From a virus: a stretch of DNA of 64,000 bases. The DNA is taken from IMG/VR virus record IMGVR_UViG_3300009164_000039; one strand, given 5' to 3'. Both the position numbers and the translations under genes were made by a program. Positions 1 through 64,000 of this stretch are shown here, one piece after another. Numbering within the stretch: the stretch's first letter is position 1; each line of letters opens with the position of its first letter. Below the pieces are notes generated by a model. That model was not told where the DNA came from. It made no database searches and saw nothing but the letters and a program-made list of their open reading frames with translations.

Positions 1-1980
1 GCCCAAGTTGGGATAATCCTCGTGGTCAATAAACAACCGCCAAACACCGCCAGGCGGCACAAGTTCATCTACTGTAAAAACTTCAATATTCTGTGGTCCA
101 AGGCCTCTGTTGTCTGTGCCAATCTCCACACCAAATGTAGCAGTTGGGTCAAGTTCATATCCAGGTAATTTAACATAGTTGTTGTCGTCACCTAGGAACA
201 GGTCATTAGCGGGTGGATTACTGTTACTGCCGTCAAACCCAATGTGAAAGTGTCCTGCTACTCCCGGACCTTCCATGTTGGTACCAATGGCCAAATTGCC
301 TCTAGTGGTGGCCAGTATCAGTCCATCACTGTTTGTGATAGTGTCTGCGTCAAATGTAAAGTTTCCAGTGTTGGCATTGCCTCCACCACCTAGCACACTC
401 TGTCCACTGCTGTTTAGGATGTCACCACCCGCTGGTAATGTTAGGTTGCCGGTCACATCAAACAACCATTCAACGTGTCCGTCATGTGCGGCATTCTTTA
501 GTTGTAGATGTGCTCTGTGATTGGCAGTGGTGTAATCACTACCGTCTTTGTCAAAGTAGAAGTAACTGGTGTTGTTGTCGTTGATCTCACCGTAGCTGAT
601 ACCAATCCAGTCAGCATCAGATCCGGTGCGGAACTCTAGGCCTGTGTAAGGAGCTTCTAGTGCTCCTATCTGTCCATTGTTGTTGGGCAAGTTCAAGATG
701 CCATTGTTATCAAAGGTCCAGGTTTTTGCAGGATTGCTATTGTCCTGGTATGCGGATATCTGGATGGTGCTACCCGATCCTTCTCGATTCTGTAGGATCT
801 GCGAAGCTATGTTTCCACTGTTGTAGAGCATGGTGGAGCCTAGCGCCACACCGCCAGATGGTGCTATGAATCCTGCTGTGCCTGTTTCGTAGCCTGAATC
901 CAGGATCAGGCTTCCGTATGGCATTGCAAGATTACCAGTATTGTCAAACTTCCAACTCCACTCACCTGTTGCGATTGCTGTAACCGAGGTATTGGCAAAT
1001 AATCCATTAACGGTCATGTTGGTGTTAAGAGATCCTACTGCAACACTCCAGTCCGTTGATTCTTGTGTTTGACCGGCTTGTGTGAATCCAATGGTAATCT
1101 GTCCTTGAGCGTCCAGACCAACTGTGTACATGCTGTCAATGTTGGGAGTCTGACTGACCATGCCAGCAAAGTTGACATCGCCATATTGCACATAATTAAA
1201 GCCTTCTACACCTGCATAGACCAAGCCAGAGTCGATTTGATCGCCTTTGTTAAAGATGCTACGGAATTCGCCGTAGCCTGATCCCATGTAAACTTCACCG
1301 GTTGCGATGTCTCCTTCACCAACAGTTGTGATGTCAGTGCCCAGTGTTGGAATAGCAGGATCGCCTGGATTTTTGTTAAAAGAGAAATTGTAATCTGGCG
1401 AAGTGATTGCTCCGCCTGCTGGTAGGGTTAATATGCCAGTGTTGCCAAAGGTCCACGTGCCTGCATCGGTGCTGATCTGTACAGCACTATTGGCGTCGGT
1501 TGCCTCAATAGACAATGGTGCGGCATTTGCGGCATTTGCGGATCTAGGTATAGTGATAGAACTGTAGCCTTCACCGCCAGGTATTAGGACTATGTCGTAG
1601 CCGCCTTTGCCGCCTGCGTCATCGGTGGTGCTTATAAAGGCTCGATCTTGATCGGTGTCAAATATAAACTTGCCAAGGTCTGCACCACCACCTGAATTGT
1701 TATCATTTGCCCAGGCCAGTGTTGAGCCACTTGCAGGCCACTTGAGTACCTGACCTGTTGTGCCCACAGTGTTGGGCATTGCAAATGCAGGTAAAACCAA
1801 GTTTCCACCCGAATCAACCTGTACTGTGTGTCCGTTATTCTGTAGGCTGTTTGTGCCTGCGGCACCGCCTGCTGTGCGTCCAACCCATTTTACCCCGTCC
1901 CAGAGATAGGTAGTGCCGTTGGCACTGTATTCTGTCACCCCAGCTACAAGGTTAGTTGTTGGAAAGTTTAATGCAGCCAT
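1..1980 (-). CDS. Tail fibre/virion structural protein, 3'-truncated by the window edge
   Basis: Read manually: ATG at 1980 (MAALNFPTTNLVAGVTEYSANGTTYLWDGVKW), still in frame at base 1. Gly/Thr/Asn-rich with repeated W-x-F-x-x-T-G-x-L-x-x-P motifs. TAAATA late-promoter core upstream (~2002-2007). Confidence 0.75.
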   Translation of the reverse strand, partial: MAALNFPTTNLVAGVTEYSANGTTYLWDGVKWVGRTAGGAAGTNSLQNNGHTVQVDSGGNLVLPAFAMPNTVGTTGQVLKWPASGSTLAWANDNNSGGGADLGKFIFDTDQDRAFISTTDDAGGKGGYDIVLIPGGEGYSSITIPRSANAANAAPLSIEATDANSAVQISTDAGTWTFGNTGILTLPAGGAITSPDYNFSFNKNPGDPAIPTLGTDITTVGEGDIATGEVYMGSGYGEFRSIFNKGDQIDSGLVYAGVEGFNYVQYGDVNFAGMVSQTPNIDSMYTVGLDAQGQITIGFTQAGQTQESTDWSVAVGSLNTNMTVNGLFANTSVTAIATGEWSWKFDNTGNLAMPYGSLILDSGYETGTAGFIAPSGGVALGSTMLYNSGNIASQILQNREGSGSTIQISAYQDNSNPAKTWTFDNNGILNLPNNNGQIGALEAPYTGLEFRTGSDADWIGISYGEINDNNTSYFYFDKDGSDYTTANHRAHLQLKNAAHDGHVEWLFDVTGNLTLPAGGDILNSSGQSVLGGGGNANTGNFTFDADTITNSDGLILATTRGNLAIGTNMEGPGVAGHFHIGFDGSNSNPPANDLFLGDDNNYVKLPGYELDPTATFGVEIGTDNRGLGPQNIEVFTVDELVPPGGVWRLFIDHEDYPNLG

Positions 1981-2016
1981 TTTTGTTTGTCCTTATTCTT
2001 GTATTTACCGTTTTTG

Positions 2017-3261
2017 TTAATCGTAATAGTTCTGGAACATATAGCTCTGTCCATTGGGAGTGGTGTTCACTGTGGTGCCCACGCATTGTCCTTGTACCAG
2101 CCAGGTTCCCACTGTGTCAAACGCTATTGCTTTGAAACGAATATAGCTGCCAGTGCGGGCATGATGCTGTCCCAGGAACAGATAGTTTGCATCTGCCACA
2201 CCCGCGGTGGCTGTGTGTAATCTTCCTTGGGTGCTGTTGTCCACTCCCACAAACAACGAACCCACAAACTGATCAGTTGTGCCTCTGCTGCCAGTGTAGA
2301 ATGCCTGTATGTAGATCTGCCCTGAATCCCCAGAGAAATAAAACTCAAATTCTGTGCCTAACAAGTTGGCTGTGATCTGTGGCAGTCTAAAGAGACTGTT
2401 GCCACCTGCTATTGTGATCAACTCACCTGCTTGAGCCGGGGTCAATTGTTGGAAAGCACCAGAAGCGTAGGTAGCGCCTATGCTGTCAATGGTTGATATA
2501 GCAGGACTTGCATCCACCCAGGCGTTGTTGTAGCGCAGATACAAGCGTCCTTCTTCGGTGTCCCACCAAAGGCTACCTGTGCGGTTAACAATGGGTGGAT
2601 TTGTGTCCACTGTGACATTTGCTCCTGTGCCAGTTAATACTATACTGCCCACGTTGGCATCTAGTCTTGCTATTTTAGTGTTAGCATAGGTTCGATATGC
2701 GTTAAAGTTTGTGGTTATTGTTGCGGCATTGGCATTGGCATAAGTTTTGTATGCGTTGAAGTTTGTGGTTATTGTTGCGGCGTTGGAATTTAGAGTTGCA
2801 ACATTGGAAGTTAGTGTTCCAATACTAACTCCAACGTTAGTAGCAAATCCTTCAAGGTCTCCTAGAAGACTATCAAAATCAGTTTTCAGTTGTGCAACAT
2901 TGGCAGTGAGTTCAACAACAGAAAGATCAGTAACACTAGGACTTGCATCTACCCAGGCATTGGAATAGCGTATGTAGGTGCGTCCACCTTCACTGTCGTA
3001 CCACAGTGTGCCTGTTGTTGATACAGTAGGAGGCGTATTGCCAACTGTGATGCTGGTGTTGGCTACTAGATTTGCTATGGCCAATACCTGCTGATTGGTT
3101 GCAAGCACCGTGCCACCTGTTGTGGTGCCATTGTACACCCGCAGAGTATTAAGATCTGTGTCTAGTACAATTTCGCCTCGCACACCATCGTATGCACTGG
3201 CCACAGCAGTGTTGCCACGACCTACCAGTATTTTTTTAATTTGTATGTTTGCCGCGGTCAT
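2017..3261 (-). CDS. Tail fibre/virion structural protein (414 aa)
   Basis: N-terminal GEIVLDTDLNTLRVYNGTTTGG fibre motif; two G(T/S)LW(Y/W)D..GR.Y.RY.NAWVDASP repeats; coiled-coil tandem repeat. Confidence 0.7.
   Translation of the reverse strand: MTAANIQIKKILVGRGNTAVASAYDGVRGEIVLDTDLNTLRVYNGTTTGGTVLATNQQVLAIANLVANTSITVGNTPPTVSTTGTLWYDSEGGRTYIRYSNAWVDASPSVTDLSVVELTANVAQLKTDFDSLLGDLEGFATNVGVSIGTLTSNVATLNSNAATITTNFNAYKTYANANAATITTNFNAYRTYANTKIARLDANVGSIVLTGTGANVTVDTNPPIVNRTGSLWWDTEEGRLYLRYNNAWVDASPAISTIDSIGATYASGAFQQLTPAQAGELITIAGGNSLFRLPQITANLLGTEFEFYFSGDSGQIYIQAFYTGSRGTTDQFVGSLFVGVDNSTQGRLHTATAGVADANYLFLGQHHARTGSYIRFKAIAFDTVGTWLVQGQCVGTTVNTTPNGQSYMFQNYYD
2690..2790 (-). repeat. Intragenic ~54-bp tandem duplication (NAATITTNFNAY[K/R]TYAN x2)
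   Basis: Two near-identical copies visible in DNA and protein; boundaries approximate. Confidence 0.85.
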
Positions 3262-3264
3262 ATT

Positions 3265-3759
3265 TTATATTTCTCCAGCATCAATAATGCCATCTTCAAG
3301 AGTTGCACCCACTGGCATGTTGTTGTAATAGCCTGCCAACACTTGCACAGGCAGTCTTGCACTGTAATTGTCGTCAATGTACAGTGGAGTTTCTTTGTTG
3401 GTGGTCAGGTCAATCAATTTGACTGTGAACTCATAGTGGCGTTGATCCAGCGAATTCACAACGTCTTTGGGGATGGTAAACACGCCCAGTCCCCGATTTT
3501 GGGTTATGAAATTCACAGTAAATGCTTCCACTGTGATGGCATTTTCTGGATCCTGTATGTCTACTTGCACATCGTAGCCAGTTAGATCAACACCTTTTTG
3601 ATCCTGATTTTTAGTCACAATGTGAATAGGGTTATCAATACCCTGGTATATTTTTATTGTTCTGCTGTACACGATCCTGTTCCTCGTAGAGAAGATGGCT
3701 GGATCTATGACCTGAATTTCTAGGATATTTTTGTAAGAAAACGTTTCAATTGTTTGCAT
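3265..3759 (-). CDS. Hypothetical virion protein, possibly BppU-like baseplate upper domain
   Basis: ORF track 3265..3798. Start moved to MQTIETF because a TAAATA late promoter lies inside the longer N-terminus. IYQGIDN...VDLTG motif. Confidence 0.55.
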   Translation of the reverse strand: MQTIETFSYKNILEIQVIDPAIFSTRNRIVYSRTIKIYQGIDNPIHIVTKNQDQKGVDLTGYDVQVDIQDPENAITVEAFTVNFITQNRGLGVFTIPKDVVNSLDQRHYEFTVKLIDLTTNKETPLYIDDNYSARLPVQVLAGYYNNMPVGATLEDGIIDAGEI

Positions 3760-3813
3760 AGGATACTGTCGCCATCTGTATCCTATATTTATGGGCAAAC
3801 AATAATACTTGGC

Positions 3814-4371
3814 TTAGGCAGTGTACCGGTAGTTGACCATGATTCCCCAGCTTTCTTGCTGGCGAATATCGCTGGTGTCTGCATCAAAGTTCACTGCATG
3901 CAGGCTAGCACCGTTGCCTAAATGGAACTTGGCCACAGGATCTTTGCGTGATGCAATGAACTCTCGCACTTGTTCTTCTGTAGGAGGTGCATCAAAATGC
4001 TTGCGCAGACTAGGTACAGGGCTCAATGTGTAGAAGTTTTGCACACCTTGTGCGCTGAAATGTCCCACAGCTTCTTTCAATGCTCTAGCACCCACACCCA
4101 ACAAGGCATCAGGTAGTCGAAAGATTGTGTAAAACATGGCAGTGAGACCTTCATCTTTGCTGTCCACAAAGATACCTTTCATGCTTTGCACTAGATCGTC
4201 ACCCACACGTGTGCAAATCATGCATTGATTTTTATCTTCTTCTTCATACATCAGCACAGTGCGTGTGCCCACAGTACGTGTTTCCTTATCAATAGTTGGA
4301 TGCACAGGGTCATGTGCAATTAGCTCTAACCAAGAGCGATCAAATTTTTCAGAGTTGGATGGAATAATCAT
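3814..4371 (-). CDS. Malonyl-CoA decarboxylase catalytic (C-terminal, GNAT-fold) domain, stand-alone
   Basis: Motifs AMFYTI, FYTLSPVP and DPVAKFHLGNGASLHAVNFDAD...WGIMVNYRY match MCD signatures. The start at 4371 follows an AAGGA SD and a TAAATA promoter; the ORF-track start at 4413 overlaps a terminator. Confidence 0.85.
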   Translation of the reverse strand: MIIPSNSEKFDRSWLELIAHDPVHPTIDKETRTVGTRTVLMYEEEDKNQCMICTRVGDDLVQSMKGIFVDSKDEGLTAMFYTIFRLPDALLGVGARALKEAVGHFSAQGVQNFYTLSPVPSLRKHFDAPPTEEQVREFIASRKDPVAKFHLGNGASLHAVNFDADTSDIRQQESWGIMVNYRYTA

Positions 4372-4413
4372 GGCATTTCCTTGAGGCATTATATGCGTAT
4401 TTATTACGGCCAT

Positions 4414-4433
4414 AAAAAAAGGACCGAAGTCCT
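4414..4433 (-). terminator. Intrinsic terminator ending the tRNA cluster
   Basis: AGGAC-TTCG-GTCCT hairpin followed by a T tract. Confidence 0.85.
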
Positions 4434-4441
4434 GGCTATAG

Positions 4442-4517
4442 TGGTCTCTCTGAGCTGAGTTGAACAGCTATCTAAACTTTAGGAGAGTCTTGTTCTATCC
4501 TATTGAACTACAGAGAG
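4442..4517 (-). tRNA. tRNA-Arg(CCU)
   Basis: Cloverleaf, loop CT-CCT-AA, encoded CCA. Confidence 0.9.
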
Positions 4518-4522
4518 TATGT

Positions 4523-4614
4523 TGGCGGAAGACGGAGGAGTCGAACCCCATCCCTGTTAAGAGAACCTGGTTTTCAAGGCCAGTCGCAGGACCAACCCCG
4601 CTGCATCATCTTCC
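4523..4614 (-). tRNA. tRNA-Ser(UGA)
   Basis: Cloverleaf with long variable arm, loop CT-TGA-AA, CCA. Confidence 0.9.
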
Positions 4615-4620
4615 ATTGAT

Positions 4621-4694
4621 TGGCGTACCCCCAGAGACTCGAACTCCGACGAACAGTTTTGGAGACTGCTATGCTGCCATTACATTAGGGATAC
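4621..4694 (-). tRNA. tRNA-Trp(CCA)
   Basis: Loop CT-CCA-AA, TTCGA T-loop, CCA. Confidence 0.92.
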
Positions 4695-4699
4695 ATTAT

Positions 4700-4775
4700 T
4701 GGTTGCGGGACTTGGATTTGAACCAAGGATGGCAAAGGCTTATGAGACCTCGCTGGTGACCGGACCCTTCCCGCG
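4700..4775 (-). tRNA. tRNA-Met(CAU), probably initiator-type
   Basis: Loop CT-CAT-AA; C1:A72 mismatch typical of fMet; anticodon stem lacks the full 3 G-C pairs. Confidence 0.85.
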
Positions 4776-4783
4776 ATAGATTC

Positions 4784-4857
4784 TATACTGAAACACACTC
4801 ACCCGAATGGACATATCCTGAGTTCCGCCTGCTGTCGGAAGTGTGTTTTAGTATAGT
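4784..4857 (-). ncRNA. Hairpin-closed small RNA module of unknown function
   Basis: 17-bp terminal inverted repeat ctatactgaaacacact / agtgtgttttagtatag with ~40 nt interior; boundaries approximate. Confidence 0.5.
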
Positions 4858-5742
4858 GGAGGACTGAGAATACATCTCTCCCATAAGCACCTCAAGCATT
4901 ATTACTAGCCTTGCGAGCCAGCTTTCTCTTGACTTCCACTAGGGTCCTTGCGGATCTCCCAGTCTGCTTACAGCATCGCCGTTTTTAACGTCAGGCAGTA
5001 GACGTGTCATCATATGCTATTCTGCGGATTCCATTCCGTTAGCCTTGCGAGCTATTCAGGTGCGCTAACACCTTACGAACCCCCCTCCACAAACTAATGT
5101 CACCTTGCGAGCTTCATTAGACTTGATTCACTTGCGTGTCAAGTATTAGATACTTTTCACATATGACCGAGGCAGTCTTTGCGTTTTTGTAATGATAGTC
5201 AGGATTTGAACCCGACTGCATCCAGCTTAAAAGGCTAGCGTTCAACCATTGAACTTTATCAACCTACCGTGATGAGCTACCTCTGTTGCTACATAATCTT
5301 TTGGACTACATAATACAACTCACCACATACCTTTCCTCTTGCGGAGTAATCAGTGATGTTTCACGACCAGTGTCCTGCATTGCTACAGTCCACCACCCAT
5401 TAACATTGCACACGAGCCCTTGGGTGCAAACCCTCGAACCAATGCACTACCCTTTCTCATACCAGCTGACTGATTGGTTTTGTTGGGAAGTCAGCACCAC
5501 CTGTTACTTTTCATGCACCCTGGTTCCCTTGCAGGCCAGTCGACGCACATTCTTTCCCCAACATCAGCTTTGCTGTTACAACCACCGGTCTTATCAGTGA
5601 TCGCTACCTCGCGATAGTGAGCAGGCTTGTTTACATGAACCATTGCTGGCGCAGGAGTGTAGGACTCATCTGCTTTGGGTGGGTCACCCCACTTATTCTT
5701 CGTACACTAGCAAGCTAGCATACAGGACAATAAACTGCCCCG
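4857..5742 (-). ncRNA. Large ornate structured RNA, GOLLD-like
   Basis: ~0.9 kb with no credible sense ORF; six C-GCAA-G hairpin loops (4910, 4947, 5044, 5104, 5131, 5338) plus further GNRA loops; inside a phage tRNA cluster; own consensus promoter; embedded tRNA-like domain. Family assignment is by resemblance, not a covariance-model search. Confidence 0.7.
5193..5261 (-). tRNA. tRNA-Lys(UUU)-like domain embedded in the GOLLD-like RNA (no CCA)
   Basis: D arm gttc/gaac, anticodon arm ctagc-CTTTTAA-gctgg, T arm tcggg-TTCAAAT-cctga, short acceptor tgata/tatca, no 3' CCA. Confidence 0.75.
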
Positions 5743-5805
5743 AAATCTTTATGCAATTGAACACTGTATGCACATTTGTATAAAGACTTGTTAACCTAAG
5801 CATCT

Positions 5806-5834
5806 ATTATAAGACACTTTTTATTTGTTGTCAA
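5806..5834 (-). promoter_or_regulatory. Sigma70-type promoter for the GOLLD-like RNA
   Basis: TTGACA-17 bp-TATAAT, perfect consensus. Confidence 0.88.
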
Positions 5835-5865
5835 TATATTTTGAGCAAAGTCCTAAAAATACATT

Positions 5866-5941
5866 TGGTAGGGCCACCCGGACTCGAACCGGGAACTGGC
5901 AGATTAAAAGTCTGCTGTGATAACCATTTCACCATAACCCC
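5866..5941 (-). tRNA. tRNA-Lys(UUU)
   Basis: Loop CT-TTT-AA, CCA. Confidence 0.93.
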
Positions 5942-5946
5942 GTATA

Positions 5947-6022
5947 TGGTCCCTGCGGCCGGAATCGAACCGGCAACCTTCTGATTAAGAGTCAGTTGCG
6001 CTACCTATTGCGCCACACAGGG
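5947..6022 (-). tRNA. tRNA-Lys(CUU)
   Basis: Loop CT-CTT-AA, CCA. Confidence 0.93.
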
Positions 6023-6083
6023 TTGTTCGTAATTTTTTGATTTTACGTGCCAACCCTAGACCAATACGGGATCTAGAGCGACA

Positions 6084-6104
6084 CTAGAGTTTACCTCGTT
6101 TCAT
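6084..6104 (-). CDS. Putative mini leader ORF MKRGKL followed by a hairpin
   Basis: GGAG SD (6111-6114), ATG AAA CGA GGT AAA CTC TAG, then a tgtcg/tggca + ctagatc/ggtctag stem. Confidence 0.45.
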   Translation of the reverse strand: MKRGKL

Positions 6105-6132
6105 GTCATTCTCCTTTGAATTAAAAACTTAC

Positions 6133-6206
6133 TGGTGCTCAAGTACAGAATCGAACTGTTGACTGCTCCTTACCATGGAGCCGTTATACCACTTAACTAC
6201 AAGAGC
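6133..6206 (-). tRNA. tRNA-Thr(GGU)
   Basis: gctcc-ATGGTAA-ggagc; unusual A32; CCA. Confidence 0.88.
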
Positions 6207-6207
6207 T

Positions 6208-6283
6208 TGGTGGAAGTGGTGAGACTCGAACTCACGATAGACACCGTATGAAGGTGGCGCATTAGCCGCTATGCTACACTTCC
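6208..6283 (-). tRNA. tRNA with CAU anticodon (elongator Met or Ile2)
   Basis: Loop TT-CAT-AC, CCA. Confidence 0.88.
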
Positions 6284-6287
6284 AGAC

Positions 6288-6365
6288 TGGAGCAACGGAC
6301 AGGATTTGAACCTGTGGTTTTCGGGATTTGCAATCCCGTGCATTGGGCCACTCTGCCACCGTTGC
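6288..6365 (-). tRNA. tRNA-Cys(GCA)
   Basis: cggga-TTGCAAA-tcccg, discriminator U, CCA. Confidence 0.92.
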
Positions 6366-6371
6366 ATTTGT

Positions 6372-6447
6372 TGGAGCGGGCGATCGGGTTCGAACCGACG
6401 ACATTTACCTTGGCAAGGTAATGCTCTACCAACTGAGCTACGCCCGC
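6372..6447 (-). tRNA. tRNA-Gly(GCC)
   Basis: ttacc-TTGCCAA-ggtaa, CCA. Confidence 0.95.
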
Positions 6448-6452
6448 ATAAA

Positions 6453-6655
6453 TTAGTGCCTAGCTACTCACACCACATGAGCCCTAGACTGAGCAGTTTA
6501 CTCTGTCTCACGTTACTGTCGTTTGGTCCAGCTATCGTCAACCCGAGATATTTTCCGTACTCCTGAGATGAAGTCGTGTGGTAAGATCTCGCGCACCAAG
6601 TCCGTCGTTATGGCAAGGGACCACTCGCCCACTTTAATAACCGTAAAGTGTAACG
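6453..6655 (-). ncRNA. ~200-nt structured non-tRNA RNA (possibly manA-motif-like)
   Basis: Long-range pairing tggtgc/gcacta and cttaccaca/tgtggtgtgag closes a multistem domain, with extra 5' hairpins. Family name is a recollection-level guess. Confidence 0.5.
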
Positions 6656-6662
6656 GAGTTTT

Positions 6663-6738
6663 TGGCTCCACAGGGTGGGCTCGAACCACCGACCAAATGA
6701 TTAACAGTCATCTACTCTACCGACTGAGCTACTGCGGA
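6663..6738 (-). tRNA. tRNA-Asn(GUU)
   Basis: Loop CT-GTT-AA, CCA. Confidence 0.95.
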
Positions 6739-6745
6739 ATAAACT

Positions 6746-6835
6746 TGGCGGAACGAAAGAGACTCGAACTCTTAAACCGGGATTAACCGATCGACGGTTT
6801 AGCAAACCGCTCCAATACCATTATGGGACCGTTCC
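6746..6835 (-). tRNA. tRNA-Ser(GCU)
   Basis: Loop TT-GCT-AA, long variable arm, CCA. Confidence 0.92.
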
Positions 6836-6845
6836 TTGTATTACT

Positions 6846-6874
6846 ATTATATAGCAACTGTGCATGCATGTCAA
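6846..6874 (-). promoter_or_regulatory. Sigma70-type promoter internal to the tRNA cluster
   Basis: TTGACA-17 bp-TATAAT, perfect consensus. Confidence 0.88.
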
Positions 6875-6882
6875 CTATATTC

Positions 6883-6958
6883 TGGTGTTTCCTAGTGGGC
6901 TTGAACCACTGACCTTTAGGATGTCGACCTAGTGCTCTACCAGCTGAGCTAAGGAAAC
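6883..6958 (-). tRNA. tRNA-Val(GAC)
   Basis: Loop TC-GAC-AT (non-canonical C33), CCA. Confidence 0.85.
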
Positions 6959-6959
6959 C

Positions 6960-7038
6960 TGGTACCCTGTCTCTGATTCGAACAGAGAGAACTCTTCCTT
7001 TTGAGAGAAGCGACTTTACCTAATTTGTCCAACAGGGC
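6960..7038 (-). tRNA. tRNA-Leu(CAA)
   Basis: cttct-CTCAAAA-ggaag, short variable region, CCA. Confidence 0.87.
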
Positions 7039-7044
7039 ATTGTG

Positions 7045-7120
7045 TGGTACCAAGAGTTGGACTCGAACCAACCACACCTAGTGCTTCAAACTAGTGCTCT
7101 ACCTGATGAGCTATCTTGGC
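7045..7120 (-). tRNA. tRNA-Phe(GAA)
   Basis: ctagt-TTGAAGC-actag, CCA. Confidence 0.92.
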
Positions 7121-7127
7121 ATTATCT

Positions 7128-7186
7128 TAGGGACGCCGGCTCAGCTTGGTCGTTTAAGACACGCAGGACATCTGCGTGGCTCCCTA
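7128..7186 (-). ncRNA. Small three-way RNA with TCTTAAACGACCAAGC core (copy 1; possibly Acido-Lenti-1-like)
   Basis: Closing stem tagggagcc/ggcgtcccta, hairpin cacgcag/ctgcgtg; core shared with the 8009-8069 element. Confidence 0.6.
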
Positions 7187-7192
7187 TAAAAT

Positions 7193-7267
7193 TGGGTTGA
7201 GGTACGAGGATCGAACTCGTGATAGCGGAATCACAACCCGCGGTTTTGCCACTAAACTAACCTCAAC
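7193..7267 (-). tRNA. tRNA-His(GUG)
   Basis: Loop TT-GTG-AT, encoded G-1 opposite C73, CCA. Confidence 0.93.
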
Positions 7268-7273
7268 ATTGTC

Positions 7274-7348
7274 TGGCCGGTCCTGCAGGAATCGAACCCA
7301 CACCGCTTGGTTCGAAGCCAAGCATTCTATCCATTGAACTAAGGACCG
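7274..7348 (-). tRNA. tRNA-Arg(UCG)
   Basis: cttgg-CTTCGAA-ccaag, CCA. Confidence 0.93.
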
Positions 7349-7355
7349 AATATGT

Positions 7356-7429
7356 TGGCACGGGAACTAGGGATCGAACCTAGGACGACAGAGTCAAAGT
7401 CTGTTGTGTTACCTCTACACCATTCCCGA
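7356..7429 (-). tRNA. tRNA-Gln(UUG)
   Basis: acaga-CTTTGAC-tctgt, CCA. Confidence 0.92.
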
Positions 7430-7436
7430 ACAGATC

Positions 7437-7513
7437 TGGTGCGACCAGAGAGATTCGAACTCCCCACCCCAACGTTCGTAGCGTTGTACTCTATCCAAAT
7501 GAGCTATGGTCGC
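7437..7513 (-). tRNA. tRNA-Arg(ACG)
   Basis: caacg-CTACGAA-cgttg, CCA. Confidence 0.93.
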
Positions 7514-7520
7514 ATAATTA

Positions 7521-7570
7521 GTGCTAGATTGTTTACTGCACAACCTAGCAAAGCAGGGGTCTGTAAACTG
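7521..7570 (-). ncRNA. Compact putative H-type pseudoknot RNA
   Basis: P1 gttta/taaac plus ctgc/gcag; loop tgctagg complementary to 3' tail tctagca. Confidence 0.45.
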
Positions 7571-7614
7571 CATATAACTTATCACATTGTACTCCATATG
7601 CAAGGGAGAGTGCT

Positions 7615-7689
7615 TGGTATCCTGCACGGGTATCGATCCCGTTCCTACACCTTGAAAGGGTATTGATCTAGCCAGTAATCTAGCAGGAT
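7615..7689 (-). tRNA. tRNA-Glu(UUC), atypical copy
   Basis: atacc-CTTTCAA-ggtgt; T-loop reads ATCGATA (A at 54); CCA. Confidence 0.8.
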
Positions 7690-7698
7690 GTATTGAAT

Positions 7699-7918
7699 TT
7701 GAGAGCCTACGCCGCATTTATCGTAGATTTATTCAGGACTTACCGGCCGCCTAGCCTGACCTCGAGCACGATGGATATCACTTGGGATCCGTCCAGCGTA
7801 GTCTCCTTTACAGACCTCCGCAGTTGCCCGCGGGTGGGAGTTGAACCCATTTGCCTTTTACTGTTTTGGTCCTTCGAAGAAACCTCATTAGCGTGACTGT
7901 ACTTGCTGACACTCTCAA
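7699..7918 (-). ncRNA. ~220-nt stem-closed RNA containing a T-arm mimic
   Basis: Terminal IR tttgagag/ctctcaaa; internal tggg-TTCAACT-ccca T-arm; no anticodon/CCA architecture. Confidence 0.45.
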
Positions 7919-7922
7919 AACT

Positions 7923-7996
7923 TGGTGGAGGACCAGGGTATTGAACCCTTGTAGTCAGTATGCTTGCAAGGCAAACCCGCCGCCCTCGGCTCCCCC
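7923..7996 (-). tRNA. tRNA-Ala(UGC), atypical copy with degenerate D arm
   Basis: Loop CT-TGC-AA, G3:U70 Ala identity pair, CCA; D arm poorly paired. Confidence 0.75.
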
Positions 7997-8008
7997 CATT
8001 GTACTATC

Positions 8009-8069
8009 TACAGGACACCCCTATGGGCTTGGTTGTTTAAGAGTACGCCTACCCAGCGACTCTCCTCTA
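8009..8069 (-). ncRNA. Small three-way RNA with TCTTAAACAACCAAGC core (copy 2)
   Basis: Hairpin agagtcgc/gcgtactct, core, short ccc/ggg hairpin, closing agga/tcct. Confidence 0.55.
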
Positions 8070-8074
8070 AAACT

Positions 8075-8150
8075 TGGCGCCTCGTAGGGGACTCGAACCC
8101 CTGACATCCGACTAGACAGGCCGGCACTCTACCAACTGAGTTAACGAAGC
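8075..8150 (-). tRNA. tRNA-Asp(GUC)
   Basis: ccggc-CTGTCTA-gtcgg, CCA. Confidence 0.92.
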
Positions 8151-8157
8151 AGAAAGA

Positions 8158-8231
8158 TGGAGCGGGGTAGGAGAATCGAACTCCTCGCTTTAGCTTGGAA
8201 GGCTAAGGTATTACCACTATACGAACCCCGC
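8158..8231 (-). tRNA. tRNA-Gly(UCC)
   Basis: ttagc-CTTCCAA-gctaa, CCA. Confidence 0.94.
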
Positions 8232-8239
8232 ATAGATTT

Positions 8240-8315
8240 TGGTGGAGGATACAGGGATCGAACCTGCGACCTATTGCTTGCAAAGCAACCGCTCTCCCAA
8301 CTGAGCTAATCCCCC
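8240..8315 (-). tRNA. tRNA-Ala(UGC), canonical copy
   Basis: Loop TT-TGC-AA, G3:U70, CCA. Confidence 0.95.
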
Positions 8316-8322
8316 AATGACA

Positions 8323-8399
8323 TGGTCGGAGTACAAGGATTCGAACCTTGGACCCCCTGGTCCCAAACCAGGTGCGCTACCAGACTGCGCCACACTCCG
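8323..8399 (-). tRNA. tRNA-Pro(UGG)
   Basis: cctgg-TTTGGGA-ccagg, CCA. Confidence 0.95.
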
Positions 8400-8404
8400 A
8401 TGAT

Positions 8405-8480
8405 TGGTGCCCCCTGTCCGACTCGAACAGACCACCTTCTGATTACAAAACAGATGCTCTACCTGATGAGCTAAGAGGGC
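8405..8480 (-). tRNA. tRNA-Thr(UGU)
   Basis: Loop TT-TGT-AA, CCA. Confidence 0.92.
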
Positions 8481-8487
8481 AAAAACT

Positions 8488-8562
8488 TGGTGCGAGATGA
8501 GAGTGTCGAACTCCCGACCCTCTGAATGTAAATCAGATGCTCTACCGCTGAGCTAATCTCGC
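8488..8562 (-). tRNA. tRNA-Val(UAC)
   Basis: tctga-TTTACAT-tcaga, CCA. Confidence 0.92.
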
Positions 8563-8588
8563 AAATTAATTTTGTATTTTATTTAACA

Positions 8589-8663
8589 TGGTTGCCATGG
8601 ACAGTTTCGAAATGTCGACCTATCGGTTATCAACCGATTGCTCTTCCTCTGAGCTACACGGCA
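8589..8663 (-). tRNA. tRNA-Ile(GAU)
   Basis: atcgg-TTGATAA-ccgat, CCA. Confidence 0.92.
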
Positions 8664-8669
8664 AAAATG

Positions 8670-8744
8670 TGGTACTGGGCACGGGAATCGAACCCGTCTT
8701 ACAAACGTGAAAGGCTTGTGTCCTAACCGATAGACGAGCCCAGC
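8670..8744 (-). tRNA. tRNA-Glu(UUC), canonical copy
   Basis: caagc-CTTTCAC-gtttg, TTCGA T-loop, CCA. Confidence 0.92.
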
Positions 8745-8751
8745 ATACAAA

Positions 8752-8838
8752 TGGTGGAGACGGTAGGAATCGAACCTACGGTGTTTCTGATGTCACTGAT
8801 TTACAGTCAGCTGCCTTCGCCGCTCGGCACACATCTCC
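8752..8838 (-). tRNA. tRNA-Tyr(GUA)
   Basis: gctga-CTGTAAA-tcagt, long variable arm, CCA. Confidence 0.93.
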
Positions 8839-8840
8839 AT

Positions 8841-8931
8841 ATAGGAACACACTACCAGTCCCGAGGATTCGAACCTCTTTCTCTTATAGTTTACCACGAC
8901 TTTTGCAGTCAGGCAAGCAATGTGTTTTTAT
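8841..8931 (-). ncRNA. Stem-closed RNA module with a T-arm mimic
   Basis: Terminal IR around aacaca/tgtgtt; internal gagg-TTCGAAT-cctc. Confidence 0.45.
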
Positions 8932-8932
8932 A

Positions 8933-9009
8933 TGGTGCCCCAGAGGAGACTCGAACTCCTAAAATTTGGCTTCTAAGACCAACACGTATACCAATTCCGT
9001 CACCGGGGC
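8933..9009 (-). tRNA. tRNA-Leu(UAG)
   Basis: ttggt-CTTAGAA-gccaa, short variable region, CCA. Confidence 0.9.
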
Positions 9010-9099
9010 AATTTGTCACAACAGATTGTTAAGGAACCATGTTCGTCTGCATGACTATGCAGTTGTTATTAGCAACACGATGTTTGCTACAGTTCCACA

Positions 9100-9127
9100 A
9101 GTATAACATCTTTTTCATTGTTGTCTA
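9100..9127 (-). promoter_or_regulatory. Possible sigma70-type promoter
   Basis: TAGACA-16 bp-TATACT. Confidence 0.45.
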
Positions 9128-9161
9128 CTAGTTTGTAAAAATATTTTTCTTCTGTTGTTTT

Positions 9162-9240
9162 TATGCACTCTAGTTGTTGCGTCCACAACCTGCCGCCTGC
9201 CGAGTCATGGTCGGGTGGGCTTGGCCTTCTAGAGTGTATA
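9162..9240 (-). ncRNA. Hairpin-closed small RNA module
   Basis: 12-bp terminal IR tatgcactctag/ctagagtgtata; interior contains AGGCGG; boundaries approximate. Confidence 0.45.
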
Positions 9241-9304
9241 GTAAAGTGTTCTACACGGATACGTACCCGCCTTTCGCCTCGCGGCTAGAGAACACTTTAC
9301 TATA
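9237..9304 (-). ncRNA. Hairpin-closed small RNA module
   Basis: Perfect 16-bp terminal IR tatagtaaagtgttct/agaacactttactata; interior contains AGGCGG. Confidence 0.5.
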
Positions 9305-9425
9305 ACTGGATTTTACACATCTGCGTTGTCGCCACAGACTTATCATCCCCAGTCCCGCCCTCATTATAGCCGATGTTTTGAGTGCCGGCAGGGTCGCGTT
9401 CCCTATACACACTTTTCATGATCCT

Positions 9426-9462
9426 AAAAACAAAAAACCCCAGGGTGTTAAGCCTAGGGTCC
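9426..9462 (-). terminator. Attenuator terminator upstream of the main tRNA operon
   Basis: accctagg-cttaacac-cctggggt followed by TTTTTGTTTTT; the 5' arm is also complementary to the leader ORF 3' end. Confidence 0.85.
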
Positions 9463-9488
9463 TTGGAGTTTGCAGTTGTTAATTTGTG

Positions 9489-9626
9489 TTAACTGTGCAT
9501 GGTCTCCTGGACCCTTGATTCCTGTGGTGTGCGATCATTACTAATCTCAGTCGCAGACCAGCTGGCCATTGGCAATGAATAGCCTAGGTTATGCTGTTTG
9601 CTAAAGAGTGAGAATGATTTACACAT
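9489..9626 (-). CDS. 45-aa attenuator leader peptide (MCKSFSLFSKQHNLGYSLPMASWSATEISNDRTPQESRVQETMHS)
   Basis: Manual translation; AAGGA SD upstream; lies between a consensus promoter and a terminator; its 3' end forms the antiterminator. Confidence 0.72.
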   Translation of the reverse strand: MCKSFSLFSKQHNLGYSLPMASWSATEISNDRTPQESRVQETMHS

Positions 9627-9674
9627 TTTGTTTACTTTTCCTTTTTTACAGGCTGCTTTTGCAACCTATGTCGT

Positions 9675-9703
9675 ATTGTATATTTATTTAGTCCTGCTGT
9701 CAA
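9675..9703 (-). promoter_or_regulatory. Sigma70-type promoter with an embedded CTAAATA late-promoter core
   Basis: TTGACA-17 bp-TACAAT; spacer gcaggaCTAAATAaata. Confidence 0.82.
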
Positions 9704-9754
9704 CCAGCTTTGGAATATTTAGTTTTTTGTTGTAAAAATACAACAAATTGAATT

Positions 9755-9853
9755 TGGTGCCCTTGGCAGGAGTCGAACCTGCACACTGTGGCTTATCTAG
9801 CCACTGCTTTGGCGAGGTATAAGCTCGCTTCTTTACCATTAAGCTACAAGGGC
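9755..9853 (-). tRNA. tRNA-Ile(UAU) with a large extra arm (99 nt)
   Basis: gcgag-CTTATAC-ctcgc; ~28-nt variable region with gtggct/agccac hairpin; TTCGA T-loop; CCA. Confidence 0.82.
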
Positions 9854-9858
9854 ATGAT

Positions 9859-9942
9859 TGGTGCGACTGGCCGGACTCGAACCGGCATGCCGTGAAGCGG
9901 GAGATTTTAAGTCTCCTGAGTATACCATTTCTCCACAGTCGC
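9859..9942 (-). tRNA. tRNA-Leu(UAA)
   Basis: ggaga-CTTAAAA-tctcc, variable arm, CCA. Confidence 0.93.
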
Positions 9943-9962
9943 ATTAGAGCACGTTGATCAGA

Positions 9963-10007
9963 TCAACGTATTCGTAATCGTATGCTGTGGAGAGCCTTGT
10001 AGTTCAT
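9963..10007 (-). CDS. Putative leaderless 14-aa mini-ORF MNYKALHSIRLRIR
   Basis: ATG 7 nt below a -10 box; ends ATA CGA TTA CGA ATA CGT TGA; stop lies inside a 9-bp inverted repeat (9951-9969). Confidence 0.5.
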   Translation of the reverse strand: MNYKALHSIRLRIR

Positions 10008-10013
10008 GTGTGT

Positions 10014-10041
10014 ATAATAGCTTGAATGTTTATTTATGTCA
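10014..10041 (-). promoter_or_regulatory. Sigma70-type promoter with overlapping ATAAATA
   Basis: TTGACA-16 bp-TATTAT. Confidence 0.65.
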
Positions 10042-10050
10042 AGCAAAAAT

Positions 10051-10839
10051 TTATGGCTTGACAACCAAAAATCCAGCGATAGCAGGGATCACTCGATTGC
10101 GTCGAGGTTGGCTGGCCATGGTGGTCATGCTGGTTTGTACTACAAATCCCACTTGTTCTACATGTGCTTGCACTTGATCTGTGCAGGTGTACAAAAATAT
10201 ATGATCATGCGATGCGGCATTGATAGCCGCACTAACAAATGCTGTACCACCCGGCCGTAGCACACGATGCAGTTGTGTCAAGAACTGTACCGGATCCTCC
10301 ACATGCTCTAGCACTTCAACACACACCAACCAATCAGTACTGGCATCCGGTGTTTGTTCTATGCTTTGCACTGTTGCCTGGTACCTAGTGGGGTTCAGTG
10401 CAGATGCAAACTCAACTGAAGCAGGACTGATGTCAATTGCATGTCCTTGTATGTTAGACCATGTTTGCAAGATCTTCCAAGAGTATGCGCCAGATCCGAC
10501 CCCAACATCTAAAAACTCAGTAGCATCAGCCATCTGTTGCACAAATTGATCTTGGAAAAAGCAAAGCTGACGATACTGGTGCGGCCATAGCCAGTGTGAT
10601 AACAACAGTCCGGGCAAGTACTCTGTCATCATGTGTTCTTTGTTTAGGTACACTGCGTCACTGACCTGTTGGTGAGTACGATTGCGATACTGTCCGGTGC
10701 GGTTGAATTCAATTTGGTACTTGATTAGTCTAGTACAAAAATTACGATAGGCAACTTGATAGGACACAGGAAAGCAATCAAATTCTTGTTTCCAAGAATC
10801 ACCAAACAGCCGATATGCTTGATCTTGATGGGAGATCAT
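10051..10839 (-). CDS. Class I SAM-dependent methyltransferase
   Basis: FLDVGVGSG motif I; EVLEHVEDP...LHRVLRPGG. Confidence 0.88.
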   Translation of the reverse strand: MISHQDQAYRLFGDSWKQEFDCFPVSYQVAYRNFCTRLIKYQIEFNRTGQYRNRTHQQVSDAVYLNKEHMMTEYLPGLLLSHWLWPHQYRQLCFFQDQFVQQMADATEFLDVGVGSGAYSWKILQTWSNIQGHAIDISPASVEFASALNPTRYQATVQSIEQTPDASTDWLVCVEVLEHVEDPVQFLTQLHRVLRPGGTAFVSAAINAASHDHIFLYTCTDQVQAHVEQVGFVVQTSMTTMASQPRRNRVIPAIAGFLVVKP

Positions 10840-11327
10840 TTAACAAAGTCCACCATTAGTATCACACGTTCGCTTGATGATTTATTAGCAGCCTGGTGTT
10901 TTTTCCTATCATCAAACAACATCATCTGCCCTTCTTCCCAATAGTAGCAGGTGTTTTTTACTTGTATAAATGCGTTGCCAGGGCAGATCAGTCCCAGATG
11001 CGATCTCCACACATTATCAGTGTAGCCTCTATGTGGATGAATCACACAGTCTGGTTCCATGATAGAAAATCCTGCTAGGTACAGGCCCGGAATGTCTTTG
11101 ATTAGTTCTCGGGTGACAGGACAATTATCCCATCCTGCTTGTTTCTGGTATTGATGTACAAGAAAATACAAGCGCCAACGCTCGTTGTGCAGTTCTTTCA
11201 TGTGCCAGAGTTCTGCTTGTTCTCTGTAGAGTAAAAACTCATCACGGATTGCTTGCCAGTTGTCTTGCAACGGCTTGAGGAACGGGTAAGCATCAATTGA
11301 TTGAAACACAGGAAGTTGATCTCTCAT
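10836..11327 (-). CDS. Aspartyl/asparaginyl beta-hydroxylase family 2OG-Fe(II) dioxygenase (LpxO-like)
   Basis: AGFSIMEPDCVIHPHRGY, RSHLGLICP, W.EG...LFDD...H.A.N.S..ERVILMVDF. Confidence 0.88.
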   Translation of the reverse strand: MRDQLPVFQSIDAYPFLKPLQDNWQAIRDEFLLYREQAELWHMKELHNERWRLYFLVHQYQKQAGWDNCPVTRELIKDIPGLYLAGFSIMEPDCVIHPHRGYTDNVWRSHLGLICPGNAFIQVKNTCYYWEEGQMMLFDDRKKHQAANKSSSERVILMVDFVK

Positions 11328-11349
11328 ACAAGTATATATGCTGAGGTAT

Positions 11350-11424
11350 TGGTCCGGCGCACAGGAATCGAACCCGTATTCTAGAGGTAGAAGCTCTATG
11401 TATTATCCGTTATACGAACGCCAG
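11350..11424 (-). tRNA. tRNA-Arg(UCU)
   Basis: tagag-CTTCTAC-ctcta, CCA. Confidence 0.92.
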
Positions 11425-11429
11425 TTGTT

Positions 11430-11504
11430 TGGTGGGCTGACTTGGAATTGAACCAAGACTCAATGAATTATGAGTTCACTGCTTTACCATTAAGCTATCA
11501 GCCC
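11430..11504 (-). tRNA. tRNA with CAU anticodon (Ile2 or Met)
   Basis: gtgaa-CTCATAA-ttcat, CCA. Confidence 0.9.
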
Positions 11505-11512
11505 GTTGAACT

Positions 11513-11541
11513 ATTGTATGTTAATTTATCTTTTGTGTCAA
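11513..11541 (-). promoter_or_regulatory. Sigma70-type promoter for the tRNA(CAU)-tRNA-Arg-hydroxylase-methyltransferase unit
   Basis: TTGACA-17 bp-TACAAT. Confidence 0.8.
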
Positions 11542-12287
11542 TCTTCAACTGAATAGTAGTCTTTGTCCAACCAAGCATGCACGATATCTTCTTGTCTTAG
11601 ATATCCGTAGCTGTTGACACTGGCTATACAGTTGTCGTTGATCAGGCCTTGGTCAGCCAGGTGCTGCCAATTGGTAGTTCGTGGATCTAAAAAGTTTTCT
11701 GAGTTTTTATAAACTGCGGCATAGATCCAAGGATTTTCTCTGCGCTTGTAGAAATAGGCATCACGACAATCAAACCCATTGATGGCCAACATGTACATTA
11801 GGTTGCCGTATGTGTAGTTGTAGTAGCATCCATTCATGGTGCGATGCACTAGTCTGTTGTGATGATAGTTTATCTGCTGTGGAATAGTTAAAATCATCAT
11901 ACCATTCACATTCATTTGCTGGTTCCACAATTTAAGTGTGCTCAATGGATTGATTGCGTACTGGAACGCATCGTGGCACCAAAGAACATCCACAGGCTTG
12001 GGCAACAATGCAGTTTCAAAATCGCCTTTGATCACTGTGACATTTTCCGGCAAGTCTACTACCAGTCGATTGGTATCTATATCCACAGCATAACAATCAA
12101 AATTATAGGGCTCAAATGGGTCTTCTTTGTTGGTTAGTGTAGCCCACCAATTGATATCCAAGCCACCACCACAGCCCAGGTCTGCCACAGTGGTAACAGA
12201 TTCTAGAAAATCATCATAACCGTACAACAGATCTAGCACATAACTGGAATGTTCGTGACTGTGGTACGGGTTTCTAAACTGTTCCAT
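11538..12287 (-). CDS. Class I SAM-dependent methyltransferase
   Basis: VADLGCGGG motif I; YAVDID; DVLWCHDAFQY. Confidence 0.85.
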   Translation of the reverse strand: MEQFRNPYHSHEHSSYVLDLLYGYDDFLESVTTVADLGCGGGLDINWWATLTNKEDPFEPYNFDCYAVDIDTNRLVVDLPENVTVIKGDFETALLPKPVDVLWCHDAFQYAINPLSTLKLWNQQMNVNGMMILTIPQQINYHHNRLVHRTMNGCYYNYTYGNLMYMLAINGFDCRDAYFYKRRENPWIYAAVYKNSENFLDPRTTNWQHLADQGLINDNCIASVNSYGYLRQEDIVHAWLDKDYYSVED

Positions 12288-12528
12288 GCTTCAAAATTTC
12301 CAAAATAAGTTTTGTTTTCAGGTGGTCAAGACGTGATTCAAGTTGGTGGCAAGCTTCTGCTATTTCTAACTCGCTGCCCCATGACCGTTGTGTGGCCAGA
12401 TGAGTGGCCCAACGAGCCACTTCATCTTTTTCCATTTGTACTTCGGCTGCATTACCTTTGGGCTGTGCTCGTACACAAAGATTAAATTCTTCAATAAGAT
12501 GATCAGCTTGTTCACGCCAGTCAATCAT
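12274..12528 (-). CDS. Hypothetical protein (84 aa)
   Basis: Overlaps both neighbours in operon fashion. Confidence 0.7.
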   Translation of the reverse strand: MIDWREQADHLIEEFNLCVRAQPKGNAAEVQMEKDEVARWATHLATQRSWGSELEIAEACHQLESRLDHLKTKLILEILKHGTV

Positions 12529-12977
12529 ACTGACACATCCTCCATGCCTGCTGTTCTCAATCGCACCACATGACCCAGCATGAAGTTCTTGCTTTCAAGA
12601 CCTTTCATCACACCCAGCCAGCGATTGCGCAACAGTGCAACTTCATTGATGATGGTTTCAAAGTCAATCACTTCGTCTTCGCCATCCACATACTTTTCAG
12701 CATCACGACTTGTGAGTGCTCGAGCATATCCTTCAAGATACTTCTGAAAGTGCTTGCGTCGGATTTTTCGTAGTTGTATGTTCAGATACTCAAGCACCGC
12801 TTCAATCTCTTGTAGTTGATTGAAACGATGCTCGGTTATGCCAGGTAGTCCACTTAGGTTCTTTTCAACTATTCCAGCAATACGTACATCACTGCGAGCG
12901 GATATGAGTTCAGCGTCATAGTATGTTATGAAGTCTGGTATCTTTCCAAGATCCGCAACAACACGATTGTACCACAT
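12525..12977 (-). CDS. uvsY: Recombination mediator UvsY
   Basis: Helical 150 aa; YLEGYARALTSRDAEKYVDGE motif; near uvsX and gp32. Confidence 0.8.
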   Translation of the reverse strand: MWYNRVVADLGKIPDFITYYDAELISARSDVRIAGIVEKNLSGLPGITEHRFNQLQEIEAVLEYLNIQLRKIRRKHFQKYLEGYARALTSRDAEKYVDGEDEVIDFETIINEVALLRNRWLGVMKGLESKNFMLGHVVRLRTAGMEDVSV

Positions 12978-13225
12978 CAGTCATCCTGATCGTAATTGTA
13001 ATCTGTTTCTTCGTCTGCATCGTCTTCTTCGGGGTCCAGATACTCTTCGCTGGCACGTTTGAGATATGCATCCCCACCTGCCAACATTCTCAGGTCCTGG
13101 TCCTGTAGTCCACTGTCGCTCAGAATACTAAACATATGATCAGCCGCTGCCTGGCGATCTTTCTGTGGGATGTATTCTTTAAGAGTGGTATACGCATCTA
13201 TCAATAGATCAATATCTAAGCTCAT
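12977..13225 (-). CDS. Hypothetical protein (82 aa, acidic tail)
   Basis: Translationally coupled between uvsX and uvsY. Confidence 0.75.
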   Translation of the reverse strand: MSLDIDLLIDAYTTLKEYIPQKDRQAAADHMFSILSDSGLQDQDLRMLAGGDAYLKRASEEYLDPEEDDADEETDYNYDQDD

Positions 13226-14292
13226 TCTGTTGTCTCCTCTACTGCCAATTGAGTTGTTGTGACCACATGGTGAGGATTGTCAATGAAGTCTTGCATCACT
13301 TTGTCCAAACACTCGTCATCGTTGCGTTCCCAACCCTTGCGGAACTTCTTGATCACTGTTCCATCAGCTAGTGTATATAGCAAACTATTGCCTTCCTTCT
13401 TAAGAAGATCCTTGCCCTCCAGCATGTCAGTCATGCCTGAGTATGGGCTCATACCTTGCTCATACGGAATCTTAACTTGCACTGACTCAAACGGCTTGGC
13501 ATAGCGAGTTTTCATGATTTTACATGCGGCACGAATACCATTGACTTCGCTGACTTTGTTGCCATCTTCATCTTCTTTTAGTTTTAGCTTGCGCATGGCA
13601 ACCACAATACTTGATGCATAGATAAAGCCTTGACCACCTGAGATCTTGTCATCTGGGTCAAACATGTCTTGACTTGCGTATGTGTGTGCAGTACATACCA
13701 GGCCTAGATTCAAGTTACCAAACATGTTCACACAGTTACGAACCAATGCAGCCAGTGCTTTGGGTTTACGACCCATGTCACCTTTCATGTCACCTGCTTC
13801 AAACTGGTTAACGTCTGTGGGTGTTAGCAACATACCCAATGAGTCAACCACAAACAGGACCTTGGGACGTTCTGCCTCCGGCATGGTTTTGTATTCCTTG
13901 ACAAATTCGCTAATCATCTTGGCCACATCGTCAATCATTGCCATATTGAGTTTCAACAACTTGTCTTCGCTGGTGTCTACGTCCAGTGCATGTAGCCACT
14001 TTTCGTCCAGTGCGTTTTCGCTGTCAATCAAGATAACATAAATGCCTTGTTTTTGTGCATTGGTAATCAAGTTACCCGAACAAATAAATGATTTGCCTGC
14101 GCCTGATTCGCCGGCAAACACAGTGACCTTGCCCATTGGAATGCCTTTATCAAACGCACCCGAGATAAGATAGTTTAGTGTGTAGTTGCCTGTTGAGATC
14201 CATGTGTCTGGATCGTTAAAGCCGACGCTGATACCGTCGATGCTTTTTGTAATAGATTTTCTAAATTTAGATAGGTCAAAAGGTTTTGCCAT
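13222..14292 (-). CDS. uvsX: RecA/UvsX recombinase
   Basis: Walker A GESGAGKS; IDSENALD; VVDSLG; SGGQGFIYASSIVV. Confidence 0.95.
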   Translation of the reverse strand: MAKPFDLSKFRKSITKSIDGISVGFNDPDTWISTGNYTLNYLISGAFDKGIPMGKVTVFAGESGAGKSFICSGNLITNAQKQGIYVILIDSENALDEKWLHALDVDTSEDKLLKLNMAMIDDVAKMISEFVKEYKTMPEAERPKVLFVVDSLGMLLTPTDVNQFEAGDMKGDMGRKPKALAALVRNCVNMFGNLNLGLVCTAHTYASQDMFDPDDKISGGQGFIYASSIVVAMRKLKLKEDEDGNKVSEVNGIRAACKIMKTRYAKPFESVQVKIPYEQGMSPYSGMTDMLEGKDLLKKEGNSLLYTLADGTVIKKFRKGWERNDDECLDKVMQDFIDNPHHVVTTTQLAVEETTE

Positions 14293-14337
14293 GATGTTCT
14301 CCGAGTTTGTTTATGTTAACATGTTATGTATCGCAAA

Positions 14338-15117
14338 TCAACCTTGTAGTAAAACATATGGATCATTTTCCAAATTGCGATACACCACTTGTCTTAGGTC
14401 TGCTAGTTGTTCTGTGTAGTTGGAAAAATTGCCCAGTGGAATTGCGCCAGGCAAAGGTTGAAGTTGGTTCTTGTTGCACCATTCAATATATGTTGGGGAT
14501 GGTAAGACACAATGTGGCTTGACCAACTGCATTGCAATATTGAATTGTATGTGACTGAAATTATCAATTTCACTTAGATCACCGTCATAGTGCCATGCAT
14601 CAAATGTAGTACGGCCAATGTTAGCATACTCAATCCGTAAATGACACTGATCGTAGCTGAAACACTCTGTATAGTCCAAACTGTTTATTGCCAACGGCAA
14701 AGTATTTGCCAGGTTGTCAAACTCCAGTAAACTATGATCGTAAAATTCAATTTCGTGTGTGTTACGATTGATTCTATCAAAGTCAACACCTAACTGGTTC
14801 ATTATTTGCTTTAGATTAGGATGTTGGCGACTTAATCGTTGCCAGTGACAATGTATCTGCTCCATGTAACGTTGATCTAGTATTCGATCAGCTGAAATTT
14901 CAAATGGCTCAAGGTGGAATGCAGGCAGTTTGGCATTGATTGCGTGTAGCGTGTCTAGTACTTCTTTACCAAGTTGTATTGGCATTGGGTACTGTTCGCG
15001 CACACAAAATCTATTGGCTTTTTGCTCCTGTAAGGACTCTAACCATTTGTCCGTCAGCGGATTGTGAAAAAAGCCCAGGGACAAAAAGTCCCCAGACTTT
15101 TCAAAAACCAGTTTCAT
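14338..15117 (-). CDS. Hypothetical protein (259 aa)
   Basis: Long ORF coupled to the gp32 stop; no recognised motif. Confidence 0.7.
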   Translation of the reverse strand: MKLVFEKSGDFLSLGFFHNPLTDKWLESLQEQKANRFCVREQYPMPIQLGKEVLDTLHAINAKLPAFHLEPFEISADRILDQRYMEQIHCHWQRLSRQHPNLKQIMNQLGVDFDRINRNTHEIEFYDHSLLEFDNLANTLPLAINSLDYTECFSYDQCHLRIEYANIGRTTFDAWHYDGDLSEIDNFSHIQFNIAMQLVKPHCVLPSPTYIEWCNKNQLQPLPGAIPLGNFSNYTEQLADLRQVVYRNLENDPYVLLQG

Positions 15118-16124
15118 TAGCTATTTTTTTGACGGCTACGAATCATTGCCAAGATGTCTTCAGCACGTTGGCTAGAAGGTTTGGCTTCAACTGGCGCAGT
15201 TGCGGCAGGTACTTCTGCTTCATCAACTTCAAACGGAGGAGTATCTTCGATTGGCACAGATGCAACAGGTGCTGGCTTGGCCGCTACAGGTGCAGGGCGA
15301 GCGGCTGGTTCATCACCAGTGCTACCTTCACCACCACGGAAGCCTGCCGGCTTGAAGTACTGGCTCCAACGATCTGGATCATATGCTTGACCATCTACAC
15401 TTGCTTCAAACATTTCCTTGATCACTTTCAACTCTACATCAGAGGGCTTCTTAGGCAAGAAGTCTGCAAGATTGAACAAACCAAACTGTTCAATTGCTCC
15501 TGCTTCTGCGGCTGTGAGCGCAGTTTCCTTGCGGCTCCAGCTTGAAGTGCTGTAGTCAGCGTAGCCACCTTTAGAAGTCTTCTTAACAGTAAAGTCAAGA
15601 CCGGCTGCGTAGTCAGTTGGCATATTTTCCATTTCAGGATCCATCAATGCATTCTTAACAATGTTAAAAATCTGAGGACTGATGATGAAACGACGGATTG
15701 GGTTTTCTGGTGTCTTGTCATCTGCAATTGGGTTCTCGTGTACAAAACCCTGGAACAGGTAACTTTTCTTTTTCCAGTACTTGCGACCCATTTCTTCCAG
15801 GCTCTTGTCTTTGAACCATGTGCGAACTTCTGCCAGCACAGGGCAAGCATCGCCGTACATTTCAACACAAGGTACTTGTACAATAACAGGCTTGCTGTCT
15901 GCTTGGCCTTTGATGCCAGCAAATGGCAAACGAATCATTAATCGTTCAACCCAGAAGAAAGAATTTTTGGAGTTGCCGTCTGGAAGAAAACGGACTTTTG
16001 CTGTGGTACCTTCTGCGATGTTCCAATGCGGATAAATTGCATTGTCGCCTCCGGTTTGATTGCCGCCTGTGCGGTTGTCTTGCGCTTGTAGTTTTGCGCG
16101 AATTTCTGCGAGAGATGTAGCCAT
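15117..16124 (-). CDS. gp32: Single-stranded DNA-binding protein, gp32-like
   Basis: VRFLPDGN, PCVEMYGDACPV, YWKKKSY, G.DF.VKKTSKGGYADYSTS, acidic/low-complexity C-terminus. Confidence 0.9.
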   Translation of the reverse strand: MATSLAEIRAKLQAQDNRTGGNQTGGDNAIYPHWNIAEGTTAKVRFLPDGNSKNSFFWVERLMIRLPFAGIKGQADSKPVIVQVPCVEMYGDACPVLAEVRTWFKDKSLEEMGRKYWKKKSYLFQGFVHENPIADDKTPENPIRRFIISPQIFNIVKNALMDPEMENMPTDYAAGLDFTVKKTSKGGYADYSTSSWSRKETALTAAEAGAIEQFGLFNLADFLPKKPSDVELKVIKEMFEASVDGQAYDPDRWSQYFKPAGFRGGEGSTGDEPAARPAPVAAKPAPVASVPIEDTPPFEVDEAEVPAATAPVEAKPSSQRAEDILAMIRSRQKNS

Positions 16125-16186
16125 GATAGTTTCCTTTATAAGTTAAGATGGTCTTTATGTGCCTAGATACACACTAGCACCCTGCT

Positions 16187-16216
16187 AGTATATAACAGTA
16201 GTATTTATGATGTCAA
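16187..16216 (-). promoter_or_regulatory. Promoter of gp32 (sigma70-type with embedded ATAAATA)
   Basis: TTGACA-18 bp-TATACT. Confidence 0.65.
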
Positions 16217-16217
16217 T

Positions 16218-16243
16218 AAAAAAGGCACAAATTTTGTGCCTTT
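16218..16243 (-). terminator. Intrinsic terminator
   Basis: aaaggcacaa/ttgtgccttt hairpin with T tract. Confidence 0.8.
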
Positions 16244-16262
16244 GGAGTAATGATTCGAACGC

Positions 16263-18044
16263 TTATCGTAAGCCGGCAATTCGAAGCATACGAGTGAGTT
16301 CTTCACTTTCTGCCATTGGAGGAGTGGCAGGTGGTGGCTGTGTGTCTGCAGGATTTGGTGCAGGCTCAACTGGTGCTTCTGGAGCGGCGTCAGGTGCGCT
16401 GGCAGTGTCTTCAGCACCAACCACTTTGTCATACAGTCCAGGCATTTCTTTTTTAATAAACTGTTTTACTGCTTCATTGGCATCTGTTTCTGGACCACTG
16501 ATTTCAGCCAGTTCGTGTAAGTTATCAAACAGTGTGTCATCGCCTATTAGGTCATACAATGCGTTGGTAGCATTAGTAGCGTCAACTCCAACCTTGAGTG
16601 GTTGGGCCAACAAGTCTTTCAACTGTTGTAGTTTTTCAGGTGTGTCCGGAAGTGCCCAGGTACCTTCGCTCAACATGTCAATGTCTTCAAGAGTGATTTC
16701 ATAATCCGTTTCTTCAATACGATCACGCAAGGAAGATTTCAAGTTTGCATTTTCACGAATACCACGTAGGTCACGTAGGTAAGTTGTGGCCAATTGCACT
16801 GCAAGAGCACGTTCTTCTTGCACTGCTTCAGGTTGTGTTTCGTTCAAGGAACCAAACTGTCCTGCCCAACGTTCAGCAAACTGGCGCACTTCTGGCATGT
16901 CTACTGCACGTGCGGCAATGTCTTCTAGCACACGTGTGACCAATGCTGTGTTGTCCACATAGCGTAGACTTTCCATGTACTGGTCTTGTGCATCGTTTTC
17001 TGCCATGACCAAGGCCATTTGTTTTGTGATCACATGTTTGACTGTTTCCAGTTGTAGCTGGCGGCTTTCTTGTTGACGCTTGTATGCCTTGTGTACATAG
17101 TTCAAGCTGTCCATTAGTCTGTCATCAAATACCTTGCGACTAAAACGTTCTTTGAGTGCAGTGACATCTGCATCGTCTTCTTCGTCTTCTTCATGTTGGA
17201 ATGTTTCCATGAAGCGAGAATAACCACGACGGCCTTTTAGTGCTGATAGATGTTCGTGTAGGTCGCGATATCGAGATGTTGCGGCTTCTACCATGCTACC
17301 TGTTTCAACATCTTCAAATGTTCTGTGTTTCATTGTGCGGGCAAAACGCCCTAGCTCGCCCATTTCGTTTACCACGTTGACAATGTAACTGCCAACATCA
17401 TCATACAAGTTGCCGCCTTCGCTCACGTGACGTGCCACTGCACGGGCACCACTCAGCTTGTTGACTGGCATACGGAAACGTTCGCCTTGTGCATTCTCAA
17501 CGTAGATACTTTCAATATGTCGACTGCGACTACCGCGGCGCTCAGGATCAATGCTTTCATTGTGACGCACAATTAGTCGTGCGTTGCCAACATTTTCAAA
17601 ACTAAGTCTTGGGGTACCATATAAACGGCTTTCGTTGACGTTTAGTTCGTCGGCGCTGTATGTGCTGTCAGTTTTACTCACTTGTTTGATATCCTTGATG
17701 TTTAAGTTACTGCGACTGATGTCGCGAGTATCAAATGTTAGGAGGTTACGCTTGGCAAAATAACGCAGTTCACGCAGGAATGTGTACCACTCTTGTCTTT
17801 GTTCTTGGTCCATCTCTCCGCTGATGTTTTTGCTGAAGTAGATCTTCAAACTGTTTTCATCAATCAGACTGATAGTAACGGTGCCAAAGCCATGCCCATT
17901 GGAATCCTGATAATCAAAGTTGAAAAATCTTGCTTTTTCTGGGTCAGTTGTTGCTTTGGCTGTTTCGTCGCCCAGGCTCACATCTTCAAATCTACTGCGG
18001 ATTTTTTCAAACAGTGCTTCGCCAATTTTAGTAATTTCTCTCAT
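16263..18044 (-). CDS. Hypothetical protein (593 aa), probably virion-associated
   Basis: Long ORF with TAAATA late promoter upstream; Pro/Ala-rich C-terminus. Confidence 0.75.
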   Translation of the reverse strand: MREITKIGEALFEKIRSRFEDVSLGDETAKATTDPEKARFFNFDYQDSNGHGFGTVTISLIDENSLKIYFSKNISGEMDQEQRQEWYTFLRELRYFAKRNLLTFDTRDISRSNLNIKDIKQVSKTDSTYSADELNVNESRLYGTPRLSFENVGNARLIVRHNESIDPERRGSRSRHIESIYVENAQGERFRMPVNKLSGARAVARHVSEGGNLYDDVGSYIVNVVNEMGELGRFARTMKHRTFEDVETGSMVEAATSRYRDLHEHLSALKGRRGYSRFMETFQHEEDEEDDADVTALKERFSRKVFDDRLMDSLNYVHKAYKRQQESRQLQLETVKHVITKQMALVMAENDAQDQYMESLRYVDNTALVTRVLEDIAARAVDMPEVRQFAERWAGQFGSLNETQPEAVQEERALAVQLATTYLRDLRGIRENANLKSSLRDRIEETDYEITLEDIDMLSEGTWALPDTPEKLQQLKDLLAQPLKVGVDATNATNALYDLIGDDTLFDNLHELAEISGPETDANEAVKQFIKKEMPGLYDKVVGAEDTASAPDAAPEAPVEPAPNPADTQPPPATPPMAESEELTRMLRIAGLR

Positions 18045-18060
18045 AGTAGAGTATTTAGCC

Positions 18061-19623
18061 TCATATTAGTATAAAGGGCATGGGTTCGATAAAGTCTTCC
18101 AGTGTGTCACGCAACTGTTTATCCAGATTAGCATCAAAGCCTTGTAGCAGTTGTAGCATGCGAACCACCAACATCATGCTCATAACTAGATCGTCTGTTT
18201 CACCTTGCTTGGCTGCATAACTAGTGCCATGTGCCACAAAGGTCTTGAGTTCAGAAATCAAGTTCTTGCTGGCAACAGTGAGTTTCTTGGTTTCTAGAAG
18301 TGCTTTGAATTTGGCGCACACAGCAAGTTTGGTTTTGTTTGTGGTGTTGAATCCTTTACGATAGGACCTAGCGCCACCCATGCGTTTTGGTTCGCTCAAG
18401 AAAATACCCGGAATGTTTTCTTCGCCAATTTCTGCAATGGCAACCAAGGCAGCTTCGCCCAGTGTGTTGTTCTCTACAGAATAGTACACGCTGGTGCTGT
18501 CTGTGCATTCTACTAGGTGACTGGTAATTTCTTTAAGAATAGCCACTTGTCGTTGCACAGGTGTTTTGTTGTGCTGCCACTCTGCCACTTGCATCAAGCT
18601 AGGCAGCTCAAGCACTTGCATAGCACTAGGGTCACCACCTGTGCCAAGGCTTGGATCTAGTCCCACAAGATATGTACAGCCCTTTTGTGGCTTCTTGTAC
18701 CAGCGCACTTGTCCCTGACGTTCAATTGGTTCAATGCCAGCCATCTCTATTAGGTGAATTGGATTGATCAAGGTTTCGTCAAAGATAATGAATTCGCATT
18801 CCATTTCTCGGCGGAAACGTTCTTCTCCCAGTTGAGATCGCATTTGGTCTGCCCACTTGTTATCACGGTCTGGGTGCTCTTGCCACTTGCTACGATATGC
18901 TTTGAATCCATTTGTACCAACTTCTGTTTCATTGCCAAATTCATCAACACACTTGTTGGCCTGTTTCCAAATCAGTGCAAACTGATCTTCGTCTGAATTT
19001 GGAGTACTTGTGATGATACACTTACCACCAGTGGCCAGTGTGGGTGTGATTGAAGTCCAGAAGTCTTTTGCAATGGTTGGGCGCACAAATGCGAACTCAT
19101 CGCAATACAATAATGATATACTCATACCACGACCAGTGTTTTCTGTTGTGGTTTGTGCAACAATACGGCTTCCGTTATCAAAGTCGATTGAGCCTTTGTT
19201 GTAGCTGGTGCTACCTGCTCGGATAAAGTCTGGACAATTTTCGTATGCATAGCGTATGCGTTGCATGATCTCTTGTGCGCCCAGGTACTTGTGGGCCGCA
19301 ACTAAAATTGTAGAATCTGGTATGAACATTGCGTACCATAATAAATACCCTGCGGCACTTGTGGATTTGCCCGTTTGTCTAGGCATTAAACTGATAGAAA
19401 ACCTATAATTGTGGTAGGTATCAATAAGTTTCTCTTGATATCCGTAGGGATGATACTGTATACTACCTTTGGTAGGATGCTGTATGTAAAAATAGTTGTC
19501 CATGAAATACTGTGGACCCGTGACAGGATCAGCGCAACGAGCAATTTCAATAATTTGCTGTTCTGTGAAATTTTCAACCTGGTGCGCTTTTTTTACAATT
19601 ACGCCTTCTAGACTTTTCGCCAT
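18061..19623 (-). CDS. gp17: Terminase large subunit
   Basis: PRQTGKS Walker A, LLYCDEFAF Walker B, IITSTPN, GLDPSLG nuclease motif, DDLVM. Confidence 0.96.
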   Translation of the reverse strand: MAKSLEGVIVKKAHQVENFTEQQIIEIARCADPVTGPQYFMDNYFYIQHPTKGSIQYHPYGYQEKLIDTYHNYRFSISLMPRQTGKSTSAAGYLLWYAMFIPDSTILVAAHKYLGAQEIMQRIRYAYENCPDFIRAGSTSYNKGSIDFDNGSRIVAQTTTENTGRGMSISLLYCDEFAFVRPTIAKDFWTSITPTLATGGKCIITSTPNSDEDQFALIWKQANKCVDEFGNETEVGTNGFKAYRSKWQEHPDRDNKWADQMRSQLGEERFRREMECEFIIFDETLINPIHLIEMAGIEPIERQGQVRWYKKPQKGCTYLVGLDPSLGTGGDPSAMQVLELPSLMQVAEWQHNKTPVQRQVAILKEITSHLVECTDSTSVYYSVENNTLGEAALVAIAEIGEENIPGIFLSEPKRMGGARSYRKGFNTTNKTKLAVCAKFKALLETKKLTVASKNLISELKTFVAHGTSYAAKQGETDDLVMSMMLVVRMLQLLQGFDANLDKQLRDTLEDFIEPMPFILI

Positions 19624-19642
19624 GATAAACTTTGTGTCCTTA

Positions 19643-19657
19643 TTAAATAGTATTTAA
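19643..19657. promoter_or_regulatory. Palindromic back-to-back T4-type late promoter (TTAAATA-g-TATTTAA)
   Basis: One TAAATA core faces terminase (-), the other faces the HNH gene (+). Confidence 0.6.
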
Positions 19658-19658
19658 C

Positions 19659-20192
19659 ATGAACTGCTTACTTCTTAATTCTAATTATGAACCAATTTCT
19701 ATCCTGCCATTGAGCATCATCAACTGGCAACATGCCATCAAGTTGATGTTTTTGGATAGAATACACGTGCTGGAAGAATACGAACATCTTGTGGCTCGTA
19801 GTTCCAGTCTCACGATTCATTACCCAGCAGTTGCAGTGACCAAGCACTACTTCAACAACAAAAAGGGTGTGCGCCTGAGTCGGAGCAATTTGTACCTGCG
19901 TGACTTGTACCAATGTCAATACTGTGGTGATACGTTCCCTGGCGACCAATTAACAATTGACCATATGATTCCAAAATCAGCTGGCGGTAGGGTAACTTGG
20001 GAAAATGCGGTAACTGCTTGCAAGCCATGTAATCACAAGAAAGGCACCAAGCTGTGGAAGCCCATGCGCTTGCCGTACAAGCCCGATTACTACAACTTGG
20101 TTTCTAAATGGAAGAATCGCCCTATCCATATTGAACACCCAAGTTGGATGCAGTACCTAGGCGTTGAAGACAAACGTATGGTCAACGGTTAG
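19659..20192 (+). CDS. HNH endonuclease
   Basis: LRDLYQCQYCG...LTIDHMIPKSAGG..TWEN.VTAC..CNHKKG. Confidence 0.92.
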   Translation: MNCLLLNSNYEPISILPLSIINWQHAIKLMFLDRIHVLEEYEHLVARSSSLTIHYPAVAVTKHYFNNKKGVRLSRSNLYLRDLYQCQYCGDTFPGDQLTIDHMIPKSAGGRVTWENAVTACKPCNHKKGTKLWKPMRLPYKPDYYNLVSKWKNRPIHIEHPSWMQYLGVEDKRMVNG

Positions 20193-20424
20193 ATCCACCC
20201 CATAGTGCAAACCATGCGGGTGTGCCCGGCTTGATGCCTTGTTCGCGCATCAGTCGGGCTTTGTCATTTTGTGGATTATCTTTTTGCCAAGCAGGTAGTG
20301 TCATAAAGTTTGTTCTAGGAACCACACCATTGGCTATGGAAAACACAGGATCGTGTTCATCTAGCACAGTGTCAGGTATTGCACTGTCTGAGTTGGCTGT
20401 GCTTGTGAAACGATATTGTTTCAT
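20182..20424 (-). CDS. Hypothetical protein (80 aa)
   Basis: Operon-coupled ORF ending IKPGTPAWFALW. Confidence 0.7.
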   Translation of the reverse strand: MKQYRFTSTANSDSAIPDTVLDEHDPVFSIANGVVPRTNFMTLPAWQKDNPQNDKARLMREQGIKPGTPAWFALWGGSNR

Positions 20425-20498
20425 ACTGGGCTGTAGGGATTACGAAAACGATCATGGCCGTCGTCCTCAGGATACACAGGATAATCGTTTGGGTTCAT
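20421..20498 (-). CDS. 25-aa micropeptide MNPNDYPVYPEDDGHDRFRNPYSPV
   Basis: Below the ORF-track cutoff; start overlaps the nuclease stop (TAATG) and stop overlaps the next start (ATGA). Confidence 0.65.
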   Translation of the reverse strand: MNPNDYPVYPEDDGHDRFRNPYSPV

Positions 20499-21316
20499 TA
20501 TTCGGCAGCGCCTTTGCACTTGGCACGTTTGGCATTGGTCAATGCACCGTAGTCAACTGCCCAGATTTGGCCGCCTGGAACTTCTTTGGCATTGGCAGGA
20601 AATGCAAATGCAACACCTGATGCTTTTTCAACAGCGTCCAAGCTAACACGCATCGGAACTAGATCGTTGCCTTGGCCACCTTCGTGCTTGAAAGCAAACG
20701 CCATTACTTCACCTGTTACAGTGTCTGTGACAATTTTGTAAAACATGTGCGGTACTACAACTTTGTTATCGCCAATGGTTTTGTCACCAGCGCCATATAT
20801 AGCTCCAACGTATACCACAAGAGTGTGTCCACGTTGCACTGCCCAGCCACGGGTTGCAGTTTCCAACAACTTCCAAATGCCACGATTGAAACCAGGCAGT
20901 TGTGGGTACATGTTTGTTAACAAAAAACTTTCCTTCTCCGCACGGTCATTGAAGCTCATGTCACCATTGGGTGCCACATGACCAATGTCATACCCTGACT
21001 TGGCATAGTCGCTTAACTCAGCACGTTGCCCTTTAGGAATGCTTTGGTCTGGTGCAAAACCATTTGAACGTGGTACGCAACCCAGTGCGTTCTGCGGTGT
21101 CAGTGTGTAACTGACCCATACAGGAATACGTGCAGCCGGATCATTTAATGTAACATAAGCATGGCGGCAGATTGCCATGCCGGGCTTTTTAGTTTGTGGG
21201 AAACCGTACGGTGCTTGTGCTTGACACTGTGCGGGTGGCAATGGCGCCCATTGTTCCCAGGCCTGAGCTGTGGTCGCGAATAATGTGATTGCTAAAATTG
21301 ATAATAACTTCTTCAT
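20498..21316 (-). CDS. DNA/RNA non-specific endonuclease (NucA/Serratia-type) with signal peptide
   Basis: YDIGHVAPNGD, NMYPQLPGFNRGIWKLLE, VPHMFYKIV; N-terminus MKKLLSILAITLFATTAQA. Confidence 0.9.
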   Translation of the reverse strand: MKKLLSILAITLFATTAQAWEQWAPLPPAQCQAQAPYGFPQTKKPGMAICRHAYVTLNDPAARIPVWVSYTLTPQNALGCVPRSNGFAPDQSIPKGQRAELSDYAKSGYDIGHVAPNGDMSFNDRAEKESFLLTNMYPQLPGFNRGIWKLLETATRGWAVQRGHTLVVYVGAIYGAGDKTIGDNKVVVPHMFYKIVTDTVTGEVMAFAFKHEGGQGNDLVPMRVSLDAVEKASGVAFAFPANAKEVPGGQIWAVDYGALTNAKRAKCKGAAE

Positions 21317-21334
21317 TGAAAACCTTTGTAAATA

Positions 21335-21703
21335 TTAGTCTTGCCCAACTCCAAATGCTTCGGGTGGGTTTTCGTTCAGCATGCGCTCAACTTGTTTGAC
21401 CCATCCACTGACATCACTTGACCCAATTTCTTCCACGTCACCCACATAATCAGCAACATCATCAATTGCGGCCATAACCGCTTGTGGACCATGCTTGAGC
21501 AAGTCCGGGCGCTGATTCATGATTCGACGAGTGATGGCCTGTGCAACAGGGCTGTCACCGTAGTCTTCGTCCAGGTGCTTGCTTGCTGTGTCTTTGATTG
21601 TCATGCCCTTGCTCATCTGCTGACCAATGGCAGCAAAGGATTCAGTTGGTTGTTCTGCAGACTCAATCAAGTCTGCAAACTTTCTAAAGAAACGTGGATC
21701 CAT
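21335..21703 (-). CDS. Hypothetical protein (122 aa)
   Basis: ORF in late operon; shares an acidic domain style with the 928-aa neighbour. Confidence 0.7.
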   Translation of the reverse strand: MDPRFFRKFADLIESAEQPTESFAAIGQQMSKGMTIKDTASKHLDEDYGDSPVAQAITRRIMNQRPDLLKHGPQAVMAAIDDVADYVGDVEEIGSSDVSGWVKQVERMLNENPPEAFGVGQD

Positions 21704-21704
21704 G

Positions 21705-24491
21705 TTATTTGGCCTTCTTGAGATATTCGTATTCAGCGGCCAAGCGTGATTCTAGTTTCATTGTTTCCTCACGCATGCCCATTGGATTGTCGCCACCCTT
21801 GTAGTTGTGCTTGTATTGTGCTTTGGGACGATTCAAATCAGCGCCTTGTTGCATCTGTTGTTTGACTGTACCATACTCTGGCTTGGGTGATTGTACGCCT
21901 TGCGGCACTGCATTTACGTCAGTGTCGCCGTACTCTTCTTCAACTTCAACTTCTGCGCTGGGTGCCTCTTCGCCGCCTGCTGACATTGCAATCACACGTG
22001 GTGCAGAGTGTGGTTCAGACTGTCCACCAATGCCGGCCAATTTCAACAGTTGCATCAGCTTGTCTGCTTCTTGCCCAGTTGCAGTAACGTTAACACTCTT
22101 GTCGCCTTTGCTACTTAGGCTAGTGTTGATGTTCATAGAACTTTCAGGTTGAGTCATGCCACCCGAGATTGGTCCCATTTCGCCGCACTCGTCCAAGTCT
22201 TCTTTGTCGTCTTCCTTGTCAGCCACTGCTTTTTTCATTGGCTCTTTTTTATCGCCATCTTTGTCCATGTCTAAAAAGTCGGGCTTGCTTTCCATCATGC
22301 TGGCACTCCAGCACTCTGCAAAACCATGCTTGGCACACATGTCGCCTTCCGCAGTCATGTTGCACTCTGACTCGTCGGTGCCTTGACGCAACATCGCAAA
22401 GTCTTCGCTGTCTAGTTTGTTGTTGTGATTGCGATCTAGTTTCTTTTGACCGCCATGCAAGCCAGCAAGTCTTGCCAGCTCATCCAATTCCATGTCGCCT
22501 TCCATAGCAGGCATATTGGTTTCGCTTACTTCAACATCACCTTGTTGCAGGGCTTGATCAAAGTGATCAGCCACCCACTCGTATGGATCGCCGTCACGTG
22601 CTTTTTTAACACCGTATGGCATGTCGTCAAAGTAGTAGTCATACAATGCTTCAAACAAGTCATTGTCCATGTCACCACCTTGAGCAAACTCACGCACTTC
22701 TTTACCAAACTTACGAACAATAGCTTGCAGGCTGCTTTCGTTCAGTTGCTTGCCCGGTAAATCTTTTGTCTCTTTAACTTTATTAGCAACTGGATTCTTT
22801 TTCTTGAAGGACGGATAAGGTGCTGTCTGCGTGAATGCGTTGGAGGTTTTAGCTGGCTTCCACTTGTCGCCAATGGCTTTTTTCATCGGCTCTTCTTTGT
22901 CACCATCTTTGTCCATGTCCAAGAAGTCAGGCTTGCCTTCATAGATGGCTGCCATCTCTGCCAGTGTGTCTTCCACAAAGGTGGAGAGATTGATATGCTC
23001 TGCTACTTTCTTTGGACGACCACGACCACGTTTTGGTGCGTCGGGATCTTTCTTGGCATGAATACGTGGACGTCCACGTTTCTTTTCTCCGGTGCTGGAA
23101 GTTGATGAACCGTAGTCATCATCTTCTTCGTCACTGCCTTGATAGTCACTGCCGTAAGATCCTTTGTGGATCAAGCCAGTCTTGGTCTGGATTGTTTGTC
23201 CTTCTTTCATGCCTAGTCGTTCCTTGGCTTTGGCCAAGCCTGCCGAACCTGTTGGGCTTTTGCTTGCTTCGTCATCTAGGTCTTTGGTAGAAACTTTCCA
23301 GTCGCCGCCTTTGGCTTTGCGTTGGAATGCAGGAACATCACTCTTGTTAGGAGAGTCTTTGTACTCACCTTCTTGAACTTCTTCGCCGCTGTCTTTGCTC
23401 TGCATGTAGTCACGTGCTGTGTCTAGGTAGTCAACTGCTTTTGTAATTTTTGCTTGTACCCACTCTGGCAAGTTCTCATCTGCGTCAAGGATACTGCGTA
23501 GTTCTTCTGCGGCGTCTTCTGCTGTTTCAAGATCTTGGTCAGCCATTTCGCCTTCGCGGTCATACTCGCCTTGATCAGTGATGTCGTCATAGCCTTCGTT
23601 GGTCTTCTTGGCGTCTTTAGCAGCCTTCTTCATTGGCTCTTTCTTGTTGCCATCCTTGTCAAGGTCAACGTAGTCTGGCTTGGACAGCATGTCTTCATCC
23701 ATATCGGCTTCACCCAAGTGACCAAATTGTACATCATCTGTGTTGGTGAATCGTGTGTTCTTCAAGCGTGGCGGTAATTCTGCATTGAAAACGATATATT
23801 TTAATTCATCTTCTGTTGGGTTTACTTGTTCGAGGTCATTCACTAGATCGCCCATGGCATCATTGTCCCACATGTCATTACCGTACATTGCGGCAATGGC
23901 ATGATATATCAGCATCTCTGGACCGTCATCTTGTACAGCATCTAGTGCGTCCTGGAGACGTCTTTTGCCGCCGCGCTTTGATGAGGATTCTTCCATGGTA
24001 TCAGTTGAAGTCCGTGCAGTAGGTGGCGTCCAAGTTTTCTTCTTTGCTGCCGCGGTACGTTGAGCTTCAAGATCATCTAGTTCTTTTGCTCTCTTGGCAT
24101 GCATTGCCGCATACTCTTGATCAGGATTCTTGATTAATTCTTGTGCGGCACGAGCCCACTCGGCTCGCTTTGCGGCAGCGGCAGCGCGAGCATCCATTGG
24201 CTCTTCTTCTAGTTGCCCAGCCTTCTTCATTTTCTGAAACTGTGCGCCAGCAATCCGCTCACCTTTTTCACCGCCGCCGGCTTTCTTGGCCAATGCCTTG
24301 AAGCCTGTGGTAGCATTGTTGTGCTTGCCCATATCTTTTTCAGCAACATAGCTTTCGCTCAGTCGTTGAACAAGATCTTTCTTGAATGTACTAGAATTGT
24401 CTTCTGTCACTGGCTGTTTGGCAGTGGGTGCTTTAGGCTCAAGTGAATTCAGCTTGCCTAAGATGCTGTAAATGTCGTTGTGCTTGCTCAT
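21705..24491 (-). CDS. Large charged low-complexity protein (928 aa), candidate internal head protein
   Basis: Glu/Asp/Lys-rich; three KPD[FY][LV]D[ML]DKDG[DN]K[KE]EPMKKA repeats. Confidence 0.7.
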   Translation of the reverse strand: MSKHNDIYSILGKLNSLEPKAPTAKQPVTEDNSSTFKKDLVQRLSESYVAEKDMGKHNNATTGFKALAKKAGGGEKGERIAGAQFQKMKKAGQLEEEPMDARAAAAAKRAEWARAAQELIKNPDQEYAAMHAKRAKELDDLEAQRTAAAKKKTWTPPTARTSTDTMEESSSKRGGKRRLQDALDAVQDDGPEMLIYHAIAAMYGNDMWDNDAMGDLVNDLEQVNPTEDELKYIVFNAELPPRLKNTRFTNTDDVQFGHLGEADMDEDMLSKPDYVDLDKDGNKKEPMKKAAKDAKKTNEGYDDITDQGEYDREGEMADQDLETAEDAAEELRSILDADENLPEWVQAKITKAVDYLDTARDYMQSKDSGEEVQEGEYKDSPNKSDVPAFQRKAKGGDWKVSTKDLDDEASKSPTGSAGLAKAKERLGMKEGQTIQTKTGLIHKGSYGSDYQGSDEEDDDYGSSTSSTGEKKRGRPRIHAKKDPDAPKRGRGRPKKVAEHINLSTFVEDTLAEMAAIYEGKPDFLDMDKDGDKEEPMKKAIGDKWKPAKTSNAFTQTAPYPSFKKKNPVANKVKETKDLPGKQLNESSLQAIVRKFGKEVREFAQGGDMDNDLFEALYDYYFDDMPYGVKKARDGDPYEWVADHFDQALQQGDVEVSETNMPAMEGDMELDELARLAGLHGGQKKLDRNHNNKLDSEDFAMLRQGTDESECNMTAEGDMCAKHGFAECWSASMMESKPDFLDMDKDGDKKEPMKKAVADKEDDKEDLDECGEMGPISGGMTQPESSMNINTSLSSKGDKSVNVTATGQEADKLMQLLKLAGIGGQSEPHSAPRVIAMSAGGEEAPSAEVEVEEEYGDTDVNAVPQGVQSPKPEYGTVKQQMQQGADLNRPKAQYKHNYKGGDNPMGMREETMKLESRLAAEYEYLKKAK

Positions 24492-24492
24492 A

Positions 24493-25068
24493 TTATTTTC
24501 CTCTTGCGCCTTGTAATTTATTCTTGTTGCTGCCTACTGGGCTGGTAGTGCCCTGTGGCAAATCGTTTGTGGACTTGCTGTCTGTCTTTTCTTTTGCCGC
24601 AAACTCATGCTTGGTTGTTTCAAGACTCTTCAAGAAACTCATCACATGCTTGTCGCCAACTTGGTCTTGCGAATTCTTAACATCGTCCACTAGGTCTGTG
24701 TTGGCCAGCAATGGTTCGCCTGGCTCATGCACAATAGCACCTTCGTTGTCGTTGTTGGGGTCAATCACCATAATGTTACCCAGTGGAATACCTGTGCTGT
24801 TGTGAATGTTCTGCGCAATCATTGGAGGATTGGCAGGATAGTTTGTTTTGATATCAAAAACATGACGCTCAACTGCGCCAAGTTTATGGAATTCGTTTGT
24901 GTGTGCGATAGGCAAACGCTTGGGTTTGCTAATGTCTGCTAGATCGTATGCAGTTAGTCCTTGCTCAATGTGGTCTAGCATGTCTTTGTCTAGATCGCAT
25001 CCGGCAACTTTGACACGGAATCCATACTGTCTATGGCTTTCTGTCAAATATTCAGTAAAAGATTTCAT
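24493..25068 (-). CDS. Hypothetical protein with T4 CTS-like N-terminus (MKSFTEYLTE)
   Basis: 191-aa ORF; N-terminus resembles the T4 internal-protein capsid targeting sequence MKTYQEFIAE. Confidence 0.7.
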   Translation of the reverse strand: MKSFTEYLTESHRQYGFRVKVAGCDLDKDMLDHIEQGLTAYDLADISKPKRLPIAHTNEFHKLGAVERHVFDIKTNYPANPPMIAQNIHNSTGIPLGNIMVIDPNNDNEGAIVHEPGEPLLANTDLVDDVKNSQDQVGDKHVMSFLKSLETTKHEFAAKEKTDSKSTNDLPQGTTSPVGSNKNKLQGARGK

Positions 25069-25101
25069 GTGAAAATTCCTATTATTTGATATTTATTCTT
25101 T

Positions 25102-25578
25102 TTAATCATTTTTTTTGCCAAGGATACTGCGGAGCAATTCATTTCTATCAATTATCATGCCTTGCCCTTGTATGGCTGATTCTTCAGGCGGAGCATCCTT
25201 TTTGGCCACTTGATCCAGTCTAGCTTTCTTCAGCTGTAGATCAACCATGCGTAGTTTTTTGTCTAGCTTGGCTTGTTTGGCTGTGATAGCATGACCCAGT
25301 AGCATGCCGGCTGTTTGAAAGATCACACCAGAGTAGCGTGGTTCTACATTCATGCCCAGATCCATTAGGTCTTCAAACTTGTCCTGTGCCAGTTTGGCCA
25401 GCTCGTCCATTTCGCTATCTGCTGTTTCCAAGTCCCGCACTGTGGGTAGTGCGGCATCGATCTTGTCTATAGCATCGTCTATAGCAAGTATAGTATCTTT
25501 GTGCTCACTAATTGTTTCTGCTGGATCACCTTGTTGAGCGTCTGGAAGATCAAACAGTTGTTCGAGTTTTTTAGTCAT
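25102..25578 (-). CDS. Possible terminase small subunit
   Basis: Helical 158 aa with a C-terminal IIDRNELLR segment reminiscent of gp16-family tails. Confidence 0.45.
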   Translation of the reverse strand: MTKKLEQLFDLPDAQQGDPAETISEHKDTILAIDDAIDKIDAALPTVRDLETADSEMDELAKLAQDKFEDLMDLGMNVEPRYSGVIFQTAGMLLGHAITAKQAKLDKKLRMVDLQLKKARLDQVAKKDAPPEESAIQGQGMIIDRNELLRSILGKKND

Positions 25579-25585
25579 ACCATAT

Positions 25586-26020
25586 TTACCGAGCTTTTCC
25601 CTGGTGGAAAATCATATCCTCGGTAACTATGCGAAAGGTTAAGCCTTGATTCCTGCACCAGGCCCTGGCGGCTTCCCATTTGGCTGCATTCAGCGCCACA
25701 AAGGCTTGATCACGCAGGCTTTTTGCGCCTTCCATGCTGACTTCCTTGCTGGGTTTGACTTCTATTACTTCTGCATGCTTCTGGCCGTTTTTGTCTTCGT
25801 ACACAATCAAAAAGTCCGGAACGTAGATAGTGTTCTTGTTGGTAAAGGGATTGCGGTAAGGTATGTGTACTGCTTCACTGGCCCATTGTATCACCCTGGG
25901 ATTGTTGTCACAAAACTGCATGAATACAAATTCCCATCCTGAACGATATGTGGGTGTTTTGTTGCCCACATACTTTGACGGATTCTTTATCTGGAATTTG
26001 CCCTGGGCATACTTGCTCAT
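25586..26020 (-). CDS. gp4: Head completion nuclease (T4 gp4-like, TnsA/PD-(D/E)xK fold)
   Basis: YRSGWE..FM.FCDNNP.V.QWASE, YVPDF, EVKP, AKWEAA. Confidence 0.9.
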   Translation of the reverse strand: MSKYAQGKFQIKNPSKYVGNKTPTYRSGWEFVFMQFCDNNPRVIQWASEAVHIPYRNPFTNKNTIYVPDFLIVYEDKNGQKHAEVIEVKPSKEVSMEGAKSLRDQAFVALNAAKWEAARAWCRNQGLTFRIVTEDMIFHQGKAR

Positions 26021-26397
26021 ATCATTATGGTGCGTTTGACGTAGTTGGATGTGATAGGTTGATTGTTTAGTCCAAGCAAACTTGTGCCCACTCTATTGAG
26101 ATTCAGGAACATGGCCAAATAAGTGTTGAGTTCACCACGGCCAACTTTTTTAAGTTCAGCCAGTGTGCTCATTGGATTGATGTTTTGTGCCAAGCTGGTT
26201 AGTATCACACTGGTTGCAAGAATTTTAGCACTGGCTTGATTGCCGGTGTACTGATCAAAAAATGCAATGACACTATCGTTGACGTTGGTCGCTATGTTGA
26301 GGTCCTTGACAAAAAAATTATTAAAGTATTTGGTAGACGATAGTTGTGGGTCCAGTGGACTTAGGTTTACTGGTTCTAGGTTGCTGGGATTACTCAT
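26017..26397 (-). CDS. Hypothetical protein (126 aa)
   Basis: Operon-coupled ORF. Confidence 0.7.
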   Translation of the reverse strand: MSNPSNLEPVNLSPLDPQLSSTKYFNNFFVKDLNIATNVNDSVIAFFDQYTGNQASAKILATSVILTSLAQNINPMSTLAELKKVGRGELNTYLAMFLNLNRVGTSLLGLNNQPITSNYVKRTIMI

Positions 26398-27785
26398 GCA
26401 AAATTGTCTCCAAAGTCAGGTTTGTTTTGATTTGATGCTAGTTTTGCTTCATAATCATAGTTGATGTTTGCATACTCTTTGCCAGCAACATCGGTGTATT
26501 TTGGATTGGCAAATATTCCAGCCTTGGCTTGCTCAACAGAAGATGGTATTGCTGGCCATTGACGTTTCCAGTTGTCAGGTGCTTGATAATGTGTGTCTAC
26601 CACACTGCCACCATTGCTGGTTATAGCACGGCTGGTTGTTGGTGCGGCAGCTTGGTCTCGTGTGGCACCCGGAAGGAACTTAGAGGCAGCTATACCAAGT
26701 CCAGCCAGCAATGCCACACTGGACCCTCCGGTGCCGCGGCCAATGCCACCACCACCTGCTATGCTACTAAACACACCGTCTACACCTTTGGATATTCCGC
26801 CAATCAAATCACTCACGCCAGGCACTGCAATACGGCTGCTGGGATTTTGACCTCGAAGTATGCCTGTACCAATGCTTTTGAGTTCATCAATTGCCAGTCC
26901 TTTAAGGTTTGTGTTTTTGTTTGCTTGTATGGCACGACCGCCTTTGAATATGGCGCCTAAGATATTGCCATCCTTGAGATCTTGTGTGATATCTGTTGCC
27001 GCGTCAAGTATGCCGCCTGGACCAAGGATACTTTGTGTGCCACCACCTGCGGGAGTAAGAGGACTAGGGTTCAGATCATAATGCAGTGTCATGTCACCAA
27101 AGTTGTTGGGAGTGACAAATCCCTTGGAGTAGTTCACAGTTTCAAACTGCACACTCATGTCGTGTTCCATCAAGCTAGTGCCGTCATGTGCATGACTACC
27201 GTGTTTGAATGATGTGATAATGGGGTTTTGCAATGTATAGCAACTGAATCGTTTTTGGTGGAAACTAAAAATATCAATTGCTTTGATCATTTGGTTGTCG
27301 TCATCAAAGTACTTGCCCGACAGCGGAGTATAACCCCAGTCCTGTGTCATTCGTGGTTGATACTTGTGGCTTGCACCATAAAGTGCATCAGTATAATCAC
27401 TGTCACGATAGTAGTAGCTGTAGTAGTCATACCAAAATTCTCTAATGATGTCAGACGAATCATCGTGAAACTTGAGATTGATTGGATCGTATTTTAATTT
27501 TGACTGCACTAGGTTTGGACGATTGTAGGCATTGAAGTTTTTTACCTCTACCGAGTACTTGGGCAGATCAACTGTTTTTGCTAGAACACCTATCTCTAGT
27601 TGCCTATCTTTAGGAAGCCTAGTTAGGTTTGAGTTCAGCGTAATGCGAACAAAAAACAGAAACTGATACTTGGGGCTTAGTTCATAGTTGTTGGTTGTGA
27701 ACAACTGACTGGCGTGACGAAAGTCCCGCAACTGTGGTCCCGTAAAAGCTTCAGAAAGAAATTGGTCTAGCATTCCCATTGGCAA
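26394..27785 (-). CDS. Tail-tube-family baseplate protein (gp54/gp19-like)
   Basis: LAKTVDLPKYSV, YDPINLKFHDD, MSVQFETVNY resemble the tail-tube fold; adjacent to the tube gene. Confidence 0.55.
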   Translation of the reverse strand: MPMGMLDQFLSEAFTGPQLRDFRHASQLFTTNNYELSPKYQFLFFVRITLNSNLTRLPKDRQLEIGVLAKTVDLPKYSVEVKNFNAYNRPNLVQSKLKYDPINLKFHDDSSDIIREFWYDYYSYYYRDSDYTDALYGASHKYQPRMTQDWGYTPLSGKYFDDDNQMIKAIDIFSFHQKRFSCYTLQNPIITSFKHGSHAHDGTSLMEHDMSVQFETVNYSKGFVTPNNFGDMTLHYDLNPSPLTPAGGGTQSILGPGGILDAATDITQDLKDGNILGAIFKGGRAIQANKNTNLKGLAIDELKSIGTGILRGQNPSSRIAVPGVSDLIGGISKGVDGVFSSIAGGGGIGRGTGGSSVALLAGLGIAASKFLPGATRDQAAAPTTSRAITSNGGSVVDTHYQAPDNWKRQWPAIPSSVEQAKAGIFANPKYTDVAGKEYANINYDYEAKLASNQNKPDFGDNFA

Positions 27786-27810
27786 GTGTCCTATATTAGA
27801 TATTTAGTCC

Positions 27811-27838
27811 AAAAAAAAGCCCGGGGTTAGCCGGGCTT
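27811..27838 (-). terminator. Intrinsic terminator after the tail tube gene
   Basis: aagcccgg/ccgggctt hairpin plus T tract. Confidence 0.85.
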
Positions 27839-27858
27839 GAACTTGCCGTCTGACTTGA

Positions 27859-28494
27859 TTAGCCAGTGATAATACGTGCGCCTTTTGCCAAGGAACCAGC
27901 AATACGTTCTCCAACGTATGTACCAATCCCTGTGCCGCCTGCTACTTGCAGTGCGTTATCATAGCGTACTGTTAGTGCAATTTTAACTGCTTCTGCGTTG
28001 GCATAATTCATCTCACCGTATGCTACTTGTTGCAAGAAACAACCGTACATTTCCCAAGTTTCAAGAATGCCTGCTTCGGCACCTTGTGACCCATCTAGTA
28101 CTTCTAGCTTGGTGATAAACTTATAGTCAATACCAGCGGCTGCTGATGCTTGTTCCATAAAGTCAAATTGTTTCTGAACTTGTTGACTTACCAAACGACT
28201 AACTTCGTTGCCGGCATCATCACGTAGGTTGATTGTGATATCAGTCCAGTCTGGTTTGCCTAGCAATTTAACTTTGCTGTTGTAGACATCGATGTTCAAG
28301 TCCCCGAAAGAAACTTGAGGGCGAGTGCAGTCCATCACTTGTTTAGTGAGTTCTGTTGTGGTTGGGTTAACACCAAAGTTACTAAATGTTACACGGAATC
28401 TGTAACCTAGTTTTGGCATCAACAGACCTTGATTAGACGCACTTTGATTAGTGGCCAACGGTACTGTGAATTTTGTTAGTGACGAGACTGCCAT
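27859..28494 (-). CDS. gp19: Tail tube protein
   Basis: PKLGYRFRV, GKPDWTDITINLRDD, WEMYGCF, LTVRYDNA; follows the sheath gene. Confidence 0.88.
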   Translation of the reverse strand: MAVSSLTKFTVPLATNQSASNQGLLMPKLGYRFRVTFSNFGVNPTTTELTKQVMDCTRPQVSFGDLNIDVYNSKVKLLGKPDWTDITINLRDDAGNEVSRLVSQQVQKQFDFMEQASAAAGIDYKFITKLEVLDGSQGAEAGILETWEMYGCFLQQVAYGEMNYANAEAVKIALTVRYDNALQVAGGTGIGTYVGERIAGSLAKGARIITG

Positions 28495-28572
28495 TATATT
28501 CTCCTATTACTCATATTTATCGCAAATTGGTTTCAGAATGGAACGGACTAGCCGTTCCATTAACTGACACTA

Positions 28573-31500
28573 TTATTTGCCGCCTCCTGCGATTGCGCCA
28601 GGATTCTTCAAGCGGATTGGAATGTAGATGAACTCAACGTCTTTCATTGGTTCAATTGCAATGTCTACATACAATTCGTTTCTAGCAATTCTAGCTGGTG
28701 TGTTGTTGCTGTCATCGCAAACCACTAGGTAGTCGTATACACCACGCTTGGCAACCAGGTCGTTCATTGCGCCATCAATGATGGCTTTGATCTGATCACG
28801 TGTGATCTTGTCATTTGGTTCAAACAAGAAGCTGTTTGAAATACCTGACAGGATTGTACGGATGTAGTTTACCAAGCGACTTACGTTCACACGATCAGTT
28901 GCTTGTGGAATTGGACTACGTGTTTTCTGACCAAACACTGCCAACCCAACACCTGGTAAGTTAGTGATAGGATTGATACGGTTCAAGTACAGTGTATCAC
29001 GCAATGCGTTGTTAACACCATTCTTGATAAACAAGCCGGTGCTACGATCCAGGTAACCAACTGCTGTTGCATTGTCAACCAAACCACGACGTGCGCCTGC
29101 TGGAGCAAACCATGAATAGCTCACATTGTCATTGTACAAGAATGTACGCAATGCCATGTGACTTGCAGGCATAACAATTTCTGTGCCGTCAAGCGCATTG
29201 GTCAAACAAGCTGGATAGTACAAAGCTGTGTTAACGTCTGCTGTTGTTGCAACATTGTTGCTCCAATCAATGATATTGGTGCTGTTAGCTGCCAAGTCAA
29301 TTGGTGTGTCGCCCACAACAAAAGCTGTCTCTGAACGATCAACGTTCAATTGTTTCATGCCTGACAGCAACTCAGGATAACCTGGGCAAGCAATCAAGTT
29401 GAATGAGAATTGGCTTTCACGAATTCGTGTGTTGCTGGAAATTGCGGCTCTTAGAGCGGCAACAACCATTGCACGTTGAGCTTTGTGGCCCATGTATGGT
29501 GTACCGTTGGCCGCATTGCCACTTGCATTGACCCATGTGCTTGGCTCTGCTGGCAATGAATCGTTTGGATAGTTGTCATCTGTAAACTTAGCGCCAACAT
29601 ATTGTTTCACGTTACCGCCTGAGCGGCGTGTGTTAAACAACAGTGTACCACGTGGGTACAATTGGTAACTCGGGCAATCCAAGTCTTGATAATCGCTTAC
29701 TAGTAGTTCAGCAATGGTTGGTAAGGTACCGCTGATTGGATCGCTTGTACCGTCAGTGTCCCAACGTGCGTCTGCAAACACAATACCATTTTGGCTAGTG
29801 CGATCAGTGTTGCTGATCTTGACCCAGGTTGTTCCGCTGTAACGATAAATTACTGGGAAGTTTTCTAAGTCACTGCTGTCAATCCACAAGTCGCCGCCTA
29901 CCAATGGGTCGCCGCTAACTTGAGTAGTTGGCTTGCTGGCTGTGATAATTGGACCTGTTGGATCTGTGTTGGTTAGGTCATATCCGCGAGCGTCTGCGCT
30001 GACGTTACGATAACCTTTCCATCCTGCTGTGTCTGCAACCATGATGTCAACGTCAAGCATGTCGCTGTAGTACCAGTATGTGCCGTCTGCTGGTTCAGCA
30101 TATGGCTCGCTGGTGCTGTAGGTATAGCTTGCAACACCCCAGTTAGAAGCTACTAGATTAGAAGTAACCGGGTCAACAATAATGCCTGAAGTTGCGCTAG
30201 TGAAACCGCCATCAGCAAGTGCTGTGCCGCCACCCACTTCTGCCAGTTCAATCTCACCACCAGTGCGGTGTGTAAAGCTGATGTTGCCAGAGCTTTCAAC
30301 TTGGCAAGAGAAGTTAGGAATACCTTTGCTCAATACTTTTGCAACAAATCCGTTAACGGTGGTAGCATCAAGTGTAACAGTGTATGTAGTCTTTGTTGAT
30401 GTGCCTGGCTGTGTCACTGTGATAGTAAATGAGTCAGACACAGTAAACGATCCTGGTGTTGATCCAGTTGTCTTTGTAACGCCGTCACGCACACGCTTGT
30501 AAACTTTGAATGATGCTGGATACTGTGCTGGATTCAATGTACCATAATCAAGGAACAATGTATTCTTAGCAATACCAAACCCACCGCCACCTACGTCTAA
30601 TGCATAGATTGCACTTGCACGATCAGCGTACAACGGAGCGGCTGAGTCAGCAAAAGCGTCAGTTGTTGCGTTGTATGTTTTGAATGTCCAGTTAGCGCCT
30701 GCACCTAGTACAGATGTTTTAACCCAGATAGAACCAGTTGGACGTGGAGTTACATCAGTAGAGTTCCATGCAGGAGCGGCTGTGTAGCTGCCAAAATGCA
30801 ATTCTGGCAATGCGTAAGTTCCAGCAGTAAGACCCAACTCTGACAAGCCAGGATCGTCGCCTTCGGCTAGTGTAATTTGACCATCAGCATTTGTGCCATC
30901 GCTTGCAGATGTGCTGTCTGCGTACAGTACCAAACGACCTGCAACCAATGCGGCTGTTACGCCATCAATGGCAGCGGCATTAATACGTGTTACCACATCA
31001 GCTGCCGCTGTGATACTAGTCATTGTGACTTGTGTTGTGTTGATACGAATTTGAATATTGCTGGTTACCACTGGCAAAGTTGCAATAGAACTTTGTACAG
31101 ATGCCCATGAAGTGGCCCAATCGTCAGTACCAACTGCTACCCAAGTGTTGGCAGCATTTTTGTAGAATACAGGATTGTTTGCGTCTTTCAACACAATAGC
31201 GTAATCGCCGATCAAACCAATTGAGCTAATTGGACGGCGAACGCCGCTTGCCAATGTTGTGTCTTCGGTTGCAGTAACAAGGATAGGAGTCTTGCCAGTA
31301 AATGTACGAGTAGACTGATCCCATTCAAAAATACCAAACTTACTGCCAGACAAGTCTAGCCAAATTGTGCTGTCAGGTACTGCACCTTTAGGGCGCACAC
31401 TAGTACCAACCAGTTGGTTCATATCAATGTCTGCACGAAGTGCATATACGCTGTTACCAAGTCCAAGAACTGAGTACGCTGTATGCAAACCGTATTCATT

Positions 31501-31764
31501 TAGCTCATCGCCATGAATAGCAGTGCCTGCGCTCTTCTTGAATGTTGGGTAGCCAAATGCGTTGATAAGTTCGCGCTGACTGCCGTATGCGTTTAATGTG
31601 TTAGCATTAATTTTTGTAGTACCAGACGCCACGTCCCCGGAAGGATTGAGTTTGTCTTGTGCTGTTGCGAAGATGACAAGTGGAACGGTACCAGTACCAG
31701 CTGGGACGTATTGACTTTCATCTGAAACGGTTATACTTAAACCGGGAGAAACTAGAGTTGCCAT
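28573..31764 (-). CDS. gp18: Tail sheath protein (1063 aa, with inserted domains)
   Basis: LVSPGLSITVSDES, WFAPAG.RRG, LY.NRINPI, DRVNVSRL, NNTPARIARNELY.DI.IEP.K..EFIYI. Confidence 0.95.
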   Translation of the reverse strand: MATLVSPGLSITVSDESQYVPAGTGTVPLVIFATAQDKLNPSGDVASGTTKINANTLNAYGSQRELINAFGYPTFKKSAGTAIHGDELNEYGLHTAYSVLGLGNSVYALRADIDMNQLVGTSVRPKGAVPDSTIWLDLSGSKFGIFEWDQSTRTFTGKTPILVTATEDTTLASGVRRPISSIGLIGDYAIVLKDANNPVFYKNAANTWVAVGTDDWATSWASVQSSIATLPVVTSNIQIRINTTQVTMTSITAAADVVTRINAAAIDGVTAALVAGRLVLYADSTSASDGTNADGQITLAEGDDPGLSELGLTAGTYALPELHFGSYTAAPAWNSTDVTPRPTGSIWVKTSVLGAGANWTFKTYNATTDAFADSAAPLYADRASAIYALDVGGGGFGIAKNTLFLDYGTLNPAQYPASFKVYKRVRDGVTKTTGSTPGSFTVSDSFTITVTQPGTSTKTTYTVTLDATTVNGFVAKVLSKGIPNFSCQVESSGNISFTHRTGGEIELAEVGGGTALADGGFTSATSGIIVDPVTSNLVASNWGVASYTYSTSEPYAEPADGTYWYYSDMLDVDIMVADTAGWKGYRNVSADARGYDLTNTDPTGPIITASKPTTQVSGDPLVGGDLWIDSSDLENFPVIYRYSGTTWVKISNTDRTSQNGIVFADARWDTDGTSDPISGTLPTIAELLVSDYQDLDCPSYQLYPRGTLLFNTRRSGGNVKQYVGAKFTDDNYPNDSLPAEPSTWVNASGNAANGTPYMGHKAQRAMVVAALRAAISSNTRIRESQFSFNLIACPGYPELLSGMKQLNVDRSETAFVVGDTPIDLAANSTNIIDWSNNVATTADVNTALYYPACLTNALDGTEIVMPASHMALRTFLYNDNVSYSWFAPAGARRGLVDNATAVGYLDRSTGLFIKNGVNNALRDTLYLNRINPITNLPGVGLAVFGQKTRSPIPQATDRVNVSRLVNYIRTILSGISNSFLFEPNDKITRDQIKAIIDGAMNDLVAKRGVYDYLVVCDDSNNTPARIARNELYVDIAIEPMKDVEFIYIPIRLKNPGAIAGGGK

Positions 31765-31854
31765 GGTTAATTTCCTTTAACGAAACATGTTAAAGTTATT
31801 TACCGGGAACTTGCTTTTTCGGGCTTGTTGAGGTGCCTTTATAAAGGTCAGGCG

Positions 31855-31862
31855 TATAAATA
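31855..31862 (+). promoter_or_regulatory. T4-type late promoter TATAAATA
   Basis: Exact gp55 consensus, 4 nt upstream of ATG 31867. Confidence 0.65.
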
Positions 31863-31866
31863 CTCC

Positions 31867-32220
31867 ATGCAATCTAGAAAAATATGTTTAACGTGCCATA
31901 GCAGACCAGTGGCAATCAATTATTTACGCAAAGAGAAGATTTATTACCGTAAACTGTGTAGCCACTGCTTGCGCAAAGGTAAGCGGGCCAAAGCAAATCC
32001 ACCACTATGGTTCAAGAGTGGCTATAGGAAAAAAGAAACTTGCGAGGTTTGCAAGTTCAAAGCACCGTTTCCAAAAGAGCAACTGACTGTGTGCCACATT
32101 GATGGCGACTTGAAAAACATCAGTTGGGTCAACTTGAAAACAGTGTGCTTGAACTGCTTGTGTACTATTTCTAAATCTAAGCTGTCGTGGAAGCCTGGGG
32201 AGCTCGAGCCAGATCTTTGA
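31867..32220 (+). CDS. Zn-finger/HNH-like hypothetical protein
   Basis: CxxC pairs, CEVCKF...LTVCHIDGDLKN..W.NLKTVCLNC; start set after the late promoter. Confidence 0.7.
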   Translation: MQSRKICLTCHSRPVAINYLRKEKIYYRKLCSHCLRKGKRAKANPPLWFKSGYRKKETCEVCKFKAPFPKEQLTVCHIDGDLKNISWVNLKTVCLNCLCTISKSKLSWKPGELEPDL

Positions 32221-32815
32221 TCTGTGCATACAGTTGCTCAATGCTTCCATTGTTGTCAACAATCACATCAAAGTCTGTGCCCACCCATGACGTTTCACTT
32301 GCATGGATAGCATTGTCAGTCAGCCATTGCTGTGCTTTTGTATCACCTCGGTTGGCCTTGCAAGCAATGTCATACCAGTGCGGTATAACACCACGCTGTA
32401 CCCACACAATACGCCCGCCTTGTTCTTTGATTGCTTTGATTTCGTTTGGAAAACGTACATCGCTGATCACAGTGTGATCACTGCGGCGTGCCAGTCGCGA
32501 TTGCAATGCCGCAATCCAAATGTCATCATGGAAGTGAGTGCGGCATACTTCGGTGCCCCACCACTGTAGAATCCATCGTGGGGTCAAGTGTGGCATTTGC
32601 AGTCGTTCAGCCCACCAAGGATCAACTTGCTCGCGCCAGGCACGAGCTTCAGGTGTGCGTCCTTCAATTAGTTCTCGGTCCCAACCAAACACTGCGCTTA
32701 CAGCGTCTTTAAGAGTGCCAGCAAAGCTGTCTCGTCTAAAGCCATGGAACCCTACTAGATAATCAGCGGCTGTATCCTTGCCGCTGCCAATAAAACCACA
32801 AATACCTATTATCAT
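32177..32815 (-). CDS. gp1: Deoxynucleoside monophosphate kinase (T4 gp1-like)
   Basis: GFIGSGKDT P-loop, SFAGTLKD, TPR..LQ..GTE, VISDVRFPNE, HASE. Confidence 0.92.
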   Translation of the reverse strand: MIIGICGFIGSGKDTAADYLVGFHGFRRDSFAGTLKDAVSAVFGWDRELIEGRTPEARAWREQVDPWWAERLQMPHLTPRWILQWWGTEVCRTHFHDDIWIAALQSRLARRSDHTVISDVRFPNEIKAIKEQGGRIVWVQRGVIPHWYDIACKANRGDTKAQQWLTDNAIHASETSWVGTDFDVIVDNNGSIEQLYAQIKDLARAPQASTTA

Positions 32816-32862
32816 ACATACCCCCGGTGTTAGAAGTATTATATTTTATAATTTGGCAAATG

Positions 32863-33240
32863 TCAAACACCGTATTTGTTCTTTTTCTTTGGAGCAACAG
32901 GACTTGCTTTGTGAGTGTCGTCTAGCTCTTTGCTGGTTAGATCACCGTGATTCAAATCTTCATAGCTGGCACCTACTGCGGCGTAGCTTTGTTTTAGCAT
33001 GTTGGCTTCTTCCTGTGTGTAAGGATGTGCTGTGTGCTTTTTACCGTAGAACGTTTTTGGATCAATGTCCAGCTTGTTTTTGCCATCGCTCATAGCCAGT
33101 GCAAGCCCAAGGCGATAGTGTGCATAGTCTGAGTTCATTTTTTCTGCATCGCCAAACGTATGCAGGCCTGCGTTTGACTGCTTGAAGTTATCTGGTACTT
33201 TGCCTGCACGAGCTTCAGCTACAATTTCAGTAATTTTCAT
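32863..33240 (-). CDS. Hypothetical protein (125 aa), candidate internal head protein
   Basis: N-terminus MKITEIVAE. Confidence 0.7.
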   Translation of the reverse strand: MKITEIVAEARAGKVPDNFKQSNAGLHTFGDAEKMNSDYAHYRLGLALAMSDGKNKLDIDPKTFYGKKHTAHPYTQEEANMLKQSYAAVGASYEDLNHGDLTSKELDDTHKASPVAPKKKNKYGV

Positions 33241-33241
33241 A

Positions 33242-33880
33242 TCAGCAGTTCCAACGTCTACGTGCTTTGCAGATGGCCTTGTCCGGAGTCTTTGCGCATG
33301 AAATGCTGTGCATTTTCATTTGTCCACGACTGCGTGAGCAGTAGCTTGATCTACGCTTGCTGGCCTTACTGCCTTTCTTTAACTTACTAGGCTTAGTGGT
33401 CACAGCAGTTTGCAATTTGCTGCCAGGGTGTTCTCTGCGATAAGTTTTAACTGCTTTGCGGCTCATGCCGTCTGTCTTGTCACGATTGTTGGCTTTCTGC
33501 CAGGCTTCGCTCTCCATAATAGGATCTGACGTCACTGCAAACACATACAGTTCATCGTCTGTTAGACTTTCTAAATCTTCCCAAATTGCGTCAGCGTCAA
33601 CTCCATTGCGTTCAGCAATAGTTTCAACGATTGATTCAATTAAATCAAATTCTTCTGACAGGTCTTCTGTCTTGGGTTTTTTGCCTGCCTTCTTCATGTT
33701 GACTGCAATAGCAGCCTGTTGAGCGGCATTGGCCGCTTCTTCAACTGCCTCGGCAGGCACACAGTTATTCACACGTACTCCGCCCTTGACCTTGGTCTTG
33801 GGGTTACCAATCTTTTTACCTGTCCAGCACTTGGGATCCAAGCGGACTTTTTCTTCTACAATAATTTCAGTTATTTTCAT
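33242..33880 (-). CDS. Hypothetical protein (212 aa) with Cys-containing basic mini-domains
   Basis: N-terminus MKITEIIVEE; CWTG...NNCVP and YCSRS...RRRWNC segments. Confidence 0.72.
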   Translation of the reverse strand: MKITEIIVEEKVRLDPKCWTGKKIGNPKTKVKGGVRVNNCVPAEAVEEAANAAQQAAIAVNMKKAGKKPKTEDLSEEFDLIESIVETIAERNGVDADAIWEDLESLTDDELYVFAVTSDPIMESEAWQKANNRDKTDGMSRKAVKTYRREHPGSKLQTAVTTKPSKLKKGSKASKRRSSYCSRSRGQMKMHSISCAKTPDKAICKARRRWNC

Positions 33881-33883
33881 AGT

Positions 33884-35017
33884 TTATCCTATCACCCAGG
33901 TATACGGTTGTGATCCATCAACAAACCGTTTGAGCTCTTCTTCGAGAGCATCCATTTCAACTTTGGCTTCAGCTTTAAGTGCTGCCCCATTCAGTTGTGT
34001 TCCACCTTGTGGGCCTGCAATTGATGCAAACTTCTCACGTGCCTGTCCCAGCATTTCTTTACACATTGCAAGACTGTAATCTTGCAACCAAGGAAATATA
34101 GTATCGCTGTTGAACAACATGCTGTCTGGCTTTTTGTTATAGATCCATAGCAACACTGTTTCAGATGGCGTGTCAGTGACAGGACTGAATGCTTCAGTGC
34201 TTCTACGATCATATCCGTCAACCACTGTTGCAGCCAACACATTGGTGGCTATGACTGTGACTGTTTTGTAATCGCCACTCACAGTGTCCACAGTGTAGCT
34301 ACCGTTGTAACCTACCACGCGGCAGTTTCTAATTACAATATTGTTGCCTACTGCAAGGCCAGTCCATGCTTGATCAACACCAATGGTGATTGTACTGCCT
34401 ATTGCTGTGCCACTCGCACTCAATTGGGACAGCACACGATAAGTGTGTCCAGCATCAGGAATCTTGCGAATAATTGTTAGTTTTTTGCTTACTGGATTCC
34501 ATGTGTAGTTCATGTAACCGCCAAACATACGCATGGCCAGTTCTTGGTACTGGCTAAACAATTCATAGTTGACTAGTCCACCAACACGACCTGCCACCAG
34601 CATGTATGTGTTTAGGTAACCACTTGCAAATGGTTCAAATTGGCTGGCACTGGTACCAGTAACTGATCCAATGCCTCTGCGAAATATTTGACGCACATTG
34701 TTGATTTCTGCTGGTAAAATGTATTCTTGTGTTTCGGGTAGCAGTTCAAGAAACGCATAGCTTTCTTCTTCTGCATTCTGCGCACGTTGACGGTAACGAG
34801 TAAGTGCTTGATTGATTGCAATCCTGTAGTGGTCAGGATCCAATTCCACATCAACCATGCCATCACCCAGGCGGAAGCGCACATAGTCTTCGATCTCTTT
34901 ACGTTTTTGTGCATTGGGCGATACCGCAGTTTCGTCATAGGCAATCACACCCGGACTGCCCAGATTGTCTGTTACCAATGCTTGCCTTGAATTGAGTCCG
35001 CTCTTTAACGTAGCCAT
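33884..35017 (-). CDS. gp13: Neck protein (gp13-like)
   Basis: RLGDGMVDVELD, WLQDYSLA..KE.LGQAREKF, PQGGTQLNG; start moved downstream of the TAAATA promoter. Confidence 0.82.
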   Translation of the reverse strand: MATLKSGLNSRQALVTDNLGSPGVIAYDETAVSPNAQKRKEIEDYVRFRLGDGMVDVELDPDHYRIAINQALTRYRQRAQNAEEESYAFLELLPETQEYILPAEINNVRQIFRRGIGSVTGTSASQFEPFASGYLNTYMLVAGRVGGLVNYELFSQYQELAMRMFGGYMNYTWNPVSKKLTIIRKIPDAGHTYRVLSQLSASGTAIGSTITIGVDQAWTGLAVGNNIVIRNCRVVGYNGSYTVDTVSGDYKTVTVIATNVLAATVVDGYDRRSTEAFSPVTDTPSETVLLWIYNKKPDSMLFNSDTIFPWLQDYSLAMCKEMLGQAREKFASIAGPQGGTQLNGAALKAEAKVEMDALEEELKRFVDGSQPYTWVIG

Positions 35018-35071
35018 AAAAAATCCCTGTATGCAGTATTTATACACACAGGGATTTGAGCTAGGGTTAGA

Positions 35072-36295
35072 TTATTGTACTTTGAGTAGCACCACATCAG
35101 CATTGATGCGTCCGTTTAGCAAGGTTTCTGTTGCCTTGATACTGTCCAGGTACTTGCGCAACTGCACTTTGCCTGCTTTCATAAACTCTGCCAGCTGTTG
35201 TTCGGGCTTGCGCAAGGTCTTGCTTGCACTCTTGGCAGTGTAGTTGTCAATGCTAGTGCCTTTGATAGCTAGACCCGAACTCGACATGGCCATGTACTGG
35301 CCCAGCTTGCGTGTTTTTGTGTTGTACACCCACAGCTCTTGCGCACCAATGATGTCCACTGGGTTGACACTGACCAGCTTGAGCACTGCATCTTGCTTGG
35401 CATACTTGAGCTTGGCAACCAGTTTTTCTTTGCTAGGGCTCTTTTTAACTCTAGCTTTCTTGGTGGCTTTCTTCACACCGCGGTACTGGTCAACTGCTTT
35501 TTGCAGTTCATCAAACCAGGCATAGATGCGTTTGTAGTCTGCGGTTTTGAAGTGCTTGTAGCCTTCAATCAACTGCTCGTCCGACTTGGCTTGCGCAGAT
35601 TCCATTTCTGCACGTGTTTTTACAAAAGCCATTTCAATCTTGCCTAGCTGTCCTTGTGGCACGTTTTGTGCAACCAGGAAGTCATAGGGTTTGAAGCTGG
35701 TGCCAGCATTGGTAACCACATCATCAAAGTAGCCTTCAAGCTCACCGATAGTGGCACTGGTTTTTTCATTCAGTCGATCTTGTATTGTAGGCTGTCTCAC
35801 AATGGGCTTGTCTTCTGCCGCAACAGGCTGATCGTCTTCTTCGTTGTATTCTGTGTATTTTTCAACCACATCACGCACGGCTGTTTCCAAGTACTGCAAT
35901 GCACGTGGCTTGAGCGGCATGCCTTGTTTGTGTGCGGCAATGATACTGCATGCAGTGATTGGCACCCAGCGGCTTTTGATTACTTTGCTCAAGTCAGTTT
36001 TGCTGACTACAAAGTGTTTCTGTTCCTGGAGCCATGTTATAAACTCTGGCTTCAAATCTTTAACACTGAAGTGATAGTTGTAGTAATAAAAACTACGGCG
36101 CAGGTGATGATCAAAATCTGCATCACTAAAGGCCAGAGCACGTTCTGTATCCCAAACGGGTTCCCCGCCTGTGTACTTTTCATCAGCCAGATGAGCACGG
36201 CGTACACTTACTTTTTTCTTGGCAATTTTGACGCCAGCAACTGTTTTGCCTGTGTTGCCTTTTTTAGGCGGTGCTTTTTTCACTGCTGTGACCAT
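35072..36295 (-). CDS. Hypothetical protein (407 aa) under a sigma70 promoter
   Basis: Long Lys-rich ORF; no recognised family. Confidence 0.8.
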   Translation of the reverse strand: MVTAVKKAPPKKGNTGKTVAGVKIAKKKVSVRRAHLADEKYTGGEPVWDTERALAFSDADFDHHLRRSFYYYNYHFSVKDLKPEFITWLQEQKHFVVSKTDLSKVIKSRWVPITACSIIAAHKQGMPLKPRALQYLETAVRDVVEKYTEYNEEDDQPVAAEDKPIVRQPTIQDRLNEKTSATIGELEGYFDDVVTNAGTSFKPYDFLVAQNVPQGQLGKIEMAFVKTRAEMESAQAKSDEQLIEGYKHFKTADYKRIYAWFDELQKAVDQYRGVKKATKKARVKKSPSKEKLVAKLKYAKQDAVLKLVSVNPVDIIGAQELWVYNTKTRKLGQYMAMSSSGLAIKGTSIDNYTAKSASKTLRKPEQQLAEFMKAGKVQLRKYLDSIKATETLLNGRINADVVLLKVQ

Positions 36296-36327
36296 GCATC
36301 TGCTCCTATTAGTTGATTACAAATGTA

Positions 36328-36356
36328 ATTATACGATAAAACGGATAATAGGTCAA
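36328..36356 (-). promoter_or_regulatory. Sigma70-type promoter
   Basis: TTGACC-17 bp-TATAAT. Confidence 0.8.
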
Positions 36357-36622
36357 CCGTGTTGTAAATGGGCTAGCATTAGCCATTTTTCAAACTCGTT
36401 AATACTTTCGTTTATCCGAGTCAGTAGCGTTATCTGGCGTGGGGATCGTTCTCGTTTGTTCCTGCGCATTTCCACTTCCTCACCGCCCAGTTGTTGCACA
36501 AGCCCTTCTACATTGCCTATCATTCGGGCTAGATCCTTGCGACAGTTCTGTGGTGCATTTTGCATTTCTGCTCGCATTTTTGAGCTGACCTCTGTCCAAT
36601 CCAGTGAAGTTTTTATCTGCAT
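36353..36622 (-). CDS. Hypothetical protein (89 aa, MQIKTSLDW...)
   Basis: 3' part of ORF 36353..36880; the upstream extension overlaps the opposite-strand neck gene; start lies 7 nt below a -10 box. Confidence 0.7.
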   Translation of the reverse strand: MQIKTSLDWTEVSSKMRAEMQNAPQNCRKDLARMIGNVEGLVQQLGGEEVEMRRNKRERSPRQITLLTRINESINEFEKWLMLAHLQHG

Positions 36623-36628
36623 GGGTGC

Positions 36629-36657
36629 AGTATAGCACAAATTAATCCCAAAGTCAA
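36629..36657 (-). promoter_or_regulatory. Sigma70-type promoter (extended -10)
   Basis: TTGACT-17 bp-TATACT with TG at the extended position. Confidence 0.78.
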
Positions 36658-36688
36658 TCCAGCTAAATATCACAATAAGGATCAAATA

Positions 36689-37858
36689 ATGCCTCGTCTT
36701 AGTCTCTGGCGCGAAAAAAAGGGTAACGATTACAAGTTCCTGGACCGCCGAATATCCGAAATGTACACTGTGGGTGGCACTGGTGTGCTTGTACACAAGT
36801 ATCTTGGTATTCAGGATCAAGGCGTCACCGGTGATGCTACCAAACCCAGCTACAACAATACCAGTGAACTCAATATACAAGATTTGTTGTTTTTAGAAAA
36901 CCGTGACCGCAAGTACGACACATCTGTGTACAGCATGCGCGGCATCTATCAAATTGCTGATCAGGACTTTGACCTAAGCCAATTTGGTATATTCTTGGCA
37001 CAAGGCACTATCTTCATGACGTTCCATTTGAATGACATGCTGGAAACCATTGGGCGCAAGCTCATGGCAGGTGATGTGTTGGAGTTGCAACATTTAACAG
37101 ATCTACATTCATTGGACGGCACTCTTCCTGCGGCGCTCAAAAGATTTTATGTAGTAACTGATGCCGCCCGTGCCGCCGAAGGTTTCAGTCCCACATGGTA
37201 TCCACATGTCTGGCGTTTGAAAATGCAACCGCTTGTGGACAGCCAAGAGTACAAGGATATCCTTAACAACATTTCAGCCAGTAGCGATCCGTTTGGTGCC
37301 AATGCCTCTGTTAACCCTCTAGCTGATATTATGAGCACCTACAACAAGTACATCGACATCAATGACGCAGTAATCCAGCAAGCAATAGTCGACGTTCCAA
37401 AAGCTGGATACAGTACCACACCGTTCTATACCGCACCTACCAATAGTCTCAAGGGACTCGGCGATCCGTCCGGAGTCTCTGCCAGTGGCAACAATGCAGT
37501 CAGCGGCACTGGTGTGCAAGCAAGTAGCAACAGAGATGTATCTCCGACCAAGATAACTGGCTATCTAACTGGTGACGGTACTGCTCCAAATGGGCTACCA
37601 GTTGGCACAGGTATTGCATTTCCAACTCATCCCACACGAGACGACTTTTTCTTGCGCCTGGATTATGTGCCCAACAGACTGTTTAGATATGATGGCAAAC
37701 GCTGGGTCAAGGTCGAAGATGCTGTGCGCACCACAAGCGATAACAACCTACACGGCGGATTTGTCAACAACACAAACACATGGAAGGGCGCAACACATGA
37801 TGTGATTGAGGAACGTCAGAGTCTCAGTAAAGCATTCAAGCCCCAGGCAGATAACTAA
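36689..37858 (+). CDS. gp14: Neck/head-tail connector protein (gp14-like)
   Basis: CTAAATA late promoter (36663-36669) and AAGGA SD; LFLENRDRKYD, GD.LEL motifs; directly precedes the gp15 homolog. Confidence 0.6.
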   Translation: MPRLSLWREKKGNDYKFLDRRISEMYTVGGTGVLVHKYLGIQDQGVTGDATKPSYNNTSELNIQDLLFLENRDRKYDTSVYSMRGIYQIADQDFDLSQFGIFLAQGTIFMTFHLNDMLETIGRKLMAGDVLELQHLTDLHSLDGTLPAALKRFYVVTDAARAAEGFSPTWYPHVWRLKMQPLVDSQEYKDILNNISASSDPFGANASVNPLADIMSTYNKYIDINDAVIQQAIVDVPKAGYSTTPFYTAPTNSLKGLGDPSGVSASGNNAVSGTGVQASSNRDVSPTKITGYLTGDGTAPNGLPVGTGIAFPTHPTRDDFFLRLDYVPNRLFRYDGKRWVKVEDAVRTTSDNNLHGGFVNNTNTWKGATHDVIEERQSLSKAFKPQADN

Positions 37859-39261
37859 TGGCACAACAATTTTTTTACGACAATCAAATACGCAGGTTCC
37901 TCATACAGTTTATTCGTGTGATGAGTAACTTCCAAGTTGAGTTTGGAAAACAACGTGACGGCAACACCACACTGCAACGTGTGCCAGTATTCTACGGCGA
38001 TGCCAGTAGACAAGCCAGTCAGATTCTCAAAGGCAACAGCGAAAACACCATGCAGGCTGTACCTGCAATGGCTGCGTATATCAGCAGTTTAACCTATGAT
38101 CAGTCTAGGATGCAAGAACCAAATCATGTGAGCAAGCTTCATTTTCGTGAACGCAAATACGACAGCGCAACAGGCACGTATACCAATGAACAAGGCGATG
38201 CATACACAGTAGAACGCCTGATGCCGGTACCATACAAATTAGGCATCAAATTGGACATTTGGACGTCTAATACTGAACAAAAACTGCAACTAATTGAACA
38301 GATTGCCACCTTGTTTAACCCTAGCTTAGAGATACAGAGCACAGACAACTACATTGACTGGACCAGCTTGAGTGTGATTAATCTAGGCGACATTGTGTGG
38401 AGTAGTAGAAGTGTGCCAATTGGCACCGAAGATCCCATTGACATTGCCAGCATGAGCTTCGACATCCCAATTTGGATCAGTACTCCGATCAAGGTTAAAA
38501 AGCTGGGTGTGATACAAAAAATGATTGCCAACATGTATGATGCTGAAGGTAATGTAAGTACTGATGTTTTTGACTCGGGCAAGTTACTCATGCGTAAAGT
38601 ATTGACTCCAATGGACTACGGAGTTGTGTGGCAAGGTAATTCATTGAGTTTGGTCAAGTACAGCGAACACTACACAGGCGACGATGTACGCATTAGTTTA
38701 ACTATCAACAAACAAAGCATTGACAACTGGCGCAATCTAATAAACTTGTACGGATCAGTTGACGCACTGCAATTAACCAATGGTACTAGCGAAATACGTT
38801 TTCAGCAAGATGATGGCAGCGAGGTAATTGGTACGGTTGCGTATCATCCAACCGACGATACCAAGTTGTTGTACACTCCGTTTGGCGATACCTTGCCCAG
38901 CAACACTGTTGGACCAATCAATGCAATCATCGATCCATTCAAAGTTGATGTGAATGCAAGTATACTAGATCCGGCGCCCGGCACACGTTATTTGATACTC
39001 AATGACATTGGAAGTTTTGACAATGATGACCCTGCGCCGGCCTGGGCAGGTGAAGTAGGCAACAACCTAGTGGCACATACCAACGATATTATTGAATACA
39101 ACGGCACACGTTGGTCAGTTAGTTTTGACAGCCGTGGCACCAATGTGCTACAATACGTAACTAACCTAGCAACAGGTATTCAATACAAGTGGCTGGACCA
39201 AAATTGGATCAAGAGTGTAGAAGGTGTTTATCGAGCAGGATCATGGAGCCTAGTATTGTAG
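37858..39261 (+). CDS. gp15: Tail sheath stabiliser/tail terminator (gp15-like)
   Basis: FFYDNQIRRF, RVPVFYG, PVPYKL.IKLDIW....EQKLQLIEQIATLFNP. Confidence 0.85.
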   Translation: MAQQFFYDNQIRRFLIQFIRVMSNFQVEFGKQRDGNTTLQRVPVFYGDASRQASQILKGNSENTMQAVPAMAAYISSLTYDQSRMQEPNHVSKLHFRERKYDSATGTYTNEQGDAYTVERLMPVPYKLGIKLDIWTSNTEQKLQLIEQIATLFNPSLEIQSTDNYIDWTSLSVINLGDIVWSSRSVPIGTEDPIDIASMSFDIPIWISTPIKVKKLGVIQKMIANMYDAEGNVSTDVFDSGKLLMRKVLTPMDYGVVWQGNSLSLVKYSEHYTGDDVRISLTINKQSIDNWRNLINLYGSVDALQLTNGTSEIRFQQDDGSEVIGTVAYHPTDDTKLLYTPFGDTLPSNTVGPINAIIDPFKVDVNASILDPAPGTRYLILNDIGSFDNDDPAPAWAGEVGNNLVAHTNDIIEYNGTRWSVSFDSRGTNVLQYVTNLATGIQYKWLDQNWIKSVEGVYRAGSWSLVL

Positions 39262-39668
39262 AAAGTTGTGGAGCACTTGTTTATGCCCGTTCCACACAAA
39301 GATATCTTTTCCTATTAAGGAATCACAGTCGCCACGCCAGCAGTTGGGGGTTTGTTGGTGGCAAGCTCGAGCTGGGTGAGCGTGTGATTGATGCACTATA
39401 CCGAGAAGCAGATGAAGAAATTGGCAAGGACCTACGTGACTTTAAGATTGTGCCAATTGAAAAGTTTACCAGCGCAAATGAAAACTTCTGCTATCATACA
39501 TTTTTAGTGCAGGTAGATCAAGAGTTTGTTCCTGTACTTAACCACGAGCATCGTGGTTACTGCTGGGTGCGACTAGAAGATTATCCTAAACCCTTGCACC
39601 CAGGTGTATGGCGTACATTCAAATTTGACAGCATTGTGACCAAGATACGCACAATGGAACAGGTTTAA
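39243..39668 (+). CDS. NUDIX hydrolase
   Basis: Nudix box GGKLELGERVIDALYREADEEIG. Confidence 0.9.
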   Translation: MEPSIVESCGALVYARSTQRYLFLLRNHSRHASSWGFVGGKLELGERVIDALYREADEEIGKDLRDFKIVPIEKFTSANENFCYHTFLVQVDQEFVPVLNHEHRGYCWVRLEDYPKPLHPGVWRTFKFDSIVTKIRTMEQV

Positions 39669-40406
39669 TTACAAATCTACAGCAAGTGCAAACTGCCTGT
39701 AGTCAATTTGCTGGAAGTTTAACAAGCCAGCCCAGGCATCAGGAACCTTGTAATACTTGCCCGGCATCACACGATAGAACTCCACATCACTGTACATGGT
39801 CATGATTGACGCCATGCTTTTGACCCAGTAGTCATCTGTGACATTGTAGTTGGCATCATCGTACCCATTGGTCCCAGCATAGCAGTTGTTGTTGAGATTC
39901 TCGCCGATGTTGTTGTCGAATCCAATCAAGAAAATCTTTTTGTGTCCATCAAAGCAGGCCAAGTAGGTAGCAATGGTTCCGGCGTTCCAACTTGGATCCT
40001 GCGGAATTAGATAAAATTTGCCTGAATAGGCCTGGATGTGCGGACTGTTGGCGTACACAATATGCTCATCGCTATAACCACTTTCAGCAATTTCTTGTAC
40101 AATTTCTTTACCAGTGGCAACTAAAAAATTAGGAGCAAAGTCTCTGTAGAGTGCATTACACCCGTAACTTTGTAACGCATCCCGCCCAAGCAATCCACCA
40201 CGGTGATTGCCAACCAAATGCAGTTCAAATTTGGCGCGAGTGTCTCCGTTGCCGATTACACATGCCTGGCTGCTGATTCTATTGTTAACCACACTGTTGG
40301 GCACAAACTCACGTTCGTATTTCCATTGCCCACCTTCAAAGGTCATAGACGAAGTAATTTCTTCGCCTGTGTATGTAGCTCTATAAAGTTTTTGTATCTT
40401 TTGCAT
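39669..40406 (-). CDS. Hypothetical glycosyltransferase/MptE-like protein
   Basis: ACVIGNG..R, YGCNALYRDF.P..LVA, IFLIGFD motifs typical of nucleotide-sugar-binding folds. Confidence 0.5.
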   Translation of the reverse strand: MQKIQKLYRATYTGEEITSSMTFEGGQWKYEREFVPNSVVNNRISSQACVIGNGDTRAKFELHLVGNHRGGLLGRDALQSYGCNALYRDFAPNFLVATGKEIVQEIAESGYSDEHIVYANSPHIQAYSGKFYLIPQDPSWNAGTIATYLACFDGHKKIFLIGFDNNIGENLNNNCYAGTNGYDDANYNVTDDYWVKSMASIMTMYSDVEFYRVMPGKYYKVPDAWAGLLNFQQIDYRQFALAVDL

Positions 40407-40415
40407 GATCAGTTA

Positions 40416-41084
40416 TTAGATTGGAATTTCTTCCCAGGTAATGCTCATGACACATAGATAGGTTGTACCAACACCAGAGTAGCAAGGTACCCAACCGTAA
40501 CCTGGAGGAATAACAACATCGCCGCCTAGGTCTTCAAAGTACGGAGTAACTGAACCACTTGCTGATGAAAATGCACCAGAGAAGCTAATATGACTGGTAC
40601 GGAAGATAACCGGTACACTAGAGCCGGTTAGTGTTGCGCCGGCTGCAGAAGCTACATAACGTGCAACAGGTGCTTTACCACCAATTAAGTTATTGTATGC
40701 AGTACCAACAGATGCTGTGAGTGTTGGTAAACCTAATGCCATTACTGTGTGAAACACTGGGCCTGCTGTTGGAGTTCCTGATATAGGAGTGGTGGCAAAC
40801 TTGTTCAGGCAAAGGTTAAAGCCAGAGCCAACTGGATTCCACAGTGCTAGATGTGTTGCACCGGCTGACGCAGGGCCTGTGGTGCTGTTTGCCAGTGCAT
40901 TACCTGCACCTAGTGTGGCAGCAGAAGTGGTCACGCTTAGACTAAAAATACTTCCGCGACTGGTTTGTTCATGATATTGTGCATGCGCCTGTGTGGCAAT
41001 TAGCTCACCGGTGCGACCTTGGCGTAGGTTGGTTTGTGTGCCATCTCCAGCTGTGGTTTGTCCTACTTGTCCTTGTATTAACAT
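40416..41084 (-). CDS. Virion/fibre-associated protein, paralog A
   Basis: Shares MLIQGQVGQTT..DGTQTNLRQGRTGE and IPPGYGWVP...TWEEIPI with paralog B. Confidence 0.75.
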   Translation of the reverse strand: MLIQGQVGQTTAGDGTQTNLRQGRTGELIATQAHAQYHEQTSRGSIFSLSVTTSAATLGAGNALANSTTGPASAGATHLALWNPVGSGFNLCLNKFATTPISGTPTAGPVFHTVMALGLPTLTASVGTAYNNLIGGKAPVARYVASAAGATLTGSSVPVIFRTSHISFSGAFSSASGSVTPYFEDLGGDVVIPPGYGWVPCYSGVGTTYLCVMSITWEEIPI

Positions 41085-41105
41085 TGTTGTTTCTCCGGTG
41101 TTAGA

Positions 41106-41765
41106 TTAGATTGGGATTTCTTCCCAGGTCACGCTGTAGCTGTTTAGTACAGAAGTGCCTGCGGCTGAAAACTGTGGAACCCAACCGTAACCTGGAGGAA
41201 TAATCAAGTCGCCATCTGGAAGATCTGCAAGAGTGTTTGCGCCGGCTGGTGCGGCAAATGCGGCTGCACTAAATGTAAGGTTCATTGTACGCAACACCAC
41301 TGGAGCACTTGCACCAGTTAGCGCAGTACCAGCTGCCACAGCAACATAACGTGCTACAGGTGATTTACCACCAACTAGGTTGTTGTATGCAACACCGTTG
41401 GTGCTGACAGTGTTGATAGTTGGATTTGATGTTTGAATAACAGCATGGTACAGCGGGCCTGTTGCCAGTGTGCCAGAAATCAACCCAACCATTACTTTGG
41501 TAATGCTCAAGTTAAAACCAGATCCAATTGGATTCCAGATTGCAAAGTTTGTTGAAGCAGCGGCAGCAGCGTTCAGCAGGTTACCGGCAGCAATACCAGT
41601 GGTGGTTGCTGACAATGTTAGTGTAAACAACTGGCCGCGGCTGGTTTGTTCGTAATAGCGTCCGTGCGCTTGGCTCAGGATGATTTCTCCTGTACGCCCT
41701 TGACGCAGGTTTGTTTGTGTACCGTCTAGTCCGGTTGTTTGTCCTACTTGTCCTTGTATTAACAT
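41106..41765 (-). CDS. Virion/fibre-associated protein, paralog B
   Basis: Tandem duplicate of 40416..41084. Confidence 0.75.
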   Translation of the reverse strand: MLIQGQVGQTTGLDGTQTNLRQGRTGEIILSQAHGRYYEQTSRGQLFTLTLSATTTGIAAGNLLNAAAAASTNFAIWNPIGSGFNLSITKVMVGLISGTLATGPLYHAVIQTSNPTINTVSTNGVAYNNLVGGKSPVARYVAVAAGTALTGASAPVVLRTMNLTFSAAAFAAPAGANTLADLPDGDLIIPPGYGWVPQFSAAGTSVLNSYSVTWEEIPI

Positions 41766-41774
41766 GGTTCTTCC

Positions 41775-42227
41775 TTAGTCGTATGTAACATCATTCTGGA
41801 TATCGTTGCGTAACTGATCCAGTTCGTCTTTTATATTTAGCCCTTCTTTGAGCAAAATGCTCTGCACTTTTAGCTCTGCAAGTATCATTGACAGCAGTTC
41901 TGTTTGGTAGGCTAGATTTCCGTTGCGCTCTGCGGCATCGTTGTTTTCCAACGGCTGCAATACTGCGTCTGTTTCGTAGTAGACATTGAGTACATCTGTA
42001 TTGCTCTGAGTAGCTGTGCTGGTGGAAAGAATAACCAGTGAGCCTGCAGAGTTGCTGGCCATTCCTAGCCCAGGTGCACCTGCAATATACAGCGGAACGT
42101 TTTGGGTGATATTGATCACTGCATACAAACGTGTGCGGTCAAATGCTGGAAAAGTGCTAAAATCCAGTGTGCCTGTGCCCGATGCGCCTGGTGTAAAAGC
42201 TGGGTTGTAGTTTAATAGTTGTTTCAT
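41775..42227 (-). CDS. Virion adaptor protein (150 aa)
   Basis: N-terminal domain homologous to the N-terminus of the 1334-aa protein; coiled-coil C-terminus. Confidence 0.65.
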   Translation of the reverse strand: MKQLLNYNPAFTPGASGTGTLDFSTFPAFDRTRLYAVINITQNVPLYIAGAPGLGMASNSAGSLVILSTSTATQSNTDVLNVYYETDAVLQPLENNDAAERNGNLAYQTELLSMILAELKVQSILLKEGLNIKDELDQLRNDIQNDVTYD

Positions 42228-42235
42228 GCTTGTCC

Positions 42236-42469
42236 TTAGAGTGCCAGCTGATAGGTCATCATGGTGACCAGAGTTGGCACTATTTGATTATTTACATAGA
42301 TATTACCAGTCACATTCACATTGGCTGCGGTTACATTTCCTGTGTAGTTTATGCTGGTTACACTGCTGACTGCCGCAGGTCCCCAGGCGTTTTTGGTGCT
42401 GTTGTACACATACACCACACCGTTGATTGTTGTTGTAGATCCGTTTGCGGGGTTAGTGGGCCATGCCAT
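42236..42469 (-). CDS. Short fibre-type protein (77 aa)
   Basis: MAWPTNPANG...NGVVYVY...W fibre module; hydrophobic C-terminus. Confidence 0.65.
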   Translation of the reverse strand: MAWPTNPANGSTTTINGVVYVYNSTKNAWGPAAVSSVTSINYTGNVTAANVNVTGNIYVNNQIVPTLVTMMTYQLAL

Positions 42470-42497
42470 GTTTTAGTTTCCTATGTTGTATTTATGG

Positions 42498-44573
42498 TTA
42501 CATTATTCTTGTGGTTACAATAGCACAGCTAGAGCCCGTGACTGTTTGCATATAGATGATCTTATACACACGTTGCAGATCTTGGTCTTGCAAGATTGCT
42601 GTAACCGTATCGCCCCCGCTGCCTAGCGGACCGTTAACACTACCAACAAAAGTAGGAACAGTTGTGACTGCGCCGCCGGTGCTGGTGTTGCCAAAAAACT
42701 TGCCTCCAGTTAGGTTTGTGATCGCACTCCAAAAATAGTTCATAGTACCGCTTACACTACTGAATGCCGGAACACCATTTGCAAACACGCTGGCACTCAC
42801 ATTGTCAATGTTGGCAAAAGTTGTTCCTCTGGCCACATTGTAGCCATTTTTTGCCGCGCCAGTAGAAACGTTGCCCAGTGTCAGATTGGCATTTGTGATA
42901 ACCACATTACCAGCATTATCTATTGATAGGCTTGTGGTAGCGCCGGCACCAGTTGTGCCAACAGTAAAGGTTGATCCGTTTATTGAGAACGGTGCATAAG
43001 CAGACCCTGCACTATTGAGACTGGTAATATTATTTTGCCCAGTGGTGCTGCCAACAGTGAAAGCCCATTGGTCTCCAGAGCCTGACCCTTTCATGGTCAG
43101 TGCGTACTGGTTGCCTGTGCCACTTTGTGTAATTGTTGCCGAAGAAGCCGATAAAGTATTGAGTGTTGTACCACCTGATACTATGAGATTGCTGGTGAAT
43201 ATGTTAGCCCACTGTGCAGTGGTAGTGCCAATGTTATAGATTATATTGCCATATGGTGTGATGTTGCCCACACTCACATTGGATATCAATGCACCAAGCC
43301 CGGCCACTGTGCTCACGCCTGCGGTGCTGTAGTCCACCCAGTAGTTACTAGAACCATCATAAACACGAGTGTAGAGAGTATCAGTAGAAGTGTCGTACCA
43401 TAGATCACCTTGCTTAGGACCAACAGGCACTGTGGCCTGGGTGGCAAAACTGATTGCTACAGGTTGGCTTAATTTGTCAACCCAGTAATAACTGGTACCG
43501 TCTGTGGTCCACTGGTACAAGGTGTCAGTTGATGTGTCATACCATTGATCGCCAATGTAAGGACTGGCAGGAGGTGTTGCGCTCTGTGTGGTATACGAAT
43601 TGACGTAAGTTGGAATGGCAGCACCAATGGTGCTGGTACCGCGATAGGTATTGCCAGACAACAGTATGTTTCCAACTTTGAATGTGCCAAGAGATGTTGA
43701 TGTAAACACGCCACCAACATCTGAGCCTTTGTCCTCCCATACTAGGTACCCAGTGGGATTGTCTCGTCCAAGGAACGCCGCTGAATCCACTGTGTCATAG
43801 TAGTGCAACTTAAGGCCAATGTCTAGTCCGTCATTGGTGACCAATGGTGTTAAGTCAGTGGGACTGTGCAGGTTGATAATACTGTCTTGGATACTCAGAT
43901 CAAAGCTGTTGGTAATAAATGTATTGCCTAGTGTGGTCAAGTTGCCCACAATGACCACGTTGCTGTTGAATGTGGACACGCCGCTAACTGTTAGTCTGCC
44001 AGTGGCAAATAAATTACCTGCAACACCGACACCACCTTTTACTACCAATGCGCCGGTGCTGTCACTTACTGTTGCTGTGGTACCAGCAACTGTTACATTG
44101 CCTGTCACATTGTCATAAACTAGATTGGTAGCACCTGCAATGAAACCTGAGTTGTTGTACTGTACTGATTTGTTTGCACCGCTGACTGTGGACGCAGTGG
44201 TTTGAAAACTTATGCTGGTACTACCCAGTGTGATCGGGTCTGGTGTGACCAATCTGTACTCTGTACCTGCGTAAGTTCCTTCTGCCACAAAGGTACGCAT
44301 GCCTGCTGTAACGTATGCACTGGCACTGGCATCAGTTGCACGAATCCAAGTTCCGTTTGACCCTGTACCTAGTGTTTGTACAATGTAGATACCATTTTGA
44401 CTGCCTGTGCTTTGTGCATTCACAAGAACGCGATCGCCGGATGCAAGCGTAACACTGTCATAGGTACTAGGGGCACCGCCCGATAATGTAATGTTGGTGG
44501 TTGTGACTATGCGGCAACTGGCCTTGTAGTCTGTGTCAACAATATTACTGTATTTTGGTCTGGTTAATCCCAT
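42498..44573 (-). CDS. Tail fibre protein (691 aa)
   Basis: LASGDRVLV..Q.TGSQNGIY, GDQWYDTSTDTLY repeats, beta-helix-like Gly/Thr/Asn composition. Confidence 0.8.
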   Translation of the reverse strand: MGLTRPKYSNIVDTDYKASCRIVTTTNITLSGGAPSTYDSVTLASGDRVLVNAQSTGSQNGIYIVQTLGTGSNGTWIRATDASASAYVTAGMRTFVAEGTYAGTEYRLVTPDPITLGSTSISFQTTASTVSGANKSVQYNNSGFIAGATNLVYDNVTGNVTVAGTTATVSDSTGALVVKGGVGVAGNLFATGRLTVSGVSTFNSNVVIVGNLTTLGNTFITNSFDLSIQDSIINLHSPTDLTPLVTNDGLDIGLKLHYYDTVDSAAFLGRDNPTGYLVWEDKGSDVGGVFTSTSLGTFKVGNILLSGNTYRGTSTIGAAIPTYVNSYTTQSATPPASPYIGDQWYDTSTDTLYQWTTDGTSYYWVDKLSQPVAISFATQATVPVGPKQGDLWYDTSTDTLYTRVYDGSSNYWVDYSTAGVSTVAGLGALISNVSVGNITPYGNIIYNIGTTTAQWANIFTSNLIVSGGTTLNTLSASSATITQSGTGNQYALTMKGSGSGDQWAFTVGSTTGQNNITSLNSAGSAYAPFSINGSTFTVGTTGAGATTSLSIDNAGNVVITNANLTLGNVSTGAAKNGYNVARGTTFANIDNVSASVFANGVPAFSSVSGTMNYFWSAITNLTGGKFFGNTSTGGAVTTVPTFVGSVNGPLGSGGDTVTAILQDQDLQRVYKIIYMQTVTGSSCAIVTTRIM

Positions 44574-44619
44574 TGTCTATTCCAAAGTTTAATGTATTTA
44601 TGGGCCAGAAGCACATAGC

Positions 44620-44644
44620 AAAAAAGCACCCGAAGGTGCTTTTT
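44620..44644. terminator. Intrinsic terminator (potentially bidirectional)
   Basis: A6-gcacc-cgaa-ggtgc-T5. Confidence 0.85.
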
Positions 44645-44663
44645 CGTGGTCTCTGTGGCCGGA

Positions 44664-47600
44664 TTAAGCCTGAGATTCTAGGAACGTTACTTGCAAGTCC
44701 ACCTGCGAGTTAAATGTACCAATTGGCACAATGTTAAACGCAACAACTTCTGGACCATTCGGGAATGTTCCATAGCCTGGAAGAATCGCACCACCAATTT
44801 CCTTAACTTTTGACAAGTCAACAAAACCAGCACTCACACCAGCAATTGGAATACTGAACAACTGTTCACCACCTGTTGCAAACGGTGTGATACGATCTGC
44901 AACACCTTGTGCAGAACGCACGTTACCAAAGATAATGTTTTGGTTAACAGTACCATAACCAGTGTTGGCCACAAACTGTGTGAAGCTTGGCTGGTTAAAT
45001 GTTGTTGGCTGATTCAAACGTCCCCAGTTGGCTGAACGAATGTTCTCTGGGTTCACAATGCCTTGCAACAAGCAACGCATGAATTGACCGCTTAGAGAAA
45101 TATAACAGTTCTGCAACAGCAACTGAGCGCGGTTAATAATGTCCTTCACACCCAGGTCACCTGTTAGACCCGATGTAATACTTGGTGCTAGACGCATCAA
45201 GAACAGTGTGAACGGATCACCTTGAGCAATCTGTTGGTTAACAACCTGGTAGTTGAACTGGTATGTACGATCAACGTCAAAGTCACCGTCTAGAATAACA
45301 GCCGAACCCCAGTGGTTCAAGTCTGGTGCGGATGTCACACTGTACAAAATAACACTTGCGTTCACTGCGTGTGTTGTGGCTGAGCCTGCTGTGAGTGCGC
45401 GGTTGGCACCCAAGATCCAAGGACGGTATGTTGCACCACGAACGCAACCTGTTAGGTTACCAGTGGATGTGTTGATACCTGTAAAGCTGATCAATTCATT
45501 GTCAACTAGCACATAGCCAGGATAGCTGGCGTTGGCATCAGTTGATCCTGGGAAGTCATCCACACTGTACAACTGAATTTCAGTGTCTGTACCGTTAGGG
45601 ATCACAGTCTTCAATTGACCAACTGCACCACGGTTGGTAGCTTGATAACGAGCTGGCAAGTTACCAGAACGCATGTAGCCTTCGTCGTTCACGTTGTTGT
45701 TTTTCAAGCGGTGAGCCCAGATCAATTTACCGTCTGTGGCTCTCATGCCCCAGTCAACAAAGCCTGCGCCGTACCAGGTGTACTGGATGGCAACCATCTG
45801 CATTTTGGTCAGATCCACAATGTATCCTGATGGTCCTGTACCGTCCATGCGGTCCTGGTTGAAGAAGGCCTGGCGTGTGCGTGTTTCACGGATCACGCTG
45901 ATTGCGGCATCTTGAGCGTTGATAGTGCCTTTGAATGCCGGTGTGCAGAAGAATGTGTTTTGATCCTGCACGTTGATCACAGAATAAACCATACCTTTGA
46001 CATAGATGTCATCGCCTGGCTTTAACTGATCTCTAAATCGAGTATTACTGTCACCTGTGACTCTGTTGTCGTCACGAGCAATGTTCACACGACCTGCAAT
46101 GTTGTTGGTAACACTACGTTTCACAGCCCACAAGTACTGTCCATCAAACTCCCAGAACACACCGTTACCTGCGTCAAACATACCGTTACGAATTCTAGCA
46201 CCGTGCCAGTTACGCACAACCACACGTGGAGGTGTTGTTGCGCCTGTGTTGCCCAGGAATACTGGTTGTGTGCTACCCAGTGTGGCAGTCACGTTCACTG
46301 TGAATGTTACAGGACTTGTTACGCCAGCCACACGATAGAAGCTGTTGTATCCTGTGGTGCCCAGGTTGTACAAACTTATGTTGGCACCTGCTTGCACACC
46401 GTGCTCACCATCAGTGGTAATGAAAATAGTTTGACCAACTGCGGTACCAGTTGCGCTAATGTTGGCAATGGTAAACACAGGGTTAAACTGTGTACCTGTT
46501 GTGAACATCATGCCTTTACCAGATTGATAGCGGAAATATTTCTTGGTCTGACGTGCTGTTTCGTAACCGTGTGCTGGAATGTTGGTACCAATGTTTGTAC
46601 CACCATCAAACGGACGGTGACGTACCAAACTAGAACTAAACACTGTGATGTTAGCATTGGTAATCGAGTTAGGTACTGACGCACCGTCTTTGCCCTTGAA
46701 GGTAAAGGTGGTTGTGGTTGGAACTGACTCAACAATAAAAATACCTGAACCGTGTGTGTCGGCGTTGGTACCACCAATCAGTGCTGTTTCAAGCGCAACA
46801 CCTGGCAACAAGCCGTGTGGGTTGATGGTGCTCACAGTGAGTAAACTTGGAGTACCAGCGTTGGATGTGATTGATTTGAAACGAATGTTACCACCGGTGT
46901 AAATACCACCACGGCGGATTTCAGCTGTTTGGTCATTGAAGTTCAGCTGATATCCAATTGGCAAGTTGGGGTTGACTTTTGGATAGTAACCCATGTAGTT
47001 GATATCTTCAAGACGGTTTTTGTACACGCCTTCAATGTTGGCTGAGTTCAAGCCAATTGTGCTCACATAAGCATTGGCGTTGGACACTGTGCCACGTACC
47101 ACGCCGTGAGCGTTGGCATTGATCAGCACTGCTGGGTTGGTTACGTTACCAACCACGGCTGCACCAGTTAGTGTGATAAAGTGACTACCAGATGGTGCAC
47201 TGGAGATTGGGCTGGTACCAAACGCACGACCCAATGGGCTGGTAAATTGTCTTGCAATGGTCTGTGGTGTTGGAACGTTGTTGATCTGTGATGTCTGTGT
47301 CATTTTGACAATTTCAACGTTGGCACTCACGTTACCACGCATGTTCACAACAGAAACAATACTGTTGGTGTTGAACTGCACGTTGGCGTTGGTATTGAAC
47401 CAGCCACGTGTGACGTTCAATGTGCCGGTGGCTGCTTCAACAGAGTCCACACGCATGATTTCAATTGCTGAGTTGGCAAAGTTGGTTGTAACGTTACCAC
47501 TTAGATACATGATCTTGGCGCCAATGGCAATGTGAGCATTACCTGCGTTGGTACCCCACAAGCGACGAGTCACGCCATGAACACCAGCAGATGATGTGTG

Positions 47601-48668
47601 AACACTCATGAGTTCCCAGTTGTAACCAGCTACACCTGCTTGTGTTCCTAGTGTTTCAACTGCAACAACTGAGTTGGCTGTGATAACTGCGTTGGCAGTC
47701 AAGAAGTTATCAAGTGCACCGGTTACCGCAGTGGCAACGGCTGCAAAGCCAACACCGTCCGGAAGACCAGCAACTGCAATAATGTCGCCTGCAAAGAAGC
47801 CAGTGGCATTTGCCACAGTAAAACTACGCTGGTACTGTCCACCGTTGGCCTGTGTGATTGGCGTTGGCAGTGTGATATATGATGTTCCACCAACTTGTAC
47901 GTTTGGTGTACCAGACTGTGGACACAATGCATCGCCTGATAGTCCTTGTGCCACAATCATCTTGTAGTCATTGAGGTGGTGTCGAGGTCCAACATAGGCA
48001 TAGGTAGTACCAGCACCACCGCTCAAACCAGCTGGGCCAGAAATCAAGTAGTCTGTACCTTGATTGGCTGCGTTGATTGTGACAATGGTACTGGCAGTTG
48101 TAACAGTGCCTGGATGGATGTTACCACCAGATGTGGTAGTGTTGGCGCCACTTGTTAAAATTGTGCTGTAACCAAACAAGTTGGCAGTAATTGGCGTACC
48201 AGGAATTTCATAAAAGGTAGGAATATTACGGTACGCACTAACAGATGCCCACTTGGTTGATTGTAGACCATACTCAAAGTCAGCGTCAATCAAGCTACGT
48301 GGAATACCCACCCGTTGACGCTCAACTGCATCAATACCAAAATCATGAGTGCGGATTCTTTGTTCTGCGCTTTCAACAAAGATTTGCAACACATCACCCG
48401 ATGACATGGCAACAGGAGAGTTTGTGTTGTATGTTAAAGTTAGGGTAGTAACACCTTGTTGAGCACCTGGAAATGTAGTGGTATCATTTGCGTTGTATGC
48501 AATGGTTCCACCGCGATTTGGATCCCCAAAGTTGTAAATGACTGTGTTACGAGTCACGTTGGTGATCATTAGGATGTCATGCAACGCATATGGATCCTGG
48601 AATTTGATCGTTCCTGCACCGCCTACACCTGGTGTAAAAACGTAATATTGTATTTTTTTTCTGGCCAT
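44664..48668 (-). CDS. Large virion structural/fibre protein (1334 aa)
   Basis: SLIDADFEYGLQ.TKW, RQTKKYFRYQSGKG, YTWYGAG motifs seen in large T4-like phage structural proteins. Confidence 0.8.
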   Translation of the reverse strand: MARKKIQYYVFTPGVGGAGTIKFQDPYALHDILMITNVTRNTVIYNFGDPNRGGTIAYNANDTTTFPGAQQGVTTLTLTYNTNSPVAMSSGDVLQIFVESAEQRIRTHDFGIDAVERQRVGIPRSLIDADFEYGLQSTKWASVSAYRNIPTFYEIPGTPITANLFGYSTILTSGANTTTSGGNIHPGTVTTASTIVTINAANQGTDYLISGPAGLSGGAGTTYAYVGPRHHLNDYKMIVAQGLSGDALCPQSGTPNVQVGGTSYITLPTPITQANGGQYQRSFTVANATGFFAGDIIAVAGLPDGVGFAAVATAVTGALDNFLTANAVITANSVVAVETLGTQAGVAGYNWELMSVHTSSAGVHGVTRRLWGTNAGNAHIAIGAKIMYLSGNVTTNFANSAIEIMRVDSVEAATGTLNVTRGWFNTNANVQFNTNSIVSVVNMRGNVSANVEIVKMTQTSQINNVPTPQTIARQFTSPLGRAFGTSPISSAPSGSHFITLTGAAVVGNVTNPAVLINANAHGVVRGTVSNANAYVSTIGLNSANIEGVYKNRLEDINYMGYYPKVNPNLPIGYQLNFNDQTAEIRRGGIYTGGNIRFKSITSNAGTPSLLTVSTINPHGLLPGVALETALIGGTNADTHGSGIFIVESVPTTTTFTFKGKDGASVPNSITNANITVFSSSLVRHRPFDGGTNIGTNIPAHGYETARQTKKYFRYQSGKGMMFTTGTQFNPVFTIANISATGTAVGQTIFITTDGEHGVQAGANISLYNLGTTGYNSFYRVAGVTSPVTFTVNVTATLGSTQPVFLGNTGATTPPRVVVRNWHGARIRNGMFDAGNGVFWEFDGQYLWAVKRSVTNNIAGRVNIARDDNRVTGDSNTRFRDQLKPGDDIYVKGMVYSVINVQDQNTFFCTPAFKGTINAQDAAISVIRETRTRQAFFNQDRMDGTGPSGYIVDLTKMQMVAIQYTWYGAGFVDWGMRATDGKLIWAHRLKNNNVNDEGYMRSGNLPARYQATNRGAVGQLKTVIPNGTDTEIQLYSVDDFPGSTDANASYPGYVLVDNELISFTGINTSTGNLTGCVRGATYRPWILGANRALTAGSATTHAVNASVILYSVTSAPDLNHWGSAVILDGDFDVDRTYQFNYQVVNQQIAQGDPFTLFLMRLAPSITSGLTGDLGVKDIINRAQLLLQNCYISLSGQFMRCLLQGIVNPENIRSANWGRLNQPTTFNQPSFTQFVANTGYGTVNQNIIFGNVRSAQGVADRITPFATGGEQLFSIPIAGVSAGFVDLSKVKEIGGAILPGYGTFPNGPEVVAFNIVPIGTFNSQVDLQVTFLESQA

Positions 48669-48700
48669 GTCGGTCTACCTTTATCCTTTAATATCTTTAT

Positions 48701-49003
48701 TTATGAACCAAACACCACAGTCATAACATCTATGTACTGTTTTGGTTGTACTGTGTCTGCCGCAGTGCTTAGTGTTGCTGTTTGGGACAGCGTGATATTG
48801 CCCCCAACTGTCATGTTATCATATCCAACGGCAGAACTACCAAAACTTACGTTTCCAGTGGTGATGATGTCTCCGTTTCCTGCAAACATCTTGATCGAGC
48901 CCATGGTCACGTTGCCCGTTGTTGTCAAGTCGCCTGCTGTTGCAGTAACGCTCAATGCACCTACTGTGAGTCCTTGGTCAATTACAAAATTGCTATTTGC
49001 CAT
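48701..49003 (-). CDS. Short fibre-type adaptor (100 aa)
   Basis: F.IDQGL.VG N-terminus, QPKQYID, hydrophobic C-terminal VVFGS. Confidence 0.7.
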   Translation of the reverse strand: MANSNFVIDQGLTVGALSVTATAGDLTTTGNVTMGSIKMFAGNGDIITTGNVSFGSSAVGYDNMTVGGNITLSQTATLSTAADTVQPKQYIDVMTVVFGS

Positions 49004-49034
49004 ATTTGTGTTCCATTATTTGTTATTTATTCAA

Positions 49035-52000
49035 TTAAACAGCCAATCGCTCAGCAATCACTTTCACAGTGTTGCCCGACGCTGTACCTGTGTAACGTAC
49101 TTCAATATTTGCGCCAACAACCAATGCTGTCACTGTGCCCAGTGCTGTGCCACTGGTGCTGATCAATCCGTATTGTGTGCGGTATGCAGTTGTGCCGTCG
49201 TGTACAACCAGTACCTCACTGGTTTCGTATGTGCTGCCATTTGTAACTTGAATTATGTATTTGGCAGAGCGATAAACTGCCTTGTCAAATGTGTCAATAG
49301 CCACTGCACTGGTGCTGACTGATACAGGGCTTGGTGTTGCGTTCCATGAACCATCTGTTCCAATCAGTACCTTGTACTGTCCTGCAGACACTGTGGAACC
49401 TGTAATTTGAACTCCACCGTTACTTGCAACCACTTCAACATAACCGTTTTGACTTGACAATCCAGAAATGCTTGATGTTGTGGCAAATGTACGAATGTCA
49501 ATCACATCGTCCACTGCCGGAGCTTCTGTGAATGTCAATGTCACGTTATCAACAACAGATACAGAGTAAGCCAAGGTTGGAGTTTGAACCACACCGTTCA
49601 GTGTTACCACCGTGGAGTTGGTTGTGCTTTCTCTGCTGAGTGTGTAAACAGTAGTTGCCCCATCGCCGTTGAACTGTTGATCAGTTACAACTGTGATACT
49701 TGAACCTTGTCCAGCAATCCAGCTGGTGCCGTTGTAGTATTCAATGTCGTTGCTGATAGTGTTGTAGCGGATCATACCTGCCACGTCACTGAAACCAACC
49801 AATCCTGGACGCTGTCCTGTGGTACCTATTGGCAACAGCATAGAGTCTGTTGAGTTGATTTGTAGTTTAGAACCTTGTACCAAGTTGGCTTGAACAGCAC
49901 TGTTACCAACCAACACTTGGTTGTAGGCAGCGCCAGTAAAGCCCCAAATCAATGTAGCATCATTTCCGCCACGTACATAAAAGTCTTTGCCTGCTGATTG
50001 CAAGTCGTTGACTCTCATGCCCAGGCCAACATTTAAGTTGCCACTGGTGCTGATACCACCGTTTACGTACAATGCACCTGTTGTGGTGTTAGTGCTGACT
50101 GTGGAATTGGCCACACGCACTTGACCGTAGAATTCTGAAATTTGATTAGCATCAACACGAAGTGCTAGAGTGCTTGCACCGTTGTCCTTCTTGGTCCAAA
50201 GCTGAGCTTGTCCACCAATACCACTTGCGGCTGCTGTAGTACCTTGGTTGACATAACGCCATGCACCAATCTCAGCATAGTTTGGTGTGCCACCTGTCCA
50301 GGCATACGCACCATAGATACCGTTGAAGTCACCGTCTTGTGTAACATCCGGTGCGCTTGCTGTGCCACGGCTAGTACTTACGGTCCATCCCTGTGCTTGT
50401 CCAAGAACGTTGGCGCTGATAGAAGAATTTTCTAAGTAGCTGTCACCTTGGTAGCGAATGTTCAGTGTGTCTGTGCCTTGACGCAACAAGTTGTTTTGTG
50501 AAGAGTGTCCTAGGCTCAATGCAACAGTAGCAAACGTATTGCTGGTTGTGCGCTGGAAGTTGTAGGCTTCGTTCTTTTGATCAACTGTGACGTTACCGCT
50601 TGGGCTGATAAACAATGCACTGTTGGCCAAGAATGCACTCAGCTTTAGGTCTTGTCCAACAGTCGCAGCAGTGAAGCTGGCTTGACGTGGTGTGGTGTTA
50701 CCAATATACACGTTGTCAACAGTGCTGGTGGACCCGCCTGGATTAACAGTCAATAACTGTGTGGGTTGGATCTGTACTGTGCCAGTTGGGTTCAAGTATG
50801 CAGTTTGTGTGGCCTGCAACACCGTGAATGTACCACTCTTAGGAGTAGTCTGACCAATAAACATGTTGTCCAAATTACCAGCAACTGTTACTGGGAATAC
50901 GTTGACCGAACCTGTACCACTTGGCTTTAATTCAATCTGTGCATTGACGCCGCTGGCTGTTACGTTGTTGTCAGTTACACTAGAATGGAAGTAGGACAAT
51001 GCGCCGGTGCCAATACCACCTTTAACAACCAATGCACCAGTGGTTTGTGAACCAGATGCTGTGGTGTTGCTTAACCATGCACTACCAAATTGTACGTTAC
51101 CGTATGTGCCAGAAACCACGCCGCCTGTTTCTGTAGCATTGTCAATGTACACAAAGTTCTGTGTGCTGTTCTGGAAGCCAAAGAATGACTGACGATCATT
51201 GCTGATGTAGTAGTGATTGCGAATACCAATGTCACGACTGTCATTGGTTGACAATGCTGCCAAGTTAGCAAATGTATGCAATTCTATGATTGAGTCATTG
51301 ACTGTGATGTTTTGTGCATTGACTGTTGTGGTTTGTCCAAGCACAGTCAAGTTGCCTGTAACTGTCAAGTTAGCGCCAACATACAAGTTGGCCGCAACAC
51401 CCATACCACCTGCAACTACAAATGCACCAGTTGCTGGAGATCCAGATTCAACTGTACTAACGATTGTGGTTTTGCCTGTGTTGTCAATTGTGATACGTGG
51501 GTTACCTTGACCGTCTGCAAACAACATGTTGTTGTTGCTTGTGGCAATGGTGTTACCGTCATGGCTACCAATGATAACATTGTAGTCACCGCTGGTTACC
51601 AAACTACCTGAATTGTAACCGAAGAATTGGTTTTGTAGACCAGTGCTTGCTAAGTTTAGACCAGCGTCTGCACCAATCACAGTTGTGTTTAGTCCTGGGC
51701 CAGCATAACCTGCTCGAGCACCGTATGCAGTAATGCTGGCTGCTGTGGCAGTGGTATTGAGTGCTTGATAACCAACCACAGTTGCGTTAGAACCAAATGT
51801 TCCTGTCTGGCCAATTAACTGACCAATTACAACACCGTTTGTGCCCAGTGCGCTGGTGGCTGTGTTGCCACTCATCACAATACTTGTTTGTGTGGCATCA
51901 AGTACCAGTCGCTTGCTTGCCAATCCCAGTGCGCCACCAACGTTTAGGTTGCCACCAATGCCTGCACCACCTTGCACTGTAAATGCGCCGGTGTTGGCTG

Positions 52001-53330
52001 TGGTGCTGTTGACTCCGCTTACTACAAATACGTTACCAGTTGCGTCAACACGAATACGTGGAGCACCTGCGCCGTCAGCAATCACCACTTGATTGCTCAG
52101 GGTGTTGATCACGTTACCGTCATAGCTACCAACAATAACGTTGTACTGTCCTGATGTTACTAGACTACCTGCGTTGTAGCCAACAAATGTGCTGTCTGAA
52201 CCTGTGGCCAAGTTACCTGCACTCTTACCAATGTAAGTTGCGTTGGCAGGAGTGGCAGCAGGGCCTGCGGCAGCACCAACCAATGTTGCGTTGATACCAA
52301 TGCTGGTTGTGCCTTGCATGGCACCCAGAGCAACAACGTTTGCGCTCAGTCCAGATTTAAGCTGATTCTTACCAATAACCACGTCGTTGGCTTTGCTACT
52401 TTGAATGTAAACTTGTCCACTTTCAAAGCTGGCTGCTGTACCAATGTTTAGGTTACCACCAATACCCATACCACCAGAACCGGCAATGATCATTGATCCA
52501 ACGTTGGCACTGGTTGAGTTGATGCCAATGGTAGATGTCACAGCGCCATTGCTAGCATGTACAACCAGACTGGCCAAGTTGTTTGGTTGTATATAAATGT
52601 CGTTGTTGGTACCACCATATGTGGCCAATTGGGCACCAAACACACCAGTACGTAAAGTCAACGCACCGTTGTTGCTGGTATCTGTTATCATCAATCCAGG
52701 ACGGGTGCTGGTTAATTGCGTAATCTGTAAAATTGGAACATTGCTACTGATGGCAACTTGTCCAGTGTTGGCACCAAATACAGTGGCTGTACCGCCAACC
52801 TGTACGTTTTGTGTAAAACTTGCTCCGCCTTTGACTTGCAATGCACCAGTACCAGTATCAACTGCTTCAACCACACTTGGGTTGGTTGCACTTGTACGAA
52901 TAACTGTGTTACCAACCACAACGTTGGCATAGGCTGTGCGGTTAATAGCACCTTGTGTGCTACCAGTTTCTGTGGTTAAAATACTTTCAAATGCGCCGTC
53001 TGCTTCGCGCCAGACCCACGCCGAGTTCAAGCTACCGTAATTGGTTGGGCTAATTGCCTGTAAGTCACGGTTGACCAGGATACCCACGTCATAACTTGGT
53101 GTACCTGTGTATCCATTGTTGAAAATAACCAATGGGTCATTAATGAATGTGTTGGTGCTGTTAACAGTGTATGTGTTACCAGTAACACTAAGGTTACCGA
53201 TAATACTGATATTACTGTTGAACGTAATATTTGGATTGAACTTGGTACCTACTAGGGTATAGTCCTTGATCTTCTGATACTCAATGGTATTGTCAGTGAT
53301 CTGATTATTTTTAATTCTGGTAACGGCCAT
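49035..53330 (-). CDS. Long tail fibre/virion protein (1431 aa)
   Basis: GALQVKGGA repeats, YadA-like NT.IG..AG repeats, C-terminal YRSAKY domain. Confidence 0.8.
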   Translation of the reverse strand: MAVTRIKNNQITDNTIEYQKIKDYTLVGTKFNPNITFNSNISIIGNLSVTGNTYTVNSTNTFINDPLVIFNNGYTGTPSYDVGILVNRDLQAISPTNYGSLNSAWVWREADGAFESILTTETGSTQGAINRTAYANVVVGNTVIRTSATNPSVVEAVDTGTGALQVKGGASFTQNVQVGGTATVFGANTGQVAISSNVPILQITQLTSTRPGLMITDTSNNGALTLRTGVFGAQLATYGGTNNDIYIQPNNLASLVVHASNGAVTSTIGINSTSANVGSMIIAGSGGMGIGGNLNIGTAASFESGQVYIQSSKANDVVIGKNQLKSGLSANVVALGAMQGTTSIGINATLVGAAAGPAATPANATYIGKSAGNLATGSDSTFVGYNAGSLVTSGQYNVIVGSYDGNVINTLSNQVVIADGAGAPRIRVDATGNVFVVSGVNSTTANTGAFTVQGGAGIGGNLNVGGALGLASKRLVLDATQTSIVMSGNTATSALGTNGVVIGQLIGQTGTFGSNATVVGYQALNTTATAASITAYGARAGYAGPGLNTTVIGADAGLNLASTGLQNQFFGYNSGSLVTSGDYNVIIGSHDGNTIATSNNNMLFADGQGNPRITIDNTGKTTIVSTVESGSPATGAFVVAGGMGVAANLYVGANLTVTGNLTVLGQTTTVNAQNITVNDSIIELHTFANLAALSTNDSRDIGIRNHYYISNDRQSFFGFQNSTQNFVYIDNATETGGVVSGTYGNVQFGSAWLSNTTASGSQTTGALVVKGGIGTGALSYFHSSVTDNNVTASGVNAQIELKPSGTGSVNVFPVTVAGNLDNMFIGQTTPKSGTFTVLQATQTAYLNPTGTVQIQPTQLLTVNPGGSTSTVDNVYIGNTTPRQASFTAATVGQDLKLSAFLANSALFISPSGNVTVDQKNEAYNFQRTTSNTFATVALSLGHSSQNNLLRQGTDTLNIRYQGDSYLENSSISANVLGQAQGWTVSTSRGTASAPDVTQDGDFNGIYGAYAWTGGTPNYAEIGAWRYVNQGTTAAASGIGGQAQLWTKKDNGASTLALRVDANQISEFYGQVRVANSTVSTNTTTGALYVNGGISTSGNLNVGLGMRVNDLQSAGKDFYVRGGNDATLIWGFTGAAYNQVLVGNSAVQANLVQGSKLQINSTDSMLLPIGTTGQRPGLVGFSDVAGMIRYNTISNDIEYYNGTSWIAGQGSSITVVTDQQFNGDGATTVYTLSRESTTNSTVVTLNGVVQTPTLAYSVSVVDNVTLTFTEAPAVDDVIDIRTFATTSSISGLSSQNGYVEVVASNGGVQITGSTVSAGQYKVLIGTDGSWNATPSPVSVSTSAVAIDTFDKAVYRSAKYIIQVTNGSTYETSEVLVVHDGTTAYRTQYGLISTSGTALGTVTALVVGANIEVRYTGTASGNTVKVIAERLAV

Positions 53331-53434
53331 GTTGTGTAAGCTCCTAAGCGAAGTGAGAGTCGTTTAAGCTATTTAGCGTTTTGGGCGCAAAGGTTGCCCG
53401 TGTGGGGTATTTGAATCTATTGTGCTTTTACTGC

Positions 53435-56299
53435 TTAGAGGTCAGTAAAATAAGTGCGTTCTAGCTTGACTACAGCGTCAATCACTGATGTTGTAGCATA
53501 CAATCGAACCACGCCCAGAGCATCAATGCCCGCTGTGAATGTGGCAATTGAACTGCCTAGCACTGTAGATCCTGTCTGCTGAAGATTGGCTGTGGTTCCG
53601 TTGTGAATCAACAGTAGATCTGTTGTTTGATATGCAGTGGATCCTGCACTCTTGCACAGCACAGTGTATTTGGCACTGCGGTATGCTGTGACATAAAAGC
53701 TGTCAATTTCCAGTGTGCCTGTTTGAGACAGTGTGTATTCTTGTGTGACACCAGTCTGTATACCCAGATACATTTTTGTACCGTCTGGTTTGAAGTCCAT
53801 GGTACGCAGAGTATTGGTTGGTGCCAACGAGTTAAATGTCCATCCCGAATAACTAGCTGTGTTCACTTGCCAGGCAGTGCTTAGATCGTACCTGGTTACT
53901 TTACCATTGATACCACCAGCAACAAACATCTGTGTGCCAGCGGTATTAAAGTAAACATCTTGTGGACTGGTGTCTTGAACGCTGACTGACACGTTGCCCA
54001 CTGCCACTGCGGTGTTCACTCGCCAAGGTGTAGACAAATTGTATTGGAAAATTTTAACGTTGGCTGATCCAACCATGTACATGCTGGTACCATCTGTTTT
54101 GAAACGAATGTTTCTTGGCTGTGCATCCTGCGGAGTTATCAATAGGTTGCCACCTGTAAGTAACATGCCAGTAAACTGATAGGCTGCGGTGGTACTGTAC
54201 TCGTACACTCTGCCACTGGTGTTGCCCACTGTGTAGTATCGGGTGCCACCGGTGTTTGACTCAAATCCTTGTGGACCGTATGTTTCTGTAAAATATGTGC
54301 TGGGCAAAAAGTTTTGCCCGCCATAAACAAAAGTGTTGGCCTGGTAAGCGGTGCTCAGTGTGAATCTATACATTGTGGTACCGGAGTTTTGGTACAACAC
54401 GTTGCCCACGGAATTCAATCTGCTGGTTCTGTGACTGGTACCTGCAGGAGTTACTGCTGTCATTGATGCAACTGCGGCGTTGATGTTAAACGGAATAGGG
54501 TCTAGGTCGTTGTACAACTGTGTGACCACAGTTGGCGCTGAACTAATACTTAGACTGCCTGTTAGATAACGAATTTCAACAATGTCGGTTGTAAGCGGTG
54601 CTTCTGCAAATGTTATTGTGGTTCCAACCACAGTGTAGCCGGCACCTGCTTGGCTGATCACACCGTTGATGTTGACCAAAATGCCATCTTCGCTGGCACT
54701 GTAAGTCAGTGTATATGCTTGAGTAACACCGTCTGGATAGATAATCTGTTTACGGATGATGGGTGTGGTTGATGTCCAGTCTCCGTTGTAGAACTCAATT
54801 CCGTTGATATCGGTGTTGTATCTCAAATCACCCAGGTCTGGAATTACTGGACGAAGTCCAGTGCCGCCAATTGGCAAGGTCACTGCTGAGTTGCCACCAA
54901 AGAATATTCTTTCACCAGCCCCCGGAATCATTTCCAATGGCCCAGCCAAGGCAGTTAGTCGGCTTCCGTAAATTTCAATATCTTCTAGTCTTGCAGTCTG
55001 CCCGTCAAAGCTGGCTTGCAGTACATTGTTAACGTAGATTTTAACGTTGGCTGTTCCGTAGCTGTCGTCACGAACTGCCACGTTTGATCCGCCTTGAGCA
55101 ATGGTGTCTGTAATAAATCCAGCACTAAAACTGTCCACATAGTCTTTGGTTGCCGCATCAGCACCAGCAGTGGGTGTGCCTAGGTTTGTGATTTTCTTAA
55201 AGCTGACTGACACTGCGCCTGAACCCAATGGTGCTAGCACAATGTCTTGGTTGGTAGCACGGCCACTTATGGTAGAAACAGAGAATGTCAAGTTACCAAG
55301 CACACTGGTTCCGTTGCTGGCAAATGTTGTGCCATCGTAATAAAATGCCGGATTGCTTTGTACTTGATTGTTACTTGCAGTGTACAGCACACGGCTTCCG
55401 GGTACAGTAGTAATGCCTAATTCAGTCACACGCAGACTGCTGTTGGTATCAAAGTACACCATGCCTGGACTGCCAACTATGAACGAAGGACTTGAGGTAT
55501 TGGCATACAGTACTTGCGTACCAACCAGTGTGGTTAGTGTGATATTGTTGGCGCCAATGATTTCGTAAGACAATGCGCCACTGGTTTGAATATTACCAAC
55601 ATACAATGTGTTGTTGGCATTGAAATATAACAAGTCTGGATCGTCGGCTAGTATACCAGAGTTACTGTAGACAATACGATTGTTTGATAGTGTTTGTACT
55701 TTGACGTTGGCTAGGTTGGCCAATGCTGTGGAGTTAACTGTAGTAAACCTACCAGTTGACGGTGTGGTGGTACCAATGTCAGTTGCATTGATATTGCCTT
55801 TGAGCACGTTGACATTGCTGATTAATGTTCTACCACCAGTAGTAATATCAACATTGTTGATTACAGTGATGTTGGCACTGGTGCCACTGGTAACTGTAAC
55901 CAACCCAGCAGAGTTTATATTTTGTGCGGCTGTGGCTAACGTGATAGTACCAGTAGACGTCAGCGTTTGATTGCCGCCGGATTGCATGTCAATGTTGTCA
56001 CGCACACGAATGTTGGCACCAAAGCCAGCAGTGAGCTTCAAACTTTCGCCTGCGGCTAGTATTAAACTTTTGTTGTTCTGTTGTGTGGAAATTGTATTAG
56101 CAGTGACAACAACATTGCCTGCTGATATGTTTCCGTAGATTGTGAGAGTTTCAGTAAGGACGGACGTGTTGATTCCCATCTTGAAATTACTAAAATCAAG
56201 ATAGGCCAGTGTATTACTGTTTGTGGTAAAATTTAAGTCAATGCCTTGTCGGTCTAGTTCCGACAATAACATTGGCCCTGCCACACGACCAATTGCCAT
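53435..56299 (-). CDS. Virion structural protein (954 aa) with a beta-propeller-like repeat insert
   Basis: DAATKDYVD, repeated Y.LST.W.VNTA blades, C-terminal YRSAKY domain. Confidence 0.8.
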   Translation of the reverse strand: MAIGRVAGPMLLSELDRQGIDLNFTTNSNTLAYLDFSNFKMGINTSVLTETLTIYGNISAGNVVVTANTISTQQNNKSLILAAGESLKLTAGFGANIRVRDNIDMQSGGNQTLTSTGTITLATAAQNINSAGLVTVTSGTSANITVINNVDITTGGRTLISNVNVLKGNINATDIGTTTPSTGRFTTVNSTALANLANVKVQTLSNNRIVYSNSGILADDPDLLYFNANNTLYVGNIQTSGALSYEIIGANNITLTTLVGTQVLYANTSSPSFIVGSPGMVYFDTNSSLRVTELGITTVPGSRVLYTASNNQVQSNPAFYYDGTTFASNGTSVLGNLTFSVSTISGRATNQDIVLAPLGSGAVSVSFKKITNLGTPTAGADAATKDYVDSFSAGFITDTIAQGGSNVAVRDDSYGTANVKIYVNNVLQASFDGQTARLEDIEIYGSRLTALAGPLEMIPGAGERIFFGGNSAVTLPIGGTGLRPVIPDLGDLRYNTDINGIEFYNGDWTSTTPIIRKQIIYPDGVTQAYTLTYSASEDGILVNINGVISQAGAGYTVVGTTITFAEAPLTTDIVEIRYLTGSLSISSAPTVVTQLYNDLDPIPFNINAAVASMTAVTPAGTSHRTSRLNSVGNVLYQNSGTTMYRFTLSTAYQANTFVYGGQNFLPSTYFTETYGPQGFESNTGGTRYYTVGNTSGRVYEYSTTAAYQFTGMLLTGGNLLITPQDAQPRNIRFKTDGTSMYMVGSANVKIFQYNLSTPWRVNTAVAVGNVSVSVQDTSPQDVYFNTAGTQMFVAGGINGKVTRYDLSTAWQVNTASYSGWTFNSLAPTNTLRTMDFKPDGTKMYLGIQTGVTQEYTLSQTGTLEIDSFYVTAYRSAKYTVLCKSAGSTAYQTTDLLLIHNGTTANLQQTGSTVLGSSIATFTAGIDALGVVRLYATTSVIDAVVKLERTYFTDL

Positions 56300-56334
56300 C
56301 CGCCACTCCTATGCTGTTTGTATTTATAGAGCGG

Positions 56335-56757
56335 TTAGGCCGCTTGTGTACTAGCGAAGTTATGCAGAATAACCACAGCTTGTCCAAACGGTGGTGGGCT
56401 TGTGAATGTTGCAGTTGTTGTGCCGCCAAAAGTGTAGTTTACTCCTGGGTTTTGAAAAACTCCGCCAATAAACACCAGGGCTTGTGACTCCTGCCCTGAG
56501 TTATAACTATATGTCATTGTGAATCCAGTGGTGGCACCATCACCAGTGAATGCATCTTTAAGAATGGTACTGTTACCTGCCACTGCCAGTTGTTTCCACC
56601 CACCGCCAAAATAGGCCTGCATGTTGGCGGTGGTAGCATTGTAACGGAACTGTCCATTAACAGGACCTTCAGGACCCAGTGAACTAGTGCCGTTGGGAAT
56701 TATAACACTGTAACTACCAGTTGGTTGTAGTGTAAAGTTCTTTACAAATCTTCCCAT
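56335..56757 (-). CDS. Virion structural protein (140 aa)
   Basis: GQFRYN, FTGDGATTGF, VFIGGVFQNP motifs shared with the neighbouring fibre genes. Confidence 0.75.
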   Translation of the reverse strand: MGRFVKNFTLQPTGSYSVIIPNGTSSLGPEGPVNGQFRYNATTANMQAYFGGGWKQLAVAGNSTILKDAFTGDGATTGFTMTYSYNSGQESQALVFIGGVFQNPGVNYTFGGTTTATFTSPPPFGQAVVILHNFASTQAA

Positions 56758-56758
56758 G

Positions 56759-57085
56759 TTAGATGCTCGTAAAACTAATGGTTGCTAGTACTGAACTTGC
56801 AATGCTGGCATTGGCACGCAAGTGGTCGCCTTGCCCAAGCAATAAACGTTCCGAATCAATGACGTAAGTATCATTGCCAGCAACTTGTAAATTACTATAA
56901 AGCATGTTACGAGAAGGGTTTGCTACGTTTGCACCACCTGCCACGCAAAATAGATTGATGGTCACTGGCACATTTGTTGCATTGCATAGATATATGGTTG
57001 TTACTGCGGTGTTACCGGCACTGGCGTACACGTTAGCTGCCGCAGTGCCTCCCAGCGTAGTAATAATTGAATTTATAATTGCCAT
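56759..57085 (-). CDS. Small virion protein (108 aa)
   Basis: Beta-sandwich-type small protein following a hydrophobic C-terminal fibre motif. Confidence 0.72.
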   Translation of the reverse strand: MAIINSIITTLGGTAAANVYASAGNTAVTTIYLCNATNVPVTINLFCVAGGANVANPSRNMLYSNLQVAGNDTYVIDSERLLLGQGDHLRANASIASSVLATISFTSI

Positions 57086-57094
57086 GCTTTTTCC

Positions 57095-57736
57095 TTAAAA
57101 GATCAAGGAAAAGACAATGGCTTTTCCTTTGGTTACTAGTTCATCCTGCCCCACTGTGGGATTGATCACATACAGGCCAGAGCCACCGGTCGCTACAGTA
57201 CCGGCAGATATATAGGTGTTTCCTGCTTCTGAAGCAGGAAAATTTGTTTGATTTTGAAGCTTTACGTTACCATAAACAACAAAATGCAATGCTGGGTCAA
57301 CTTGTATTGTAGTGTTACTGGTTAGCCAGTTTGACCCAGTCACTAGGTTTGCGCTCAAAGACGGAGCAGTGTCTTCACTTAGTTTAGTAAAACCTGTTGT
57401 GGTTGCTACCAACGTTACGTATGTGGATCCATCATAGGTCACTTGCCAATTATCAATGGTTTCGTTGAAACGAAGTTGTACATTGGGTAGTGATCCGCGA
57501 GCTACTTCAATACCGGCAAATCCTGTGCCACCACCCACACCAGCCCCAGTCTCACCACTGTTGATCTGGATGATGTTGTCTGCAACCACTGAGTTCTGTG
57601 TGGACACTGTGGTTGTGTTGCCTTTAATCTGCACGTTACCGTTTAGGATGATAATGCTAGAATCCAGAATAATAGGATCGGTGCGATTAACACTGTAAAT
57701 GGTATATGCGCTGGCTATGTTCTTTTGTATGCTCAT
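57095..57736 (-). CDS. Fibre-type structural protein (213 aa)
   Basis: DNII.IN.GETG.GV, AGIEVARGS, LSEDTAPSL.ANL; C-terminal KAIVFSLIF. Confidence 0.75.
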   Translation of the reverse strand: MSIQKNIASAYTIYSVNRTDPIILDSSIIILNGNVQIKGNTTTVSTQNSVVADNIIQINSGETGAGVGGGTGFAGIEVARGSLPNVQLRFNETIDNWQVTYDGSTYVTLVATTTGFTKLSEDTAPSLSANLVTGSNWLTSNTTIQVDPALHFVVYGNVKLQNQTNFPASEAGNTYISAGTVATGGSGLYVINPTVGQDELVTKGKAIVFSLIF

Positions 57737-57785
57737 GGCTTCTCAATACTTGTATGCTTTATTTATCCGGAGCAGGCGCCAAAAT

Positions 57786-57810
57786 AAAAAGAGGGCCGAA
57801 GCCCTCTTTT
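57786..57810. terminator. Intrinsic terminator
   Basis: A5-gagggc-cgaa-gccctc-T4. Confidence 0.85.
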
Positions 57811-57830
57811 GTTGTAACTATCCAAGTGGA

Positions 57831-58574
57831 TTAGTTAGTTGCTAGTGTAACTGTACCAATATCAGTTGCAGTTGGTGCAGATGCTGCCAGTGCAAAACTG
57901 TTGGTTGCTGGATCAGTCCATTTTGCTTGTGCGCCAGTGGTATAATCAAAGCCGGTGCCGCCATCATTCTGTTGCTCAAGAGTGACCAGTGTGCCATTTA
58001 GCTTGGTCACATAGTATGTGCTAGCTTGGCTGTCTGTTGCAATGATAGTCATTTTGCCAGCTGTTGCCGCAGTGTTTGCCAGTGCGCAAACACCAGTGCC
58101 TTGTGCAGTAACAACTCTGTAACGACGAGTACCTTTTTGTGCCACAATGTCAGCAGCCACTCCACTGGAGCCGCCGTTGGCCACAGGAATAAATGCAGTC
58201 ACTGCCATTACGTTGGTTACTGCGGCTGTCAAGCCACCACCAGTGATTGTGCCAACTGCTGGAGTTGTGTTTGCACCAGTGAATGTCAGTGTTGGTTTGG
58301 TTGTGTAGCCAGTACCTGCACTGGTCAATCCAACGCCATTCACAGCGCCGTTTGCAAATAAAATAACAGTACCAGTGGCTGCTACACCTGTTGGCAGTTG
58401 TGGTGCACTGAATGTTACCACTGCATTGGCAGAAAAGTAGCCAAGGCCACGATTGCTGAATGTAACTGCAACGTTACTGTTAGTAGAGGTTACACCCTCA
58501 CCACCAATTAACACGCGACCGTCTGCTGTGTTGTCTACCGGGTTGAAAAATTTTGCCTTAATAGGACGTCCCAT
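57831..58574 (-). CDS. Virion structural protein (MGRPIKAK...)
   Basis: Start set at the ATG after GGAG SD; the ORF-track extension to 58664 covers the structured 5' UTR. Confidence 0.75.
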   Translation of the reverse strand: MGRPIKAKFFNPVDNTADGRVLIGGEGVTSTNSNVAVTFSNRGLGYFSANAVVTFSAPQLPTGVAATGTVILFANGAVNGVGLTSAGTGYTTKPTLTFTGANTTPAVGTITGGGLTAAVTNVMAVTAFIPVANGGSSGVAADIVAQKGTRRYRVVTAQGTGVCALANTAATAGKMTIIATDSQASTYYVTKLNGTLVTLEQQNDGGTGFDYTTGAQAKWTDPATNSFALAASAPTATDIGTVTLATN

Positions 58575-58758
58575 TTGTTTCTCCTTAATGTGTTGGCGTT
58601 CTGGGCCTACGCGGTGGGGACCGCATAAGTTCTCACTTCTGAGATGAACAAACTTATTTATCATAAAGTTTGCTATTGCTCACTGCCTGCTGTATACTAC
58701 GTATAACGCTAGTCAGACAGCGTTCACCTAGAGAGTGCGTGGTAGCCCGGGTAAGAAA

Positions 58759-58787
58759 TTGCCCGGGCTATTTCTTTACTGTATAAT
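58759..58787 (+). promoter_or_regulatory. Sigma70-type promoter whose -35 lies in an inverted repeat
   Basis: TTGCCC-17 bp-TATAAT; IR tagcccggg/cccgggcta spans 58743-58770. Confidence 0.6.
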
Positions 58788-58794
58788 TATTAAC

Positions 58795-59529
58795 ATGACT
58801 ACACTAACTTCAACCATGTCAACAGATACCGAGGAGGTATGGGATCCGTATGGCTTGAAAGCGGCCTGGGCCAAAACCGGACGCAAAGTCGGACCAGAGA
58901 CTGCTAAAACATATAAAGAAAAATTTAACAACGGCTTCTGGGAAAAATACTGTAGCGGACCCAACATGCTAGAGATTGGGCACGACGGAGGGCTAGGTTG
59001 TGAAACTGTGTTTCCTCATGCGATTGGCATTGATAAAAATTACCCCGGGTACAACGGTGTTCTTTTACCTTTTGCAGATACTAGTCAAGATACTGTTTAT
59101 GCTAGTCATATATTTGAGCACGTGGACGACTGGCGTACTGTGTTACAAGAGTGGTATCGTGTGCTTAAAATAGGCGGGTACCTTATTATCATTGTGCCAC
59201 ATGTTTGGTTATATGAAAAGAAGCCGGATCTGCCCAGTGAGTACAACCCAGATCACAAACGATTTTATACACCAGGTCATTTGTTATTAGAAGTTTTTGA
59301 AGCGTTGCCACACCTAGGCTACAGGGTGCGCCATTGTATAGACAACGATGCAGATTGGAACGACGGATGGACTCGTGTATCCACACAAGGATCCGACGGA
59401 CTAGACTACACTGGTCAACTGTTACACTCACACGGTTGCTACGAAATTGAACTGGTATTAGAAAAAACCGCTATACCAGACTGGACCAACATAGCATTTG
59501 GCAATAGAAAAACATTGGGTAGATCTTGA
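58795..59529 (+). CDS. Class I SAM-dependent methyltransferase
   Basis: MLEIG..GG, LPFAD.SQD.VYASHIFEHV, WYRVLKIGGYL. Confidence 0.88.
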   Translation: MTTLTSTMSTDTEEVWDPYGLKAAWAKTGRKVGPETAKTYKEKFNNGFWEKYCSGPNMLEIGHDGGLGCETVFPHAIGIDKNYPGYNGVLLPFADTSQDTVYASHIFEHVDDWRTVLQEWYRVLKIGGYLIIIVPHVWLYEKKPDLPSEYNPDHKRFYTPGHLLLEVFEALPHLGYRVRHCIDNDADWNDGWTRVSTQGSDGLDYTGQLLHSHGCYEIELVLEKTAIPDWTNIAFGNRKTLGRS

Positions 59530-59534
59530 GTCAC

Positions 59535-59559
59535 AAAAAAAGCACCTTGCGGTGCTTTT
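59535..59559. terminator. Intrinsic terminator between the convergent methyltransferase and capsid genes
   Basis: A7-gcacc-ttgc-ggtgc-T4. Confidence 0.85.
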
Positions 59560-59593
59560 CCTGCCTTCCCATCCCTGGGTTGACGTTCCAATA

Positions 59594-60766
59594 TTATTGG
59601 AATGTTAGGTTGCTTACAGCGATCTCTGACAAGTAGTCACCGGCGTTTCCTAGAGAAGACGCAGTGTTTGTCAATTCAACATATCCGTAACGAGTCATAA
59701 ATCCTACGACTGGTTCGAATGTGTTTGGATCAAGAACAACACCAGAGCTCATCAATGGCACGTAAGGGCAATAGAACGCGGCAGCATCTGCCTCGCTAGA
59801 ACCTTTGTAACCAACTAGAACTGGTGTGCTATCGCTTGCATAGCTGTCAACATACACACGCATTGCGCTGTTCAAAGTACCAACAAACTTGGTGTTTGTA
59901 GGAGCTTCGAATGTACCTTCTGTGGTACGAGCAAATGCTGATGTAGTTGCTGACTGAAGAACAGTCAATGCGGCTGGGCTTACAACTGCCCAGTTAGCCG
60001 CACCACGACGTGTACGCTGTGCGATTTGGTTAGCGGCACGGTTGATTAGAACTGCCAATGCGGCATGCTCGTCACCAACGAATGTAGCTGTACCAGATAC
60101 TGCGTTTTGGTCGTATGTGAAGTCTGTAGCGGCTAGGCTACGTAGTGATCCAAGAATTTCTTGGTCGATTTCAACGGTAATCTCTTGTGCAAGAGCGGCC
60201 ATGATTTCTGCTTCGACATCCAAACCATGCATGGCTTGTGCGTCTTGAGCAGCTTCAAATGTCCAACGTGCTGACAATTTGCGGGTTTTAGCTTCCACAA
60301 CTTGTTTCAAGATTTGAACGTTGATACGATTACCTGGAACACCTTCAAGGGTTGAAGTGCTTGATGGATAACCATTGGTACCACCCGAGTATGCAGTAGC
60401 AATACGGAATGGGCTCAATGCTTCATCACCAGCAGATGCGCCAGTTGCGCCGCTTGTGCCAGACACGTTGTCTGCATAACGAACACGTAATGTGTGGATC
60501 TGTGCAACAGGTCCGGTCATTGGTTGAACACCAACGATTTCGTTAGCAATAACTGTCGGCATTACACGACGAATCACTGGAAGAATAACGCGATTCAATG
60601 TTGCTACGTTGCTTGAGCTAGTAGCGCCACCTGTTGCATTTTCAGCCAAGTGCTTGCGAGTGTTCTCGAGGATTACACTCATTGTGGTTCTACGTGAACC
60701 GTTTAAGCCTTCTAACAGAGCGTCTTTGGTTTCGCCCCAACGGCTTTCTAGTAGTGCGGTTGTCAT
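59594..60766 (-). CDS. gp23: Major capsid protein
   Basis: EIVGVQPMTGPV.QI, TRKL.A.WT.EAAQD....HGLD.E.E, YCPYVPL, F.P..GF.TRYG. Confidence 0.97.
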   Translation of the reverse strand: MTTALLESRWGETKDALLEGLNGSRRTTMSVILENTRKHLAENATGGATSSSNVATLNRVILPVIRRVMPTVIANEIVGVQPMTGPVAQIHTLRVRYADNVSGTSGATGASAGDEALSPFRIATAYSGGTNGYPSSTSTLEGVPGNRINVQILKQVVEAKTRKLSARWTFEAAQDAQAMHGLDVEAEIMAALAQEITVEIDQEILGSLRSLAATDFTYDQNAVSGTATFVGDEHAALAVLINRAANQIAQRTRRGAANWAVVSPAALTVLQSATTSAFARTTEGTFEAPTNTKFVGTLNSAMRVYVDSYASDSTPVLVGYKGSSEADAAAFYCPYVPLMSSGVVLDPNTFEPVVGFMTRYGYVELTNTASSLGNAGDYLSEIAVSNLTFQ

Positions 60767-60788
60767 TTCTTTTTTCTCCTATTTAGGG

Positions 60789-61883
60789 TTACTTTAGCCC
60801 TGCTAAACGCTTGATCTCAATGACATTGTCACTGGGTTCCGCAGTTTGTGTTTTAGCAGTTTTATCTCCTGTTACTGTGCTACGGCTTTCGCTGATCACA
60901 GTTTTACCTGTTTTCATTGCGCCATTGTTCAGTACGGCAGGGAGATACTTTTCATATGCATTCTGTAATTTGTCAGTTTGCACATTTTCAAGAAGTTGAC
61001 TCATAATTGTAGCCTTCTCCTTGTTAAGAGTCTTCAATAGTGCATCCATAGTTTCCTTGCGGGCTACACTTTCTTTAACTATCTTAATCTCTTTGTTTTT
61101 TGTTTCAACAAGTGCTTTTGTTGTTTCAGCAATATGAACAGCTTCTTTTAGTTGCTTGTTCTTGTGTTGAACCATGTCTTGTAGTTTAGCAATTTCACGA
61201 TTCTCATTGAGATGTGTTACAGCAAACTCACTAGCAAATGCTTCGAACAGACGACGACCAAAATTGTTCTCACGAGCAATTTGAATGTCTTCTTTAAGTT
61301 GAGTTAACTCAGACTCAAGTTTGGTACCTACAGACTCTTTTACAAGTTTGGCACTACGCTCAATAAACTGCTTGCGCAATTGATCATGCTGTTGTCGTGC
61401 CTCAGCTACTAAGCGTACCTTTGCTTCGATTACAGATTTTTTGTCTGTTTCGAATTCACTGATCTCTTCAGCAAGACTCTTCATAACAAACTTCTCAAGT
61501 TGAGAAATATTGTTTTCGTATGTCTTGCGATCAGCACGTAGTTCTTTGATTTCTTCAGCTAGTTTAGTAACTAAGAAATTGTCGAACTTGCTTGCGCTTT
61601 CGCTCATGTGACGTTTGAATTTCACACGATCTTCAGCTAGCTTTTGCTTGTCTTCTGCAAACTCTTTAATTTCTGCAGAAAGAGACTCGGTTACCATCTT
61701 GTCTAGAGCTTCAACCATCATGCCTTTGTCGTGTTCGTAACGACCGGCAAACTCCTCACGGAGTTCTGCACGAATAGACTCGCGAGCTTCATGCAACTTG
61801 GCTTCCCAAGCTTCACTAATGGCTGTACGTGTGTCTTCGTTGATGATACCGCTGTCTAGCAACGGTTTGATAGCATCAAACAT
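60789..61883 (-). CDS. gp22: Prohead core scaffolding protein
   Basis: Coiled-coil, Glu/Lys-rich, located between protease and capsid genes. Confidence 0.8.
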   Translation of the reverse strand: MFDAIKPLLDSGIINEDTRTAISEAWEAKLHEARESIRAELREEFAGRYEHDKGMMVEALDKMVTESLSAEIKEFAEDKQKLAEDRVKFKRHMSESASKFDNFLVTKLAEEIKELRADRKTYENNISQLEKFVMKSLAEEISEFETDKKSVIEAKVRLVAEARQQHDQLRKQFIERSAKLVKESVGTKLESELTQLKEDIQIARENNFGRRLFEAFASEFAVTHLNENREIAKLQDMVQHKNKQLKEAVHIAETTKALVETKNKEIKIVKESVARKETMDALLKTLNKEKATIMSQLLENVQTDKLQNAYEKYLPAVLNNGAMKTGKTVISESRSTVTGDKTAKTQTAEPSDNVIEIKRLAGLK

Positions 61884-61893
61884 TACCTATCTC

Positions 61894-62535
61894 CTATAGT
61901 TTCAAGTCTTTGATCAAGCGAGTTACCTGCTCTTTCAAATACTTTTGTACTCGTTGATTTCCGCCAGCCTCGCCAGCGATTTCCAACACCCTATGACCGT
62001 TGCGCATATTCATCATGCCTTCGTAGATTGCATGAGGATATGCATGAGGAGCGGATGGTTGGGCGACCACATCCACCGTGATTATTTCAAAATCACTCAC
62101 ATGTCCCGAGCCTTCGCTTACATTACCTGATCCGCGACTGCTCACACCTAGTTTGACTCCGCTTTCCAACATGGTTTTAACCAGGTTACCCATTGGAGTC
62201 GGTAACACTTTTAATTTTCCGTAACCACAATGACCGTCCATCCACATGTCAGTGATCATGTGGCTAACTCTGTCAAGGTTAATTTTCAAGTCATCTGGGT
62301 GATCTACTTCACCCAATACGGAATAGCCACCTTTGATCTGCTCATTGATGGTGCTTACGGCTTTTGATATTTCGTGAATAGGGTAAACACGTTGGTTGGC
62401 GTTTTTCAAGCCACCTTCGATGAATACCCCTTTCATATAGAGATTCTTACCGCCTTTGCCGTCGTTGGTTTCTTCTGTTAGAAGCTCCATACGGGCCGCA
62501 TCAAATGTAAGATTCTCTCTTAGGTACGAAGCCAT
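61894..62535 (-). CDS. gp21: Prohead core protease
   Basis: N.N.RVYP, GEVDHP, GVSSRGSG, D.V..PSAP.A. Confidence 0.95.
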   Translation of the reverse strand: MASYLRENLTFDAARMELLTEETNDGKGGKNLYMKGVFIEGGLKNANQRVYPIHEISKAVSTINEQIKGGYSVLGEVDHPDDLKINLDRVSHMITDMWMDGHCGYGKLKVLPTPMGNLVKTMLESGVKLGVSSRGSGNVSEGSGHVSDFEIITVDVVAQPSAPHAYPHAIYEGMMNMRNGHRVLEIAGEAGGNQRVQKYLKEQVTRLIKDLKL

Positions 62536-62551
62536 ATTATAAGTGCCCTAA

Positions 62552-63496
62552 TTACTTAATTTTCTTAAGAATGCTTTGCTTATCTACAGACACAGAACCA
62601 TCAGTTGTGCTACCTTCTGGCTTTTTAGCAGTTGCTTTTGTGTTGTAATAGTCTTGAGCACCTTTGTTGCCACCTGGCTGGTTTACATTGCGCTCAGCAC
62701 CTTTTAGTGTGCCTTGACCTTTTGTATACACATTGCTTGGTGCTTTGTATTGTTTGCCGTCTGGGTTTTGCTCACTGCCACCTTTAACGATGTTGGCAGT
62801 TGTACCGCCCATGTCGTTTTTCTTGGCAATAATGCTTTGCTTGTTGATTGGTGTAGTTCCACCTTTACCAACTTCGCCGCCTTCAGTTTTGTCAGCGCCA
62901 CCAGATACTTTTTCTACGTATTCACGAATGCGTTCAGCTTCAGACTTGGTACGACGAGACTCAGCAACTTCTTCTTCGTCGTCTTCTTCGTCTTCGTCTT
63001 TGTCTTCTTCAGCTTCCATGTACATGCCTTCGACTTCTTCTTCGCCGCCCATGTCATCTCCGCCCATTTCGTCGCCCATGCCCATGTCGTCATGGCCTTC
63101 TTCGCCTTGCTCGTCGCTCATTAGTGCGTCAAACTCAGCTTTCAATTCGTCCATTGCGGCTTCCAGGTCCATCACGCGATCTTCAATAGGAGCTTCTTCG
63201 CCGCCCATTTCGTCGCCCATGCCCATGTCATCTCCGCCCATTTCTTCTTCGCCGCCCATTTCATCAGACATTTCGTCATCAGCTTCAGCTTCATGCATGC
63301 CTTCTTCATCGGCCATGACTTCGTCAGCTAAACCATGTACCTGGTTACCGCCAACGCCTTCTTCATAGTTTTCCTCATCCATAATGTTCTCATAGATGTC
63401 GCGGCTCTTTTCAACCACGATGGTGTGGAATAAGGCTTTCGCCTTGTCTTGTTCATCATTGATGATGTATTCAATGAGTTGTTCGTATTTGTTCAT
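62552..63496 (-). CDS. Acidic prohead core protein
   Basis: Very Glu/Asp/Met/Gly-rich; position between portal and protease as for T4 gp67/gp68. Confidence 0.65.
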   Translation of the reverse strand: MNKYEQLIEYIINDEQDKAKALFHTIVVEKSRDIYENIMDEENYEEGVGGNQVHGLADEVMADEEGMHEAEADDEMSDEMGGEEEMGGDDMGMGDEMGGEEAPIEDRVMDLEAAMDELKAEFDALMSDEQGEEGHDDMGMGDEMGGDDMGGEEEVEGMYMEAEEDKDEDEEDDEEEVAESRRTKSEAERIREYVEKVSGGADKTEGGEVGKGGTTPINKQSIIAKKNDMGGTTANIVKGGSEQNPDGKQYKAPSNVYTKGQGTLKGAERNVNQPGGNKGAQDYYNTKATAKKPEGSTTDGSVSVDKQSILKKIK

Positions 63497-63592
63497 TGGA
63501 GAACTCCTTTGTAATATAGCTTGTAAGATATTTACATAACTGCGCAGAAAACTACCTAATATAGGTGTTTTTTGAAGAATTTTGTAAGATAA

Positions 63593-63826
63593 TTAGAGAC
63601 TGGCCGGTGCGCCTTCGCCGGCAGCTGGTGCAGAGTATTGTTTTTTAAGATCTTCCATCTTGCCGTCGTGCTCAAATTTACGTACATCATTCATCATACG
63701 TAAACGATTCAACTGGCCAAGTGTGAGTCTAGTTTTGCGCAGGTCAGAGATTTTAAGAGGCGAATTGTCTTGTTTTTCGTCTCTGTAGCCTGCAGGGTCT
63801 TGTGCCCAAAATTCTGTTATATACAT
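63593..63826 (-). CDS. Hypothetical protein (77 aa)
   Basis: TAAATA upstream; RKTRLTL.QLN.LR motif. Confidence 0.72.
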   Translation of the reverse strand: MYITEFWAQDPAGYRDEKQDNSPLKISDLRKTRLTLGQLNRLRMMNDVRKFEHDGKMEDLKKQYSAPAAGEGAPASL

Positions 63827-63852
63827 ATTGTTATTTACCCAAAATGTACAAT

Positions 63853-64000
63853 TTAGGCACTGCCCACTGGGCTGGCAGTTCCTGGTGTGGCAGGCGGTGC
63901 TCCTCCAACAGGTGGTGCTCCTTCTGCCCCGGGTGGTGGCATGCCAGCTTCTCCGCCTTCGGGCGGCGGTGCTAGGCTTTCAATGTCTGCGCTGATACCA
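63853..64000 (-). CDS. gp20: 3' end of probable portal protein (5'-truncated)
   Basis: Pro/Gly/Ala-rich tail ...SLAPPPEGGEAGMPPPGAEGAPP...GSA*; identity inferred from T4 gene order only. Confidence 0.5.
   Translation of the reverse strand, partial: GISADIESLAPPPEGGEAGMPPPGAEGAPPVGGAPPATPGTASPVGSA

Follow-up and report, generated by a model that had tools for sequence, protein, structure and literature searches.

A putative minimal malonyl-CoA decarboxylase encoded by large freshwater phages

Bacteria build their fatty acids, and hence their phospholipids and lipid A, from malonyl-CoA, the committed precursor. If a phage were to remove it with a small, cofactor-free enzyme, the gene would represent a new type of auxiliary metabolic or host-takeover function, and would also make a simple genetic tool to lower malonyl-CoA in cells. 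The locus described here raises the question of whether a phage gene resembling only the catalytic part of malonyl-CoA decarboxylase (MCD) could code for such an enzyme, and on which substrate it would act.

The gene and its upstream signals

The window, the whole stretch of 64,000 nucleotides of IMG/VR record IMGVR_UViG_3300009164_000039 that was analysed, belongs to a large tailed freshwater phage and codes for a terminase, a tail sheath, a tail tube, a UvsX-like recombinase and virion proteins. The stretch is present in freshwater and lake metagenomes, and the GenBank phage collection contains neither a DNA match to it nor a tblastn match to the MCD protein. The minus-strand open reading frame (ORF) at the locus spans 3814..4413 and codes for 199 aa when counted from its first ATG. 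The start codon was assessed in an alignment of the window with two related IMG/VR phages, L001 and L002 (87% and 85% protein identity, respectively). The ATG at 4413 is not kept in either of them; it abuts the T-run of a terminator and lies upstream of a promoter-like motif. The true start is most likely the ATG at 4371-4369, which gives a protein of 185 aa, because a Shine-Dalgarno sequence lies 5' of it and both elements are conserved in L001 and L002. The features of the locus are the following.

3265..3798, minus strand: downstream neighbour, 164-177 aa, function not assigned, no Pfam match, phrog_1084, with its own ATAAATA at 3786-3792
3814..4371, minus strand: coding sequence of the minimal MCD, 185 aa, 20.9 kDa, pI 5.5, stop codon at 3814-3816
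4376..4382, minus strand: Shine-Dalgarno sequence AAGGAAA, ending 4 nt from the ATG at 4371, with AGGAAA kept in L001 and L002
4398..4404, minus strand: ATAAATA, candidate late-type promoter core, 26 nt 5' of the start codon
4414..4433, minus strand: intrinsic terminator closing the tRNA block, a 5-bp GC-rich hairpin (4433-4420) followed by T7
4442..4517, minus strand: tRNA-Arg(CCT), last gene of the upstream 32-tRNA island

A preliminary description of this DNA had announced a protein of ~185 aa, which matches both the product from the conserved ATG at 4371 and the length of most relatives, and had named the motifs TLSP and DPVAKFHLGNGA...VNYRY, both of which we found in the translated ORF. 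The end that it gave for the gene, 4410, has to be moved to 4371, as it takes in ~39 nt of leader, and the strand (minus) had been left unstated. The GC content of the gene (0.457) equals that of the window and its GC3 likewise matches the rest of the window; the composition of the gene is native to the phage. Beyond the downstream neighbour, which also adjoins the MCD gene in L005, lie tail-fibre-like genes. The possibility that this 177-aa neighbouring ORF represents a split N-terminal domain of MCD was considered and ruled out, as it has no Pfam match.

On the gene strand, tRNA-Arg(CCT) is followed directly by the GC-rich hairpin and T7, then by an invariant block containing ATAAATA and, 26 nt further (counted by hand to the conserved ATG), by the start codon, which places the gene just past a tRNA terminator, as had been claimed. 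The island that ends there comprises 32 tRNA genes at 4442-11504. At its upstream end, two genes for SAM-methyltransferases and one for an Asp/Asn beta-hydroxylase-family protein occupy positions 10051-12287 of the minus strand, with the last two tRNA genes of the island sitting between them. L002 carries a different hairpin and T-run in place of the window's terminator. The block around ATAAATA (~4387-4407) is invariant in the three phages, with diverged flanks.

ATAAATA occurs 17 times in the window, compared to 7.5 ± 2.6 times in shuffled sequences, and 15 of the 17 copies are on the gene strand. Eleven copies lie 19-29 nt 5' of the ATG of an ORF, the mini-MCD gene included.

57766, 56327, 49030, 48704, 44601, 42495, 35043, 28520, 25096, 4404 and 3792, minus strand: ATAAATA before eleven genes, from a motif scan

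Five of the ten other motif-led genes have virion-protein matches, including a tail tube and a head-tail adaptor-like protein. ATAAATA is a real, recurrent motif tied to structural genes, and a candidate for the core of late promoters in these phages. The late-type promoter announced earlier is upheld to the extent that the motif is present, recurs before virion genes and lies in a block that is invariant in three phages. The T4 late promoter is TATAAATA, and by analogy the window motif may act like it; read from the motif alone, expression of the mini-MCD gene would be late. Four metatranscriptome runs gave mostly tRNA coverage, with a single low-depth 269-nt contig of a relative within the gene, which does not amount to evidence of expression.

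Fold and active site of the predicted protein

The assignment to the MCD family was borne out by a strong match to Pfam PF05292, the MCD C-terminal catalytic domain (E 6.1e-20, 72.4 bits versus a cut-off of 23.2). Against PDB sequences, phmmer gave significant E-values only for MCDs, bacterial and human. PHROGs contains no family for the protein, and NCBIfam none for either the phage or the bacterial short form. An AlphaFold2 model based on a 54-sequence alignment (pLDDT 95.8, pTM 0.90) was compared with solved structures by means of Foldseek and VIA-align. For this predicted model, five solved MCDs (4F0X, 2YGW, 4KSF, 4KSA, 4KS9) rank first, with Z 18.2-20.6, rmsd 2.1-2.4 Å and 178-184 residues aligned. 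Human MCD (4F0X) superposes with Z 20.6 and rmsd 2.3 Å over 184 of the 185 residues, corresponding to chain residues 196-458, and the model aligns on residues 172-416 of A. vitis MCD and 180-424 of R. palustris MCD. Next come the GNAT-like decarboxylases of polyketide synthases (PKSs) SxtA, CurA and GphF (Z 17.1-18.6); plain N-acetyltransferases rank lower still (Z ≤14.4, ~140 residues).

Structure prediction thus returned an MCD catalytic domain with a GNAT-like fold, lacking the N-terminal helical domain. This absence, which had been noted at the outset, is seen both in the search for MCD_N (PF17408), which found no match in the protein at E up to 1, and in the model, which begins at the equivalent of human residue 196. 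The domain is not found nearby either: the upstream DNA is tRNA and the downstream ORF has no Pfam match. Solved MCDs use it to assemble into dimers and tetramers (PMC3701320). The helical insert between beta5 and beta6 (alpha5-alpha7), which is poorly conserved, is also largely missing, with 17 residues compared to 61 in R. palustris MCD, and the catalytic Ser and His are spaced by 33 residues, compared to 77 in R. palustris and 94 in human MCD. Pfam model positions ~150-212 are unmatched in the Bacteroidota short forms described below. According to Froese et al., the beta5-beta6 insert blocks the usual GNAT dimerisation mode (PMC3701320). The phage protein thus comprises the entire catalytic core of MCD and nothing more.

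Active-site residues were mapped through a HMMER alignment to chain 4ksa, the numbering of which is offset by 6 from that of PMC3701320, as confirmed by Ser312 and His389. Residue numbers follow the 185-aa protein.

4021..4023, minus strand: codon of Ser117 (TLSP), equivalent to human Ser329 and R. palustris Ser312
3922..3924, minus strand: codon of His150 (FHL), equivalent to human His423 and R. palustris His389

The Ser of TLSP and the His of FHL, proposed earlier as the catalytic pair, do map to human Ser329 and His423 and are invariant in the family. In the same alignment, Phe80 corresponds to human Phe288, which is proposed to lie under the leaving carboxylate, Tyr183 to human Tyr456, which holds the catalytic His, and Asp165 to an MCD-conserved Asp at the position of CurA Arg404, an Arg linked to S-acetyl transfer (PMC3701320). 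None of these five residues (Ser117, His150, Phe80, Tyr183 and Asp165) varies among 54 sequences, both short and full-length. Lys148, at a position occupied by Lys or Arg in the family, aligns with R. palustris Arg387, which is proposed to bind the 3'-phosphate of CoA (PMC3701320). All 15 columns that are invariant across short and full-length MCDs are retained in the phage protein, and its motif A glycine is kept.

Could the protein have been repurposed as an acyl-CoA-dependent transferase, or decarboxylate a different dicarboxyl-CoA? The GNAT fold itself, which many plain N-acetyltransferases match at Z 12-14, and the divergence of the sequence from assayed MCDs speak for it. We give this explanation little credence, since the protein has a His where canonical GNATs have their catalytic Tyr and an Asp where CurA has an Arg implicated in S-acetyl transfer (PMC3701320), keeps all 15 MCD-invariant columns, and has relatives whose operon context points to malonate.

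The ranking of the PKS domains, which are the next-best structural matches and of the same size (~195-205 residues), brings in a different substrate. Malonyl- or methylmalonyl-ACP, and not the CoA ester, would be decarboxylated to acetyl-ACP, so that fatty-acid synthesis would be hit one step later or primed differently. The GNAT domains of CurA and GphF are described as malonyl-ACP decarboxylating (PMC10127204), and PKS domains use the same Ser/Thr-His dyad (PMC3701320). An ACP thioester is nonetheless an unlikely substrate. The phage protein shares 25-28% identity with MCDs versus 14-17% with the PKS domains, its Pfam match is to MCD only, and a basic residue, Lys148, is retained where R. 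palustris MCD has its proposed CoA 3'-phosphate-binding Arg. Moreover, none of the five related phage records codes for an ACP, and the cellular orthologues adjoin a ligase related to a Sphingomonas MatB-like malonyl-CoA synthase, which makes a CoA ester.

Short forms in phages and in freshwater Bacteroidota

An indexed search revealed at least 66 clusters at 90% identity, mostly of 183-192-aa proteins. An exhaustive search gave ~20 clusters at 50% identity with E ≤1e-14, of which 14 are 187-211 aa long and the others shorter, apparently partial; it found nothing longer than 211 aa above E 1e-12, and the phage protein is therefore not a piece of a longer one. Thirteen short-form loci are present in IMG/VR, one of them in a 364-kb record to which CheckV assigns 100% completeness. 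The gene is under purifying selection in both phage clades (dN/dS 0.05-0.10). These data bear on the view that the phage captured a host gene of which a decaying or non-enzymatic remnant is left. The size of the protein, half the length of characterised MCDs, and the lack of partner genes could be taken to speak for this. Such a remnant is highly improbable in light of the low dN/dS in two phage clades, the conserved length in the clusters found at 90% identity, the very confident model (pLDDT 95.8) and the invariance of the catalytic residues.

No malonyl-CoA synthetase or transporter gene accompanies the MCD gene in the window or in four of the five phage records. An AMP-binding ligase is likewise absent from four of the five, the 364-kb record among them; the exception, L003, contains a single AMP-binding ORF, at a distance of 6.6 kb and on the other strand. 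The genes around the MCD gene vary from one phage lineage to the next and form no coherent pathway. In lineages other than that of the window, they include an RNA ligase-kinase-phosphoesterase set, AhpC, a GDSL lipase, a BPL_N-like protein, an Endonuclease_NS and ClpP. In another jumbo-phage clade, represented by the 364-kb IMG/VR record (L008:3825-7652; L006 and L007 are alike), the short MCD gene lies between two gene sets, one coding for a phosphoesterase, an AAA_33 kinase and a T4-type RNA ligase, which resembles tRNA repair, and the other for an AhpC peroxiredoxin and a GDSL lipase. At L010:6613-7284, and also in L009 and L012-L015, a gene for a 224-aa biotin-protein-ligase N-terminal/class I amidotransferase-like protein lies directly 3' of the short MCD gene; a tie of this protein to biotin-dependent carboxylation is conceivable. 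A gene for a DNA/RNA non-specific endonuclease adjoins the short MCD gene in two divergent viral contigs (L003:8640-9458 and L016:5053-5865; 33-38% identity to the query). At L017:5245-6495, on a 15-kb IMG/VR 'viral' contig that may be bacterial DNA, a gene codes for a full-length MCD (417 aa, MCD_N and MCD). A literature search found no paper on phage-borne or short-form MCDs and no assay of any short-form MCD.

Scanning one genome per GTDB species returned 29 close matches, all of them on contigs of metagenome-assembled genomes (MAGs) of freshwater Flavobacterium, Chitinophagaceae and other Bacteroidota, except for one labelled Rhizobium. The MCD locus of this contig (L027, 'Rhizobium sp. 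Q54') is essentially identical to that of L028 (Chitinophaga pinensis) from the same project, and its label is probably a binning error. The contigs are bacterial, as judged from their GH2 glycosidase, uxuA and uxaC genes and from Shine-Dalgarno motifs at only 5% of their ORFs.

In these Bacteroidota MAGs, the gene for the ~190-aa MCD is the last of a conserved operon (for example L026:418-6573, L036:322-6591 and L020:3319-6576, among L018-L044), and an AMP-binding ligase gene adjoins it at 23 of 28 loci. The ligases form one similarity family with a Sphingomonas flavalba ligase that is encoded next to a full-length MCD and reaches 807 bits as a malonyl-CoA synthase. Of two Bacteroidota ligases tested, that of L026 has malonyl-CoA synthase as its best NCBIfam match (475 bits, under the cut-off of 558), and that of L036 has it as a close second. 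The transporter of the operon is either an MFS protein or the malonate transporter subunits MadL (134.6 bits versus a cut-off of 113.45, TIGR00807) and MadM (Pfam E 4e-107). No other MCD locus and no MCD_N domain were detected in five of five such Bacteroidota genomes, while MCD_N was detected in three of three proteobacterial genomes used as a positive control. PF05292 was found in none of 150 other sampled Flavobacteriales, making this a sporadic trait. The operon also holds a gene for a GH2 glycosidase or a BD-FAE/GDSL esterase, and in some MAGs lies next to uxuA or uxaC; it may serve as a pathway for malonylated glycosides or free malonate.

By its gene content, the operon appears to be a classic mat-type malonate pathway with the short MCD in MatA's place. 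Being the sole MCD in an operon with a malonate transporter and a ligase is strong contextual evidence that the short form works as a malonyl-CoA decarboxylase without the N-terminal domain. Furthermore, some freshwater Bacteroidota have the minimal MCD as their only one, and it is therefore not a phage invention.

The evident role of these cellular short MCDs suggests that the phage protein, with the same chemistry, might boost malonate assimilation by the host, whose own MatB and transporter would supply external malonate for conversion to acetyl-CoA and energy during infection, in place of a block on lipid synthesis. Phages often carry single bottleneck enzymes of host pathways, and such carriage would fit this role. 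We regard it as quite unlikely, as neither a ligase nor a transporter gene goes with the MCD gene in the window or in four of five phage records, MCD is rare among relatives of the sampled hosts (the 0 of 150 Flavobacteriales cited above), and a host matB is unsupported.

Relationships among the copies were inferred from a quick IQ-TREE analysis (LG+C20; 84 rows, 194 columns). The short forms group in a single clade (SH-aLRT 98), which a long stem separates from the full-length MCDs. Inside it, a 50-row clade (SH-aLRT 95) unites Bacteroidota subclades with two viral clades, that of the window (8 rows, SH-aLRT 100) and that of L006-L011 (7 rows, SH-aLRT 96). The phage copies thus appear nested among Bacteroidota copies, the branching order within the 50-row clade not being settled by the tree. 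Transfer between Bacteroidota and phages, in either direction and one or more times, is evident from these sequences. Shine-Dalgarno-like motifs precede 30 of 54 ORFs in the phages of the window's clade and 42 of 68 in the other phage clade (56-62%), compared to 5% in Bacteroidota contigs L018-L046. This heavy use in both phage clades conflicts with the nesting of the phage MCD among Bacteroidota genes, and suggests that the hosts are probably not Bacteroidota; the Bacteroidota with the most similar MCDs are therefore probably not the ones that the MCD-carrying phages infect.

Proposed function and comparison with known systems

We estimate at roughly 60% the probability that the gene encodes an active malonyl-CoA decarboxylase acting on the host malonyl-CoA pool. 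Between the two functions put forward in the preliminary description, a drain on malonyl-CoA and an acyl-CoA-dependent transferase, the drain is favoured, because cellular members of the short clade sit in apparent malonate-utilisation operons and an Asp occupies the CurA Arg position. What the phage protein does, where its substrate comes from and how the phage gains from it are inferred as follows. The protein would be a stand-alone, cofactor-free malonyl-CoA decarboxylase cut down to the GNAT-like catalytic core. It would be transcribed from the late-type promoter, along with virion genes, in the phase of virion production. Its substrate would be malonyl-CoA made by the acetyl-CoA carboxylase of the host, as the phage brings no malonyl-CoA synthetase, malonate transporter or ACP. 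The Ser117-His150 dyad, with its His held by Tyr183, would polarise the thioester carbonyl of malonyl-CoA; CO2 would depart over Phe80, and protonation of the enolate would yield acetyl-CoA. Removal of malonyl-CoA would stop type II synthesis of fatty acids, and with it the production of phospholipids and lipid A, in a cell with no further growth ahead of it, while C2 units would return to acetyl-CoA. An argument from the saving of resources is weak, because ATP would be wasted in a cycle if MCD ran against an active acetyl-CoA carboxylase. The phage protein shares only 43-48% identity with the operon-borne bacterial copies, and its specificity could have shifted from theirs.

More tentatively, large freshwater phages may have repeatedly captured a minimal MCD that they express with their late genes and that collapses the malonyl-CoA pool of the host, a viral device dedicated to shutting down the synthesis of fatty acids and envelope lipids in bacteria. 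If true, this would be a type of host takeover not described so far, and the N-terminal domain of MCD would be dispensable for catalysis. The whole short clade, cellular and viral, is devoid of the domain that oligomerises solved MCDs (PMC3701320), and so offers a test of this structural claim. The Bacteroidota operons, with their malonate transporter, ligase and short MCD, are a ready natural system in which to prove activity.

The enzyme family itself is well known (MCD/MatA/MLYCD, EC 4.1.1.9; PF05292 and PF17408; PDB 2YGW, 4F0X, 4KSA, 4KSF, 4KS9). What is new here is the minimal architecture and its carriage by viruses, together with the ~190-aa form as the only MCD in MAGs of freshwater Flavobacterium and Chitinophagaceae, where it closes the malonate operon. 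The catalytic domain of the phage protein is homologous to that of known MCDs and superposes over 184 of 185 residues; the equivalents of the Ser-His dyad, Phe288, Tyr456 and the conserved Asp are identical, and the motif A glycine is kept. Unlike these enzymes of ~420-490 aa, the 185-aa phage protein lacks the N-terminal helical oligomerisation domain and has a shortened insert. Cellular short forms adjoin a MatB-like ligase, as matA does, whereas the phage copy differs from the matA cluster (matB and a transporter) in having neither neighbour and in its late-type promoter.

The GNAT-like decarboxylases of PKS loading modules (CurA GNAT_L 2REE/2REF, GphF 6MFC, SxtA 7UCI) are of the same size class (~200 residues), share the GNAT-derived fold (Z 17-18.6) and use the same His-Ser/Thr decarboxylation chemistry on a malonyl thioester that is predicted for the phage protein. 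However, they are domains of megasynthases working on ACP-tethered substrates, are 14-17% identical to the phage protein and, in CurA, have Arg404 where it has an Asp. The phage protein, unlike the CurA, GphF and SxtA domains, stands alone between tRNA and tail-fibre genes, with no PKS context.

The malonyl-ACP decarboxylases MadA and MadB (PF09500; PMC8666670) are also small and cofactor-free, act on malonyl thioesters and alter entry into bacterial fatty-acid synthesis, but they have an unrelated hot-dog fold with a catalytic Asn, and the GNAT domain of MadA is not its decarboxylase. Finally, canonical GNATs such as RimI and AAC(6') have in common with the phage protein the core beta-sheet and the CoA-binding beta4-loop-helix, but with 6-17% identity and Z ≤14.4 over ~140 residues. 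Their general-acid Tyr is replaced by His in the phage protein, which has no general base on the acceptor side.

Follow-up and report, generated by a model that had tools for sequence, protein, structure and literature searches.

The window analyzed here, a 64-kb stretch of viral DNA, carries on its minus strand a tRNA island (4420-11541) whose supply of tRNAs appears to be partly under the control of short translated leaders. In our preferred reading, to which we assign a probability of about 0.6, leader-sensed negative feedback on the phage tRNA supply would operate over constitutive units, read from six sigma-70-type promoters. The phage carrying the island, a jumbo myophage from fresh water that has not been cultured, belongs to the Rak2/GAP32/CBB/Atu_ph07 UvsX group, and it probably tunes its own tRNA supply to the decoding performance of the ribosome. 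A literature search found no published account of such a translation-gated phage tRNA island. The island consists of six units, with the following features listed in the direction of transcription (-, minus strand).

11513..11541 (-): promoter P1, TTGACA-17-TACAAT, -10 box ending 9 nt upstream of tRNA-Met; no leader
11350..11504 (-): tRNA-Met(CAU) (11504-11430) and tRNA-Arg(UCU) (11424-11350), from tRNA gene searches
11327-10836 (-): gene for an Asp/Asn-hydroxylase-like protein (Pfam PF05118 at 2.4e-35)
10839-10051 (-): gene for a SAM methyltransferase (Pfam PF08241 at 1.9e-17)
10014..10042 (-): promoter P2, TTGACA-17-TATTAT, predicted start at or adjoining the mini-ORF ATG
9963..10007 (-): leader 3, mini-ORF MNYKALHSIRLRIR plus stop codon, upstream of tRNA-Leu(UAA)/Ile(UAU)
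9942-9859 (-): tRNA-Leu(UAA), from tRNA gene searches
9853-9755 (-): tRNA-Ile, anticodon UAU, 99 nt, long extra arm, from gene searches and manual cloverleaf reading
9675..9703 (-): promoter P3, start of the attenuator unit, TTGACA-17-TACAAT
9489..9626 (-): 45-codon leader ORF with all 20 amino acids
9504..9515 (-): antiterminator 5' strand, AGGGTCCAGGAG, within the last 9 codons of the leader; partner 9468-9456
9427..9468 (-): antiterminator 3' strand, sharing bases with the 5' arm of an intrinsic terminator (stem 9464-9433, U run)
9300..9414 (-): E110, unnamed structured RNA of ~110 nt, first to be transcribed upon read-through
9305-9235 and 9230-9165 (-): two long-stem hairpin cassettes (predicted fold), kept in L085, L096 and L087
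9100..9127 (-): internal promoter, TAGACA-16-TATACT with an upstream TG, weaker and conserved; sixth of the island
6883..9009 (-): main array, 21 tRNA genes found by ARAGORN, Leu(UAG) first and Val(GAC) last, spacer RNAs interspersed
7694..7923 (-): E225, unnamed structured RNA of ~225 nt, between the tRNA-Ala-like gene and tRNA-Glu
6846..6874 (-): promoter P4, perfect TTGACA-17-TATAAT, 10 nt before tRNA-Ser(GCU), no leader; same layout in L007
6133..6835 (-): tRNAs Ser(GCU), Asn, Gly(GCC), Cys, Met(CAU) and Thr(GGU), from ARAGORN and other searches
6084..6104 (-): lysine mini-ORF, MKRGKL plus stop codon, with a Shine-Dalgarno (SD) sequence (GGAG, 6114-6111)
6023..6084 (-): 15-bp hairpin starting from the G of the TAG stop, and a small second hairpin
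5866..6022 (-): tRNA-Lys(CUU) (6022-5947) and tRNA-Lys(UUU) (5941-5866)
5806..5834 (-): promoter P5, GOLLD unit, identical to the consensus
4861..5799 (-): GOLLD RNA (RF02032, 201.3 bits against a cut-off of 150)
4442..4775 (-): final four tRNAs, CAU (4775-4700), Trp (4694-4621), Ser(UGA) (4614-4524) and Arg(CCU) (4517-4442)
4413..4433 (-): final intrinsic terminator, AGGAC-UUCG-GUCCU plus U7

ARAGORN identified 32 tRNA genes, every one of them on the minus strand. Low-threshold ARAGORN and Rfam searches added Ser(UGA) and Met/Ile(CAU), both with a CCA end, as well as a marginal Ala-like gene (7998-7924), a degenerate tRNA-like piece (8922-8855) and, within GOLLD, a Lys(UUU)-like domain that lacks CCA (5263-5189). 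With 34 clear genes and 1 marginal one for 20 of 20 amino acids (ARAGORN, Rfam), the 35 CCA-encoding tRNAs counted in an earlier note on this DNA were recovered. Two protein genes (10051..11327, minus strand) lie within the island, between the Met/Arg pair and P2.

The five sigma70 promoters named in that note were likewise confirmed: all match TTGACA-17-TAtAAT at 11 to 12 of 12 positions on the transcribed strand (chance about 0.06). Across both strands of the whole window we counted 9 such sites, compared with 1.0 ± 1.1 in shuffled sequences, and 5 of them fall within the 7.1-kb island. They are also a trait of the lineage, with 113 sites on the coding strand versus 16 on the opposite strand across 813 kb. 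The layout from P1 to tRNA-Met is shared with L006, L007 and L031, and 5 of 7 GOLLD copies have a P5-like promoter 430 to 590 nt ahead of their 3' domain. In the closest relatives, the internal promoter (9127-9100) reads TTGACA, and an invariant 45-nt leader follows it. The UUCG hairpin, AGGAC-UUCG-GUCCU followed by U7 (4433-4420), does end the island as proposed, but it is not the sole terminator, a second, intrinsic one being present at 9464-9433.

The units behind P1 (Met/Arg), P4 (Ser onward) and P5 (GOLLD and four tRNAs) look plain and apparently unregulated, whereas the other three of the six seem to carry a translated sensor: those behind P3 and P2, and the one with the lysine leader inside the array. 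Because half of the units (P1, P4 and P5) lack a leader, the island does not form the single feedback system that had been suggested; comparison with relatives favors that idea in part, for the leader-bearing units. All three leader ORFs named earlier exist (9626-9489, 6104-6084 and 10007-9963). A lack of conserved leaders, named in the earlier note as evidence against its proposal, is not what relatives show: the 45-codon leader with its switch and the lysine mini-ORF recur widely, although the third leader was found in one close relative only.

An alternative view holds that the island is a passive supply, in which strong early promoters act constitutively and RNases P, Z and E process the transcripts. 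The hairpins would then serve in processing or stability, and the ORFs would be incidental or specify small proteins. The tRNA regions of T4 and T5 are classically seen in this way: strong early promoters let the host polymerase transcribe clustered tRNA genes, among which lie small ORFs and small stable RNAs without a known function, and host RNases P, E and Z release the products. To our knowledge, a translation-coupled switch has never been described there. The passive view fits P1, P4 and P5, which begin right at their RNAs without a leader, the conserved promoter downstream of the attenuator in this window, the stable-looking RNAs in the spacers, and the strong promoters that are common throughout the lineage rather than restricted to tRNAs. 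We nevertheless consider it improbable for the island as a whole, in view of several properties of the leaders that it leaves unexplained.

In the P3 unit, the promoter is followed by the 45-codon ORF, the antiterminator, the terminator and, further on, the main array. Searches with the pattern GGGTCC..AGGACCCYAGG..CCYRGGGUUUU gave at least 119 matching IMG/VR stretches; as these and the other copies of leaders and switches come from contigs of related phages, raw counts overstate the number of independent events. A terminator-only search returned a nearly identical set, with 2 additions among the 80 matches listed, both having a wobble or one mismatch in GGGTCC. Every copy contains an ORF of 41 to 74 codons that ends 14 to 27 nt past the start of GGGTCC. 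Among 111 distinct leader peptides, 91 (82%) contain all 20 kinds of amino acid, 17 contain 19 and 3 contain 18, whereas only 3.1% of matched segments from proteins of the same phages contain all 20. As a further control, none of 74 neighbouring ORFs of 41 to 60 aa exceeded 18 kinds. Better measures than the raw counts are a cluster analysis and the turnover of Cys: all 20 amino acids are present in 22 of 31 clusters formed at <50% identity, and 90 of 100 short leaders have a single Cys, yet its position is spread over 25 alignment columns. Such all-20 content with a wandering Cys is hard to explain except by sensing, and passive supply accounts neither for it nor for the wandering of His and Met. 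Passive supply also fails to explain why GGGTCC is kept whichever of the three frames runs through it (67/39/5), or why the attenuator sits at the head of the array: in all 84 of the 84 testable copies a tRNA array begins no more than 1.5 kb downstream, compared with 18 of 87 for the upstream side.

In 98 of 107 related copies, the 200 nt preceding the leader contain a promoter with at least 11 of 12 matches. An SD-like motif precedes only 36 of 111 leaders, and many leader messages would therefore need to be leaderless or short-leader. The variable pair of the terminator is C-G in 43 copies, U.G in 38 and U-A in 30, with no C.A mismatch. Covariation in the antiterminator extension is weak (8 of 200 permutations reached the observed value), and the GGGTCC core is invariant and hence uninformative in this respect. 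Fold analysis of the attenuator RNA indicated that the antiterminator and terminator helices are mutually exclusive. In simulations, the antiterminator formed in 103 of 111 copies of the free RNA and in 104 of 111 with a ribosome in mid-ORF, whereas a ribosome in the last 4 to 8 codons gave the terminator in 111 of 111. With the ribosome placed exactly at the stop codon, naive folding retained the antiterminator in 60 of 111; for this case we argue that no helix could extend across a ribosome.

Under the leader-sensing reading, host RNA polymerase would transcribe the island from the six sigma-70-type promoters. In the P3 unit, a ribosome that reaches the last ~8 codons in time would cover AGGGTCCAGGAG, so that the terminator forms and transcription stops; were it slow or stalled anywhere earlier, this strand would pair with the 5' arm of the terminator, and the polymerase would continue into E110, the two hairpin RNAs and the main array. 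The 45-codon leader would thus act as a general gauge of decoding speed, a function suggested by the parts recognizable in its sequence. Overall, such leaders would place the tRNA supply of the phage under negative feedback, atop constitutive units. No promoter-like site separates the terminator from the first tRNA in 53 of 84 copies, but this window and about a quarter of the relatives do have a promoter between attenuator and array. Because the conserved promoter at 9127-9100 occupies this position, the gate is leaky in this window, and it would mainly control E110 and the cassettes here, adding to basal transcription of the array.

Rather than sensing the tRNA pool, the same ORF might serve as a timer or register how many ribosomes are available. 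Free ribosomes would translate the leader early in infection and stop transcription; with later saturation or host translation shut-off, it would go untranslated and the array would be on by default. That the antiterminator forms in free RNA, making "no ribosome" the ON state, agrees with this, as do the weak or absent SD sequences of many leaders of this type and a late-promoter-like CTAAATA within the P3 spacer. A pure gauge of initiation, however, requires no amino-acid content, yet every amino acid is retained, and we think this alternative unlikely. The timer and tRNA-pool readings are not mutually exclusive.

Ribosome-mediated leader-peptide transcription attenuators are well known from amino-acid operons, such as trpL, hisL, pheL, thrL and ilvL (PMC1183508). 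They resemble the P3 unit in having a promoter, a short ORF, mutually exclusive antiterminator and terminator, an ORF end that overlaps an antiterminator strand, and read-through upon ribosome stalling. The P3 unit differs in that it controls tRNAs and noncoding RNAs rather than biosynthetic enzymes, and in that its leader has no run of a single regulatory codon and retains at least one of every amino acid. In addition, the P3 unit showed neither a 1:2 pause hairpin nor a "superattenuation" hairpin, and thus an untranslated leader reads ON. The mycobacterial whiB7 (wblC) upstream ORF (uORF) is also driven by stalling to antitermination, and many amino acids, tRNAs and tRNA synthetases trigger it when depleted; its sensing is set by the coding sequence, which is alanine-rich, and it gates a bacterial transcription factor (PMC10274678). 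In contrast, the phage leader is balanced over all 20 amino acids, gates a tRNA array and is unrelated in sequence. The Anabaena trn operon, a long accessory array with about 26 tRNA genes, stays silent as long as translation is unimpaired and is induced under translational stress (PMC8421152, PMC10272220); the words "leader" and "attenuat" are both absent from PMC8421152.

The lysine mini-ORF (MKR..K..) occurs in >120 related phage contigs. It was in frame in 118 of 118 contexts with any spacing allowed by the pattern (gaps of 4, 7, 10 or 13 nt), which passive supply leaves unexplained, and a tRNA-Lys lies downstream in 110 of 112. The 3' arm of the hairpin (6023..6084) is complementary to the linker and the first bases of tRNA-Lys; the duplex with the tRNA 5' end has -10.25 kcal/mol with its own partner versus -7.95 ± 0.22 for permuted partners (0 of 300 reach this value), a pairing for which passive supply again offers no reason. 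We propose that a ribosome completing the 6-codon Lys/Arg mini-ORF would open the hairpin at its end, and that the freed 3' arm would pair with the 5' end of tRNA-Lys, perhaps hindering its folding or RNase P cleavage, whereas stalling at the first AAA would leave hairpin and tRNA-Lys both intact.

In the P2 unit, a mini-ORF rich in ATA, TTA and CGA precedes tRNAs reading ATA and TTA, and its message would be leaderless, since the predicted start is at or adjoining the ATG. These codons, 2% of those in the long genes of the window, account for 5 of the 13 codons of leader 3 (binomial about 3e-6, hand calculation), all 5 among the final six, and its stop codon lies within a 9-bp hairpin. Leader 3 is retained, with the hairpin compensated, solely in L141. 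As neither this leader nor the lysine leader has a terminator, their output is our guess.

A candidate sensor upstream of tRNA-Lys(UUU) also bears on the nuclease sensing suggested in the earlier note, tRNA-Lys(UUU) being the classical target of PrrC. In a dedicated counter-defence circuit, the leaders would detect cleavage of specific tRNAs by host anticodon nucleases (PrrC, RloC, PARIS or VapC type) and free replacements; the GOLLD Lys(UUU)-like domain (without CCA, adjoining the lysine module) and the T-arm mimic of E225 would be decoys, a role that is pure conjecture. We regard this as the least likely of the alternatives, and the nuclease link as a guess: no nuclease, repair gene or host was identified here, and sensing of slow decoding would be equally useful against codon-usage mismatch or host shut-off.

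About ten structured non-tRNA RNAs had been proposed within the island. Three are firm (GOLLD, E225 and E110), and four further spacers fold more stably than shuffles (z -2.5 to -3.4), but four others do not. E110 has compensatory changes in 13 of 21 predicted pairs (13 copies), its indels are not multiples of 3, and it has no match in Rfam. E225, without an Rfam match at E up to 10, contains a T-arm-like hairpin and is closed by a covarying terminal stem, with compensatory changes in 14 of 50 pairs. GOLLD RNAs, carried by phages next to tRNA islands, exceed 800 nt and combine a conserved 3' half, a variable 5' half and a linker that contains a tRNA (bioRxiv 10.1101/2024.12.08.627333). This copy agrees in all those features and shows no difference in kind: its variable 5' part extends down to 5327, and the tRNA-Lys(UUU)-like domain lies in the Rfam 3' domain (5326-4861). 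This copy sits behind a perfect promoter of its own and shares its transcript with four tRNAs. In 6 contigs, homologous sequence extends over 4842-5765, and exact contigs covering 4864-5734, uninformative on starts, stops and switching, are present in three RNA libraries. Among the tRNAs from Ser(GCU) to Thr(GGU), the 3' portion of a 215-nt spacer (6662-6448) is kept in 5 contigs.

Within the tRNA island of the window (4420-11541, minus strand), ARAGORN called 32 tRNA genes from 4442 to 11504, every one of them on the minus strand. The following features, the tRNA-like ones added by Rfam and low-threshold ARAGORN, complete the set:

4614-4524, minus strand: Ser(UGA) tRNA, ending in CCA
4775-4700, minus strand: third CAU tRNA, ending in CCA
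7998-7924, minus strand: marginal Ala-like tRNA gene
8922-8855, minus strand: degenerate tRNA-like piece
5263-5189, minus strand: CCA-less Lys(UUU)-like domain, embedded in the GOLLD RNA
9127-9100, minus strand: sixth, weaker promoter with its -35 element weakened to TAGACA, conserved and followed by an invariant leader

A CCA end is encoded by all 32 ARAGORN tRNAs and by the two clear additions, and 20 of 20 amino acids are served; the 35 CCA-encoding tRNAs counted in the earlier note, made from the sequence alone, were correct to within one. ARAGORN mislabelled one gene as Glu(CUC): the tRNA at 9755-9853 (minus strand) is 99 nt long and has the anticodon UAU (reading AUA), A73 and an extra arm of class II size that forms a 6-bp hairpin. 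This long-arm UAU tRNA is conserved in related viral contigs (L052, L007, L124, L128, L138, L139, L144, and L145).

The five promoters proposed in that note (P1, 11513-11541; P2, 10014-10042; P3, 9675-9703; P4, 6846-6874; P5, 5806-5834) are real at the sequence level: on the transcribed strand, each agrees with TTGACA-17-TATAAT at all 12 positions or at 11 of them. Nine near-consensus sites occur in the whole window, against 1.0 expected, and five of them fall within the 7 kb of the island. Across 80 related contigs fetched via UvsX, near-consensus sites were counted 113 times on the coding strand, against 16 times on the opposite one, and the arrangements of P1 ahead of tRNA-Met and P4 ahead of tRNA-Ser were found again in relatives. 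TTGACA-17-TATAAT sites are the standard strong promoters of the lineage. The single UUCG terminator that had been described is present at 4433-4420, but a second terminator lies inside the island, at 9464-9433.

This second terminator follows P3 and a 45-codon leader ORF (9626-9489). A BLAST comparison of the island with its relatives found the ORF, the terminator 3′ of it and the sequence beyond to be conserved. Using a pattern composed of the terminator and two complementary strands that would act as a switch, we matched at least 119 viral stretches. A pattern for the terminator only returned a nearly identical list with two extra loci, carrying GGGTTC and AGGTCC, in which pairing is retained; the GGGTCC strand accompanied the terminator in about 97 to 100% of the copies found in this way. 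The reading frame is open in every copy (124 of 124, 41 to 74 codons), and in every copy it ends 14 to 27 nt past the start of GGGTCC and 20 to 30 nt ahead of the terminator. The ORF is predicted to be translated; only 36 of 111 leaders have an SD-like motif.

Within the last nine codons of the leader, AGGGTCCAGGAG (9515-9504) is complementary to CTCCAAGGACCCT (9468-9456), which doubles as the 5′ arm of the intrinsic terminator placed between the leader and the genes it would control (stem 9464-9433, then U6). GGGTCC is read as R/G-V in 67 versions, as G-S in 39 and as x-G-P in 5, and since it is kept across three reading frames it is conserved as RNA and not as peptide. At a variable pair of the terminator, the 111 versions have C-G (43), U.G (38) or U-A (30) and never C.A, although the search pattern permitted all four. 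In the helix extension beside GGGTCC, rare variants change together (GGAG/CTCC, GGG/CCC, TTAAA/TTTAA, and GAAG/CTTC); the covariation of this extension is weak, its observed value being reached in 8 of 200 permutations, which is marginal. The antiterminator hairpin has a mean stability of -25.5 kcal/mol, compared with -17.4 kcal/mol for the terminator. In fold simulations, the antiterminator formed in 103 of 111 versions of the free RNA and in 104 of 111 with a ribosome parked mid-ORF, and a ribosome in the last 4 to 8 codons gave the terminator in all 111; a ribosome exactly on the stop codon was ambiguous in the naive fold (60 versus 51). Comparison and modeling describe two mutually exclusive structures, one strand of which is sited where a translating ribosome would mask it. 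Rapid, full translation of the leader would stop transcription, and any other state would allow read-through. The logic is that of trp-type attenuation, but the phage leader would operate without a superattenuation hairpin. One low-depth RNA contig spans the attenuator terminator (9360-9510) and says nothing on read-through; contigs from four RNA libraries did not cover the flanking protein genes, which carries no weight on expression.

Among 111 distinct leader peptides, 91 contain all 20 kinds of amino acid, 17 contain 19 and 3 contain 18; all 20 occurred in 3.1% of trials with random same-length segments from 1,572 proteins of these phages and in 4.6% of random draws from the leaders' own composition. 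The peptides are diverse (median identity, 34%), and all 20 residues occur in 22 of 31 clusters formed below 50% identity. Exactly one Cys is found in 90 of 100 short leaders, spread over 25 alignment columns, with His across 21 columns and internal Met across 26. Retention of a residue whose position shifts is predicted by selection for “at least one of each” and not by plain descent. The 41- to 60-aa ORF that lies 3′ of the terminator in most relatives served as a control from the same loci, and each of its 74 versions has 13 to 18 kinds of amino acid. The amino acid composition of the leader is under selection, and its candidate regulatory codons correspond, at the amino acid level, to the product of the downstream array, which provides tRNAs for the amino acids. 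Synonymous-codon rarity in the leaders (-1.21 versus -1.00 ± 0.11) is confounded by the constraint of RNA structure.

A same-strand tRNA array, often of 10 to 23 genes in 3 kb, starts at most 1.5 kb downstream of the attenuator in all 84 copies with enough sequence; tRNAs were found upstream in just 18 of 87. No promoter-like site separates the terminator from the first tRNA in 53 of the 84. In the window and its nearest relatives, the place of a small protein gene is taken by E110, a structured RNA (9414-9300), and two hairpin cassettes (9305-9235 and 9230-9165), and in the window these are followed by the conserved promoter at 9127-9100. Because this promoter comes after them, the attenuator of the window would gate E110 and the cassettes directly and add to a basal transcription of the array. 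In 62 of 84 contigs (L031, L084, L089, L103, and others), the first gene after the attenuator encodes a conserved helical protein of 50 to 58 aa with the motif HTLT.EQ..KLI..K.ERA, which by this position would be coregulated with the tRNAs. Agrobacterium phage Atu_ph07 (MF403008.1) has a 42-codon ORF with 18 kinds of amino acid (approximately 339246-339118, minus strand; locus approximately 339036-339246), and a block of tRNA genes begins about 95 nt past a strong intrinsic terminator whose 5′ arm is complementary to the 3′ part of the ORF (CCGGTTCC); the phage is possibly a cultured example of the attenuator design and could serve as a bench system.

A second leader, the mini-ORF MKRGKL* (6104-6084), was compared in nine relatives, all with an SD, ATG, M-K-R, one to three variable residues, K, L or R, and TAG, with a covarying hairpin after the stop codon. 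When a pattern allowing any spacing of 3 to 15 nt was used, 118 distinct contexts were found, with gaps solely of 4, 7, 10, or 13 nt, that is, in frame in 118 of 118. The next gene is tRNA-Lys in 110 of 112 contexts, usually CUU and then UUU. The hairpin is not a terminator, since no U run follows it. Its 3′ arm is complementary to the linker and first bases of tRNA-Lys, as GGGTTG/CAACCC in the window and as GGATGG/CCATCC or AGTCG/CGACT elsewhere. The duplex of the arm with its own partner has a mean of -10.25 kcal/mol, compared with -7.95 ± 0.22 for permuted partners, and none of 300 permutations reached the observed value. A ribosome arriving at the stop codon would open the hairpin, and the released arm could clamp tRNA-Lys at its 5′ end; a ribosome stalled at the first AAA would leave the tRNA without a clamp.

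The third leader (10007-9963) lies behind P2, whose start site is predicted on or next to the ATG. ATA, TTA, and CGA account for five of its 13 sense codons, a class that contributes 2% of the codons of long genes in the window (binomial probability, about 3e-6), and the genes after it are tRNA-Leu(UAA) and then the tRNA with anticodon UAU. BLAST searches with this leader returned one close relative (L141), which carries a compensated hairpin, and no other match; a search by eye gave no clear alternative pairing of the hairpin with tRNA-Leu.

The earlier note had read the island as a single feedback regulon that senses translation. This was too tidy, as the units of P1, P4, and P5 are plain and the three others carry sensors that are predicted to be translated; its core, the coupling of tRNA output to the state of translation, has strong comparative evidence in its favor. 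A broader reading, to which we give a probability of about 0.3, is that the island forms a layered, self-contained monitor of decoding capacity, combining a pan-amino-acid “checklist” attenuator with codon-specific clamping locks that act posttranscriptionally. The attenuator would switch on the main array together with the RNAs that accompany it, and the locks would attend to Lys AAA and to Ile AUA with Leu UUA, a ribosome that finishes a mini-ORF clamping the 5′ end of the tRNA whose codons were just read.

Phage tRNA genes are usually explained as patches for codon usage or as spares against host shut-off or anticodon nucleases, and to our knowledge almost nothing has been known about how their expression is controlled. 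The hundreds of natural variants compared here point to a phage that gauges decoding itself and feeds the result back onto its own tRNA genes, and a leader that needs every amino acid would be a natural general sensor of translation stress. If the clamps are real, ribosome-driven refolding that blocks a tRNA precursor would be a kind of regulation for which no tRNA example has been described, and the phage could replace exactly the tRNAs destroyed by a host anticodon nuclease. With the leader variants, what had been a vague idea becomes a set of designs that can be tested at the bench. Our full-text literature searches turned up no description of phage tRNA genes controlled by leader peptides. 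The nearest published systems include the classical attenuators of amino acid operons. The uORF of whiB7 responds to many amino acids and tRNAs, but it is alanine rich and gates a transcription factor, unlike an all-20 phage leader ahead of a tRNA array (PMC10274678). The trn array of Anabaena is a tRNA array whose induction under translational stress works through promoter repeats (PMC8421152).

About ten structured non-tRNA RNAs had been proposed for the island; three (GOLLD, E225, and E110) were verified and the others were not, four of the other spacers folding better than shuffles and four not. GOLLD (RF02032) occupies a tRNA spacer, with 201.3 bits against a gathering cutoff of 150 over model positions 1 to 416. 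It scored 196 to 230 bits in six related contigs, the homology with the window spanning 4842-5765; in the 10 kb fetched for the first seven UvsX-linked relatives, tRNAs were present but no GOLLD. It has tRNA genes on both sides and the tRNA-like insert at 5263-5189, and in 5 of 7 copies the conserved half is preceded, at a distance of 430 to 590 nt, by a near-perfect promoter. Published GOLLD RNAs are found in phages beside tRNA genes, their 5′ half varies and their linker may contain a tRNA, and the window copy agrees in all these features (bioRxiv 10.1101/2024.12.08.627333). RNA libraries from three studies yielded contigs over 4864-5734 with 0 or 1 difference.

E225 (7923-7694, minus strand) is an RNA of about 225 nt, one hairpin of which resembles a T arm. 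We found an exact 24-mer of E225 in at least 20 viral contigs, each time with tRNA genes on both sides, and in none of the genomes of the bacterial and archaeal collection. Fourteen of its 50 predicted pairs, including the terminal stem, show compensatory changes. Rfam gave no match for E225 over 7680-8085 at E values up to 10, YrlA or bacterial Y RNA (RF02553) included; weak YrlA matches in the island fall solely on ordinary tRNAs. A tmRNA at 7826-8059 was rejected, having just low-threshold “permuted” calls from ARAGORN and no Rfam match. In one lake RNA library, contigs unlike the window over 7777-7885 had word depths of 2e4 to 7e4; these show E225-like RNAs to be abundant somewhere in those lakes and do not show this for the window's copy. 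E110 (minus strand, about 110 nt) has compensatory changes at 13 of 21 pairs across 13 copies; in about 12% of related contigs, it immediately follows the attenuator in place of the small protein gene. A 39-aa ORF at 9419-9300 was discarded as a gene, as relatives carry 1-, 2-, and 3-nt indels while the helices covary. Placing GOLLD and two unnamed, apparently abundant RNAs in a defined regulatory unit may aid in finding their function. Spacer hairpins at 7121-7192 and 8009-8074 (minus strand) have a common CTTAAAC-ACCAAGC core, and one folds at a z score of -2.5.

Genes flanking the island encode UvsX-like and UvsY-like recombination proteins and tail-fiber-like proteins. The window's UvsX is 62 to 70% identical to those of the jumbo myophages Sinorhizobium Phosso, Pectobacterium CBB, Agrobacterium Atu_ph07, and Cronobacter GAP32, and DNA runs containing the stretch come from freshwater and lake metagenomes of many studies; together these identify the source as an uncultured freshwater jumbo phage. 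Against deposited phages, a megablast search with the island matched solely a 53-nt tRNA-like stretch, and distant blastn searches with the attenuator and E225 gave no match, so that this sequence family appears so far to be confined to uncultured contigs. Between the tRNA units, at 10051-11327 (minus strand), lie genes for an Asp/Asn-hydroxylase-like protein of the cupin type and for a SAM methyltransferase, the latter with a weak match to the CmoB family, and another methyltransferase is encoded at 11538-12287; these may be tRNA-modifying enzymes. A search for related loci with the hydroxylase-like protein found no match. Just beyond the island terminator, a 199-aa protein (3814-4413, minus strand) has a match limited to the C-terminal catalytic part of malonyl-CoA decarboxylase (PF05292, 6e-20). 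The tRNA island of one related phage contig (L095) contains a two-piece tmRNA of the Betaproteobacteria type (7128-7490, minus strand, 128 bits), a hint of betaproteobacterial hosts for the phage group, and that of another (L052) contains a group I intron (9636-9827, plus strand, 68 bits) flanked by two perfect promoters.

Follow-up and report, generated by a model that had tools for sequence, protein, structure and literature searches.

The analysed stretch of viral DNA (64 kb; IMG/VR record IMGVR_UViG_3300009164_000039), referred to below as the window, carries an island in which ARAGORN predicted 32 tRNA genes at 4442–11504, all on one shared strand and all (32/32) encoding the CCA end. They include a canonical tRNA-Lys(UUU) at 5866–5941. 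UvsX-like and gp32-like genes were also found within the window. Among cultured phages, the UvsX-like protein is closest to those of jumbo myoviruses such as Atu_ph07, CBB and GAP32 (amino-acid identity, 64–70%), and a megablast search of 20 kb of the window against cultured phages gave zero nucleotide matches. Thus, the source is an uncultivated large phage. No close cultured relative was found by BLAST against cultured phages, the only matches being those of two Xanthomonas jumbo phages (BUDD and X1) to a 184-nt piece of the GOLLD 3′ domain described below (~70% identity). The sequencing runs that contain the stretch come from lake and freshwater samples, and the source is a freshwater jumbo phage.

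A GOLLD RNA within the tRNA island

GOLLD RNA (Rfam RF02032) reportedly goes back to Weinberg et al. 2009. Its covariance model matches positions 5326..4861 on the minus strand of the window with 201.3 bits (gathering score, 150; E-value, 2.5 × 10−55), and the match spans the complete model (positions 1–416 of 416). The original prediction, made from the sequence letters, had proposed a GOLLD-like RNA of ~0.9 kb with a tRNA-shaped domain in its linker, situated inside a phage tRNA cluster, and had named the Rfam GOLLD and ROOL models as the profiles to compare it with. The Rfam match, the alignment of relatives and the 32 tRNAs bear this out and add the strand, on which the prediction was silent. 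ROOL gave no match at the gathering threshold anywhere in the window. It resembles the present RNA as a large, ornate phage RNA encoded near tRNAs and forms cages with an interior linker, but its sequence and fold are unrelated. The membership of the stretch in the GOLLD family can be regarded as virtually certain.

Based on the Rfam match and on the comparison of relatives, the RNA consists of a 5′ domain, a 3′ domain and a linker between them, which corresponds to positions ~62–130 of the Rfam model (Table 1). This is the layout of the family, in which many RNAs are longer than 800 nt and the 5′ domain is less conserved than the 3′ domain. The conserved RNA starts at GGGGCAG near 5741. Its terminal hairpin covaries, exceeds that of the Rfam model in length and ends at 4857; the conserved stem thus reaches 4 nt past the model, to the very coordinate with which the predicted stretch begins. 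Two further observations made from the letters hold as well. All six CGCAAG motifs are minus-strand and fall within 4910–5343 (there are 42 on both strands of the 64-kb window), and no credible sense ORF is present, a single 50-aa frame being the only sense-strand ORF of at least 50 aa.

Table 1. Features of the GOLLD locus and its immediate surroundings (window coordinates).
Feature	Position	Strand	Description and basis
Sigma-70-type promoter-like site	5806..5834	minus	TTGACA 5834–5829, 17-nt spacer, TATAAT 5811–5806; 12/12 consensus; predicted start near 5799
Non-conserved leader	5742..5805	minus	Separates the promoter from the conserved RNA; outside the conservation of 41 sequences
Mature GOLLD RNA (proposed extent)	4857..5741	minus	~885 nt; Rfam match, homology and covariation with 40 relatives, RNA contigs over 4864–5735
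GOLLD 5′ domain	5327..5741	minus	Outside the Rfam model; BLASTN homology and compensatory changes
Conserved hairpin (CCAAAAG loop), then invariant GUAGGUU into the first bases of the module	5264..5326	minus	Rfam positions 1–62; alignment columns 516–581
tRNA-like linker module	5190..5263	minus	Rfam tRNA, 47.7 bits; normal D and anticodon arms; anticodon UUU at 5231–5229
GOLLD 3′ domain	4861..5189	minus	A-rich joiner AAAAACGCAAAG, long-range helix, GNRA-capped hairpins; Rfam positions ~130–416, BLASTN, covariation
Long-stem cassette directly after GOLLD	4780..4856	minus	17-bp stem closing a 40-nt insert; inverted repeat 4783–4799 / 4840–4856
First downstream terminator-like site	4420..4433	minus	After the tRNAs at 4442–4694

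Relatives were collected by searching IMG/VR with a motif from the 3′ domain of this window, which yielded at least 119 loci and ~105 unique sampled GOLLD loci. As the motif was taken from this window, the proportions given below describe this GOLLD branch only, and not the whole family. BLASTN analysis revealed that the 5′ domain (5327 to ~5750) is common to 87 sampled loci (75–88% identity in the best 25) and that the 3′ domain is present in 96 (77–91% in the best 25), while the 81 nt that follow the Rfam match are not common to the sampled loci. Together with the window, 40 non-redundant full-length relatives from IMG/VR (41 sequences) align over ~890 nt with a mean column identity of 75%. 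RNAalifold predicted 225 base pairs in this alignment, 144 of which (144/225) are supported by compensatory double changes. These are spread over the 5′ domain, with helices at alignment columns 108–121, 189–202 and 241–357 as examples, over the 3′ domain, and over the D, anticodon and T stems of the linker module.

Two candidate features were rejected in the course of this comparison. RNAalifold proposed a long-range helix in which the GUAGGUU preceding the module would pair with the invariant AAGCCUGCU of the 5′ domain; since it shows zero compensatory and four uncompensated G-to-A changes, this helix is not claimed. The 3′ end of GOLLD reads UCCA or GCCA in many relatives, which resembles a CCA end, but UAACA or UAGCA in others, and is not a conserved CCA.

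The long-stem cassette that follows does not belong to GOLLD; it is possibly a site of processing. Its stem sequence CACTATTCTAAAACACATT comes after GOLLD in most relatives, a matching return arm is present in six, and the cassette is uncovered by the listed high-depth RNA contigs. The terminator-like site further downstream is likely to be the end of the transcription unit.

The GOLLD family itself, its tRNA-island setting and embedded tRNAs or pseudo-tRNAs have already been published. The RNA of this phage agrees with GOLLD RF02032 in its full match to the model, its length, its two domains and linker, its GNRA-rich hairpins, its location in a phage tRNA island, its expression and its tRNA-shaped insert. 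It shows no categorical difference, except that the linker module is conserved and non-canonical here, and not variable. A Mycobacterium/Mycolicibacterium GOLLD (PMC6582537) is comparable in that it lies in an array of ~32 tRNAs and contains a predicted pseudo-tRNA; it differs in being part of an acquired chromosomal array and in its Phe anticodon, compared with a jumbo phage and a branch with mostly Asn and Lys anticodons in the present case. A GOLLD with an embedded pseudo-tRNA in these genera is also attributed to Morgado et al. 2020 in the citation given by PMC12990946.

Expression and the 5′ end of the RNA

Nine lake-water metatranscriptomes contain the stretch. Three metatranscriptomes from three studies (X2, X6 and X7) and one DNA run were compared over positions 1–14000 of the window. 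Near-identical RNA contigs (0–1 differences) were found over 4864–5735 with depths of 177–485 in X2, 311–315 in X6 and 24–56 in X7, each contig being an assembly with one mean depth, in which strand and exact ends are not resolved and with which partial excision is compatible. The flanking protein genes (1–4200 and 9300–13000) had a depth of about zero in the RNA runs and an even depth of 12–14× in the DNA run. Given the even cover in the DNA run and the near-zero RNA at the flanks, carry-over of DNA cannot explain the signal; thus, the GOLLD RNA is transcribed and abundant in the lake samples. For other parts of the region, such as the tRNAs at 4442–4694, missing cover by RNA contigs does not mean silence. 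With accumulation of the RNA in three independent metatranscriptome studies, the locus is a well-documented example of GOLLD in a natural, abundant lake phage.

The original prediction had credited the RNA with a perfect promoter of its own. As a sequence match this stands, with all 12 consensus positions present, but the mature 5′ end apparently does not coincide with the start that this promoter predicts. In two studies, RNA contigs break off at 5734 and at 5735, and one of these contigs is fused to an Illumina adapter; this hints weakly at a mature 5′ end near the conserved start (5735–5741), ~60 nt downstream of the predicted one. The leader in between is probably trimmed off, or else the true start is proximal. 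In ~14 relatives, an equivalent near-consensus promoter is found 9 nt before the start of the conserved RNA, compared with 65 nt in this window, and in other relatives GOLLD directly follows a tRNA. The hexamer CATAAA at 5753–5748 was considered as a proximal promoter at the true start and was not retained: its position is plausible, its match is weak, and the contigs cannot separate a start from processing.

The tRNA-like module of the linker

The linker of this RNA is occupied by a module that the Rfam tRNA model scores at 47.7 bits, above its threshold of 29 bits and inside the range spanned by the free tRNAs of the window (46–74 bits). ARAGORN did not call the module (5190–5263) as a tRNA. 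Its 3′ side reads CAAAAA, without CCA, and in the Rfam alignment its acceptor stem has a G–U at pair 1:72 and a U–U mismatch at pair 2:71. In the core, A8 is found in place of U8, and the T stem comprises 6 bp instead of 5 bp owing to an inserted pair. Near-identical modules with the same A8 and 6-bp T stem are present in two relatives (L040 and L049). Thus, the CCA-less, cloverleaf-like Lys(UUU) domain with a weak acceptor end that had been recognised at 5193–5261 was described correctly, and the tRNA-Lys at 5866–5941 is the nearby functional tRNA whose anticodon it was said to duplicate.

A cloverleaf occupies the same linker slot in 70 of the ~105 unique sampled GOLLD loci (cloverleaf parse with author-set thresholds), and in the majority of the sampled loci ARAGORN predicted a tRNA whose spacing from the 3′ domain was constant. 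Several of the remaining loci have a recognisable, odder version, and some have a short hairpin only. The outer end of these modules differs strongly from that of the free tRNAs on the same contigs. A CCA end is found in two of the 70 modules (L031 and L020) versus 1,019 of the 1,061 unique free tRNAs (96%). When the acceptor stems of the modules were compared with those of the 1,019 CCA-ending free tRNAs, pairs 1–3 were paired in 47–56% of the modules (chance, ~38%) versus 94–100% of the free tRNAs, pairs 4–7 in 93–96% versus 96–99%, and the G+C content of the acceptor was 26% versus 67%. An acceptor remnant of 4 bp is left, and the inner part of the module is well maintained. U8 is kept in 66 of the 70 relatives, the D and T loops are intact, and T54, C56 and A58 of the T loop are invariant. 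Comparative sequence evidence thus indicates that the linker module of this freshwater branch is a conserved tRNA mimic, and not variable filler.

A genuine tRNA gene stored in GOLLD would be an alternative to such a mimic. RNase P and a 3′ nuclease would excise it, CCA would be added, and an extra tRNA-Lys would be released, possibly late or on demand, with GOLLD itself split into two halves. The Rfam score, the D, anticodon and T arms with loop nucleotides that are canonical family-wide, and the CCA of L031 and L020 are what this explanation would lead one to expect, and the idea of inhibited storage has been published (PMC12990946). On balance, it is improbable. Free tRNAs encode CCA almost without exception, here and on the related contigs, while the module lacks it; the outer three acceptor pairs are close to chance pairing throughout the family; this copy carries A8 and a 6-bp T stem; and a canonical tRNA-Lys(UUU) is already present 600 nt upstream. 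The anticodon also flips by a single base on otherwise identical bodies (see below), which is unlikely for a tRNA recognised by a synthetase. The pseudo-tRNA embedded in the Mycobacterium GOLLD had no detectable expression (PMC6582537). In addition, two of the abundant RNA contigs (5050–5603 and 4895–5460) pass unbroken through the module and bridge both of its junctions, which shows that intact molecules spanning the module exist.

Because the outer acceptor pairs are unmaintained and CCA is missing, to which A8 and the 6-bp T stem are added in this copy, the module most probably stays covalently tethered to GOLLD and is not a working tRNA, and it is presumably not processed out of the RNA. 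The suggestion in the original prediction that the Lys domain is no ordinary tRNA agrees with the 70 relatives, the 1,061 mostly canonical free tRNAs and the unbroken contigs. Against the tethered reading, a CCA-adding enzyme could supply CCA after cleavage.

The degenerate acceptor end of the family and the missing U8 and odd T stem of this copy could also be read as decay, the module being a functionless remnant of a captured tRNA gene. This is hardly credible, as compensatory changes are abundant in all three inner stems, the loops are 86–100% conserved on scaffolds that are 20–30% different, and L040 and L049 have retained near-identical copies of this unusual form.

Evidence for selection on the anticodon loop

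The anticodon loop of the 70 modules is conserved at C32 (86%), U33 (99%), U35 (87%), U36 (93%), A37 (93%) and A38 (96%). The anticodons found are GTT (32 modules), TTT (15), CTT (7), ATT (3), TCT (3), TGT (2) and eight singletons. GTT, TTT and CTT together account for 54 of the 70 modules (77%) versus 8% of the free tRNAs, and the whole NUU set, with ATT included, for 57 (81%) versus less than 10%. Position 34 varies freely (G in 33 modules, T in 24, C in 8 and A in 5). Different anticodons are found on identical anticodon stems, as in L090 (GTT) and L096 (TTT), or in L056 (GTT), L100 (TTT) and L030 (TCT). On a maximum-likelihood tree of 41 scaffolds, calculated with the module columns removed, the anticodon label needs 16 changes, compared with 14–18 (mean, 17) for shuffled labels. 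As the turnover of anticodons or of whole modules is saturated and the repertoire is nevertheless narrow, selection, and not inheritance, is the likely reason for the restriction. The published statement that tRNAs sometimes occur in the linker is thereby sharpened for this branch: the insert is a conserved and probably unchargeable mimic with an anticodon loop under selection, mainly of the Asn and Lys type. An analysis of anticodons or of anticodon bias in the GOLLD linker was not found in the GOLLD literature searched.

The loop could be constrained from within the RNA if the module were purely architectural, that is, a rigid, L-shaped strut or docking element that contributes to the assembly of the cage without binding any external partner. 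Its U-rich anticodon loop would perhaps pair with the CCAAAAG loop or with the AAAAAYGCAAAG joiner, either in the same protomer or in another one. NUU anticodons are indeed complementary to the invariant A-rich segments flanking the module, the distance of the module from both domains is fixed, and GOLLD assembly relies on kissing loops and A-minor contacts (PMC12286853, PMC12990946). Even so, this explanation appears rather unlikely. Mutual information over the whole alignment revealed no covarying partner of the freely varying position 34 (maximum, 0.31; shuffle threshold, 0.44), and a strut would not require a canonical U33 or an A37–A38 loop. Cages are also formed without a tRNA-like module, since the linker of the env-38 GOLLD is 42 nt long and disordered (PMC12286853).

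Taken together, the conserved anticodon loop, the free position 34 and the lack of an internal covarying partner argue for a trans-acting factor that reads NUU loops.

Possible role and partners of the module

GOLLD RNAs form cages of 10–14 copies with the linker facing the interior, and tRNAs are sometimes found in this linker (PMC12286853, PMC12990946). Cryo-EM has shown a 14-mer for env-38 and a 12-mer for the Streptococcus agalactiae GOLLD (PMC12286853, PMC12990946). By homology with these two RNAs, the following scheme may be proposed. The ~885-nt RNA (5741 to 4857, minus strand), transcribed in the tRNA island, would accumulate to high levels and self-assemble into an RNA-only cage of 10–14 copies with the linker directed inward. 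The module would keep its tRNA elbow and canonical anticodon loop and would have lost the features needed for excision and charging. If it stays attached, about a dozen Lys(UUU) anticodon arms would be present in every particle, and their most likely task would be to interact with a trans-acting reader of NUU anticodon loops. The complete reading, in which a cage-forming GOLLD displays a tethered Lys(UUU) mimic to a trans-acting partner of this kind, stands for us at an even balance between right and wrong.

As to the partner, a host tRNA-targeting defence nuclease, for which the module would serve as a decoy or sponge, is the leading candidate, since tRNA-Lys is targeted by PrrC and by the AriB nuclease of PARIS. 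An anticodon nuclease in this position should be taken as a tentative possibility, drawn from analogy. tRNA-Lys of phage T5 counters PARIS (PMC11464382), and phage tRNA-Lys and tRNA-Tyr have been set against PrrC and retron-Eco7, respectively (PMC11555353). The likeness of the module to these anti-defence tRNAs would concern function only: both provide a phage-encoded Lys anticodon arm from a tRNA cluster. The known anti-defence tRNAs are free and chargeable and replace the cleaved host tRNA, whereas the module is implausibly chargeable and would be a bait. A decoy of such a tethered-mimic kind was not shown in the literature searched. Other candidates are tRNA-modifying enzymes and the ribosome, and GOLLD pull-downs recover ribosomes (PMC12286853). 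The decoy for anticodon nucleases or ribosomes that the original prediction had suggested is compatible with the restricted NUU repertoire. A large nuclease would be hindered by the interior position of the linker unless the cage opens.

The commonest mimic in the branch is of the Asn type, and a published anti-phage nuclease that targets tRNA-Asn was not found in the literature searched. Colicin E5 cleaves tRNA-Asn. Cleavage of tRNA-Asn and tRNA-Thr by PARIS was also considered and was set aside as unsupported by the text of PMC11464382.

A more far-reaching and distinctly speculative view is that the module is the functional "warhead" of GOLLD in this branch. Its non-chargeable arms would be presented as bait for defence nucleases or for other readers of ANN-decoding tRNAs, and the switching of anticodons, which involves mainly Asn and Lys and in a few cases Thr, Arg and Ile, would be the record of an arms race. 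If true, this would be the first function for GOLLD, the function of which has been open since 2009. The conserved and restricted anticodon loop directs experiments toward factors that read Asn and Lys anticodon loops.

Exchange of the module is also observed in nature. In two metatranscriptomes, contigs match the window without a difference as far as 5187 and then switch to the Asn(GUU)-type module of L039 and L076.

Exchange of the tRNA-like module within GOLLD

In two metatranscriptomes from lake water, contigs were found that match the 3' domain of the window's GOLLD RNA identically and then, exactly from the module border (5187–5190), continue into an Asn(GUU)-type module, the type present in loci L039 and L076 of the GOLLD loci sampled from IMG/VR. 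The change of module at this border indicates that co-occurring phage strains carry the same GOLLD scaffold with different tRNA-like cassettes. Among the 70 loci with a parsed cloverleaf, only two embedded modules, those of L031 and L020, carry CCA. The acceptor of the L031 module is well paired and the GUAGGUU flank is missing, so that this module resembles a genuine tRNA-Lys(CUU) within the GOLLD linker and would serve well for contrast.

Sequences bordering the module and the GOLLD end

The heptamer GUAGGUU at the 5' border of the module is near-invariant among the relatives, yet the acceptor pairs expected from it are not kept up, and no covariation support for its predicted long-range helix was found in the alignment of relatives. 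Directly 3' of GOLLD lies a long-stem cassette. Most of the 40 non-redundant full-length relatives have the first arm of its stem, CACTATTCTAAAACACATT, after their GOLLD. The matching return arm is present in six of them, and the inserts enclosed differ. The cassette may represent a small cassette family, or it may serve in processing, for instance as a target of RNase III.

Features of the tRNA island outside the GOLLD RNA (GUAGGUU, at the module border, is included; A1, alignment of GOLLD relatives)
Feature	Window position	Strand	Description
tRNA-like gene, unannotated	4527–4614	(-)	long variable arm, apparent anticodon UGA
tRNA-like sequence	4700–4779	(-)	CAU anticodon loop, normal T arm, ACCA end, aberrant D arm
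Long-stem cassette	4780–4856	(-)	17-bp stem (arms 4783–4799 and 4840–4856) around a 40-nt insert, adjoining the GOLLD end
GUAGGUU heptamer	5261–5267 (A1 columns 574–581)	(-)	overlaps the 5' end of the tRNA-like module
Gap of ~385 nt without a called tRNA	about 7690–8075		between tRNA-Glu and tRNA-Asp
tRNA-Glu(CUC), 99 nt	9755–9853	(-)	ARAGORN call, anticodon at position 38

Other members of the tRNA island

Two tRNA-like sequences lie between GOLLD and the island end. The one with the long variable arm is probably a tRNA-Ser(UGA); it was called by neither ARAGORN nor the Rfam tRNA model, and its score against the tRNA-Sec model (36.6 bits) is under the gathering score of 47. The other was called by none of the tools applied. 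The tRNA-Glu(CUC) is unusually long for a class I tRNA and may contain an insertion. The gap between tRNA-Glu and tRNA-Asp is covered by assembled contigs at depths of 40–100 in two of the lake RNA libraries, and several variant positions, including 7826 and 7852–7853, fall within it. The island may thus encode a further abundant structured RNA here.
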